Assembly: GCF_006345805.1 (NCBI RefSeq) | Contig: NC_043025.1 | Coordinates: forward strand, 2,542,001 to 2,606,000 | Direction: 5' to 3' | DNA length: 64,000 nt | From: Octopus sinensis | Taxonomy: Eukaryota | In this document: in pieces, positions 1 through 64,000 of the stretch | Numbering within the stretch: the stretch's first letter is position 1 | Layout of the letters: each line of letters opens with the position of its first letter | Translations under genes and position numbers: made by a program | Notes under the pieces: generated by a model | Databases searched by the model: none | What the model was told of the DNA's origin: nothing | What the model saw: only the letters and a program-made list of their open reading frames with translations

Positions 1-599
1 TGTCCTCTTTTCTCACTTTATCTGATTCTTAATACTCAACATTTATTATTTCAGTAGCGGGATCCATGAATATTCCACGGAATTAATTATAAAACTTTTC
101 GGTGACTCCTGAAAAATTTATCAAAAAAATCTGAAATCGTAGACTGTGTTGTGTGTGTATGAAAAGAATGTTTCTCATCTGCTATTCAATGAAAATTGAA
201 GGAAACTGAAATACGATGATTACTTAATGCACTTTATATATGTACTTTATATACTTCATGTACGATGTTATAGACTTAATACACAGCAATCATAAAATAA
301 ATATTTAATATTTTTTCCATATACCCCATAGAGAGAAAAATTACACTTTAAAATTTACATGGCCACAAATTCATATCAAGAAAACAAAAATATTATAGTA
401 AAAAAATTATTTTATAGGTAAAACATAGGGTTGAAAATTTAATGCAACATGGCATCGTCTGAAAGCCACATCGTTGGTAGTTCATAAGAAAGGCGGTGCA
501 TCAGAGCTTATACATATTTCAATTTGCGTACACCTTTCAATCCAATACTTCGTTACAGATTGTGTTGTTCGCGTAACTTCTCCCTCTTCTTTTCCCTTG

Positions 600-2660
600 T
601 TTGTCAGTGTTGATAACTTTAACTTTATATCAGATAATGTTTGTGAGCCCTTGGGAAACAACATATAGCTGACCATTAATACGCAGGTTCAAGCAAGAAT
701 AGCTCCAGTTTATCAAATGTCTGCCCACTCGATTAATTGATTGTCATTGCAATTGTCAAGCGAACGGGGTTTGGTATCTCAGTACCAGCCTTATTCTGTG
801 AATGAGAATACGTCTCCCGATCAATGTGCCACTTATTATTGAGGCTTCAATGGAGTCTTGATGGAGGGCTTCCCCTTTCAGTCTTGTTCCGTTATAGAGA
901 CCATTTTCAATTGAAATATTCCTCAGGAGCATGATTATGGAGTCAGGTTTCAAATGCAATCTAGGAGGTGGCATTCCAGATGGTGTCCATGAAATCAGAA
1001 ATTCCAGTGGATATCGCTCAGCTTCAGCAGGTCATCTGTGAAGACCTTATCCATCATGTAATAAAAGCACTGGTCACCTGGGAGTTTATCCATAACCCCT
1101 TCGTTTATCTTTAAGCAGTCTGAACCTTTTGGTGAGAGGATCACTCTACTTGTTCTTTGTTCTTGAGGGGCATTGCCAAAAAGCATCATTTATCAGCGAC
1201 CCATTAAAGCATGAATCACATAGCACGTTTACATCACTGACTCACCTGGATCTTGCATAAGAGCTGCGGAACAATTATCAAGGTGTTGTGGCCATGTTGC
1301 GAATTGTCTTCGATCTATTACTGCTCTATTTTGGCTCAACATATAAATGTCTGAAGTGTAACCAGAGAGGAGAGTTCTTAATGGAGATCTGAATTACTGC
1401 CTCACGAGTTCCTCTTGGCAATATTGGCAGAACTTGCTTGAAGTCTCTACCAATGAGCACAACTTTTCAACCGAAACCTTCATTGTTGCCAGTGATTTCT
1501 TTCAGAGCTTTGTCATTAGCAGGAAAAGCATACAGAGGGATCATGGAAGCCTCATCTATAATGATCAAATACAAATTTCTCAAATAATTTCTGGTCAGAG
1601 CTGGGTGGTACACTGCAAAAGCTAGTTTCCAACAGAGGAACGGGAAATTTGAGCAAACTGTGCACCGTCCCTCCACCAGACATCAATGTTGAAGCTATGC
1701 TTCTGCACGCACCACTTGATAGTTTCTCCTTCGTCTCCTTCGTAGATGTGAGATCAGCGTATTAAATATGTAATTCTTGTCCCAACCTCCAGGAACCTCT
1801 GCATAGAAGCAGGAACATTCCAGCACCTCACCTCACCTTTTCTTATCAACTGTCTTCAATGACTGCATCAGCGATCACTCTCTGTTCATCGGTAACGGTT
1901 GCAATGCCGGGGTGGTTCATGTCATGTTTATGCCCTACCCGTTACACTCGAACTGGTTCAGACAAGCCAATATTAAGACCTCTAATGCCATTTTCAATTT
2001 GCATAGAATTTATAGAGTGTAGAGTATGCATTCAAACCTCGCTGAGCATAATCTACCATCATGGTATTCTTGTGAGTGTTCCTCAGGCGAAGGACATTTG
2101 AAGGATTTGAATAGGTGCAAAGCACAACAAACGTGATACGCGGCTGAAATGCCATCCGATATGCAGCACCTTTAGTATGGCATGTTCCAACATCACATAA
2201 TTTTGGAGAAGACCAAGTCATATGTACGCATCTTTAAATCTTGCATAGATTTCACCTCCTACAGTGTTCACTTCTTCAAAGCTCCTCTCTGCAGGTAGTC
2301 CATAAGTCCACTGTACTGCTCTACGAGCAACTGGGCCTGATGGTCCCCAAGTTACTGCAATCAGCAACCCTAAATTACATCGTGAGTCGTCTGCGAGCGG
2401 ATGTTCTGCGTTTCGCCACATATAGAATCTTACAGTGCCATCCGGACTTTCCATGAGGGAATAGAAGTGGATAACTCATTGGGACTAGATGGCACAATGT
2501 CTACGAGATTCGCTCTGCAGGTATATTCCATGGATAGACAAGAATGTCTCTGTTTTCACGTTGCAGCAATTTCATTGCTTGTGGAAATATTGTAACGCCT
2601 TATATAATCCCTTCTTCTGAAGTGTAGTTCACACTTTCGCAATTGTACATTTACACTCCT
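600..2660 (-). mobile_element. Degenerate Helitron, PIF1-like helicase half
   Basis: Frameshifted ORF pieces: LYLIIIDEASMIP...ITGNNEGFG (Walker B, 1467-1676) and MPPPRLHLKPDSIIMLLRNISIENGLYNGTRL (756-974), with a GQLYV-like motif near 660-680. Segment 1815-2280 aligns with the Helitron at 54010-54475. Confidence 0.9.
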
Positions 2661-2859
2661 GGTACTTTCATTATAATATATATATATAATTGTAATATAT
2701 ATATACGCCGAACATATGACACTGTATATAAGTGTGAATATTTCATGGAATTGCATTTCTGATCATGCGTTAAGTGATAGGGGATTTAAAATACTTACTA
2801 CCACCACACCCACAACCACTACCACCATTTCTCTTAGCTTCCCTTTTTATCTCTTAACT

Positions 2860-4320
2860 TCTTACACATTATAACACTGAGGCTTTTCAACCTCTTGTCA
2901 ATCCTCTTCATCGCTTGTGTACGTGTACTCCACCATCGCCCATGCTAGCTTTAAAATCAAGGCATGCTCCGAGTTGGCGTCACCCGGCCACGAGCGATAT
3001 TCCTCTTTTAGTCCCCCCAGCCTATGAAACATGCGCAACGTTATGAACTCCACAGCCATCTGCGGAGGCCATTCGGGTTACCGTGCGAAGGCCAAAGGTA
3101 CTCCCTTGTAGTGTTCTACCACCACCTTTTCCACCACTCCCCCTCTATAACAGAAGAACAGCAGTTCTTTCTCCTCCGGTTACGAGGTAGTCAATCCTAC
3201 CATTGGCGGAACAATTCTTACCAAGTGTGTCTACCCACGCCACCCCGCCAGTGGCACGACCCCCACCGATTAGGCTCCATGTCTCCAACTGTCGGCAATA
3301 TCCCGTTTCTCTTCTTCCTCTATTTTCTTCTTGAATGGGGGAGGGTGCATCTCGTCCGTGACCGGAACATGTGCCTCCCCTCCCGCATTCCCAGACTCCT
3401 TCGGTGAGCACCCATTATTACTCACCTTCTTCCTTTTGCGGCTCTTCTTTGAGGCATCCTCTGTCTCTTCGGCCGCCTGCATTCCTTCTTCTACAGAAGT
3501 CTCCGTTAACCGCTCCAGGATTTTGCTTTGCCCTTGAGGACAGTTCTTTTTTATATGGCCAGGCTCCAGGCACCGATAAAACTTGGAGGGGGCTTCCTCA
3601 AGCATCACCGGATACTTGGACAAGCCGATTCTCAAAAAGTCTGGAAATACCAGACTTTCGGCTGACTTGGTCCAGAGGGTCAAAACAGCTTTTGACCCCT
3701 CCCAGTAAGCCGCAGGCAGAATATTTACATTGAAGAGCTTGGTGCTACTGCCACCCAGACCCCGGCGGATAGTATCTCCTATCCACTCGGGCTCAGCACC
3801 GGGTGGAAAGCCGCAAACCCAAGCCCTCGTCAACTTCTTCCCACAATAAGTGGGAAGAAATAAAATTTCATTGCCTTCCAGGAGCTGGCACGCAAATTCA
3901 CAATCCATTTCTGGGGAGTCAAACATCAACCACACGGTTGCATATTTGACCCTCCGAGTGATAAACTTAATAGCTGGCTTAAATTCTGCCATGTCTCTTT
4001 CGATTATATTGTTTGAAAACGGCAATGGCGTCGAGGATCCTAGAGTAGGTCCTCAAAACCACCGTCTTACTTTCAAGTTCTTTTAATCATCTTTTGGGTA
4101 GTATAAATTCCCACTCCACCAACTTTCCATTGTTCTTTGCCATGTTTGTTTTATAAAAATGTCCAAAAAACACTTCATAAAATACAAAATAATTAAGAGA
4201 AAAAGCCCAAACAAAAAAGGAGAAAAAATTAAAAGTTCAATAAAGAGTCTTTTTTTAAATAAAAGAGAGACGAAGAGAGAGCAGCAGTTCAAAACACAGC
4301 AAAGGCCACTCGGTACTCCA
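2860..4320 (-). mobile_element. Gag/ORF1-like zinc-knuckle element, decayed (copy A)
   Basis: ORF 3270-4025 (251 aa) has a degenerate knuckle FYRCLEPGHIKKNC followed by basic KKSRKRKK. A likely ancestral start MAKNNGKLVEWEF lies at 4143. A close paralogue is at 39997-41472. Confidence 0.7.
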
Positions 4321-5785
4321 GGCCAAAATTTTAACGCAAATCATTCAAATTTTCTTCTCATAGGAACTCCTTAACAGGAACAATATTGTTGAAATATTTT
4401 CTAAAAATTCCCAGAGTTATTCCTGGACAAACACGATTCTCAAACAAAATTTTGCGGCAGGATACGCCCACAAAACAATAATTTTCACAGTTAAGTGAAA
4501 AAATATTCACTCAGCTACAAGTAGACTAGAATCCAGTGAGGACTTCTTGTTTGTAAACAATAATTGTGGCAGACAGCAGGCCCCCACTAGACCCCCAAAA
4601 AAGTTTTACCTTACAGCTGAGTTTCAAAAATCTTCAATTTAAGACGGCTTCAAAAACACGTCTTTACAGCTTCAGTATCAAACACAACTCTGATTCGCAC
4701 ATGCTCAAGGTAGGCAAGCAGCTACTTACCACAAGCCATTCCTGCAATCGTTCTGGTGATGATTTTCAAATTTTTTTTTCACCTCAACGTTTGGAAATGA
4801 TGGCAGGAAGCTCTTTAAAAATTGTTTGAATGTGTTTGATTTTTTAAATCCCCAATCCCAATCGGTAACGATTTTGGCCAATGCTTTTGAACGACGCATT
4901 AACAAATGTTTTAAAGAAAATTTTGGAAATCGGTGATCACCATTATAATCCACACATTTTTTCAAACAAATGTGAAACGTAATTTGAAACAATGGCGACA
5001 TTTTAAAATTTGTTCATTAACCTCGCATATTCCCATAACGATGTTATTTTCCCAGCAGCTTTTGCATTTTTTGTCCAATTTTAATGAAAATCGACGAGTG
5101 AGCAAGGCTCATGGCAGTGAGTTGATTTCAGTATATGACGTTGAGAAAAAAAATGGTAATTGCGCCGGAGCAGTGGTTTTATAAAATCAATAGACGTTTT
5201 GCGTCAAAATACCCATAAGGGTTATATTTTTGGCCGTAAATTTCATATTTTTCATCCGATTTTAATGAAATATGAATTTTAGATAAATGTTTGGTGGTGG
5301 ATACGGTAAAAGGTATTTATTTAATTCAAAAGAGCTTGAAAAGGGCATAAAGGTACATAGGCATTTCCATACAGACATTCTTAACGATTTTGTAGAAATA
5401 TTACACGTGATTACAGTTCATGTCCATTAGTTGATACCAGATGAAGAGTTGACAAAAAATCGATCACTGATTTTTAAAAAATCTATAGGCCTTTTGTATG
5501 CAATCACCCATAGGATTAGTATTTTAGGCTGTAACTTTTACACAATTCATTCGATTTTAATGAACTTTGACTTTTAGATAAAGTTTAAGGCCTGAGTCAT
5601 GTAGTAGCATTAAAATTAAAATGATGAAAGGCAGAAATCGTCAAAATCATTCACAATAAAATAACGAACTGATTTTGAAGAAAATTGAACAGTGTGTAAA
5701 ATTATAATATATAAAACGTCGGTTATTTATATAACGTATTGAGATAAAAATGTCAATGGAATATTTTCATGTAAATGGTCACATG
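4320..5785. repeat. Unclassified AT-rich non-coding segment duplicated at 41472-42941
   Basis: Direct alignment between the two copies; no recognisable coding motif. Confidence 0.55.
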
Positions 5786-6117
5786 GATTCTATTTTATGA
5801 TTTTGCTGAGATTGGACACACTGATCAATTTTGTACCGAGAGTAACATTCAGGGGAAAGAAATAAACAGACATCACTCTCAATGTGTCGAAGTACACCCA
5901 AACGTTTCAATGCGATTTCAGACGGTCCAGTATGGAGGAGTATGTCCAAAGCGTTAAGCGGGTAAAATCCCTGCCGAATCAGATATAACATCTTAATTGG
6001 TAACAGTTGGTAGAGGGAATGTAGAAGATTTCGATACAAGTTCAGAGGTGGGCTTAACTTCAACACGGAAAACACGAGCAATATATATATATGGATGCAC
6101 ATGAGCATATATATATA

Positions 6118-6368
6118 GAGGCAGAAGTTCTAGTGGTTAGAGCAGCACACTCGCGCTCGACGGATCGCGGTTTCGAATCTCAGATTATGCGATGTTTGTT
6201 TATGAGCGGAACACCACAGCTCCACGCGGCTCCGGCGTAAGGTAATGGTGATCCCGTGCTGACTCTTTCTCCATCACATTCTCTCACTCTTTCCTCCTGC
6301 TTCTCGCAGCTCACCGGCAAAGGTCCAGCGTTAAGAGCCAGGCATGGCTCGAGAATGAACAGACAACA
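6118..6368 (+). mobile_element. Decayed tRNA-derived SINE, same family as 61239-61625
   Basis: A-box-like TAGTGGTTAGAGC and B-box-like GGTTTCGAATC; the body aligns with the reverse complement of 61239-61625. Confidence 0.75.
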
Positions 6369-6379
6369 ATATATATACT

Positions 6380-6770
6380 ATTTATTAATTTAATGGACAC
6401 AGTACATGACTTTAAGTTCAGTTTCATATGTTGAGGGATATCTCAAACATATACACCAGGCACAAACAACATATCGTTACGAACTAAAGAAAAATGAATA
6501 AGAGAAGAAACTTGAGAAAACTGAGAATATAGCATATAGAAAATGTAGAAAGTTAAAAACAAAAGAAAATGAAAACACAAAAAATCTAAAAATTAAAAAG
6601 TAGAAAGGTGAAAGTGTAATCCTTCTTAGGCCTTAAATTAAAGGGATGGAAATATAGCAAAATGTTAATAAAGAATAGGTAGCGAACTTAGTAGCTTTGC
6701 TTGTGTCCTTATGTCGGAAGGAGGCTACGTGATTGGCATACCGATTTTTAAGTTTATTCTTTTTATCTAA
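6380..6770 (-). mobile_element. 3' fragment of a Naiad-type Penelope-like element
   Basis: The minus strand reads KNRYANHVASFRHKDTSKATKFA (GIY-YIG helix region). Downstream is a decayed hammerhead-like motif at about 6410-6462 (stem ATATGTT...AACATAT then GAAA). Confidence 0.55.
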
Positions 6771-6864
6771 ATATGTATGTATATATAAGTATGTATGTTT
6801 GTATGTTTCTATCTGTCTCTCTCGCTCTATCTAAATTATCTATCTATCTATCTATCTATCTATC

Positions 6865-8942
6865 CGACGTTTTGGCGGCGAGGTTGGCCCTCGACCAACA
6901 CTTCAACGTCAAACACGAAGGGTGTGTTGTCAGAGCTAAGATGCGTGCTCTGAGAAACGAATGAGTTAGAGCCGCGAGAGAAGCCCGGGTGGCAGAGGCG
7001 AAACAGGGCAACAAAGTCATCATTCAGTCTCTGGTAGATGAACAGGGGCGTGAATTGCTCGAGCCAAGTAAAATGTGTGAGGCCTTCAAACAGCATTTTG
7101 CCTGCGACTTTTCGGTACGAGTGGCCGGCAAGGACGTACGGGGACATCTGTGTCTACCTACACAGCCTACCACGACTCTCGACAAGAAAAGGCAGGGCCG
7201 ACATTCCATGACGACCGCCACCTGATGCGCTACATCAAGACAGGGTAGTTAAAGAACTGGCACGGGTGGGGCGCAGATCAATTTGGATCAATCGAAAGCT
7301 TTCGATAGGGTAAACCATCGATACTTGGAGTCTGTCCTCAAAGCGGCTGGATTCGGTCCCCGTCTTCCGCAGCTGGATAGCCGCTTTGTACACAGGCATC
7401 CGTACGGTAATTCGCGTAAATGGACTTTTATAGAGACCTTTAGATATTGCACGTTATGTCCGTCAGGGATGCTCCCTTTCGTCGCTTCTGAACGCATTGT
7501 CTCTCGAGCCAATATTACGGAAGCTGCCAGCTATGAAGAAGTGGAATGGATAATGAGCAGGTTGGCCACTCTCGCCCGGCAATGGGCCGAGAGAAACTGT
7601 CCCTAAATGTCGGGCGGAGGTGGCGAACTCGTACATTGCGTACGTCATCTACTACCGCCTGACCGTCGTGCCTTGTCCCGACCCAACCATCACCAAACTA
7701 GAACGCATTCTCTTTCGCGTCTTGTGGAAATGATGCGTCCCGATGGTCAGGCGATCCATTTGCTGTCAACACCCGTTAAAGGGGAGGACTGGCCATGCTT
7801 TTTTGATGATGCTCAGACACGCGCTAAGACTGCGACATCTCAGGCTCTACGTAGACGACGGTGAACAAGTGTGGTCGCCGTTTGTGAGGCACGCTTTCCC
7901 GCAACTCATCTCCATGACCGAACTGCAGTCGTGGATCAAAAAGATGCCGAGAAAGTGCGAATGGCACCGCGAGTGTCGTGTTGCTCTCAAGCAACTCTGC
8001 CGTCCTGGGTCGACCATGAGTGACATCAACACAACCCAAGCATTCTATAGGGGATTAGTGGAGGGGAGGTACGACGACGAGCTCGGGGCGAGCCTGGACA
8101 TCGACGAGGAATACCTGACCCGCATGTTCAGGACGACTTTCGGGCCAGGGCCCATTGACAACGTCCAGAGATCCCTGGCCTGGCAGTGCTACCGAGAAGC
8201 GCCACTCCTTCGGGATAAGCTCTACAGACACGGCTCGAGGAACACGGGGCCGACCTGCCCGAGATGCGGTCAGAGTGACGAAACCGTTCTGCACGCACTC
8301 GTGCAGTGTCCAAACATTTCCGAACTGTGGGCTTATGTCGAACAACTGCTGTCACGTGTGGGACGAGTCGGTTAAACAGCCGAGTCTATCGTCAATATTG
8401 TCACGCCTCCTTTTTTCAAGCAGAAAGGAATAGCTATTTTCATCATATGGCGACAGAATGTATCTGGTGGATGCGTATGAAAGGATTGGAGACAAACACT
8501 TTCCTCTCTGGTCAATCTCTCATCAACATCTTGTATCATCTTTTCAAGTATGGGTGAATGTAGCAAAAGATGGCACGTATGAATGACGAAGCCAGCTTGA
8601 GCATAATCCTATGAAACCGGATATTTAAAACAGAGGGTTACTTGAAAACAAATTTGGTAACATGTAACAATATAGACCGAGGTTACCGTCTTTTTTCCGT
8701 AGGCTTTTCCTCTCGCGGATAAAACTTATCTGCTTCCCCTTTACACCTTACATCATTACACTGTGATACACGATCCCTATTGATCGTCTTTTCTTTTGTT
8801 TCTTTTCCTTATTTCTTCTTCTTTCACTTTTATGACCCCTTTTGATTGAAAACCTACCCCAACATTTATTTCCTAGAAAAGAAAAGCTCTACATTGTAAT
8901 CTTTCCCGTCTGTATGCAGCTCTGTGTGCCTAATGAAGAAAC
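6865..8942 (+). mobile_element. 5'-truncated, internally deleted Tx1/L1-clade LINE
   Basis: RT motif DQSKAFDRVNHRYLESVLKAAGFG (7283-7606) and C-terminal CPRCGQSDETVLHALVQCP (7743-8375). Flanked on both sides by (TCTA)n. Confidence 0.9.
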
Positions 8943-8980
8943 ATCTATCTATCTATCTATCTATATATAATATCTATCTA

Positions 8981-9019
<39 letters not shown>

Positions 9020-9020
9020 C

Positions 9021-9052
<32 letters not shown>

Positions 9053-9104
9053 GTACATATATAAATGTATATGTATATCTATATAAGTGTATGTGTGTAT
9101 AAAG

Positions 9105-9460
9105 TCAATGGCGTTCGCGTAAAAAGCTTGATTTCCAACCACATTGAGTAGGGGTCAGTGTTAATACGTGCTGCCTTCACCAATTGTCCAATTCTAATAC
9201 TCGTGTCATGATTCGATTTTGTTGTCAGAAACTGAAAGAGGCCTGTCTACATATATACAAATATACATGGTGGTATGTGTGTGTGTGAGCTTTAAACATT
9301 GTGCTTGTATTAGTCTCTGGAGAATTTCCGTCCACGTAACTTACAGTTCCTCAGTAAAACCGATATAATAAGTAACAGACTTTCAAAATTTAAATACCTG
9401 GGAGAAATATTCGAATAAATATACCTTCTAGGAGTGTTGCCAGCATGTTTGCTGATTAAT
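9105..9460 (+). mobile_element. Old decayed SINE (paralogue at 43820-44170)
   Basis: Contains GAAACTGAAAGAGGCCTGTC and an internal GT tract, matching the reverse complement of the SINE at 37010-38498. Confidence 0.55.
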
Positions 9461-9625
9461 CACTTGAATATTTGGAAGATAATATTCTTTATATATATGT
9501 ATGTGTGACTGTATGTATGTGAGTGTGTATATATGATATTACTCGTGTGCATAGATATTCGCATGCATGTATATATGTATATAGATATATATATATATAT
9601 ACATATATAATATATATATATATTA

Positions 9626-9657
<32 letters not shown>

Positions 9658-10108
9658 CTCACAATTAAGAGACAACCCACCGTAAAGTAATTCAATTAAT
9701 AATTAAAGATATATCTATAATAAATATAAATATAATATATATTAATATATACTTAGACATACTATACTAAATTATGCACATTAAATCGAAGAGGCGCGAT
9801 TTGTGACGATATATTTAAATCGACATTATCAAATCGATAATCTGAAAAATTTATATTTCTTTCGATCAATGATACAGAGCTACTCTTCAGGTCTATATAG
9901 CATAAATAAATCACAACGAAAGTGAAGACATTATAATTAAACTTTTAATCTATTATTATACATATATGTATATGTATATATATATATATAATATATATAT
10001 ATATATAGATAGATAGATATATAGATATAGATATAGTAGATAGATAGTATATATATGTATATATATATATAGATAATATATTTATATTATATATATATAT
10101 ATATTATA

Positions 10109-10188
<80 letters not shown>

Positions 10189-10884
10189 GAACATGACCCA
10201 CATTGGGAACACGACACGCAGTTAGTGTGAGCGGTATACTTTCATAAGGAGTGGGAAGGTTTACTATGAGAAAAGATGGAATAAGCAGAGCGTGAACTTT
10301 TCGATTTGTGTCACATAATTTGAAATTTGAAAAGTATGTGGAAATCTTGAAATTTATTGATTTATTCGAGAAAAAGTTTAGAAAACACATCAAAGGTTCG
10401 AAGTTTTATCATTTTTACCCCATTGGAAACAAGATTTGGAAGCTAAGCTGTTTGTGTTTGAACACTGTATCATAAAACAGAAGTAGGAGAGATTTTAACA
10501 AAAATGAAGCAATGATTGATTTTTAATCACATAGAGGTGAGAGAGAGAAGAGAGAGAGAGAGAGAGCATCAAATAGTATGGCAAATATAGATACATGGGT
10601 AGTGAAAGATATAGAGTGGGGAGTTGAGATCTCAAAGTTGGGTTATTTCACGTGGAGGATATGATATTTATTATATATTATGGACGATGTTTACCTTGGA
10701 AATCGAATTTCGAAAATCAAATTCGTTTTTTTCTCGTGGACGCAAAGTTTCAGAGGCTTGCAGGTTTAAAAACACAAAAAAACACTACACCCGTATATAT
10801 GTATATATGTATGTATGTATATATGTATGTATATATGTAAGTATGTATGTATGTATGCATGTATGTATGTATGCATGTATGTAT

Positions 10885-10931
<47 letters not shown>

Positions 10932-10955
10932 AAAAGCAACAAGAATGGATTAGTT

Positions 10956-11044
10956 TTCAGTTCAATTGTTTCATACGAAAACAGCTTTATTAAAAGCTGA
11001 AGATATTGCAGCAAATACAAGTGTCCCGTATTCATCAGCCTGAA
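10956..11044 (-). ncRNA. Hammerhead-like motif (type I, decayed) in a ~300-bp insertion present only in copy A
   Basis: Minus strand: ttcagg-CTGATGA-ATACG...CGTAT-GAAA-CAATTG-aa-ctgaa. The cleavage-site U is mutated. Confidence 0.55.
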
Positions 11045-11283
11045 CACATATGAGTTTTCCAAACATCCTAGGAGTGAGGCTACACTTATGAAGTATCGAA
11101 GAGAGTTTCAATAAAAGCAAAGTCAGATTGTATCAGACTTCAAAAGTTCTCTAATGATGCACACTTTTGAAGTTAAGTACCGCATTCATGTGAACCCATT
11201 GGAACTCACTTGAATCTTAATTTATAGATATAGATATATGTTAATATATTAGATATACGTTATACATAAATTGTTATATATAT

Positions 11284-11332
<49 letters not shown>

Positions 11333-11559
11333 CATACATATATAGTAGAAATATGTTCAATAAGAAAATAGAAAATACGAGTGGAAATATAAGGGAAAAT
11401 ATGAAAAATTCACGAAAATGCACATTGTAAATAAAACAAGAAAAAGCTTTTTATGAAAGCTACCGACATATATATATACGTTTAGATGGACTGAGGTAGT
11501 AATAAGAGTCATAAAAGTCATTATTATGAGATGAAAAGAGTCAGAAAGCATACCATGCT

Positions 11560-13428
11560 TTCTGAGCGGTGTCAGTCTAAAAGTTCCTGAGTAAAAAATT
11601 ATTTGTAAGGGAGGTAAGTAGTTCTGGATTTTGTGCAGTAAGGTTAGATATAGAATAGTAATGTGAATGGTGTAGGAATGTATAGTGGTTAGTGGTGTTA
11701 ATTGAAGGGTTAGTAGTGTTCTATATTAGTTATGCGTTTATATTCAGTTATGGAAGATATTTATTGATGAAATTGCGTCTTTATTCAGCCTTTGTTGCAT
11801 TGGGGTGTTCTGTGAACATTGAATAGGGAAAGATTTAGAAATTAGGATTAAGATTCATGTGTTCACTAAGCTGTAACTGTCTGTATTGTGGGTGGCGGAT
11901 TTGCTCTCTTTGGATGGTGGTTCTTCGACGGAGTGATTTCAGTTTGTCCAATATAGTGGTTACCGAATCTAAGCATGTCATTGCATAGATTAGATTTTCC
12001 GAGGCGCAGGGGAAATTTGATTTGATCTTAAATATTTCACCTTGTTTGAAGTGGAATTCTGAATAATCCAAAAGGTGGGGGCATGTTCCACAGTTGAGAC
12101 GACCACATTTTTTTCACTTTTGTCTGTTAGTGGATATAGTGACTTCAGTTGCATTTTGCTTTCTATAATTTTGTATGAGCTTAAAATTTCGTTCGATGTT
12201 ATGTCTCCTGTGAGGATGGGAGGATTTGGGGTGACAATATCGAAGGCCTCGTTGTTTCTAGGGTTATGTGTGGAAATGTACGGGAGTATTTTTAAGTCTG
12301 GTTTAGTATTTCGGCTGGCTTGCCTTAATATTTGTATATCTAATTCCTTAGCTCTTTTAATGTCATCATTCATGAATGAGATTCGGGAATGTCTTTTAGT
12401 TAGTGTTGATCTAAGTTCAAGGAGTCTTGTTCACCAGTATATGTATCCGAAACTATGGTGCAAATTCTTTTCGTTAGATTAAAAGATATATTAATTTTTA
12501 TGTGTTTCGGGTAGGAAGAGTTAAATATTAGGTGTTGTTTAGAATCTATGGGTATATAAATGATGCCTGTTTCTATGTGGTTGATAACTATTTTAATTAA
12601 GATGTCTAGAAAAGGGATTTGTTTACTGTTGTGTTCCATAGTGAACTGTATATTGCTATGTATGTTGTCAAGCATTACTTGCAAATCAATAGTTGCAAAT
12701 CAGCAAGATGAATTTGAGTGCTTTGATTATGATTCTGTGGTTTGTGCATACTGAGATGGATAAACATAGTCATGTGGGGTATTGGTGTACAGATTCACCA
12801 CATCGAAAGATACCAACAGGGTTCCTTCCTTTAATGTATTCGGGAGGTGGTTCAGCATGTCTAGGTCATCACTGATAAGTCTTTGCACATATTTTTATAA
12901 AACGTTTTGAGTAAGATGTCGAGGAAGTTGCTCAAACGGCGGGTTTCACAAGAAAGGCCATCTATGATGGGTCTCAGTTTGAGGTCAGTAGGGGGAGGGA
13001 CATTAATGCATAAGCTTGTAGAGACTTTGCAGGCTTCAGAAATGTGTGGATTTTTATGTATTTTGGGTAATCCGTAGAATAGATTAGGACTGTATTTAAA
13101 ATTGGATAAAAAGTCTATTTCAAGATTAGTGAGACGCTTTCCATGAATTTGGAGTAAAGAGGGCAGGTTTTCTGTGGGTTGTATTGTATTAACTTCTAAT
13201 AAGTATTATTTTCCAACATGGAAAGTATTAAATTTTGTAGTATTCTGTATTCATCACTACTACCGCACTTCCTTTGTCGGCTTCTTGGAATACGTTGAAT
13301 TTGGAATTTACGAGGCAAAAGTATTGGTGTAGAGTTTTAGCCAGCGTTCGTAGATTTCTTTCTGCCGTGTGGTGTTTTAATCGTATTGCAGAAATAAAAT
13401 TTTCTGGCTTTAAGTTTTTCATTCCATA
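11560..13428 (-). mobile_element. Degenerate Penelope-like element (Penelope/Poseidon-type RT plus GIY-YIG), copy A
   Basis: Motifs EADKGSAVVVMN, IQFTMEHNSKQIPFLDILI, ILPYISTHNPRN and FPCASENLIYAMTCL, with many frameshifts. Confidence 0.88.
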
Positions 13429-13557
13429 TGCCTCCTCACACAAAACACACACACCACACACACAACACACACAACACACACACACAGGCACACACACATA
13501 CACCCATACACACACACACACACACATATACATATACATATATATATATATATTATG

Positions 13558-14399
13558 TACAGGATACCGTAAATATAGCCTCGTCTAAATTATGCCAAAA
13601 TGAAAAACACTGACATCCCATTTTAACAGGTATATTTACCAGTATAACAGAAAAATATCTTGAAAGTAAATGTATTCAATAAAATCGCTGTTGGCTTCAA
13701 CCACGTCTTGCGGTCAGCTTCGGAATCTCCTGCAACTCCTCTCGACGGTCACCTTGTTTAATTTCGTGAATACTGCCATAATCCTTGCATTCAGTTTATC
13801 TTTGATGCTACAAGGGGTTTTGCTGACCTCTCAGTCAACTGCGCCCCACGCATAATAATCAAGGGGGTTCCAGTCTGGGGAGTTAGATGGCGTGATTTTA
13901 GGGGTGATGTGGTCGCAGAATTTGTCTGACAGCCATGGCTGGGTTCTCCTGGTTGTATGGCATGGTACACAGTACTGCTACCAGAGATAAGATCTTCCAT
14001 CAGCCACCCCTTTGCTCTAGGGAAGCACTACCTTCTCCAGGCACTTGATGTAGGCCACCGTATTGAGTATGAAACCGTGAATGAAAGCATAATGTCCCAT
14101 CACTAGTGATCACTCCAAACACCATGATGTTGACTGGATGATTGATTTTTATCAGTCGGAGTACATGTCCTTGGATTGAACATTCCTCAGACTGACACCC
14201 AAACACTCTGAAATGTTCATATTAGATCTTTCGGCACGGAATGCCAAGCAGTACAGCATGTCGTTTCAAAAAGTTATGGCAGAGTGACAGACGGTACCCA
14301 ACTGATCATACTATACTGAGTGGTCGACAAAATCAAAACACAAGAATGCGCATGCGGAAATTAAAAAGGTAATGTGGCAATTTCGTGTTGCAACGTGTA
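13558..14399 (-). mobile_element. Deleted IS630-Tc1-mariner DNA transposon (maT/DD37D-like)
   Basis: HPVNIMVFGVITSDG and NSPDWNPLDYYAWGAV on the minus strand, with TA-flanked TACAGG/TACACG-type termini. Paralogue at 48385-49497. Confidence 0.8.
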
Positions 14400-14554
14400 T
14401 ATATATATATATATATATACATACGATTAGTGTTGGCATGAATGTGATATAATATTTTCTCTTGTATTCAGTCCCACTGCGTGTATCTGGCTTACAGCAC
14501 AACAAACTCGTGTATATTTGTTCAAGGTAACTAAAAGAAACCCATCGTATACAT

Positions 14555-15403
14555 ACCAAGTGGCATCGTAATGTTCCTGATGAGTTATGTTTAATAAAAC
14601 CAACTTATATTAACTTCATCTCCTTCGTAAAGTCACCTTGTGCAGGAATACACCGCCAAGCTTTTCGAATACATCCGATCCAGATTTCTTGACACTTTTG
14701 GAATCCGGCCTGGTGAGGACATCTTGATCTCAACAACGGTGTTAAATTTCCTATTGATCTCGATCAGTGAACCGTATTTTTATCTTGGGAAGAGATGGAA
14801 GTCACCAAGTGCTGAATCTAGCAATAAAGACATGCACAGAAGCGATAGCATGTTGCTTCTGGCAAGAACCCACGAGTGTGGTGACAGGGTACATTGTCGT
14901 CTAAAAAATCCAATACTTTGCGCCACCACAAACCCAGTCACGTTTCTCGAATGTCCTCCTTGAAAAGCTTTAAAATATCGCAGTTGATCTCTCCTTTGGA
15001 TTCGGGGTCGAATTCTCAATGCACAATGCTGACGATGTAGAAAAAATATTGAAATGCTCTTTGGTTAAGCTGTCATTCTGTCGTGCACCTGTGAACTTGA
15101 AATATTACGTGCGACCCATTGTCTCATCGCTAAAAGCTTGCCAATGCATGCTACATCTTCCCAATTTTTACGTAAAGTTTCATGTTGGTTCTTTCTTCCA
15201 TACCCGTCCTATTCATACACGTCATCACAAAAATACAAATTCCACATCGTGTGAAGTATACACATCGATGTTACTCAGCATACTTCATCATGAAGGTCAC
15301 TGCTCGCTATCACCGTACATGCAAATGTGTGCATGCAAATGTGTGCATCCAAGCGTTGGCGCGCTATAGAGTTTTTCCGTGAAATTTTGATACAATCGCG
15401 TAT
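14555..15403 (-). mobile_element. Deleted mariner-type transposon
   Basis: LDSALGDFHLFPR is a decayed YSPDLAPxDF motif. Imperfect TIRs read TAC..GTGG.ATC and TACACG...GTATCAAAATTTC. Paralogue at 49644-50476. Confidence 0.75.
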
Positions 15404-15431
15404 ATATAAATATATATATATATATATATAA

Positions 15432-15652
15432 GTAATAATTATCGCTATACTAATATGGCAGTCTTATAAATATAAGACTAAAGCTGTCGCTGATTAGCTC
15501 CACGAGGCCACCGTCTCTAGCTAGCTACTTGAACACACAACTGCGCACGTTATAAACCTTCGCACAGCGGAGGTTCCGCCGCTTCATCCTGCTAGTCAGC
15601 ACAGCTGCATACACGTTCCAGTTGTTGCCCTTTATCATTACTAACTGCTGTA
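15432..15652 (-). mobile_element. Diverged partial relative of the ~360-bp hammerhead repeat
   Basis: TATCGCTATACTAATATGGCAGTCTTATAAA...AAAGCTGTC...TTAGCTCCACGAGGCCA aligns to the unit at 37362. The core is decayed (aTGATAA...GGAA-CGTG-TA). It lies in (TA)n and is absent from the paralogous site near 50480. Confidence 0.7.
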
Positions 15653-15963
15653 GATATATATATATATATATATATATATAGACTAGCAGTAATACTTTTC
15701 GTGATCGGGTATATTCTAAACTGTTCTCGGGCCAAGAAACTACAAAGGTTATGTCGTGTCCAGGTCCACTATTTATGGACAACCTAAATTCAAGATGTGA
15801 AATTTGAAAATGAAATTCGTAACAATCATAGATAACCACATACACTTGCATTTATACACACATATATGTATGTATTTGTACGTATAACAATATATAATAT
15901 ATATATATGCATGGATGTGTGTGAGTGTGTGTAAGTGTTATAAGTGTGTTTGTATATATATAA

Positions 15964-16063
15964 NNNNNNNNNNNNNNNNNNNNNNNNNNNNNNNNNNNNN
16001 NNNNNNNNNNNNNNNNNNNNNNNNNNNNNNNNNNNNNNNNNNNNNNNNNNNNNNNNNNNNNNN
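15964..16063. other. Assembly gap (100 N)
   Basis: Run of N. Confidence 1.
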
Positions 16064-16207
16064 TATAGTGCGTGTGTTTTTATTGGCTAAACTGGCAAAA
16101 TTACCATTCCAAAATACAACAATATCTGTTTCAACACACGATTTAACATCAAAATTCTTGCAAATCAAATGCATAATCGTGTCTATATTATATATATATA
16201 TATTATA

Positions 16208-16240
<33 letters not shown>

Positions 16241-16249
16241 CGTATATTA

Positions 16250-16348
<99 letters not shown>

Positions 16349-16579
16349 AATATAATGTATATATATTTTGTTGCTTTGTTGATGTGTGACTTATAGTATT
16401 TGTATTAATATTCCTTATCCCATTGTTTCCCCATTCTGATATTCCACGTTATTTTTCCTGTCTTAATATATCTTCTTTTCCTGCATTTATCGTCTTCTTC
16501 ACAATTTTTCTCTACATTCATCTTGTTCATCATTTTCTGGTTCTTCTGCTTTTAATTATTTCAACTGCTTTCTCCTCTC

Positions 16580-16892
16580 TTCATGAATCATTTTTGCTTC
16601 TTCTTCTTCTTTTTCTTCTTCTTTTTCTTTTTTCTTCTTCTTCTTCTTCTTCTTCTTCTTCTTCTCTATATCTATAATTCGATGATTTATTTTCCTTCAC
16701 CTTCTTCGTTTCTAATCAATTTCTAATTTTCCATCATATCTTTCATCATTATCATCATCATCGTCATCTTCGTCACCATCATCATCATCATCACTATCAT
16801 CATCATCATCATCAACATCATGATCATCCTCATGATCATCATCATCATCATCATAATCATCATCATCATCATCATCATCAGTATCATCTTCA
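16580..16892. repeat. (CTT)n and (CAT)n simple repeats
   Basis: Visible trinucleotide runs; these generate the spurious poly-Ser and poly-Asp ORFs. Confidence 0.9.
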
Positions 16893-16905
16893 GCGCTATC
16901 ATATC

Positions 16906-16935
16906 CTTTCAAAACATTCAAAGTTTAGTTGAAAT
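16906..16935 (+). pseudogene. 3' remnant of an LRR exon paralogous to 33237-33308
   Basis: CTTTCAAAACATTCAAAGTTTAGTTGAAAT|GTAAGTTGCTTAAG (FQNIQSLVE) compared with CTTTCAAAATCTTCCAAGTTTACAGAAAAT|GTAAGTTGCTTAAG. The downstream ~1.4 kb of intron is also homologous. Confidence 0.75.
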
Positions 16936-17803
16936 GTAAGTTGCTTAAGTTTTTTGATATTATTTTATTTAAGAAATTTTTCTAGTAACTTAATGTCTTC
17001 TCATCTTCCTTTTTCTCTCTCTATCTCTAACTAATGTTCTGCTACTATTTTCATGTTAGAGTGTGTATGAAGGTGTCTATGAGTGTTTGTGTCTCTATGT
17101 GTCTGCATAAATGTCTAACATTTTCTGTATGAGTGTATGATTGTACGTGAATATGTATGTTTGCATTTGTGTCTATAGGTGGGTATATTATGAAATATAT
17201 ATTTATGCAGAGTTATACTCACTTCAAGAAAAGAAAGTATAGAAATATATTCATCCTCACTCTTTTGAGATACTGGTTCAATAATATGAGTTATTTTAAA
17301 CTCTACAATTACATGACGTGCTGAAGTTGGTAGTCGTCATTTTCTATTTGTACAGTGAGCTACAGCTGGGGCAATTTGGTCAAACTGTCCAGTGTGATGG
17401 CTGCATATGCCGTTTCAATTTCTTTAGGAAGGATGTTAATGTAGCTAGTCGTCCACAACATAAAACAACGTTTGGTGTGTCCCTCGTACGTTTGTGTCTG
17501 TGTGTATGTCTGATAATTTTACTTATGTTGATATATTTTTATTATCATTTCTATCCTCATTCCCGAATTTTCTTGTTATTGTTTTGCTTGTCCATCTTGT
17601 CTGTTTTTTTGCTACTCATATTACTTTTTCTTCATCACCGACTTCTTCGTTGTTATTATTGTTGTTGTTGTCATTGTTTTTGTTCTTCTTCACCTTCTTC
17701 TCCTTCTCCTTCTCCTTTTTCTTCTTCTTCTTCACCTTATTCGTACTAAAATTATTATTATTATTATCATTATTATTATTTTTTTTTTTAATATATTATT
17801 TTA

Positions 17804-17862
<59 letters not shown>

Positions 17863-18088
17863 AACGAAATACATTATAATCGAACCGAGTGAAAACGAGT
17901 TTATTGAGTAGAGTACTTTTTGAAATGTCAACTGATGAGAAGCATCTGCAAAGAAAGATGCACCGCGGCCAATCGACCATCATCTCATCCGTGAGTGGCC
18001 GATTGAAGACCGGTTGAAACAGCAGTAATGATTAATGTATCAAGTAAAATCCATTTTCCATTTCCGTCATACGTGTGTGTGTGTATTT

Positions 18089-18125
<37 letters not shown>

Positions 18126-18269
18126 TTACGCGTAGGCATTGGCATGGCTGTGTGATAAGAATTTTGCTTCTGTATTCAGTTCTTCTCCGTGTAATCTGGT
18201 CTCAAACCAAACAAACTCGTGTATGTTAGTTACTTGGGTTCACGGTAACTGAAGGAAACCCGTCGTATA

Positions 18270-18760
18270 TATAAATTTTCTGAACGAGCTAAGTTTAATA
18301 AAGGTAACTCATGTTACCTGAGCAATAATGCAACTGCCCCAGCTTTTCTGACACTTTTGAAATCCGGCCTGGAAGTAGTTTTCCATAGGCGAGTCGAGGA
18401 CCTCTAGATTTCGACAATGATGTTAAGTTTGCTCTTGATCTCGACCTCTGAGCTGATTTTTCATCTTGAGGAACGGATGCAAGTCAGCAGGTGGTAAATC
18501 TGGCGAATAGGGCAGATGCGGAAGCGATAGCATGTTGTTTTTGGCAAGAAACTTACGAGTGAGGTGATAGGTGCATTTTTGTCGTGAAAAATTCAATACT
18601 TCGCGAATCCAGATCCGGTCATTTTCCCCAAACGTCCTCGCTGAATAATCTCCCAATACACAATACCGAGGATGTCGGAAAAATATGATGAACATGCTCT
18701 GGATTAAGCTGTGATTTATTCGTGCGCCCATACACTCGAAACATTACGTAAGAACCACTG
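18270..18760 (-). mobile_element. Mariner fragment
   Basis: ORF 18423-18731 contains LPHLPYSPDLPPADLHPFLKMKNQLRG. Confidence 0.85.
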
Positions 18761-18814
18761 TCGTACGTAATGTTTCGAGTTGTAAGGTACCGCACGAGTG
18801 GAATTATATATCAA

Positions 18815-19520
18815 AGAAGGTTTGAAAATGCAATGTTAAAAAATGTTTATTTACTTGACCGGTTTCAGTTATTTAGAAAGAATTGTCAAAAGCAACATGT
18901 AAAATCTTTGTTGTGTTAGGTACTGGTTGTCACAAAATATTACAATACATATATACATTCTTTGATAATAATAAGAATATGTTAAACACAGTTTACAAGG
19001 GAAAATCTTGGGAAAATATAAAAGAAATTTGACAAGTTCATTAAAATATTGGGTACAAAAGATTACAATACATATATACATTCTTTGATAATAAAAAGAG
19101 AATGTTAAAAACAGTTTACAGAAAGAATTATTAAAAAGTTCAGAGGAAAATTGGTATTGTATCTGTATATATACACACAGAAAATTATAAGTTCAAAAAG
19201 GTTACATTTTGGTAGTATATAAATGTACAATGAGGGAGATATGTTTAGTTTGAACTGACCTGATTCCCCATATTATCGTAAAAGCTTTTACGATAATATG
19301 CGGAATCAGGTCAGTTCAAACTAAACATATCTCCCTCATTGTACATTTATATACTATCTAAATGTTCATATTATTATCAAAGAATGCGTATATGTATTGT
19401 AGACAATCAGTACCTAACACAACAAAGCTTTTACATGTTACTTTTGACAATCTTTTTGTAAAAAAGTGAAACCGGTCAAGTAAATAAACATCTTTTAAAA
19501 TTGCATTTTCAAACCTTCAT
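18815..19520. repeat. Fold-back element with outer inverted arms, each carrying a hammerhead motif, and a 144-bp inner palindrome
   Basis: 18815-18970 is inverted at 19369-19518. The palindrome 19213-19356 is centred on AAAAGCTTTT with one mismatch. The HHR at 19438-19483 (+) reads ttactt-TTGACAA-tctttttgtaaaaaagt-GAAA-CCGG-TC-aagtaa. Confidence 0.85.
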
Positions 19521-20239
19521 TCATATATATATATATATATTCTTTTATTCTTTTATATGTTTTAACCCTGAGGCTGTGTCGATGCTGGGGCCCCACCAGT
19601 GTAAACACTTTTCGACTGGCCGAGTTTATGGGATTGGCCAGAGTTCGCTACCGCTGCAGTCTTTTGAGTTTCCTGCCCTGATATTGGTTCACTTGTATAG
19701 CAAGAGGTCAAGTCGTATGTTGAAACATCTAAACCCACTCTTCAGATCTGTTAAATATCTGTGAGCACTTGAACTCCAAACTATTGCAGTACATTCTCCT
19801 AATATTAAATGAAAGATCTGGGAATTTTAGAACAGTGCAGTGACGTCCAATTCGGGGTCTGGTATAATTCTGAATTCCAAAGTTTGATACCAGCTTCCCT
19901 AGTAACTTCCACACATATCACTAAATACATCTCCGGTTTTCGCTCCATGGAGTAGAGTCCTAAATCTTTCAAATACTCTTTACTCCCTCTTTTACTCTTT
20001 TACTTGTTTCAGTCATTTGACTTCGGCCATGCTGGAACACCGCCTTTTAGTCGAGCAAATCGACCCCGGGACTTATTCTTTGTAAGCCCAGTATCGTTAA
20101 TACTGGGTTAATATCATGTGTGATCACTGCCATCAAAGGTGGAACATGTGTCTGTGAAATGATAGTATGATCCAACGTAGAACTTATTGAAATACTCACC
20201 TAAAAGCATATTTTACACCTACGATAGATGGTAAGGATT

Positions 20240-20560
20240 GAGTTGAGACCTCCGTCGGTCATTACTGACGTGGGATTGCACCTAGAAAGTTACCCTCCCA
20301 GGCATAAGTCCGGGCAAGTTTGTTTATGGAAGACCAGCAGTCACCCATGCATACAGGCCTCCCCTCTCTATCTAAGGGAAAGGCAACTGCCGATACAACT
20401 TGGAACCTGTGACGTCGCAACTCATTTCTACAGCTGAGTGAACTGGAGCAACGCGAAATAAAGGGTCTTGCTCAAGAATACAACACCCAGCCCGGTCCGG
20501 GATTCGAACTCACAACCTCATGATTGTAAGCTCCACGCTCTAACCACTGATCCATGCACT
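20240..20560 (-). mobile_element. tRNA-derived SINE
   Basis: Minus-strand head GGATCAGTGGTTAGAGCG...GAGTTCGAATCCCG and central TTGAGCAAGACCCTTTATTTCGCGTTGCTCCAGTTCACTCAGC. Absent at the paralogous site near 35950. Confidence 0.85.
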
Positions 20561-21557
20561 ATATATTACTTATATCATCTGAACAATATACAATGGTAGT
20601 GTTATGGAATAAAGAATATCGTTTAATTCATTCTCTCTTATTCACCTCTGTTTAAACACTAAACAGAAAAAGGAAAAAGAAACAATTTTTCCACAATAAA
20701 AAATCGAGATGCAACAGACATAATTCAAAAATCTTTAGTACCAGTCTTCAACGCGGGTTTCGAAATAGCAAATCCAAATCGCCATACAATACCACCATAT
20801 AAACACCAGTTGCTGATGTCACATAAATCATTGAAATTTTACATCTGATCAGAACCGAACTTGAGCAAACACAACAAAGTGACGCTTTAAGAGAATCAAC
20901 CAACTGGAATGGTTTATGCCCGTCCCCCAATGGGAAGTCAACCAGGCAGAACAACAACCTTGCCCACCAGAAAAATTAGACGTCACCTGTAATTTAATGA
21001 ATCAAATACCAGATCGGTTCACGGAAATAATTGTAAACACATCCAATTCCAAAAAACGCCGTTACAAGCAAAAGTCCTTGCACACGACGGACAATGATTC
21101 ACAGAGACTGTGCTCAAAGATTTCCCTTTTTCCACTATCTCAATTTCTCCCTTGTTTTTCTCCTTCTTTACCCTGTATGGCCGAAACTCTGATGATATAC
21201 ATTTCTTATCGATCTTTTGAATTTTATGCATTCAAACAAGATCTTCCACATTTTTTATATTATTGAATGTTATGAATATTTAAATCATATTTCATATTAC
21301 TGAAACTTGTAAACATTGAAACATGTTATTCTAGTTCATTATTTAAAATTTTTACCATTGATAAAAGTATTGTTGAAACTAGTTTGGTATGTATGTAAAA
21401 AAGGTTATTTAAAAACAATTCAAATAAGGTTATTTTTAAAAAATCCAAATTTAGGTGCATCGTGAACAACAAATTTTTATATAGTTTTGCCTCCTCATAT
21501 ATGCATACATACATACATACATACATATATGTATATATATATATATATATATTTATA

Positions 21558-21768
21558 TATCTATACAATAATATGTTACATTACTCGATAGTCAAGATAA
21601 AACTCTGAGTTTCAGATGCCGAAGTGGAAATCCACAACACCATCTCTTCGGTTATCTGGAAAATAGCCAGATAACCGAAGAGATGGTGTTGTGGATTTCC
21701 ACTTTGGCATCTGAAACTCAGAGTTTTATCTTGACTATCCAGTAATGTAACATATTATTGTATAGATA
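21558..21768. repeat. Near-perfect palindrome (102-bp arms, 7-nt loop) with a hammerhead-like motif in each arm
   Basis: Arms 21558-21659 and 21667-21768. The + arm reads agataa-CCGAAGA-gatg...catct-GAAA-CTCAGAG-TT-ttatct. Confidence 0.85.
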
Positions 21769-21829
21769 AATTTCCTCTATTTACATAATATTGAGGTCTC
21801 TTTCTTTCTTTTGTTATCTTACCGTTTTA

Positions 21830-21870
<41 letters not shown>

Positions 21871-21879
21871 GTTATATAT

Positions 21880-22950
21880 ACGCAAGATTTTTTATGTGAA
21901 GTCGTGTGTTGAAACAAATGTTGTTATATTTCGGAATGGTCATTTTGCCAGTTTAGCCAATATAAACACACGCACTATATATCTGGTGTTACTTTGCTTC
22001 AGTGTTATTTATTTTTTATATTAATCGTAATCTTATTTCGGCCAGAGTTCTTTCGTCACACTCCTGTAAAGCCAGAAATTGTGTCTATAGTATAAGATGT
22101 GAAGAGGGACGATGCAGTAATAAGACAACGACATACGTAGGGGAAACAGCAATAAGCATAGGAGAGCGGGTAAATGGTCATTGGAGACAACTCAAGGAAG
22201 GTAAAAGCTCATCGATTCTGTACCAACACGCCGAACAGGAACACAGGGGTTCAAACAACAACATAGAAATTAAAATATTGTCCACACATAGAACAGATGC
22301 AACAATCAGACAAATTACAGAAGCTACACATATAATAGAAAATAAACCTAGCCTGAATAGAAAACTAGAATGGAACACTAGTACACACCACAATATATGA
22401 CGGTAGAGGATCCCGAAAACATAATAAATACACAGATAAATTAACAAATAGAAATAAATAACAATTTTATATTTTTTTCTATTTATTATTATTATTACTA
22501 GTATTGTTTTTATACATATATACATACTTACAAGCATATGTAATGATAATTAGTGGATGTAAACACATGAACAAAATAAGAATAAACAAAAACAACAACA
22601 AAAACAAATTACATCAACGTATATAAACAGAAGATACAAATATTACAGGCATCCCCCCACACACACTAAATAAACATAGACGCACATAGAGATATAAACA
22701 TGCACAAATGAAGACATACAATAGAAATACAAAATTACTGACGTTTAGTAAGGAGAGACACAAATAAGAAAAAAGAAAACAAAGGACCACTGATGCGGTC
22801 ACAGGAGTGTGACGAAAGAACTTTGGCCGAAATAAGATTAAGATTAATGTAAAAAAATAAATAACACTGAAGCAAAGTAACACCAAATATATAGTGCGTG
22901 TGTTTTTTATTGGCTAAACGGGCGAAATGACCATTCCGAAATATAACAAT
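21880..22950 (+). mobile_element. 5'-truncated Penelope-like element: GIY-YIG end, pseudo-LTR and inverted pseudo-LTR
   Basis: ORF 22002-22400 reads NCVYSIRC...YVGETAISIGERVNGH...RQITEATHI...PSLNRKLEW. Segment 21915-22067 is the inverted copy of 22801-22950. HHR-like motif at 22784-22828. Confidence 0.88.
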
Positions 22951-22959
22951 ATATACATA

Positions 22960-23054
<95 letters not shown>

Positions 23055-23055
<1 letters not shown>

Positions 23056-26000
23056 ACTTTTTGATCCGAGGGGAGGCAATGCGAGCAACAACCACAGGAG
23101 CATCACAAAATCCACAGAAAGACCAAACACATACAAATCTTCATATACTCATTTATATCTATAAAGCCCAACATTTAGATCCTAATCTACACATTCTTTC
23201 TGATAAAACAGGCAATATTTATTCAGTGCCTTATGAAACTTAGGATGAATTGATATCCAAAGAGCTGCACGCTAAATACAAAATCGCCAAGAAATCGGCT
23301 CTTGCCGACATTAATAATAGACAGTATGACTAATTTCTGAATTGGGAATCCTTGACTGCACGCAACCTTACGATCCTTAGACCTCGCACTGCACCCTAGA
23401 GGACCATAAAAAAGATTTTCTTGCCAAATACGATTAATTTGCCCAACTAAATTTGACTTGGGTAGAATCAGCAAATCCATATTGGATAGAATTATTCCAG
23501 TGATAAGAGAAAGGACGATGTTGCCCTTATGGGAATCTACCAATGCTATTTTATATAGGTTTCACACAATTAAATGTGATGACTCATCGTCATTTGTACA
23601 ATTTGATATTTCGAATTACAACTCCTTGATCTCTCCCATCTTACTGAATAAAGCAATCATTTTAGCCCGGAACTTTGTTGAAATATCGAATCTAGATATT
23701 GATATTATTCAAGCAGCAAGAATGACTCTGATAAATTATGGAAAGCACCACTGGTCTAAATCGCATTCTTTTATTTTATTCGACATCACTATGGAATCAT
23801 CGGACTCGGCTCAAGTAACGGATATTGTTGGTCTATTTTTGTTAGACAAGTTTAAGCGGTTTTTCCCATCTCTATCCGAAGGGATTTATTGGGATGACGC
23901 ATTATTCATCTTCTCTAATCATTCAAATCCTCAGATTGAAAGAATGAAAAAGGACCTTAGAGAATCTCTCAAGGACCTTTATAATTTGAGCATCGTTTTT
24001 GAGAATAATCCTAAAGTGGCAAATTTCTTCGACATCACTCTCTATCTGAATACTAGCTTACACTACCCTTTCCGAAAACCAAACCAAACTTCCCGATATA
24101 TCAATGTTTCCTCAAATCATCCCAAATCAACCATCAATAGCATTATAACTGCAATTTCTATCAGAATCTCAAACCTATCGGCGAATAAAGACATCTTTAA
24201 TCAACACGCCCCAATATACAACAATGCCTTGAAATTGAGTGGGTTCACAAATAATATTGAATACATACACAATACAAAATTAAAAATTAAATTGTCCAGC
24301 ATGGTCAGCGACGATATGAAACGGATTTCGGATAGCAGAGGCTCCCCTCATGATCCCCAAGGAACTCGCAACAAGCTGATAATAAGGTTAATTAGGTTAA
24401 TAATGAGAATTGTAATGATGAAAATACCATGGATGATAACAGCAACGGGAGGGAAGGGGTTGCAAATAATAGGAGTCATAAATGTGAATTGAGGTTTAAA
24501 GTTGGGCTTAGGTCTAGTGAAGTTGAAAATAGGAATAAGAATAATACTAATAGTAGTAAAAATAAAAATATAAATATTACTAATACATACAGGAATGGCC
24601 TTACGTCAAGTCGAGCAACATATTGTAATCCCATTATTAATACTAAGTCTAGGATTCGTCAAGTTACTTGGTTTGCCTCTCCCTTTTCATTAAGGGTGAA
24701 AGGTTTACCAAAGCTATTTTTAAAGTTATTGAAGGAAAATTTCCCAAAACACCATAAGTACTATTCAATATGTAACAAGTCAACAATCAAGTTGGCCTAC
24801 TCAGACACTCCCAATGTCGGATCTATTGTTGCTTCGTTGAACAGAAGTAAAATAAGGCGCTATAATGATAGAAACGATGACAGAAGCTTTAATGGAAAAT
24901 TCATTAAGGACAGAAGATAGTAGTAATATTAATAGTACGTCTTCTGAAATCGATTATGAAGGGCGTATTGGAATGACAAATAGTAGAGATAATCATAATA
25001 ATGATGTTGGTGATGATATTAGTGATTATAATGATTATCAGGGTGGTAATAATAGTGTTAATTGTAGTGATAATGGTAATACAAATATTAGTAAAAATAA
25101 AAATAAGAATGATGGTAATAGTAAGAATAATAATACATATACATATAACAATACATATACCGGAAAATAGTAGGAACGATGGTGTAAATGATATGGTGGA
25201 TCCTAGTACTGGGAGGGGGCATGGTTTCGGAGTGATCAGTAATACGAGACCCCGTAGCAGGTTGAAGAAATGTAATTGTAGGGGGCTCATCAGTATGTCC
25301 GATTAGCGGAAATTGTCGCCAGGAAAATGTAGTTTATAAATGTAGTGTTGAGGCTCAAGGAGGCCAGAGAAAAATATATGTTGGAAGCACAGTAGACTTT
25401 AAGCAGAGGTATCGATCCCACCTGAGCTCTTTCAACAATCCTAAATATAAGAACTCTACAACATTGGCATTACATGTTAATGACCTTAAGGAAAGGAATG
25501 TTGAATTTAAAATATCATGGCCTATCATTGCGCACGCCCCCCTATAGAATTGGGTCCACTAGATGCGGTTTATGCATAAGGGAAGCATATACTATATTGA
25601 AAAATTACAACAACGCAGTGTTAAATAAGTTCACTGATGCAATACCGGCGTGTACGCATAAGATCCACTCGACGTTCTATAAGAAATTTAGAAATAGAAA
25701 TAGCAATAACAGTTAGAGCTAAGCAATAACAATTGAATTAAATTTAGTAAGTAGTAAATGAAATAAAACTAAAGTAATGTAATTATTAAAAGAAAAAAAT
25801 AGCTATTAGTATAAAATGTGTCAAGGACTTGAACCCGAATATGTGGCTTTGCATGTATGTGAGAACTTATAAGATTGAAGAAAAATAAAATAAAATAAGT
25901 GCAGAACTGAAATGGTCCAGATGGCGCTGTGTGCATAAAATTTACTATGGCTGCTGGATCGAATTATATGCATATAAAATAGCATTCATGATCGATAAAA

Positions 26001-26260
26001 ATTTTTGGGAGTACGTAATGTCTCGTTTCTGAATATGGCCGGTATGTAATTGTGTATTTGTTCACGTTTACTATGTGTTGTATGTATAGGATATCCTGAT
26101 GAGGGGAGTGCCAATTTTAAGTATATGATATGACTAATATTAATTGGCGCGTCTCCGAAACCCCCGTAGAGGGACTTCTGTGTATCTTTGTAAACTTGTA
26201 TTTTTGTAAATTGTATAATTATTATCTTCTATGTACATTTCGCTAGAATTTTAATTCGTC
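23055..26260 (+). mobile_element. Near full-length degenerate Naiad-clade Penelope-like element with Asn-rich inserts
   Basis: RT at 23458-24492 (QFDISNYN, FDITMESSDSAQVTDIVGL, GIYWDD, NFFDITL, YINVSSNHP), then RQVTWFASPFS, CNCRG..VCPISGNC, NVVYKC..IYVGST..FKQRYRSH and CGLC..CTH. A hammerhead-like motif at 26096-26175 lies in the 3' pseudo-LTR. Confidence 0.9.
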
Positions 26261-26309
26261 TTTTAATTTGCCATTGTATGCTTTATTTTTATTTATTATT
26301 ATACTATTT

Positions 26310-28568
26310 ATTTCTCTTATTGTAACAAATTTATATTTAGGAATTACAACCGTGTTTCGTGGTCTGCTACCCGAACAGCTCCTTTATAGGATCCAGTTAA
26401 CTCAAGACATCATCAGGAAAAAACCACGTCCGGTTTCGGCCCCTACTCCTCTACCGTTTTGACATGGCTCCCCATCCCCTTTCGGAGCTGTCTCCAGCTC
26501 TGGTGCTGGGTGCATGTCTTTCTTCTTCTTTCTTCTGTTCCCTGGCCTCTTCGATGTATCGTCAGTGAGTGTCAGCCGGTGACTGACTGTCTTGTCAAAT
26601 TTTACCCTTTAAATACCAGCCGCATAGGCTCCAGGAAGTTGTCACTTGACACTGTCTCACCTTAACTGACTAGTGAAGGTGCGTAGTTTTAGCCCGAGCA
26701 TTTTCTAAACGACCATCGCCTGTCAGTCAGCTTGTCTCACCTAATGATGTTATTTCCCGTCGGATTGTTTATGATTTTCAAGCCATTTTCGGTCTTCCCG
26801 CTTCAGCCATATATAGAAGCTGGCTTTTTCGACCGCCTCCTGTACTCTCCTTATTAGTTTACGCAGCTCGGGGCTAGAAAAATCAAATCTTCTTTTGAAA
26901 AGCGTTGTCATTTTCCTTTCAATGAAGCCTCTATCCCCCACTGCCAGGTGATAATATTCGACATTCCATCCCTGTTCTATGCATTCTTCGATTAGCTTTT
27001 CATACTCTTCTCTTTTCGTTCCTCTGCATTGCCGATGTTCTCTTCCCAAGGTACTGTCAGTTCTAGTAAAATTCCCATTCCCTGGTCTCTGTTCCATAGA
27101 ACTAAGTCCGGTCTTTGTGTTGTTTTTATTAGTGGAAATACTACTTGTCTTTCCAAGTCCGTGGCCACCTCCAAGTATCCCTTCCATCCTTCGTCTATCT
27201 TGTATACTTTACTTGTAGGCCTGGTTTTATAACCTTTTCCCTCCTTGTGGAAGTATACTTCCTGCGCTTTTCTACTTTTGGGTACTCTCCCCTATTGTAC
27301 CTCTCGATCTTATCCTTGAGTGCTGCGCTTATGACGCTGAGGACTTGATTATGCTGCCAAGTATTTCTTTCAAGTGCTAGTCTGCAACTTGACATAACAT
27401 GTCTAACCGTCGCTTTCTCTCCGCATCTACAATCATCAATTTTGTTTATGTTCCACCGGATTAAGTTCGCCGGTGAGGGTAGAACGTCGGAGGTAGACTT
27501 GATCAGGAAGGATGTTCTTGCTTGTTCCCAAGCCCAAAGTTCCTTTCATGATATTCTGCGGTTAATCACATATTCCTCCCATCTCAGGCACTGTCCCTGT
27601 TGATGTTTGGCACCAAATGTAAATTTCGCCTTTCTTCTTCCTCCTTTCTCACTTCGTATGCCACTGCCTCTTTCATCTCTTTTACACTGCTCTTGCAAAA
27701 TGGCCTGAAATTTTGCGACCCTAGGCCGGTTCTAGCTTCTTGCGTCGCTCCGACTATATCTGCGTGCTTTAGTTTTCCGATAACCCTGTTTACTGCCTCT
27801 TCCGCCTTCCATTTCCTCCCTGTTCGTACCTTTGGAGGGTTTTCCCGGATACTCTGATCTTTTGAATACCTTAGCATCATTACTATCCTTGCCTTTCCTG
27901 CCCTATATTCTTCGGCGATTGATGTTATTGGTAGTTGCAGCTCGGCTTTTCCATATAGTGCAGTTGTATTCAGTGGTTTTGGCAGACCAAGCCATTTTCT
28001 GATAAACACACTGCATCTTTGCTCCATCCTTTCTATTCTACTCGAGGCTATTTCGTACATTTGTAATGGCCACATTATTCTTGGGTACAGCCCAAATTGC
28101 AGTATCCAAAATTTGAATTTTCCCGGCAGCGTTGTTCTGTCAATTGCCTTTAATCCTTGTTCTACTAACTCGTTGTTTCTTTTCCTTGCTTCTTATCATT
28201 TAATAAATCTTTATAGATCATCTGCCGAGACTCTTTACCTGTTGTTCTTTCGCCGTTGGTATGTCTTCACCTCCTATCCTGAATTTCACTTCTTGCCTTC
28301 CTTTCACGAAAGCCACGCTTCGAGATTCTTTGGCTTTGAATTTCATCCATGCCCATCCTATCAGTTCGTCCAACCGCTCTAACGTTTCCTCTGCTGCTTC
28401 TCTACTTTCTGATAATATAGTTACGTCGTCCATAAAAGCCCTTAATGGTGTCTTAGTAACAGCTTTCTCACAGTTTGTAGATCTGAGTAGCATTTCCAAT
28501 GACTAACACAAATAAGATGACTGATATCGTGCATCCGGCTGCAATGCCTATTTCAAGCCGTTGCCCCT
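26310..28568 (-). mobile_element. 5'-truncated Hero-type (R2 group, restriction-like endonuclease) non-LTR retrotransposon
   Basis: LRAFMDDVTIL (RT), WPLQMYEI...FIRKWLGLP, HVMSSC...TWQHNQVL (CCHC region) and RPDLVLW...LELTVPWE...EYEKL..C...GW...VGDRGF (PD-(D/E)xK nuclease). The extent of the 3' UTR is uncertain. Confidence 0.85.
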
Positions 28569-28819
28569 CCCTAGATTCAAGGTGTTATAAGCAAAATTTA
28601 TATTTTTATGTGATATATTTATATATTACTACATTTAACTTTTTTTAAATGTCGGGTTTTATAGATATAAATGAGTATATGAAGATTTGTATGTATTTGG
28701 TGTTTCTGTGGATTTTGCGATGTTCCTGTAGTTGTTGCTCGCATTGCCTCCCCTCGGATATAAACAAAAAGTGTATACAGCTCATTAGAGCACTTCTATT
28801 TCCAGTCCGTTGTATATCT

Positions 28820-31415
28820 TGAGCCTTCACCACAGCTGCCTCGCCAATGCGTATATTGAGCTCAGCGTCAAGGGATAGGTTGTAGGTGACGGTAGAGCCA
28901 AGATAGGTAAACGTCTCAACCTCCTGTAATCTGTGGTCTCCAATATGTATGTTTGGGATGTCCGGTGTAGCCGGACCTATGATGTTGGTCTTCTTGAGGC
29001 TGATAGCTAAGCCAAAGTCGTTACATGCCTGCTCAAAACAGTTGATGAGCCTTTGTATGGCTTCTTTTGTGTGTGATACCAGAGCAGCATTATCAGCAAA
29101 TAGCATCTGATGTCTGAAAGGCATGTGAAAGTAAGAGCGAGAAGAAGATGCCAAATAATGTAGGAGCAAGGACACAACCTTGCTTTACTCCGTTTTTTAT
29201 TTGGAAGGCGGCTGATGTTGAACCATTGTGCTGTATGGTGCCTTGCATATCATCATGGAAAGATTTGATGATCCTCAGCAGCTTTGGTGGACATCCGATT
29301 TTTTGGAGCAGGATGAAGAGGCCTTTTCTACTTACAAACGAAGGCCATATGTAATGGCATTTTCTGCTCTCTGGACTTCTCCAGAAGTTGGCGTATGGAG
29401 AATATCATATTGATAGTTGATCTGTTTCTTCTAAAGCCACACTGCGATTCCGGATAGATTCGAGAAGCAAGTAGTTGTAGCCTGGCCAGGGTAACGCGGG
29501 CAAAGGTCTTTCCAACAGTGCGTAGAAGGGATATTCCACGGTAATTGTTACAATCACCACGGTCACCTTTGTTTTTGTAAATCGTGATGATGTTAGCATC
29601 CCGCATATCCTGAGGGACTGTACCCTCTCCCCAGCACTGACACAGAAGCTCATGATGGTGCCGAAGCAGGATGGTGTTTTTGCCGGCTTTGATGACCTCT
29701 GAGGGGATGCCGTCTTTTCCCGGAGCCTTATTTCTTGCTAGGGAGTCAACAGCCTTGGTGTGCTCTGCTATAGATGGCCCACCGTCAAGTTCGCACATGA
29801 CTGGCAAGATCTTGACACTCTCGACTGCAGCCTCAGCCACTGTAGTCTCCCGTGAATAGAGATCCTGGTAGTGCTCCACCCATCTATACATTTGCTTGCC
29901 TTGATCCCTGATGAGATCTCCAGTAGTTGATTTCAGAGGGGCTGACTTGGTTGCGGATGGACCGAGGGCCTTCTTTAAACCGGCATACATCCCACGGGTA
30001 TCGCCACTCTCAGCAGCTGACTGGATACTCTGACAGATTTCCTGCCAATACCTATTTGCACAGCATCTGGCTGTCAGTTGGGTTATATTTTTTGCCTTTC
30101 TGAGTTCTTCGAGTGATTTTGTAGAAGAATCACTCTTGTATTGCATCAGAGCTGCATGCTTTGCTTCGATAACTGGTTCCAGCTCTAAGAGCCCATCACT
30201 GAACCAATCTGGGTGTTGCCTTTCTCTCATGCCGAAAGTATCTATTGATGAGGTATACAAAGCTTCCCTGATATAATTCCACCTAATTTCAGCAAAGGGG
30301 GTTGGGCAACTACTGAGGGCACCTTGATAGAAACAGCAAAACATTTTCGCTGTGTAGGATCCGAGCTTCTGGCAGTGTTAATGCGTGATCGGCCCTTTTT
30401 CTTGGAGTGATGGACTTTTCTAGGCAGGATCCTCACCCTGCTTCTAATTAGTGAGTGATCTGTGTGGTAACTACGGGTTAGTTAAACAGAATTCAGAAAG
30501 GATCTTCGTGTAATGATGAGATCCATCTGATGCCTGTGGTGAGATCTTGGATGTCTCCAAGATGCCTTGTGTGATGGCTTGTTGGCAAAGTATGTGCTGG
30601 TGACGCCCAGGTTATGGTATGGGCAAAATTCAAGTAGTCTCTCACCATTGTCATTCATGTTGCCAATATCAGTGTATCCAACACAAATGGGCCACGAATC
30701 TCCTAGAAGGTAGATGTTTTCATTTGTTGGTATATTTTTAATGACACAGTTGAGATCTTTGTAGAACTGGTCCTTGGTCTCCTCTGGGCTGTAGAGAGTG
30801 GGAGCATAGATGCTCAGTAGATATACTGAAACAGAAGAAGTCGAGAGGCGCAGTGAGAGGATACGCTCAGTGTCTCCTGATGGTGGTTCTATTGAGGAGA
30901 GTAATGAGTTTCTCACTGCAAAGCCAACGCCATGCTGACGAGGTTCTTCTAGATCGCTTCCCTGCCAAAAGAAGGTGAAATCCTGTTCTTTGACTTTCCC
31001 GTTTGAGGGGAGTCTTGGCTCCTGCAGCCCAGCAATGTCTATGTTAAGCCTCTCTAGTTCACGGTCAATGATGGCCGTCTTTCTTGTGTCTTCAACCCTG
31101 AGTAGATCATCAGATATTCCAGGGCACATGGTCCTGACATCCCAGTTTTCTAACCGCAGGACTGGTGGTTTCTTGTCTTTTAGTTGTTTGCCTGGTGCAG
31201 ATGTTGCAGGCCGTTTTTTCAAGTCAAACTCTTAGCTCCAAGCACCCAATGAAGCAGGCGGCCTGTGGTGGGTCAGCAACTTATTAACTGGGGGCTGCCC
31301 TGCTTCAGGTAGGCAGTAGCTAACCAATGAGACAAGAAGGTCCCTCCCACCGTCAGCGGTGTCCCGTGGCGCCCATATCTTACGCTAATCTGAATGGACT
31401 TATCACCAGTTATGT
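28820..31415 (-). mobile_element. RTE-clade LINE, 5' end intact, 3' truncated, frameshifted
   Basis: APE endonuclease at 30482-31222 (WDVRTM, IAGLQE, HGVGFAV, SIYAPT, WRHPRS). RT motifs KAPGKDGIP, NYRGISLL, PESQCGFR, MLFADNAAL and FTYLGS. Confidence 0.93.
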
Positions 31416-31559
31416 CAATATTATTCTGCATACATATTGGTAACGAACATATGTATATGCATACATACATATACGCACAATATACCAATATATACATAAG
31501 TATTATATGTTGTTGAATGTAAGATAATTCGCAGACTAAGAGAGAAACGTTATATATGC

Positions 31560-33060
31560 ACTTCGTAAGCGTAACGAAATAATTTCGACCAAGATCTTAC
31601 CAATCTCGTTAAAGACATCACATTGAAACCCAGAAAAATAACAATCAAACCCCACCTAACTAAAACTTATATTATCATCGTGAGTCTTCAAAAATACTCT
31701 GAAATTCTCTTCAAAGCCGTCAAGACCGGCAACCTTTATAACGTTCCTCTAGATAAATACCGTGAGCTAATACTCAAGCAACTACATAAAGGCTACCATA
31801 TTGTACCGGTTCCACTCGAAAAGACATCATCATCAAGAACCGTGATCTCGTTTTCGAACTCGGATTAGAAGATAGGACTGAACCTTCCTTAACTCGCACA
31901 TTCGATATTAACGTAGAAGACTAGAAAATAAAATTTGGCAAGGACCATTCCGTTCGCCTTATTTGCTTCTCCATTTCAGATACAAGTAAGATCACAAGAT
32001 TTTATCAGACAGGATTATACCCCCAACTGCATCCAACGTACACACTACACCTATGGCCTGAAATTACTCAAGCCGTCCAGTGGTTTAATTCCTAAAGCCC
32101 TAAACATGCTTTTAAATTCATCCAGATCGACATAGACCAAATCACTCTAGTGTATCCCTTATCCTTCTCAACAAAGTCCTCATGTTTGCAATGATACACT
32201 CTAACCTCACTTGTGACGATATTGATATAATCATATGATAAAACTGGGTACTTCTGGGCCAATAGAGACATTCGGGATTCTCGCAACCGCCGAATCGAAC
32301 AGATTAGAAAAAGGCTAAGATATATTTTTTAAAAAGTGGGCCTCTGCATCACATTTTGTAACAGCCTTAAAACTTCTAATTTCCTAGATGTCACCCTAGA
32401 TCTACAAAGTCAAATTTTCTACCCATGCCATAAACTTAAGGGGAACCTCCACTACGTCAACTTTTCCTCCAAACACAACGCCAGTTGTCCTAAACTCTAT
32501 CGTAGATATCGTATCAAAACGGATTTCATCACTGCCCGCCGGTACGGAAATATTCGAACAATACGCTGAATATTATAATTGCGCCTTACAACGCTCCGGT
32601 CATAAGAATTCGATCGAATATACCCCTATGTGGAACAAGCCTCCCTCAACTAACCTCGGAACCAAGAATACACCCTTCCCTCTTAATACCCGACCCCTTG
32701 TACCCATGCTCTTCTTCACCATACACGAGAAGCATCTCCCTATGTCCAGCCCCTATACCAAAATATTTAACCCGCAATCTATAATATTTTCCTACTCCTC
32801 CACCACTGAAATTGTTGGACCAATCCGAAATCTTAACAAAATGAAACTTTGAAACATACAATTAGTTACCTTTATCATAAGAACATAACTCACCCGAACC
32901 CCCAGCCTCATATCCACAAAACTAGAACACACTTCAACTTCCTTACTAACACTGACCCTTTAAGACAAAGCATTGTCTGACACTACCTATTTATCTCGAC
33001 TAATCCATAAACTTCAACATAAATCAATTTCTTGTAATCTGAAATGGTTTATGATCATCT
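31560..33060 (+). mobile_element. Heavily decayed Naiad-type Penelope-like element
   Basis: SNFLDVTLDL..IFYPCHK..LHYVN.SSKH and KHLPMSSPYTKIFNPQSIIFSYS. Paralogue at 38500-39833. Confidence 0.75.
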
Positions 33061-33236
33061 ACGCTAAGCATTATATCGCCATCATCCTCCCCTTCATCAT
33101 CAACATAAACATCATCTCGGCCATTTTCTCCTTTATCGTCCTTTTTTTCTTAATATGATTCTAAAGATACAAGATTTAATATTTTATCAGAAATCTTTTT
33201 AATACTTTTTCTTTTGACCCGTGTTTTATGTTTCAG

Positions 33237-33308
33237 AAATTTCTATGGCAATCAGATCACAACCATCCCACAAGGTGTCTTTCAAAATCTTCCAAGTTTA
33301 CAGAAAAT
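33237..33308 (+). CDS. Internal 72-bp phase-2 exon encoding one 24-aa leucine-rich repeat of a host extracellular LRR protein
   Basis: Pyrimidine-rich acceptor ...gttttatgtttcag| and donor |gtaagt, exactly 72 bp. It translates as (x)NFYGNQITTIPQGVFQNLPSLQK(I/M), fitting LxxNxIxxIPxGxFxxLxxLxxL. Confidence 0.88.
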
Positions 33309-34597
33309 GTAAGTTGCTTAAGTTTTTTTGATATTATTTTATTTACGAAATTTTTCTAGGAACTTAATGTCTTCTCATCTTTCTTTTTCTCTCTGTATCT
33401 CTAACGCATATTCCGCTACCATATTCATGTTGGAGTGTGTATGAAAGTCTATGCAATTGTTGGTGTCTGTATGCGTCAGCATCGATATCTAATATTTTGT
33501 GTATGAGCGTACGATTGAATGAGAATATGTATGTTTGTATTCGTGTCTACAGGTGGGTATATTATGAAATACATATTTATGCAGAGTTCGCTTGAAAAAT
33601 CTATATACACTTCAAGAAAAGAAAAGAACGTATAGAAATATATTCATTCTCACTTTTTTTTAGATGCTGCTTCATTGATATGAGTTATTTTAAACTCTAC
33701 AATTACATGACGTGCTGAAGTTGGTAGTCGTCATTTTCTATTTGTACAGTGAGCTACAGCTGGGGCAATTTGGTCAAACTGTCCATTGTGATGGCTGCTT
33801 ATGCCGTTTCAATTTCTTTAGGAAGGATGTTAGAGTAGTCAGTCGTCCACAATATAAAACAATGTTTGGTGTGTCCCTCGTACGTTTGTGTGTATGTGTA
33901 ATGATATTACTTACGTTGATATATTTTTATTGTCATTTCTATCCTCATTCGCAATTCTCAAATTGTTTTGCTTGTCCATCTTGTCTGTTTTCTTGCTACT
34001 ATCTTTTCTTCATCATCGACTTCCTCATTGTTACTGATTTTGTTGTTATTGTTGTTGTTGGTGTTCTTGTTGTTGTTGTTCTTCTTAACATAACGAAATA
34101 CATTATAATCGAACCGAGTGAAACCGAGTTTATTGAGCGAGGTGCTTTTTGAAACGTCAACTGATGAGAAACATCTGCACAGAAAGATGCACCGAGTCCA
34201 CTCGACCATTATCTCATCCGTGAGTGGCCGATTGAAGACGGGCTGAAACGGCAGTAGTGAATAACGAATCTCGTAAAATCAATTTTCCATTTCCCTCATG
34301 TGTGAGTATGTGTGTGTGTATGTGTGAGTATACGCTTAGATGTTGGTATGGCTGTGTGATAGCAATTTTGTTTCTGTATTCTGTCCCTCTGCGTGTACTC
34401 TGGTCTTCAACCGAACAAACCCGTGTATGTTAGTTAATTGGGTACAGGGTAACTTAGAAACATGTCGTATATATACGAAGTGGTATCATAAAGTTCCCGG
34501 CCGAGTTACGTTTAATAAAAGTAACTTATACTACCTGAGTTATAACTTCATTTCCTTCGGAAAAGTCGACTTGCGAAATAAAACACAAATATGAAAC

Positions 34598-35686
34598 GTT
34601 TTCCTTTCTTTTTTTCCTTTTTTTCACCGTTAACGTCACATATACGGCTCCAGTTCTAACAGATCAATTTCTGGGGGCAGCACGTTGAACTCCATCAACG
34701 CTCTGGCCGGGTCAATTCAATCCCCGCACATATCTCTAAGTTTCTTATAGGTTTCCGTATCGACCACAATGACCTTCACACTCTCTTGGTACACGTTGTT
34801 GGACAACTTTACCCTTATGAACTTTACGATTTGTTTCTCCACTTCCTTGTTCTTAGAATACGTCACAAAATTCCATTTGTTCTTACCCCCTTTCGGTCTT
34901 CTCCTTTCTTCTTTTACTACTTTTCTTATTATAGGTTCCTCTGTACTCTTCTCTGAGTCTGAGACCTTCTCTTTCTCCGTCTTCAGTTTCTCCATCTCAC
35001 CCTCTTGTAGTTGAGTTCCTGAATCTTCCGTCAATTCACCTCTCATCTTCATACTTGCTTCCTCCTTCTCTGACTCATTGTCACACACCTTCTTAGTTAT
35101 TTTTTCACTTTCCTTTTCCGCCTCACTTTTATCATCTTTCTTTCTCGTTATCTCTTTCTTTCCCACCTCTTCTTTCTTCTTTTTCTGGTTAGTCGGTGGC
35201 GGGCTTACCCCACCGCTCCTCCTTTTTCTTTCCACTAGCGTGAATTCTTCTTCCGCTGTTTTCTCATTATTCTCTTCTGTCAATGCCTGCTCGACACCCT
35301 CTTCAGTCTCTCTCTGCTCCCTCCGTGGGTATCTCGCCTCCATGTGTCCCTCCTCGCCACACTCGAAACACACAAGCGGCCTGCCTTCCACCTTCACTCC
35401 CAGTGCAACACTATCTCCTCTGCCATTCCGTTCAAGTCCTCCACTTTAGCCTGGATTGTTAGCTCCAACCCACAGCCCCAGCAGCTTGTTTGCTCTGGTG
35501 GCCCTCAATATTCCAGCCTCGTCCTCCATGTTGTACACAATGGCCGTCATCAGCCATGCCTCCTCCAGCTCAGGGGGCACCTAGCCCACCCAAACCCTCA
35601 CCACACGTCCGCCGCAACAGGATGCCAGAAGAATTCATTCTTCTGAGCCTACTGCATCGTCTGGGGGCGTCCACAGAACACAAGTA
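34598..35686 (-). mobile_element. ORF1-only gag-like element with an A-rich 3' tail
   Basis: ORF 34717-35397 begins VEGRPLVCFECGEEGHMEARYP (knuckle of L1/Tx1-type ORF1) and has a K/E-rich tail. The T-rich run at 34598-34624 lies about 90 bp past the stop. No ORF2. Confidence 0.7.
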
Positions 35687-37242
35687 AAAGAGAGAAGATT
35701 GGTACATACATACATACATACTTGCATATATACATATATACCTAATGAAGAATAAGAGAATGGTTTCAGCGACTTTCTATATTCTATATCAAGGCAATTT
35801 TGTCTACACATCACATCCGTAGTTCTTGATGAGATGATATAATTTACATCGTGTGTCATCACTACAATTCCTTAAAAGTGGACAGTAGGACTTATTGAAA
35901 TACTCACCTGAAAAGCATATTTTACACCTCTGATAGATGGTAAGGATTACGCAATTTATTAATTACATCATCTGAACCATGTACAATGGTTGTGAAATCA
36001 TGTAGTAACAATTGTAGTATTATGGAATATAGAATATCGTTTAATTCATTCCCTCTTATTCACCTCTGTTCAAACACGAAAGCGAAAAAGGAAAGAGACA
36101 CAATTTCTCCACAAAGAAAAAAAAAACGAGATACAACAGATATTCAAAACGCTTTAGTAACAATTTTCCACGCGGGTTTCGAAATCGCAAATCCGAATCG
36201 CCATATAATATCACCATACACATACCAGTTGCTGACGTCACCTAACTCCAGAACAATGAAATTTGACTTACAATCAAAATCGAACTTCAGCAAATACAAC
36301 AAAATTACCCTTTTAAGAGAATCAACCAACTGGAATGGCTGATGACCGTTCCCCACAGGTAAGCCAACCAGGCAGAATGAAAATCTTGACCACCAGAAAA
36401 ATAAGACATCAACAAATATCAGATCCTTCACGGAAAAAAAATCGTAAATACACCGGATTCTGTAAAACGCCTTCACAAGCAAAAGACCTGTACACGTCGG
36501 TAAGAGAATCACAGAAACTGTAAACAAAAACCCTTTTTTTCACTATCTTCATTTCTCCCTTGTTTTTCTCCCTCTTAACTCAGTATGGCCGAAACTTTGA
36601 TACTCCACATTTCTTATCGATCACTACTAACACTATTGAATGTTGTGCATTTCAGCAAAATGATCCACATTTTTTATATATTATTGAAATTTATGAACAT
36701 TTAAAATCATACTTCATTTCACCGAAACTTATAAACATAAAAACATGTTTTTCTAATTCATAATTTTAAATTTTTACCATTCATAAACAAAAAATATTGT
36801 TGAAACTAGTTTGGTAGGTATATTGTTTTTATTTGTTTTATTTTATTTTATCTAGTTTCAGCTCACGAGCTGTGGCCATGCTGGGGCACCGCCATTTAAT
36901 ATAAATATATTTATTTAAAAACAATTACGTGTTTTTTTTCAAATTTAGGGGCGTTTTCAACAACAAATTTTCCTATATACTTTTCTGCGTGGAAATACAA
37001 CGCCTCTTTTGTTATACTCTTTTCTCTTTACCCTTTTACTTGTTTCAGTCATTTGACAGCGGCCATGCTGGTGCACCGCTTTTAATCGAGCAACTCGACC
37101 CCGGGACTTATTCGTTTGTAAGCCCAGTACTTATTCTAACGGTTTCTTTTGCCGAACCGCTAAGTGAGGGGACGTAAAAACACCAGTATCGATTGTCAAG
37201 CAATGCTAGGGGGACGAACACAGACAAACAAACAGACACACG

Positions 37243-37326
<84 letters not shown>

Positions 37327-37328
37327 TA

Positions 37329-37367
<39 letters not shown>

Positions 37368-37520
37368 GTTATCGCCATACTAATATGGCATTCTTTAAAA
37401 TAAGAATAAAGCTGTCCGCTTATTAGCTCCATGAGGCCATCGCCTTAAGTTAGCTATTTGATACACAACTGTATCCATATAACCTTCGACAGGGAGTCAG
37501 TCGCTCCACACTACTTGACC

Positions 37521-37572
37521 GGCAGCTACAGACGCGTTTCGGGGTATTGCCCCTTTTCAATGCAGCGTAGCC
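37521..37572 (-). ncRNA. Type I hammerhead ribozyme, U3-A8 core
   Basis: gctgca-TTGAAAA-GGGG-caata-CCCC-GAAA-CGCG-TC-tgtagc. Confidence 0.85.
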
Positions 37573-37878
37573 AGACCAGTAGGTGTCGCTTCTGACAATT
37601 TCTGTTCGAAGGTTTTATTTACCTAGCTTCGGTGGAATACATCCACTTGTTTTCAAAATAGAATATTAAAATTGCTAAGTCTCTCTAAAGAACAACGGCA
37701 GCGTTTCCGGAAAATAATAGTTATCGCCATACTAATATGGCATTCTTATAAAAATAAGAATAAAGCTGTCCGCTTACTAGGTCCATGAGGCCATCGCCTT
37801 AAGGTAGCTATTTGATACACAAACTGTATCCATATAACCTTCGAACAAGGCAGGTCAGTCGCTCCACACTACTTGACC

Positions 37879-37930
37879 GGCAGCTACAGACGCGTTTCGG
37901 GGTATTGCCCATTTTCAATGCAGCGTAGCC
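37879..37930 (-). ncRNA. Type I hammerhead ribozyme with one stem II mismatch
   Basis: Same motif, with the 5' strand of stem II reading TGGG. Confidence 0.75.
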
Positions 37931-38240
37931 AGACCAGTAGGTGTCGCTTCTGACAATCTCTGTTCGAAGGTTTTATTTACCTAGCTTCGGTGGAATACAT
38001 CCACTTGTTTTCAATAATAGAAATATTAAAATTACTAAGTCTCTCTAAAAGAGAACAACGGCAGCGTTTCCGGAAAATAATAGTTATCGCCATACTAATA
38101 TGGCATTCTTATAAAAATAAGAATAAAGCTGTCCGCTTATTAGCTCCATGAGCCATCGCCTTAAGTTAGCTATTTGATACACAAACTGTATCCATATAAC
38201 CTTCGAACAAGGGAGGTCAGTCGCTCCACACTACTTGACC

Positions 38241-38292
38241 GGCAGCCGCAGACGCGTTTCGGGGTATTGCCCCTTTTCAATGCAGCGTAGCC
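38241..38292 (-). ncRNA. Type I hammerhead ribozyme
   Basis: Same motif. The 3' strand of stem I is tgcggc and still pairs with gctgca, so the changes preserve the structure. Confidence 0.85.
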
Positions 38293-38499
38293 AGACCAGT
38301 AGGTGTCGCTTCTGACAATATATATCCTTTATATATATATAGATACATAAATATACATATATACGACGGGCTTCTTTCAGTTTCCGTCTACCAAATCCAC
38401 TCACAAGGCTTTGGTCGGTCCGAGGCTATAGTAGAAGACACTTGCCAAAGGTGCCACGCAGTGGGACTGAACCCGGAACCATGTGGTTGCTAAACAAGG

Positions 38500-39833
38500 G
38501 ACCTCCTAAGCGTGACCTAGACAATTTCGAGCAACATCTTGAACATCAAATTTAAACCTAGAAAAATAACAATCAAGCCCGCCTAACTAAATTCAATAAT
38601 ATCCTCAAGAGTCTTCAAAAATACTCTGAAATTCTCTTCCAAGCCGTCAAACCCGGCAACATTTATAATGCTCCTCTAGATAAATACCGAGATCTAATAC
38701 ACAAATAACTACATAAATGATACCGTATTGTACCAGCCTCCGTTCTAAAAGACATTTACATCAAGAATCGTGATCTCGTTTTTAAACGCGCATTAGAAGA
38801 TAGGACCGGACGTTACTTAACTCGCTCACTCCATATTAACGCAGAAGACCATAAATTAAAATCTGCCGAGAACCCTTCCGTTCGCCTCATTTGTCCCTTC
38901 AGTTCAGATATAGGTAAGATTAGCAAGATTTCATCAGACAGGATTATACCCCCAACTACACCTATGGACTGAAATTACTCAAGCCGTCCAGTCGTTTAAT
39001 TCCTAAAGCCCTAAACATACTTTTAAATTCATCCAGATCGACATAGACCAAATTACTCTAGTGTATCCTTCTCAACAATGTCCTCATTTTTGCAATGATA
39101 CAATCTAACTTCTCTTGTGACGATATTGATACCATCTTGGCCGCCCGTCGACATGTGAAAACTGAGTAATTCTAGGCCAATAGAGTCATTCGGGATTCTC
39201 GCAACCGCGAAATCGAACAGATTAGAAAAAGACCAAGATATCTTTTTAAAACGGTGGGCCTCTGCATCACTTTATGTAGCAGCCTTAACACTTCTAATTT
39301 CCTAGATGTCACCCTAGATCTACAAAGTCAAATTTTCAACCCATGCCATAAACTTAAGGGGAACCTCCACTACGTCAACGTTTCCTCCATCAACAACGCC
39401 AGTTGTCCTAAACTCTATCGTAGATATCGTATCAAAACGGATTTCATCACTGTCCGCCAGTAAGGAAATATTCGAACAATACGCTGAATATTATAATAGC
39501 GTGACGGTCATAAGAATTCGATCGAATATAACCCTGTGTAGAACATTCCTCCCTCAACTAACCTTGGAACCAAGAATACACCCGTCCTCCACATAAAACA
39601 AAAAATATCCCGCAAAACCGATCGTCCTACTAGCCTCCCAAATTTTAAAGTAGTAGATGATCTAACAAACAATCTCCCCACTCGGTGACCCTTGACACTA
39701 ACACTGTCTCAGCCCGCCGATATCAACACCCGTATGCCCTTTCAAAACCCTTTATTTACTCGGATAAACCTATCAATCGGAATAAGATAACAAGAACACG
39801 TGAAGTTATCTGGTTTCGGTTCTCTAAACCATT
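38500..39833 (+). mobile_element. Decayed Naiad-type Penelope-like element (paralogue of 31560-33060)
   Basis: SVRLICPFSSDIGKISK, SNFLDVTLDL and RTREVIWF motifs. Confidence 0.75.
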
Positions 39834-41472
39834 CTTTTTTTTCCCAACAGAAAGAAAACGAGGTATTGAACCTCTCACTACAATTTTTACAATTATTGGA
39901 CTTAATAGTCCATAACAAATAATAACATACAATAATATACAATAAAATATTCAATATACAATCAACACTAGTCCATTTACAAGTGAGGCACTGAGATTCT
40001 TACACATTATAAAACTGAGGCTTTTCAACCTCTTGTCAATCCTCATTATCGCTTGTGTACGTGTACTCCACCATATCCCCTGCTTGCTTTAAAATCAAGG
40101 TATGCTCCGAGTTGGCGTCACCCGGTCACGAGCGATATTCCTCTTTTAGTCCCCCCAGCCTATGAAATATGCGCAGCGTTATGAACTCCACACCCATCTG
40201 CGGAGGCAATTCGGGTTACCGTGCGAAGGCCAAAGGTACTCCCTTGTAGTGTTCTACTACCACCTTTTCCACCACTCCCCCTCTATAACAGAAGAACAGC
40301 AGTTCTTCCTCCTCCGGGTCCGAAATAGTCAATTCTACCGTTAGCGGAACAATTCTTACCAAGTGTGTCTACCCACGCACCCCCGCCGGTTGCACGACCC
40401 CCACCGATGAGGCTCCATGTCTCCGACTGTCGGCAATATCCCGTTTCTCCTTTTTCCTCTTTTTGCTTCTTGACTGAGGGAGGGTGCATCTCGTCCGTGA
40501 CCGGAACATGTGCCTCCCCTCCCGCATTCCCAGAATCCATCGGTGAGCACCCATTATTACTCACCTTCTTCCTTTTGCGGCTCTTCTTTGAGGCATCCTC
40601 TGTCTCCTCGGCCGCCTTCATTCCCTCTTCTACAGAGGTCTCCGTCAACCGCTCCAGGACTTAGCTTTGCAGTTGAGGACAGTTATTTTTTATATGGCCA
40701 GGCTCCAGGCACCGATAACACTTGGAGGTGGGCTCCCTCAAGCATCACCGGATACTTGGACCAGCCGATTCTCAAAAAGTCTGGAAATACCAGACTTACG
40801 GCTGACTTGGTCCAGAGGGTCAAAACAGCTTTTGAACCCTCCCAGTAAGCCGCAGGCAGAATATTTACATTGAAGAGCTTGGTGCTACTACCACCAAGAC
40901 CCAGGCGGATTGTATCTCCTATCCACTCGGTCTCTTCTCCGGGTGGAAAGCCGCAAACCCAAGCCCTCGTCAAATTCTTCCCACAATAAGTGGGAAGAAA
41001 CAAAATTTCATTGCCTTCCAGGAGCTGGCACGCAAATTCACAATCCACTTCTGGGAAGTCAAATAGTACCACACGTTTGCATATTTGACCCTCCGAGTGA
41101 TAAACTTAATAGCTGGCTTAGATTCTGCTATCTCTCTTTCGATTCTATTTTTTGAAAACGGCAATGGCGTCGAGGATCCTGGAGTAGGTCCTCAAAACCA
41201 CCGTCTTACATTCAAGTTCTTTTAATCATCTTTTGGGTGGTATAAATTCCCACTCCACCAACTTTCCATTGTTCTTTACCATGTTTCTTTTTTAAAAAGT
41301 CCAAAAAACACCTCATAAAATACAAAATAATTAAGGAAAAAGAAGGAAGAGTTAAAAGTCCAAACAAAAAAAGAAGAAAAAATTAACAGTTCAATAAAGA
41401 GTCTTTTTTAATTAAAAAAGGGGTGAAGAGAGAGCAACAGTTCAAAACACAGCAGAGGCCACTCGGTACTCC
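39834..41472 (-). mobile_element. Gag/ORF1-like element copy B with poly(A)-like end
   Basis: Frameshifted paralogue of ORF 3270-4025. The T run at 39834-39842 abuts the interrupted Naiad element. Confidence 0.7.
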
Positions 41473-42950
41473 AGGCCAAAATTTTAACGCAAATCATTCC
41501 AATTTTCTTCTCATAGGTAATCCTTAACAGGAACAATATTGTTGAAACCTTTTCTAAAAATTCCCAGACTTATTCCTGGACAAATATTATTCTCAAACAA
41601 AATTTTGCGGCGGGATACGCCCACAAAAACAATAATTTTCACAGTTAAGTCAAAAATTATTCACTCAGCTACAGGAAGACTAGAATCCAGTGAGGACTTC
41701 TTGTTTGCAAAAAATAATTGCGGCAGACAACATGCCCCCACTAGACCCCCAAAAAAGTCTTACCTTACAACTAAGTTTCAAAACTCTTCAATTTAAGACG
41801 GCTTCAAAAACACGTCTTTAGTCTTTACTGCTTCAGTATCAAACACAACTCCGATTCGCTAAGCACAATGAGGTAAGCAAGCTACTTACCACACAGCCAC
41901 TCCTGCACTGATTCTGGTGATGATTTTCAATTTTTTTTTCACCCCAACGTTTGAAATGATGGCAGGAATCTCTTTAAAAGTTGTGTGAATGTTTTGATTT
42001 TTTTCAAATCCCCAATCCCAATCGGTAACGATTTTGGCCAATGCTTTTGAATGACGCATTAACAAAAGTTTTAAATGAAAAATTTTGGAAATCGGTGATC
42101 ACCATTTTAATCCACGCTTTTTTTTCAAACAAAATGTGAAACGTTGTTTGAAAACAATGGCGACATTTTAACATTTTGTTCCTTAACCTCGCATATTCCC
42201 AAAACGATGTTATTTTCCCAGCAGCTTTTGCATTTTTTGTCCAACTTTAATGAAAATCGACGAGTGAGCAAGGCTCATGGCAGTGAGTTGATTTCAGTAT
42301 ATGACGTTGAGAAAAAAAATTGGTAATTGCACCGGAGCAGTGGTTTTATAAAATCAATAGACGTTTTGCGTGCAAATACCCATAGGGGTTTATTTTTGGC
42401 CGTAAATTTCATATTTTGTATCCGATTTTAATGAAATATGAAGTGTAGGTAAATGATTGGTGGGGTATATGGGAAATGTATTTATTTAATTCAAAAGAGC
42501 TTGAAAAGGACATAAATGTACATAAGCATTTCCATACAGACATTCTTAACGATTTTGTAGAAATTTTACATGTGATTACAGCTCATGTCCATTAGTTGAC
42601 ACCTGTATTAAGAGTTGACAAAAATCGATAACTGCGAGTGAGAGGGAGATTTCAAAAAAACAATGGGCTTTTTGTATGCAATTACCTATAGGATTAGTAT
42701 TTTATGCTGTAACTTTTACACAATTCATCCGATTTTGATGAACTTTGACTTTTAGGTAAGGTTTATGGCCGGAGTCATGTAGTAGAATTAAAATTAAAAT
42801 GATGAAAGGCAGAAATCGTCAAAATAATTCACAATAAAATAATGAACTGATTCTGAAGAAAATTGACATATAAAACGTCGATTATTTATACAATGTATTG
42901 AGATTTGAATGTCAATGGAATATTTTCATGTAAATGGTCAGACGTATTCG

Positions 42951-43250
42951 TCTTATGTGTTTAAACACATTTAAACATATCTAAACACATAAGAGGTATC
43001 ACATAAGAGGCAATGTTGGATTGCCTCATGCTTATATGTTTTAATCTAGGCGTACCTGCTGATGAGGACTTCGCCTAGAAATAATTTTATTTGCTAAAAA
43101 AATGTCTGAATCCGTTGTCTAGGAGATAGAGTTAAGCATTTCATAATTTTCATTCCATTCGATGATTATCCCTAATTGTGGTTTGGATTTTAGCTGTTCC
43201 TTCTGGCGTGCAGCAAATCCTATGACGGGTACATCTTATGTGTTTAAATG
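42951..43250 (+). mobile_element. Single ~283-bp hammerhead-carrying unit with a terminal direct repeat
   Basis: TCTTATGTGTTTAAA occurs at 42951 and 43234. The HHR at 43055-43123 reads cctg-CTGATGA-GGAC...GTCT-GAAT-CCGTTG-TC-tagg, with one core mutation. Confidence 0.6.
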
Positions 43251-43287
43251 TGCACTGTATTTATATCTAATTATCTATCTATTTATC

Positions 43288-43335
<48 letters not shown>

Positions 43336-44287
43336 CATCTATCTATCTACCTATCTATCTATCTATCTATCTATCCATCTATACACATGTATATAGTTGA
43401 AGTTTACAGAAAAATAAAAGACGAACACAGATATATGAAATAGGTGTGTATTAGTTTGACACTCCGGAAAGTGTGAAAGCGCTTTACGTTTCGAGCCTAC
43501 GATCTTCAAAAGTAAAGAAAATGAGGAAATCACAGAAGTTCAAAAAGGATTAAATTTTCTAGTGTATTGGAGGGATATTTCATTAACAGATGAGTCCCGT
43601 GAGATCCATAAGTATACCCAGTGGCAGTCGGGTAGAGTGCAGATATGTAGAATCGGAGAGGTGCAGACAGATCAGGCAGTTATAAGTCCAATATGTAGGT
43701 ATATAAAGCAGGATAAAATAGGTGCGACCACTTGAGCGTACAATAGATTCATATATATATATATATATACATACATAAATATATATGTATATCTATATAA
43801 GTGTATGTGTGTATAAAGTCAATGGCGTGTCTGCGTAATAAGAAGCTTGATTTCAAACCACATGGAGTAGTGGTCAGTGTTAATACGTGCTGCCTTCACC
43901 AAGTGTCCAATTCTATGTACTCGTGTCGTGAGACGTTTTGTTGTCAGAAACTGAAAGAGGCCTGTCTTATGTATATACATGGGTGTATGAGTGTGTGTGA
44001 GCTTTAATTATTGTGGTTGTAATAGTCTCTGGAGATATTCCGTTCCCGTAACTTAACAGTTCCTCAAAAGAAACCGATATAAAAAGTAACAGACTTTCAA
44101 AATTTAAATACAGTGGAGAATATATTTGAATAAAATACCTTCTAGGAGGGTTGCCAGGATAGCTGCTGATTAATGACTTGAATAATTGGAAGATAATATT
44201 CTCTATATATATATATATGTATGTGTGAGTGTATGTGTATGAGTGTGTATATATGACATATACTGGTATGCATGGGTATACGTATGC

Positions 44288-44330
<43 letters not shown>

Positions 44331-44649
44331 TGTGCTTACACACACATACATATATATATATTTATATATAATTAACTGACAGACCCTCCGTAAATTAATC
44401 CAATTAATAATGAAACATATTATTTATAATAAAATATAAATATAATTATATTATTAATAATATACTAAAACATACAATACTAAATTATGCACATTACATC
44501 GACGAGGCGCGTTTCGTAACCATATATTTAAATCGACTTTATCAAAATTGATAATCTGAAAAATGAATACATAGCTACTCTTCAGGTCTAAATAGCATAA
44601 AAGAAATTTACAACATAAGTGAAGACATCAAAATTAACCCCTTAATTCC

Positions 44650-44681
<32 letters not shown>

Positions 44682-44799
44682 TTAGGCATATAATTCTTAT
44701 GCACATAGGTATACACACAATAACGCACAAAAATACGCACTCATTCTTATATCCACGCACGCAGACATAATGGCACACACACAGACACACCTATATATA

Positions 44800-44886
<87 letters not shown>

Positions 44887-45665
44887 GAACACGACACACA
44901 TTCGGAACACAACACACACTTAGTGTGAGCGATATACTTTCATAACGTGTAGGAAGGTTTACTATGAGAAAAGGAAAGAAGTAAGCAATTAGAGAGCGAC
45001 ACAATTTCAAATTTGAAAATTATGTGGTAATTTTGAAATTTATTGATTTATTCGAGAACAAGTTTAGAAAACACATCAGCAGTTCGAAGTTTTATCATTT
45101 TTACCCAATCAGAAAACAAGATTTGGAAGCTAAGCTGTTTGTGTGTGAACACTTGTATCCTAAAGTAAAAGTAGGAGATTTTAAACAAAATGAAAGCAAT
45201 GATTGATTTTTAATTCACATACACACACAGAGTGAGAGTGAGAGAAAGAGCATCAAATAGTATGGCAAATATAAGACACATGGGTAGTGAAAGAATATAT
45301 AGAGTGGGAGGTTGAGATCTCAAAGTTCGGTTATTTCACCTGGAGGAATATGATATTTATTATATGTTATGGACGATGTTTACCTTGGGAATCGGATTTC
45401 GAAAAGCAAATTCGTTTTACTCGAGGACGCAATGTTTCAGAGGTTCGCAGGTCTGAAAACATATAAAAAAACCACATACACCCGTATTTTTATAGCGTAT
45501 ATATAGCGTATGCATTTCTGTATGTGTGTATGTGTGTATGTATATTATATGTATGTATATATGTATCTATGTATGTATGCATGTATGTATGTATGTATGT
45601 GTTATATTTGTGTGTATAAATGTGTATGTATGTATGCATGTTTGTATATACATAATATTATATTT

Positions 45666-45718
<53 letters not shown>

Positions 45719-45959
45719 GTAGAACTATGTTATATATATATATATACATATATTAGAAATATGTTACAAGAAGAAAATAGAAAATACACGTCGAAATGTA
45801 ATGGGAAAATATGAAAAATCAACGAAAATGCACATTATAAATATAACAAAAAAAACTTTTTATGAAAGGTAATGACAGATATATACCTTTAGATGGATTG
45901 AGGTAGAAATAGGAGTCACAAGATTCATTATTATGAGATGATTAAAGAGTCAGAAAGCA

Positions 45960-48255
45960 TACCATGCTTTCATCATAAGCCATTCATTGCTTTGAATGAA
46001 CACCGGCTAATGAACAGTGTTAGTCTAATAGTGCCTGAATAAAAAGATTATTTGTAAGGGAGGTAAGTCGTTCTGGATTTTGTGCAGTAAGGTTAGATAT
46101 AGAATTTGAATCTGAATTTTGTAAGGAATGTATAGTGGTTTATGGTGTTAATTGAAGGGATAGTAGTGTTATGTATTAAGTTGTGTCTTTATATTCAGTT
46201 GGGGAAGATATTTATTGATGAAAATTGCCTATTTAATCAACCTTTGTTGCATTGATGTCTTCTGTGAACATTGATAGATGTGGAAAATTTGGAAATTAGG
46301 ATTAAGATTCCTAGCACACCTTTCAATGTATTCACTAACCTGTAACTGTCTGTATTGTGGTTGGCGAAATTGTTCCTTGTGGATGGTGGTTCTTCAACGC
46401 AGTGATATTCTTGTTTGTTTAATATAGTGGTTACCACATCCTAAGCATGTCATGGTATAGATTAGATTTTCCGAGTATCGGGTGAAATTTGAATTGATCT
46501 TAAATATTTCCTCTTGTTTGAAGTGGATTTCTGAATCCTCCAAAAGGTTGGGACATGTTCCACAGGTGAGACGACCACACTTTTTCTCTTTTGGCTCTGT
46601 TGTTAGTAGATATAGTCTTGCGCTGGTTAATTGTTTTTCAATGAATTGGGTTGTAGTTTGCTTTTTTAAATTTTGTATGAGCTTAAAATTTCGCTCGTTG
46701 TTTTGTCTCCTGTGAGGATGGGAAGATTTTGGGTGATAATATTGAAGGCTTCGTTGTTTCTAGGGTTATGTGTGGAAATGTACGGGAATATTTTTAAAGT
46801 CTGGTTTAGTATTTCGGCTGGCATGCCTTAATATTTGTATATCTATTTCCTTAGCTCTTTTAATGTATTTTAGTTAGTGTTGATCTAATTTCAAGGAGTC
46901 TTATTCACGAGTATATGTATCCGAAACTATTGTACAGATTCTTTTCGCTAGATTAAAAGGTGTATTAATCTTTATGCGTTTGGGGTGTCAAACAATAGGT
47001 ATTGTTTAGAATCTGTGGGTTTATAAAATATGTCTGTTTCTATGTGGTTGTAAACTATTTTAATTAAGATGTCCAGAAAAGGGAGTTGTTTACTGTTGTG
47101 TTCCAGAGTGAATTGTATATTGCTATGTATGTTGTTAAGCATTACTTTCAAATCAAGGAGTTTGTCCATGCTGTATTTCCAAAGTATGAAGCAATCATCC
47201 AAATACCTCATCCAGTTCTCCTTTAAATAGCAATTAAAAGAGGCGCCAATAATTTTCTAGTGATGATTGGTATAACTTCAGTTCTAGGTAACCCATTTCA
47301 AGGTTTGAAATCACTGGAGCAGCTCTGGTTTCCATTGCAATTCCACATTTTTGTCGATAGTAAGTTGTGTCGAACATGAAATAGTTGTTCAGCAGGATGA
47401 ATTTGAGTGCTTCGATTATGATTCTGTGGTTAATGCGTCCTGAGATATCTTCTGGGTATTTTTCTAGCCAGAATGTGATTGCTTCTATACCAGAGTCGTG
47501 TGGGGTATTGGTGTACAGATTAACCACATCGAAAGATACCAGCAGCGTTCCTTCCTTTACTGTATTCGGGAGGTGGTTCAGCATGTCTAGGTCATCCCTG
47601 ATAAAGCTTTTCACATATTTGTAAAGAACGTTTGGAGTAAATGTCGAGGAAGTTGCTCAAATGGTGGGTTCCACAAGAAGGGCGAACTATGAGAGGTCTC
47701 AGTTTGAGGTCAGTAGGTGGAAGGACATTAATGCATAGGCTTGTAGAGATTTTGCAGGCTTCACAAATGTGTGGATTTTTATGTATTTTGGGTAATCCAT
47801 AGAATAGACTAGGACTGTATTTAAAATTGGTTAAAAAGTCTATTTCAAGGTTAGTGAGACCCTTTCTATGAATTTGGAGTAAGGAGGGCAAGTTTTTCAG
47901 TGTTTACTGTGGGTGGTTATGTATTAATTTCTCATAGTAAATATTATTTTCCAACATGGAAAGTGTTAAATATTTGTAGTATTCTGTATTCATCACTACT
48001 ACCGCACTTCCGTTGTCGGCTTCTTCGGAATACGTTGAATTTCGAATTTACGAGGCAAAAGTATTGGTGTAGAGTTTAGCCAGCGTTCGTAGATTTCTGC
48101 CTTGTGGTTGTTTTTAATCGTATTCCAGAAAGAAAAGTTTCTGGCTTTAATTTTTTATTCCATATGTGGATAATACGGTTTTTGATAGATAGTGTGGAGG
48201 GATTGCTATCTTGTGTATCATCTATAGGAAGATTTACCAGTAGCACTCAAGAGCA
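45960..48255 (-). mobile_element. Degenerate Penelope-like element, copy B (more complete RT)
   Basis: FYGLPKIHK, LKLRPLI, SFDVVNLYTNTPH, QKCGIAMETRAAP, RYLDDCFI, LPFLDILI and YKPTDSKQYL. Confidence 0.92.
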
Positions 48256-48305
48256 TCCTCACACAAAACACACACACACAGAACACACACAACACACGCA
48301 CACAT

Positions 48306-48370
<65 letters not shown>

Positions 48371-48384
48371 ATATATATATTATG

Positions 48385-49497
48385 TACAGGTTACAGTAAA
48401 TATAGTGTCGTCTTAATTACGCAAAAATGAAAAAAACACTAAGATCCCATTTTAACAGGTATATTTACCAAAATAACTGAAAAATATCTTGAAAGTAAAT
48501 GTATTCAATAAATTCGCTATTGGCTTCAACCACGTCTTCCGGTCAGCTTCGGAATCACCTGCAACTCTTTTGGACGGTCACCTTGTTTAATTTCGTGAAT
48601 ACTGCCATAATCCTTGTATTCAGTTTATCTTTGATGTTACAATGGGTTTTGCTGACCTCTCAGTCAACTGCGCACCATGCATGATAATCAAGGGGGTTCC
48701 AGTCTGGGGAGTTAGATGGCGTGATTTTAGGGGTGATGTGGTCGCAAAATTTGTCTGACAGCCATGGCTGGGTTCTGCTTGTCGTATGGCATGGTACAGT
48801 GTCTCCCTGCTAGAGATAGGATCTTCCAGCAGCCATCCCATTGCTCCAGGGAAGCAGGACCATCTCCAGGCACTTGATGTTGACCTCCGTCTGAAACCTA
48901 TTTCTTTACTACCAACAAGGAGCTAAACATAGAGAGGACAAACAAGGACATACAAACGGATTAAGTCGATTATATCGACCTCAGTGCGTAACTGGTACTT
49001 ATTTACTCGACCCCGAAAGAATGAAAGGCAAAGTCGACCTCGGCGGAATTTGAAATCAGAACGTAGCGGTAGACGAAATACCGCTAAGCATTTCGCCCGA
49101 CGTGCTAACGTTTCTGCCAGCTCGCCGCCTCAATTCTGAAACCGTGAATGAAAGCATAATTTCACCATCACAAGCGATCGTTCCAAACACCATGATGTTG
49201 ACTGGACGTTTGATTTTTATCAATCTCAGTACATGTCCTCGGATTGCACATTCCTCTGACTGACACCCAAACACTCTGAAATGTTCATATTAGATCTTTC
49301 GGCGTGAATGCCAAGCAGTACAGCATGTCGTTTCCAAAATAAATTCTGGCAGAGTGAATTAGGCCATGGCGCTGTTTTTCTCACAGACGGTACCCAACTG
49401 ATCATACTATACTGAGTGGTCGACAAAATCAAAAACGAAGAACGCGCATGCGCGAAATTAAAAAGGTAATGGTGACAATTTCGTGTTGAAACCTGTA
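48385..49497 (-). mobile_element. Tc1/maT-like DNA transposon relic, copy B
   Basis: KRPVNIMVFG and NSPDWNPLDY motifs, with TACAGGTT at both termini. Confidence 0.8.
48899..49134 (-). mobile_element. SINE with a Nin-like domain and 9-bp TSD
   Basis: TSD TCTGAAACC at 48890-48898 and 49135-49143; contains TCGACCCCGAAAGAATGAAAGGCAAAGTCGACCTCGG. Absent from copy A. Confidence 0.8.
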
Positions 49498-49643
49498 TAT
49501 ATATGTACATTCGATAAGGCATTAGCATAATTGTGAAATAATATTTTCTACTGTATTCAGTCCCACTGCGTGTACTCTGGCTTACAGCACAACAAACTCG
49601 TGTATATTTGTTCAAGGTAACTAAAAGAAACCCATCGTATACA

Positions 49644-50475
49644 TACAAAGTGGCATCGTAATGTTCCTGGATGAGTTATGTTTAATAAAACTAACTTATA
49701 TTCACTTCATCTCATTCGGTAAAGTCACCTTGTGCAGGAATACACCCGATCCAGCTTTCTTGACACTTTTGGAATCCGGCCTCTTGAGGACATCTTGATC
49801 TCAACAACGGTGTTAAATTTCCTATTGATCACGATCTTTCTACCGTATTTTCTTCTTGGGGAAGAGATGGAGGTCACCAGGTGCTGAATCTGGCAAAAAG
49901 GACATGCACGGAAGCGATAGCCTGTTCCTCTTGGCAAGAAACCCACGAGTGCGGTGACAGAGTACATTGTCGTCGTGAAAAATTCAATAAGCCGCGCACC
50001 ACAAATCCAGTCAGTTTTCCCGAATGTCATCCTTGAAAAGCTTTAAAATGTCGCAGTTGATTCCTCTTTTGAACTTGGGGTTCGAATTCTCAATACACAA
50101 CCCGATGATGTAGAAACAATATTGAAAATTCTCTTGATTAAGCTGTCAATCTCTCGTACACCTGCGCACTCGAAACGTTATGTACGACCCATTGTCTCAT
50201 CGCTATAAACTTGCCGATGCATGCTCCATCTCTCTATAGCAGACTTCCCAATTTTTACATAAAATTTCATGTTTGGTGCTTTCTTCCATACCCGACCTGT
50301 TCATACACGTCATCACAAAAATACAAATTCCACATCGTATGAAGTATACACATCGATGTTACTCAGCATACTGCTTCATGAAGGTCACTGCTCGCTGTGA
50401 CCGTGCATTCAATCGTGTGCATCCAAGCGTTGGCGCGCTATAGAGTTTGCCCGTGAAATTTTGATACAACCGTGT

Positions 50476-50476
<1 letters not shown>
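49644..50476 (-). mobile_element. Deleted mariner-type transposon, copy B
   Basis: Aligns to 14555-15403. Confidence 0.75.
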
Positions 50477-50524
<48 letters not shown>

Positions 50525-50674
50525 CATATATATACTACCAGTAATACTTGTCGTTGATCGGGTAATTCAAATGGAGTCAGAGAATGGCAGAATGCCACTT
50601 ATATCTGAACACTATACAAATATTCCTTTAAAAAAACTTTTCTTCTAATTTTCCTAAATTTAATTATTTAATCG

Positions 50675-50718
50675 TTACAGTTGAAAAGGTCTCAAAATGA
50701 GCGAAACCGGTACTGAAA
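50675..50718 (+). ncRNA. Minimal type I hammerhead motif, U3-A8 core
   Basis: cag-TTGAAAA-ggtCTCaaaatGAGc-GAAA-CCGG-TA-ctg. Confidence 0.65.
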
Positions 50719-50763
50719 TGTTCTTTATAAAATTATTTTAGCATTTTCTATTTTGAATTGTTT

Positions 50764-50812
<49 letters not shown>

Positions 50813-50939
50813 AGTGTATGTATATAGTAGTAGTTGTAGTAACAGAATAGAGGAATTTCGATTATCCCCACGTGGTGAGTTGTCATGTATATAAGAAATT
50901 AAAAAAGGAAAATACGCACACTTACATAGTTTTAATATA

Positions 50940-52660
50940 ATTTTTAATATATTGACCGGTTTCGATATCGCTATTCATGATATAATATTTTAGTTATTTG
51001 AATATATATTTTTTCTTAGAAAGAAATTTTGTCCATGTTGTGTTTGATGAAATTCACGAGTGAATGACTTCAGAAGTGGATAAATAAAGGGTGGTTATTG
51101 GTTGTCGTTATTATTGTTATTGTTGTGGGTAAGCGAGATAACGGTTCAGCTTTCGGTAATGGGTGCGGATTATATAGAAGTACAGACAGACAAGCCTTGT
51201 TTAGTAGGGGGTTTATGTACAGTGATGTAATCGTGAATTGAAATATATAAAAAGATAACAGTTGTTTATGCGTGGATATTAAGGCTTTCTCTTGTATTTT
51301 TCAATGAAAAAAGTTTCTTTATTTAAACGATCTAGTTGAGAGATTGCGTTATTGCACTGGTAAAAAGGGAAGAGTGTGAAATTTGGTTTGATGTTACCTG
51401 CACAAGTTTCTATATGTTCACCGAAAGGAATTTGTCTGTATTCGGGGAAACGGATTTGCCCTTTATTTAGAGTGGTTCTCTTTCTCAAGGTCATACTCCT
51501 TTGTCCTATATAGTGGTGTCCTCAACCCGAGCATGTTATTACATGAATTAGGTTCTCAGATGCACAAGTGAAACTAGTTTTAATTGTGAACCTCTGTCCT
51601 TGTTTGAAAAGGAAGTCCGAGCCTTCAAGCAGGTGGGGGCAGGTTCCACAGTTTGGGCGACCACATTTTTCAACCGTTGGTTTTTTTGGTTGCTTTGTAA
51701 AGCTTCGCGTTTGTTAGTAGTCTCTTTAGCAATTTGTCTTGTTTTTGCATTTTATGTGTTTCTGTGTTTTCAGGTTGTCGTTCCTTTTTGAATCTCAATT
51801 TAGCAAAGGATGAGTTTGCACAATAGTGGTGAATGCCTCACTGTTTCTGTGGTTGTGTGTTGATATAAATAGGTGAGGTTGGATATTGTCTTTCAATAAG
51901 TTTTGTTTTGAGGGTCTTGAAGACGAAGGTACCGAGTTGAGTTTGTTCTATCAGGCACTATTGTGCAGAACCTTTTTGCCAAATTGAAAGGGATGTTTAC
52001 TTTGATGTGTTTCGGGTGGCATGAGTTAAAGAGAAGATATTGTTTTGAATCAGTTGGTTTATAATAAATGTCAGTTATGATTTCATTGTTAACTTTTCTT
52101 ATCATGACGTCTAAAATGGGACTTGTTCTTTGTTATATTCCATTGTGAATTGTATGTTACTATTGATGTCATTTAGTGTTGATTTGAAATCCAAGAGTTT
52201 GTCGATGTTCTCCTTCCAGATGATAAAGCAGTCATCTAGGTATCTCTTCCAATTTTCTCTTATGTAGAGGTAAAAGGGTAACCATATTTCTGAAGTGATA
52301 CTTCATATAAGGTGAATTCAAAATAACCCATTATGAGGTTCGCAAGAACAGGAGCGGCTTTCGTTCCCATTGCAATTCCGCATTTCTGACGATAGTATGT
52401 GTCATCAAATAGTAAATAATTGTTCTGAAGTATAAATTTAAAGGATTCAATTATAAAAATCTACTTTATGCATTCCGGGAGTACTTTTCCAACCAGAATT
52501 TAATTGCTTTTATTCCAAAGTCATGGGGGATGTTGGTGTAAAGATTGATAACATCGAGGGAAACCAATATTGCCTCTTCATTAATTGCTTTTTCTCTAAT
52601 AAAACTTTTGATGTATTTCAGCAAGGGTTTCAGAAAATTGCTTTGTCGGTGGGTTTCACA
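50940..52660 (-). mobile_element. 5'-truncated Penelope-like element (Penelope/Poseidon-type)
   Basis: RYLDDCFI-like sequence at about 52225-52248, IITDIYYKPTDSKQYLLFNSCHPKHIKVNIPFNLAKR, and the GIY-YIG end KETFFIEKY. A half motif GAAACCGGTC is at 50954-50963. Confidence 0.88.
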
Positions 52661-52672
52661 GGCCGGCCAACC

Positions 52673-52714
<42 letters not shown>

Positions 52715-52770
52715 ATCCAAACAAGAAAGCACAAAAAACCACAACAACGTGAAGACGTGGAACGAAAAGA

Positions 52771-52859
<89 letters not shown>

Positions 52860-54009
52860 ATATATATCTGTTTGCTTATTGTATGTATTTGTGTATAATA
52901 ATTATATTAATAACGAAATGATGGATCTGGTATTAAATTTTATTCTGTACTACATTCGTTTCGACCCGTCTTGCTATTGTCCTTTATTTGTGGGTCTCTG
53001 TTCAACGTGTTGTGCTGAATCGATCAGTCTGGATCCCATCAGTCACATCGATAAAGTTGTGTGTGACTAAAGATTTCGTGTGTCATCTGGCATGTTGTTA
53101 TACTGCCATCTAGTTGGGGAACGAATAAAATACAAATAAGACTGCAGACATGCAAAAGATTCAAATATGAACGAGGAAGTCTTGCGTTCCTCTTTAGATA
53201 AAGTGACGTAATGAGCTTTCGCTTTCATAACTGCTTAGAGGGAAAAGAAAGTTGTAGAAGAGAGAGAAGAAAGAAAATAGGGAGAAGAGGAAAACGAATA
53301 CTCAGTCAAAAATAAAAGTAATTATTGGAGATCTTATTTCTTGTCTCTCTGCAGTGGAGATCTTATTCCTTGTCAGCCGTGTATACTTCTGTTCCTCACT
53401 CTGAGATGCTCTGGCCTTTTCGTAGCGCACAGTCTGTTCGTTTCTTGGTATGCTTCCCTTTCTGCAGCTGTCTCTCTTTCCCTGGACAGAGACATTCTTT
53501 TGGCTTTACCTTTACATTGTAGACAAATTTGACACCTTCCTTCTAGGCATGGATATACAGAAATACACGGCGCAGAAGATAGTAAAGAATGAAAATAACT
53601 GGGTAACGAAAATTATATTTCTTAATACGACAAGCAGAACATTAACAAGATAGTTTTCCGGAGAATTAAGAATTGTACGTGTTGAAGTGAAATTTGTCAC
53701 TAACTTAACCAAAGTGCCAGTATCGAAGGAACCAGAAAAAAGCTATTAACAACAGACAAACAAAAAACCGGCGCAAAAGTAAGTAAAATTCTTTTAGGGA
53801 AATTAACTATGTGCGCGGGTTTAAGTGAAATGTTTGAAGTTACTCCTGGCAGTAAATTATGAACTTACATTTATCAGTAATTCCGTCAACAACAACAAAC
53901 ACAAAACACAAAACGTTGCAAAAGTAAATAAGAAATTTACCGAAGTGTACGGATTGAATCGGAATTTATGAAGTTACAGCCTCCAGGAAAATCAGCAGAG
54001 AAATAGAAA

Positions 54010-57000
54010 GATTCCAGCATCTCACCTCAACCTTTTCTTTCCAATGTCTTTAATGATTGCATCAGTGATCCCTTTCTGTTCGTTGGTAAGGGTTGCAATG
54101 TGTGGGTGGTTCATGTCATCTTTCTGCTCAACCCGTTACATTCCAATTAGTACAAGGAAGCTAATATTAAACCAGCTGGTGCCATTTTGAATTAACACAG
54201 AATTTATGGAGTGTAGAGTCTGCATTCAGCCCTCGGTGAGCATAATCTTCCATCATAGAATTCTTGTCATTATTCCACAGGCGAAGAACATTGGAAGGAT
54301 TTGAATAGGTGCAGAGGACAGCAAACGTAATACACAACTGAAATGGCATCCGATTCGCAGTAGCTTCAAGTATAGTATGCTCCAAACCCTCATCAATTTG
54401 GAGGAGACCAACTCATATGTACGCATCTTTAAATGTTGCATAGATTTCGCCTCCTACAGTGTTCACTTCTTCAAAGCGCTTAGCACCTGGAACATCAAAA
54501 ATAGCAATCGTAATGAAATATTTCTACGTCCTTAGGACTCACTGTGTTCATTCTGCAGCCGATGGTATTGATTCTTCTCCTGAGTGATCATGGGTTTTTT
54601 TACGTTCATTAAACACATAACGTATAGGAAAGTTAGGGTAGAAGTACTTCCGTTAATCGTACTCATTCAGTTTGAACCATGCAGTGAGAGTATTGTCACG
54701 ATCTCTCTGTTCTTGAGCAGGTTGCTAAGTGCTACCTCTGTGAAAGCTCAGTCTCCGCTGGTCTTCAAAGTGAACTGCTAATCTGTAGACAGTGTGGAAC
54801 GAGTCATGCAGCTTCTACGTAGACATTCTCCATAAGGCTTCAGAAGGTGAAACATATCCACACGCAAAATAATGTCTGATTTAACCATGAGGTTGCTGAG
54901 TCTGTCCACCTTCTGCAACTGCATCATTCCTTACTTCAAGTGAAGCGCTATCGCGACCGTTGTAAACATACTTGCATATATACTTGACATTTTCACAGAT
55001 GAGCAAACTTCTACATTAATATGGGCTCGGAATTTATTTAATAGGTAAGCATAGAATGGAACGACATACCAGTTGTCAACAGAATGGCATCCAACATGTG
55101 ATATGATCCCCTTATTGTGCCTCCGGTACTATGGATATCCATTAATATTTAGTAGTGTCTCATTTCTGTTGTTCTTGGGAAACTTTGTTTGGCAAGAGCC
55201 ATTCCCCATGTATTGCGAGGAAAGGTTATCAACACCACAAGGTCTAAGTATCATGAATTTTTTAAAACTAAATCATGCAAGACGGGGTTTTCATTTGAAT
55301 CAGAAATTTCTTCTGGTACTATTCTGTCTATATCATCTCTGATCTTCACTTTGTCTACGAGCATATGGCAGTGTGGAAGTCCTCTCTTTTGAAACTCGAT
55401 GACACGGACATGAGTTACTCTTACACCAAATACATGTCTGTCCACCATATCCTCAGAAATTCAATGATGTATCGGTTTTCAAATGTCTTATTTCGCTGTA
55501 GATAATTTTCTCTCTCATGGCAATTAGGGTTTTCAGGGTGCAGTTATTTCATTGTAGCGCCTTATATAACCCGTTCTTTCGAAACGTATTTCACACTTTC
55601 GTAATTGTACATTTTCCCTCCTGGCACCTCCAATCTCTTGTTGTTCAATTAAGTGCAGGTTCCCATATAATTCAGCATAAGGATTTACTTGTTGCACATG
55701 ACACCCATTCTTTGAGAAGAGCTTTGGTAGTTCTGACTTGCTTCCACTCTTTGATGCATTAATAATATACAACTGACTGTACTGCAGGCGACCGTTGACT
55801 GTTCGTAATGTTGTGCTAAGTTTGGCCCTGAATACGTTCTATATCCTGGTATTGGATATATAATTTAACGAAGCTGTTTACGCAACACAATACGATCACT
55901 ATTACATGAGACTCGATGCTCTCTGCGAACTGATCATAGGGAAATGCTTACCAATCAATTGTTCACAATCAATTGCTTACGACTAGACAGTTCTCCATGT
56001 AATGGAAATGTGTCAGACCACTTTTAGTCACTCTTGTCAGAATCTTTCCACAGCATCTCCCCTTTATAGAATTAGTCTCCCCTAAATTCTAAACTTGAGA
56101 ATTAAAGTCGCTCAGAGTTTTAATATCTCTTATGCTTAGGGCTCAATTTTTGTGTTTCCATTCGTTTCGTTTTCTGGTGCAAGAACGTGTAATTACAAAT
56201 TATTTCTGTGTTGGTACCTCAAACGTGTCGTGCAATAAAGTCACTTCTTTTGACTGATTTTTCCTTGAATCAGGTTTTAAGTTGGTTAATAAGTCTTTTA
56301 TGTTCGATATTTGTTTTTACCTTTTACCAGGAATATCATTCTTGAAATTTATTTAATAATTGTACCATCCTCCCAGCCTTGTTTAATATATGTATAGGTC
56401 TTTAATAAAGTTTGTCACCTAACTTGAAGAATTTTGAAATATTATTCCTTTTTTTATATATTTTCACTCGGTATCGGCTGATCAAAGATGGATCTGATCT
56501 TTCTAACAAACATCAGATATCTCTGTAACCAGAGATGTCGGCTTTCTACATTTATGCACTTCAGACCACGTTGAAAAACTCTCCCCCACAACAAAGTGAT
56601 ATGAAACCTTAAGTGATTTTGGCCACGGGTGCCATTTTGTGACGGGTGTATTTGGAGCTAGAGAACAGCGTATTGCATACTATCACTATATCTTCAATGT
56701 TACAGTCCGTTGTTGGCCAGTATACCTAACTTCTCATTAACGATTTCATTATCGAAATCCCTTTGACTCAATATGAAATTCCTTTAGTAATTACTTTTCT
56801 AGTGTGGCTGGCACTACGACTCTTTGCGATTACATCAGCACATTGTCACACCTTGTGATAGGCTCGAATATTTTTCATCTCTTTAATCCTTCTGCATTTC
56901 TTTCATTTTTTAATGAATATATCGTTTCCCAATTGTAATTTTATGTCTTGTAACGTAAATAGCAGTTCACGCGGGGAGTTATACAGTTTGCTTTTAATTT

Positions 57001-57912
57001 CATTTTCCGCTCGCAAAGTAGCAATCACGGTATCTTCAAATGGTTCAGCATTTTCTGAACTCGGTCTTGATAAACAATTAGCGTGTCCTAATCTTTTAGA
57101 TGGTATATACTCTATCTTAAATTCATAGTTTAATAATACAGTACCCCAGCGTTGCAGCCTATTAGCAGTACGGCTAGATATTTATTTCTTTCAATCATAT
57201 ACTGATAATAACGGACGATGATCTGTCTGTATTCAAAAACTTCTGCCGTGTGAAATCTATGCAATTTTTTACGGCAAAAATAATTACAAGAGCTTCTTTT
57301 TTGATTTGGCTGTAATATTTTTGGCTGATATCATGAACAACCGCCTTCATGCTACCTTCTTTTTATTTATGTAGCATTACTGCGCCGATACAGTATTCAG
57401 AGGCATCTGAAGTTACAACATTCTCCGCTACAGAAACGAAGCGTGCTAACAACAAATCAGATGTCATTATTTTAAAATTTCGTCGAATTCCCTTTGACAA
57501 TTTTCAGAGCAATTTCAATTGACATTTTTTTAATACATAATCTACTGTAACACTTACCCTATGCACAATTAGAAAATGATTTTGGTAATAATTTGCCTGT
57601 CTCCAAAGCAATCATGTAAGGTCGTTATATTTGTTGGAGGGGACATGTATTTTTATTGCGTCTGCCCCCAACGGATCTGGTCCTCGTTTATTTCTTTCAA
57701 TTGTTTGTCCAATTTTATTTTCGTTAAGAAGAAAATTCACGCTTTCTTTTTCACTGTAATCCCTAATTTTTTCGAACATATATATTCCTTGCTCTACATG
57801 TTGATCCCGTGATTCGCTTTTAATGAGTATATCATCCAGATATGAAAATGCAAATTTACTATCCGCTAACACTGCATCTATAAGCTGTTGAAAAATCGCC
57901 GGTGTGACCTGT

Positions 57913-57952
<40 letters not shown>

Positions 57953-60490
57953 TTAATGTTTAGGTATTTATAGCATTCATCGTCTACTCTAATATGTAGG
58001 TACGCGTTAGAGATATCCAATTAAGAAAATACCTTGCCACCGTCTAATTTTGCAAATATATCCCCCAGGGTAGGTAGCTGATAGTAGAACGTTTTAAGTC
58101 ACTCATTTAAACCAGTGGAAAAATCAGCATACACTCTGATTTTGTTTATTTGTTTCTAACGCTGCAAAAGCTTACCTGTTCCTACGATGCAAAAGTTACA
58201 GTTCGCTTATATTTAAATACCGGTTTGGCATTTACTTTTACTTGGAACTTCGTTTTCGTTATGATGCTGAGATCTAATTTATCAGAGAGAACTTCAGGAA
58301 AAATCTTTTAAATTTATTTTTACAAATCGTCCGACGATTCATTTGTATTGGCAGGAAAACCATTCACATTTTTACAGTAAAGATTTATGGGGAGTTCCCA
58401 TAAGTTAAACAATTCTATTCAGTGTTCCGAATAAATTTGGGATATTATTCAACACAAAATCTTTGGTTTTTAAGGTTTTCCCACGAAACGGAACGTGATT
58501 TATTATTACGCCATTAAAATGTAATTATTTTCCTGAAACACCACCTACAATTTTCGAAATGTCTTTTAATCTAGGTCTTCTGGGGTTTTGTTTCTATGTA
58601 TCTGTGTTAATTAGCGAGATATTACTGTCCTTATCTAGCTGCAACTTTACGTACACAAATTTCCTTTGAGGCTGTTCGTTTTTTGGTCACCGATAACCTG
58701 TTTTCGTGTTTTCTTTCTGTTGAACTGTTTTCCAGGTTTGTTCTACAGTGTGATATTTTATGATCTCTCTTGCCACATTTGACGCCTTTTATATTTTTAA
58801 ACGGGCAATTACTTTTAAAATGTTGACCACCGCACCCACAACATGGATTCGATATTCACATTTGTTTCTCTTATTTCTTATCCGTTACGGTGGAGACACT
58901 GGAATATGAGAGCAATCTTTTTGTTCAATTTCATTTTGTGCTTCGCTTTCTTCATTTTTTTCGTCTTCCCTGGCATTCTTCTGCTTCTGTCTGTAGAGTT
59001 AAATTTCGTCCAGTTCTAAATCATTTGATAAAATGTTAATAGTTTTTATTGAAACAAATCTCACCTGACTTCTTCGGCAGAATATAATTACTATATTTTT
59101 TGTATTTGGCAAGGGATACCTTTCTTACAAGTAGTCGTACTATTTTTCCTCTCAGATCAATTCATAAATTCTTCTTTGAGAATTTCTTCGTAGCTTCGAA
59201 AATATGCAGTGAAGGTAATCCCTTCCTCTGGATTATAACTGAATGCTTCAATAGAGATTGCTACGCTGTCTGGCAAGTTCACGCTTGAAGTATTTTTAGA
59301 CTTCTTTAACATTAATTCCAGCAACTCTTGGTTTTGTTGTTGTTGCTGTTGTAGTTGCTCTTGTTGTTGTTACTATTGTTGCTGTTGCAACTGCACGACA
59401 GACGCCAATAAGCCTTCTATCTTAAAGATTTTTCTTTGGTTTCATACCCATCCTAAACAAATTTAAACGTCGAACGCAAACTTCGAAGAAATCTTCGCAA
59501 CTTTTATACCCTGGTTTGGAACATATGATTTAAGTAATCAGGGGGAAAGAAAGTGTTTACACGACGCGAATCGAATCCAACGCTCCGTATCAATGGCTCA
59601 CAGCGAACTATTTTCCAATTAATTGCTGAAGACTGGACAGTTGTCTATTTAATAGGAATGTGTCAGTTCGCGTTTAGTCAATTGGAAGGTGGTCGAAATC
59701 CTTCCACAACAATACAGAAACAATGTAGACCTCTTCCTTGCGGCACAGAGAGTTTCACACCAAGTGACGTAAAGGAAGGTATACAGTTGTAATTGCTGAT
59801 GTTTATTTCGAAATAAAGCAGACTCTTGGTAATTTTCTCAGACAAACGCTTCAATGTCTGAGGGTTTAGTTGCCGTGAATGAAAATTCACATTATTATTG
59901 TGACAGAGCAATGAAGTATTCATATTTAAAGTTCAGTGCTCCACAAAACTCGCAATATAAGTACATATCACCAATACGATAGGTTCGTTTAGGATTATTG
60001 TGTCTGTTCAGTGAAAGTCCATGTCTTGCTTCACGCTTTCGTTGCACCTGTTCATCTCGCAAACGTAACACCTGTTCAGCATTCATACTTGCAATTCCAT
60101 CTTGATGTCTCTCTGTTTGACCTTGGAGACACGCAGCCCTTTCCAAATCATCCATATTCTCCCTTCTCTGTTACATAACATTTTTTCTGTTGGTCCTGAT
60201 ACTGCGCACGCTGCATATCATTCATATTTTCCATTCTCCGCAGAAATATCAATCTTTGTTGTTCCTTGTACTGTGTCTGTTCTTCCTCATCCTGTCTTCT
60301 ACCTTGGTCTCGCATTCTCTCTCACTACAATTGTGCCTTGCGTTGCACTTCATCTATTGCAGATCGTCTCATCTGTTGGTACCATTTGTCCCTTTCTCTG
60401 ATTTCTTACCGCTGTTTTTCTCTCATTCGCTGCCTGTAGTGCCTAACCCTCTCGCTGGTAGCTTCTAATCTCCTTTATCCATTGTTCAGT
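54010..60490 (-). mobile_element. Degenerate Helitron (Rep half), interrupted by a Gypsy element
   Basis: N-terminal charged repeats plus IGDMYLYCEFCGALNF, then NISNYN..SFTSLG...GRGLHCFCI|QGQ, the HUH motif VIEFQKRGLPHCHML, and VKYICKYVYNGRD. Confidence 0.9.
55836..59711 (-). mobile_element. Old full-span Ty3/Gypsy LTR retrotransposon
   Basis: LTRs at about 59502-59711 and 55836-56055 (both start TGyTGTGGAA.GATT), PPT AAAGGGGAGA at 56056-56065 and TSD ATAC. Coding relics include a poly-Q gag, a zinc knuckle near 58750-58845, FSYLDDILI (RT), TSDASEYCIGAVMLH (RNase H) and NRLQRWGTVLLNYEFKIEY. Confidence 0.88.
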
Positions 60491-60723
60491 CAAGTTTTGT
60501 AATTTGCTTATTTCATAAGCACAGCTTTGGAACAAGGATCAAATAACCGTAAACTGCGAATTTCTATCTCGCCGTAGCACAAAGCACTACTAACCGCAGA
60601 ATGTATAAGAAGCAGTAACAACATCAACCGGGATCTTGTAGAGATGGAATTTACTGTGTGTCCACCTCTATTTTAATTGAAATATATATATTTTAATTAT
60701 AGTGTAAACATTTCTTAATTGTA

Positions 60724-60762
<39 letters not shown>

Positions 60763-60814
60763 CCTATATATATATATATATATATACCTACATATATACC
60801 TATATATATGTATC

Positions 60815-60868
<54 letters not shown>

Positions 60869-60890
60869 CATATATATACGCATATATTTA

Positions 60891-60924
<34 letters not shown>

Positions 60925-61186
60925 CAGATATATATATATATACATCTATATATACATATATATATACATATATACATATATATTATATATACAGATATAT
61001 ATATATACATATAACATATATATATATATACAGATATATATATATACATATATACATATATATATTTACATATACATATATACATATAAATATACACATA
61101 TATATACATATATATATATATATAACATATATATATATATATATACATATATACATATATATACATATATATACATATACATATAC

Positions 61187-61238
<52 letters not shown>

Positions 61239-61625
61239 GGGATGGAAGCACTCCGTCGGTTACGACGACGAGGGTTCCGGTTGGTCCGAATCAACGGAAC
61301 AGCCTGCTCGTGAAATTAACGTGTAAGTGGCTGAGCCCTTCACAGACACGTGTACCCTAAACGTAGTTATCAGGGATATTCAGCGTGACACAGAGAGTGA
61401 CAAGGCCGGCCCTTTGAAATACAGGTACAACAGAAACAGGAAGTAAGAGTGAGAGAAATTTGTGGTGAAAGAGTACAGCAGGGATCACCACCATCCCTTG
61501 CCGGAGCCTCGTGGAGCTTTAGGTGTTTTCGCTCAATAAACACTCACAACGCCCTGTCTGAGAATCGAAACCGCGATCCTATGACCGCGAGTCCGCTGCC
61601 CTAAACACTGGGCCATTGCGCCTCC
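61239..61625 (-). mobile_element. Apparently full-length tRNA-derived SINE
   Basis: Head GGAGGCGCAATGGCCCAGTGTTTAGGGCAGCGGACTCGCGGTC...GGTTTCGATTC carries A and B boxes; inserted in a TA/CA microsatellite. Confidence 0.85.
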
Positions 61626-61629
61626 ACAA

Positions 61630-61685
<56 letters not shown>

Positions 61686-61845
61686 TATATATATATATAT
61701 AGATCAATAAATGGTGGGGTTGTGTTGACCGCACGTGGAGAAATGATAAGTAAGGAAAAATTTTTTTAAAAGTGCAGATACAAAAAACAATGCAATTTTC
61801 TTTTTTCCCCTTTCTAATTTTTAAAATAACTTCTTAAAACATAAA

Positions 61846-61886
61846 TATTCTTGACAAGTCATACAATGACGAAAACCGGTTGAATA
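61846..61886 (+). ncRNA. Minimal type I hammerhead motif, U3-A8 core
   Basis: tattc-TTGACAA-GTCAT-aca-ATGAC-GAAA(A)-CCGG-TT-gaata. There is one extra A in the homopolymer. Confidence 0.65.
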
Positions 61887-61976
61887 AATATATATTTATA
61901 TATTTTATCATTTTCTCATTTTATTAAAATTTTCTTTCATTTGAGGATTCTGCATTTTTTAAAAAATTTTCGTTAC

Positions 61977-62919
<943 letters not shown>

Positions 62920-63394
62920 TATATATACATATATATATTTGTAAAAAATGAAGTTCGAAAATGCTGCTATATTATACAATTTTTATTTTTATATATACAT
63001 TATAACATGTTTCAGTTCCTGAAATGAACCTTATCAAAAAAAGTTATATATAAAAAAAGATAGTTCGTGCTATCAATCACAAGAAAATCATTTATAATAC
63101 ACAACGGTGTCATACATCATAAAGTTCATATATATAGATTTTGAAGTGAGTTCGTTCATGCTATATGTTTAAAGTGCATGATGCAGCGGTTCACGGTGGT
63201 GACATGCATCCAATACAAAAAACAGATCAAATCGGCGATATGTAGTCAATACAAAAAACTGATGTTCCTGAAAGAGAGAGGAATTCATTTTTACCTTGAG
63301 CAACTGTGGTGTTCGCTGGATGATTCTGGCGAATCTTGTGAATTGTTCAGTTTTTATAACACTGGTCAGTCCAGCGTAACGTGATGTCATCAAC

Positions 63395-63735
63395 GTTTTG
63401 ACCAATCGTTTCGTTAGGTGGCTTAGTCAAGCAGAACGGGACGTTATCAACATTCTGACCAATCGTGACCTATCGCTGTATTATAACTGCCTCTTGTCTG
63501 TATTCCTGTTTTGACCAATCGTTTCGTTAGATGGCTTAGTCAAGCAGAACGGGACGTCATCAAAATTCTGACCAATCACGACCTATAGCTGTATTAGATC
63601 TGCCCCTTGTCTGTACCTGTTAGGTGACTAGTCAAGCAGAAAAGGACGTCATCAATATTCTGACTAATCTCTGCCCCTTGTCTGTATCCTGTCCAGTCTA
63701 GCAGAATTAGACGTAATCAACATGTTGACCAATCA
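63395..63735. repeat. Degenerate ~113-bp tandem repeat rich in TGACCAATC (CCAAT) and GACGT motifs
   Basis: GTTTTGACCAATCGTTTCGTTAG occurs at 63395 and 63508; AGTC(A/T)AGCAGAA recurs four times. Confidence 0.8.
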
Positions 63736-64000
63736 GAATCGGGTCTGACCCTTAGCTGTATCGTACGTGGTCAGTCCATCAGGGTTAGATTTGTACGAAG
63801 AGATCTTTTTATAAATTTTTTTCCCCTTTTTTCCTAAGGCATATTTCCGTCAGTGTGAGTGACTGTTTAAGGTAGCGGCCCTGGTGGAATTTTGCTTCTC
63901 CTTTTCGGAGGACCTATCTTTTGTTTTATTATTCCTGGCCCAGGGTGTTTAAACTTGGTTTAAATTTTTTTATGAAATGCAGTTCTTTATTTTGGCGTTG

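Follow-up and report, generated by a model that had tools for sequence, protein, structure and literature searches.

A tandem array of non-coding 352-363-bp units in a 64,000-nt stretch of Octopus sinensis DNA (the window) belongs to a young, dispersed repeat family that, as far as its sequence tells, probably works like a non-LTR retrozyme and is one. Two properties stand out: insertions of this repeat carry the ends of Penelope-like elements (PLEs), and one fixed site within the unit is the specific target of a LINE. The reading that we favour, with a probability of roughly 0.65, is that of a young, protein-free non-LTR retrozyme with Penelope-type ends, which would be transcribed from an snRNA-type promoter, cleaved as a dimer, closed into a circle and copied by a reverse transcriptase (RT) of Neptune or Naiad type. 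The ends are directly visible in the DNA, while promoter, dimer cleavage and circle are what we infer. The original prediction included neither a promoter-like motif nor a LINE with a fixed target site.

The repeat family in the window and in the genome

Between 37362 and 38319 TRF detects a tandem repeat with a period of 362, 2.7 copies and 95% matches, and together with the unit boundaries this bears out the predicted head-to-tail succession of a 352-bp unit, a 363-bp unit and a partial third (Table 1). The units are non-coding, and no ORF of 100 aa was found across the array. Positions within the unit are given below as q1-q363 on the minus strand, q1 being 38076 and q363 being 37714. Near-identical copies had also been announced 25 kb away; the near-identity is real (97.5-98%, 62073-62864), but these copies are a head-to-head two-armed insertion rather than a plain array. 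Elsewhere, the window holds a 113-bp tandem repeat in two copies (63395-63615), an inverted repeat of 217 bp with 95% identical arms (21555-21771) that gives a weak mir-9-like Rfam match far below the gathering score, and old duplicated blocks of 80-91% identity (9028-15430 versus 43743-50504, 2859-5790 versus 39997-42949 and 31615-32679 versus 38543-39587) containing Neptune-type, L1/Tx1-type and Naiad-like remnants.

Table 1. Features of the repeat and its surroundings, in positions of the window.
Feature	Position	Strand	Remarks
Decayed copy, older subfamily	15433..15652	-	75% identical in a 208-bp stretch; flanked by (TA)n runs on either side
(TA)n target microsatellite, left flank	37246..37361	.	
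Repeat unit, copy 1 (352 bp)	37362..37713	-	One-armed insertion, whose 3' end (without tail) is on the left
Type I hammerhead, copy 1	37525..37566	-	C17 at 37531; predicted cut 37531/37530
Empty LINE target, copy 1	37577..37592	-	
Promoter-like motif, copy 1	37638..37650	-	
Repeat unit, copy 2 (363 bp)	37714..38076	-	Reference for unit numbering
Hammerhead, copy 2	37883..37924	-	C17 at 37889; predicted cut 37889/37888
Empty LINE target (q127-q142), copy 2	37935..37950	-	
U1/U2-upstream-element-like motif, copy 2	37996..38008	-	AGT core 55 nt before q127
Copy 3, 5'-truncated (243 bp, q120-q363)	38077..38319	-	
Hammerhead, copy 3	38245..38286	-	C17 at 38251; predicted cut 38251/38250
Empty LINE target, copy 3	38297..38312	-	
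TA-rich right flank	38320..38363	.	
Inverted terminal pair of intact Neptune-type PLE	61703..61979	.	Own 50-nt tail and minimal hammerhead
Second insertion, tail-less arm	62073..62515	-	One full unit and q283-q363; hammerhead 62242-62283
Second insertion, inverted arm	62515..62864	+	q74-q363 and q1-q63 tail; hammerhead 62594-62635

The 36-nt core of the young hammerhead has 995 exact matches in the genome and its reversed control has none, so that these cores are not there by chance. A looser core pattern, which leaves out the base of the young family at core position 7, detects older subfamilies with 671 matches (control 0). These dispersed cores lie on many contigs, in copies with neither LTR nor ORF. 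The first 100 of the 995 exact matches fall into 53 clusters in about a tenth of the genome, from which we extrapolate an estimate of some 500 young insertions. The longest arrays comprise 10 full units, and consecutive units carry the type I hammerhead.

The hammerhead motif

Each unit has on its minus strand the elements of a type I hammerhead, with a 6-bp stem I, UUGAAAA, a 4-bp stem II, GAAA, a palindromic helix III (two pairs and the palindrome) and GUC. This layout of stems, core and loop agrees in the three copies with what had been described, including the two stem I changes in copy 3 that keep the pairing. The further claim that every unit holds a complete hammerhead is right for copies 1 and 3 but not for copy 2, in which a substitution at 37911 breaks the first stem II pair, adjoining the core; either copy 2 is an imperfect ribozyme or 37911 is an assembly error. 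The proposed Rfam hammerhead search gave no match to the 969-bp region even at E<=10, likely because the core has U3-A8, a rarer variant, in place of C3-G8. To our knowledge, an Rfam match is not treated in the literature as a defining trait of non-LTR retrozymes. The U3-A8 core is known from the Cercyon PLEs of Schistosoma (PMC4209133).

The case for the hammerhead is made by the conserved core and by covariation rather than by folding energy, the 83-nt ribozyme region folding only modestly better than its shuffles (z -1.4 to -1.9). In 18 copies from several subfamilies, 94.8% of cells are paired (100% in stem I, 94% in stem II), as against at most 52% in slid controls. Subfamilies differ from one another in both strands of stems I and II, with double-sided changes in 6 of 30 pairs, a number that 65 of 500 shuffles reach and that concerns a structure itself drawn from the same sequences. 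All four bases occur at core position 7, the remaining core being fixed. The middle of helix III is CGCG in all 995 young cores, and a hand count in 100 of the 671 older rows gave CAUG 79 times, CUAG 16 times, CGCG three times and a non-palindromic sequence twice. Since the bases of the palindrome are unpairable within a monomer, their continued self-complementarity can be understood only through the pairing of two ribozymes, which points to a predicted cleavage as a dimer, along the lines of the model set out for hammerheads in PMC4209133. On these comparative grounds, helix III palindromes and stem covariation together show selection on the putative ribozyme, and dimer cleavage could readily be tested with the three natural palindromes.

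For the monomer as a circle, folding predictions give z-scores of -6.9 and -7.5, and the stems of the hammerhead form across the circle junction. The opposite strand folds well too (z -4.8), so folding energy alone says little. None of the runs listed as containing the unit is catalogued as RNA; contigs from four presumed-RNA runs, which carry neither strand, ends nor level, span the ribozyme and most of the rest of the unit. As to activity in related systems, 8 of 9 Xenopus dimers are described as giving no cleavage in vitro (Li et al., 10.64898/2026.07.22.740005), and the minimal hammerheads of PLEs are described as poor cleavers (PMC4209133). Minimal-hammerhead-like motifs with a U3-A8 core and a palindromic helix III also occur in the window at 18889 (-), 19444 (+), 50681 (+), 63037 (-) and 61850-61885 (+); the first two are inverted around a hairpin at 19204-19365, and the last belongs to the terminus of a Neptune-type element. 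A similar motif, with an A3-U8 core by eye, was seen in the 3' UTR of another Neptune-like family (L089, L100).

Penelope-type insertion ends and candidate helpers

Eighty-four loci were mapped, namely 23 non-redundant loci among the 30 best BLAST loci, the second locus of the window and 60 fetched stretches, the last made up of the 53 clusters and 7 others (L120 and L121 overlap). Fifty-nine of these loci are two-armed insertions, and in 54 of the 59 exactly one arm bears a tail: one arm ends at q353-363 and the other in a tail ending at q54-69 (a 63-nt tail). This one-sided tail is the Penelope signature. The 3' ends run into TA-rich DNA in 131 of 139 cases. PLEs are described as having an arm that is inverted and truncated, a tail on one side only and a bias towards (TA)n (Craig et al. 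2021, 10.1101/2021.04.23.441226), and the DNA-level traits of the repeat fit a non-LTR retrozyme moved by Penelope-like machinery. In the literature at hand such movement of animal retrozymes is proposed rather than shown, whereas here dozens of young insertions bear PLE-type ends. The mobilisation by a Penelope-like RT put forward in the original prediction is supported in part, by the (TA)n target, the head-to-head arms and the one-sided tail; a monomer circle as the sole template model is not.

At their 5' side the arms behave differently from what linear cut monomers would leave behind. The predicted cut site is crossed by 114 of 141 arms, 38 of which cross two, and the pile-up of 5' ends that such templates predict is absent (3 of 135 at q186-192, with 2.7 expected), for which reason we rejected them. 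A 5'-end hotspot was seen at q226-q235 (17 of 135 arms), at the base of a long stem and a 6-bp palindrome. The arms overlap by at least one base at 43 of 57 junctions, to which BLAST over-extension may contribute.

The same genome contains an intact Neptune-type PLE family (98-99% identical copies, a 782-aa open frame), which serves as an internal control for the signature: its two ends lie about 50 nt apart in (TA)n, with a 50-nt tail, and its terminal pair in the window shares a (TA)n with the second retrozyme insertion. This family is a candidate helper. Its sequence bears no likeness to the unit (score 25, with a shuffled mean of 24), BLAST matches that seemed to indicate homology in four loci (L055, L074, L088 and L090) being AT-rich chance, and many intact, long Naiad-type ORFs exist in the genome, so that the helper may be of either type. 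One older-subfamily insertion (L233) was seen between converging copies of one Neptune fragment.

A site-specific LINE and a putative snRNA-type promoter

A young LINE came to light because five arms starting at q126/127 had common upstream DNA; these arms are LINE junctions, and a hotspot of simple truncation at q127 was discarded. The LINE is 5347 bp long, with a zinc-knuckle ORF1 (CX2CX4HX4C) and an ORF2 of endonuclease-RT-zf-RVT organization (Pfam Exo_endo_phos, RVT_1 and zf-RVT), and about 39 copies with the exact 3' motif are 97-99% identical. We label it Tx1-like on the strength of its architecture. This architecture agrees with that of Tx1 elements and is also common to the L1 clade; among the 120 homologues listed, the closest named one is from Argonauta and none is a named Tx1 reference. 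Its 3' end abuts q126/127 of the unit in 42 of 45 fetched copies and in 29 of the 30 best-matching 3' ends, and full-length copies are preceded by q142, which amounts to a target duplication of 16-17 bp. The LINE is site-specific at q126/127, its 42 of 45 copies on target exceeding the 20% used as a criterion of target specificity by Kojima (2015, PMC4494074).

Several observations show that these LINE copies inserted independently: some are 5'-truncated at the same target site (L229, L213), an off-target copy has its own duplication (L227), tandem copies are separated by a single target, and LINE haplotypes are uncoupled from those of the repeat. Their targets span at least six repeat haplotypes, and in a 29-kb array on C3, considered as a case of LINE and repeat amplified as one composite, the five LINE copies differ, which led us to drop that idea. 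In one two-armed insertion (L197-L200, G000:C3:72.50-72.53 Mb) five of five available targets are filled with a full-length LINE, each of a different haplotype. The LINE copies sampled (L120, L191-L230) look mosaic, with blocks of variants in changing combinations, and most are full length. A full-length majority is unusual for LINEs of this group.

The position of the target suggests how the repeat could be transcribed. A promoter matrix built from 24 U1/U2 loci alone (core at -54 to -58, anchored on a hexamer chosen by eye) scores highest on the sense strand of the unit at q72, which is 55 nt upstream of q127; this site ranks 2 of 726 on both strands, and its score is matched by 2 in 10,000 positions of the window. 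In older copies the motif is the best site in six of seven, 85-88 nt before the ribozyme core, and weak in one of them. Arms free of LINE sequence start at q127 in 3 of 135 cases (0.4 expected) and at q124-128 in 6 (2.0 expected). From these data q126/127 is likely to be the transcription start, and the retrozyme is likely transcribed from an snRNA-type promoter.

The first 16 bases of the LINE have 43 matches, of which 33 follow q126-142 (the control for q126-142 preceding a LINE 5' end giving 4), 2 follow U1 +1..17, 5 a third sequence and 3 other sequences. The third target (L318-L322), entered by a sister LINE of 85% identity, is a different hammerhead-bearing repeat; there, in 4 of 5 loci, the highest matrix score falls 80-83 nt upstream of the LINE, which is about 55-58 nt before the target start as placed from one junction. 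Sister LINEs of 92% identity (L315, L323-L325; G000:C15 near 29.0 Mb; C6502) begin with U1 +1..17. As no U1 gene or promoter was found beside the two U1-leader loci, the DNA shows a U1 leader and not an insertion into an intact U1 gene; stacked LINE remnants were seen within a U1 gene cluster. Because the three targets share little sequence, it is fair to infer that the LINE docks on the promoter complex. In this way the LINE would pinpoint, with single-base precision, where transcription likely starts, and so suggest how retrozymes come to be transcribed.

The template and alternative explanations

Units of one arm diverge by 1.0%, those of opposite arms by 0.9% and those of different loci by 2.5%, and in nearly every locus a diagnostic haplotype is common to both arms, which fits repeated copying of one short template. 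Rare variants found in at least two units affect all covering units 29 times and a subset 28 times (singletons number 359), and two arrays show variants with a period of four (L125, where one variant marks some but not all units of either arm) or two (L104); such subset variants and periods are not explained by a single monomer circle. The periods are explained by later tandem duplication and the two-arm variant of L125 suggests a multimer template at least once, so that some arrays need one or the other, and models with other templates stand beside that of a monomer circle. A-to-I edits have left no trace in the DNA (A>G 43, T>C 38, no bias). It could be that the same element, with the same kind of PLE helper, is copied from an uncut linear multimer starting at q126/127, the hammerhead being slow or serving to trim ends and circles being minor. 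Besides the periodic arrays and the L125 variant, this would draw on the arms starting at or near the predicted start and on the weak cleavage of many animal dimers. It is nevertheless rather unlikely in our view, as only six of the 135 arms begin near that start, as arms reach 10 units, as nearly all loci have one haplotype on both arms, and as palindromes and covariation betray selection on the ribozyme.

Three other explanations were weighed. Were the unit an ordinary pseudo-LTR of an autonomous PLE and the arrays its truncation products, PLE-like ends, tail and target would follow directly, and Xenopus retrozymes are described as homologous to PLE termini (Li et al., 10.64898/2026.07.22.740005). 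The unit is not always attached to a Penelope ORF, a point on which the original prediction had staked itself: with two PLE protein queries it was joined to one in none of 110 loci, that is 60 young loci with flanks of about 3 kb and 50 older-subfamily loci with flanks of 1.5 kb. Matches did lie in the flanks of 8 young loci, none joined, and of 1 older locus, in the wrong orientation, while two apparent unit-PLE composites (L091, L136) are separate neighbouring insertions. Conversely, a single one of 50 Neptune-RT loci has an old unit, 1.7 kb off and behind other repeats. The two queries left some room for this explanation, 150 of 7413 and 135 of 12943 candidates having been scored, but pure head-to-tail arrays of up to 10 units are unlike a truncated ORF-bearing element, and we hold it to be improbable. 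More improbable still is a satellite that owes its spread to recombination of DNA and whose ribozyme-like motif is dead: local periodic patterns do speak for some expansion at the DNA level, yet the insertions are short and scattered, their 3' ends are fixed at two points, their 5' ends are random and their tail is one-sided, all of which, like the covariation of the hammerhead, runs counter to it. Least credible of all is that the LINE is the mobiliser and the repeat its 3' end or passenger. The repeat does follow 42 of 45 LINE 3' ends, but it is also found 5' of the LINE with the target duplicated, which largely refutes the idea; in addition, 79 of the 84 loci sampled first have no LINE junction, the repeat has PLE-type ends, and the haplotypes of LINE and repeat are uncoupled.

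Relation to known elements

The octopus unit has at the DNA level what characterizes non-LTR retrozymes, cleavage and circles being predicted. Like those described in other metazoans (PMC7229834; 10.64898/2026.07.22.740005), which measure about 170-400 nt, it is a non-coding tandem unit of low GC, of the 350-390 bp seen in Mytilus, with a type I hammerhead per unit (helix I of 6 bp, helix II of 4 bp, helix III short and palindromic), and a PLE has been proposed as helper in both cases. It differs from them by its U3-A8 core, and it adds insertions into (TA)n whose two arms stand head to head and of which one ends in a 63-nt tail, as well as the snRNA-type promoter-like motif and the targeting LINE. 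The words 'inverted', 'microsatellite', 'cephalopod' and 'squid' are absent from the text available of Cervera and de la Pena (2020, PMC7229834), and the sample given for Li, Clavereau and Pollet (2026, 10.64898/2026.07.22.740005) consists of 31 vertebrates, three insects and a coral. No cephalopod retrozyme or retrozyme-targeting LINE was found in the literature searched, subscription papers, Repbase and Dfam being outside its scope.

With the pseudo-LTRs of Neptune and Naiad (10.1101/2021.04.23.441226) the unit has in common the inverted 5'-truncated arm, the tail at one end and the (TA)n bias, and with PLE minimal hammerheads the U3-A8 core of Schistosoma Cercyon (Cervera and de la Pena 2014, PMC4209133). 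In contrast to these, it has no ORF, a tail of 63 nt rather than 30-40 nt and a full-size hammerhead on a long stem. The LINE resembles Tx1-clade elements (Kojima 2015, PMC4494074) in its endonuclease-RT-zinc finger ORF2, its fixed target in another repeat, its duplication of about 16 bp and its tandem copies separated by one target; target-specific members named there are Tx1L in Tx1D, Keno in U2 genes and Tx1-Mar in Mariner-N4_AMi. The octopus LINE differs in that its target is the predicted transcription start of a ribozyme repeat, and in having sisters of 85-92% identity whose unrelated targets lie equally far from a promoter-like motif that they have in common.

A model for the probable retrozyme and its significance

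Under the retrozyme reading, the U1/U2-like element at q72 would direct transcription from q126/127, 62 nt before the cut site, with read-through of the array. Two successive hammerheads would then pair via their palindromic helix III and release a monomer of 358-363 nt; a host ligase would seal it, a step demonstrated with retrozymes of coral, mussel and axolotl. A PLE endonuclease would open a (TA)n, and each broken end would prime on the RNA at q363 or q63, fixed points 63 nt apart that the insertions display; the RT would pass the cut sites and circle the unit until two cDNA arms meet head to head. Long arrays would later grow by tandem duplication, as is seen in some of them. Finally, the 5.35-kb endonuclease-RT LINE would enter at q126/127, the observed site, likely borrowing the promoter of the repeat.

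This may amount to a three-tier system of parasites, in which a ribozyme RNA is made from an snRNA promoter, its circles are copied in Penelope fashion from both ends of a break and a LINE docks on the promoter, a picture that is possible but tentative. What underlies Tx1-type target choice becomes directly testable with LINE subfamilies that are nearly identical but enter unrelated targets. If the picture is true, the LINE finds its site by way of the promoter complex and not of the sequence, so that it inserts at position +1 both of U1 and of several retrozymes, and it would take the first 17 nt as a leader, changing target with little change in its proteins.
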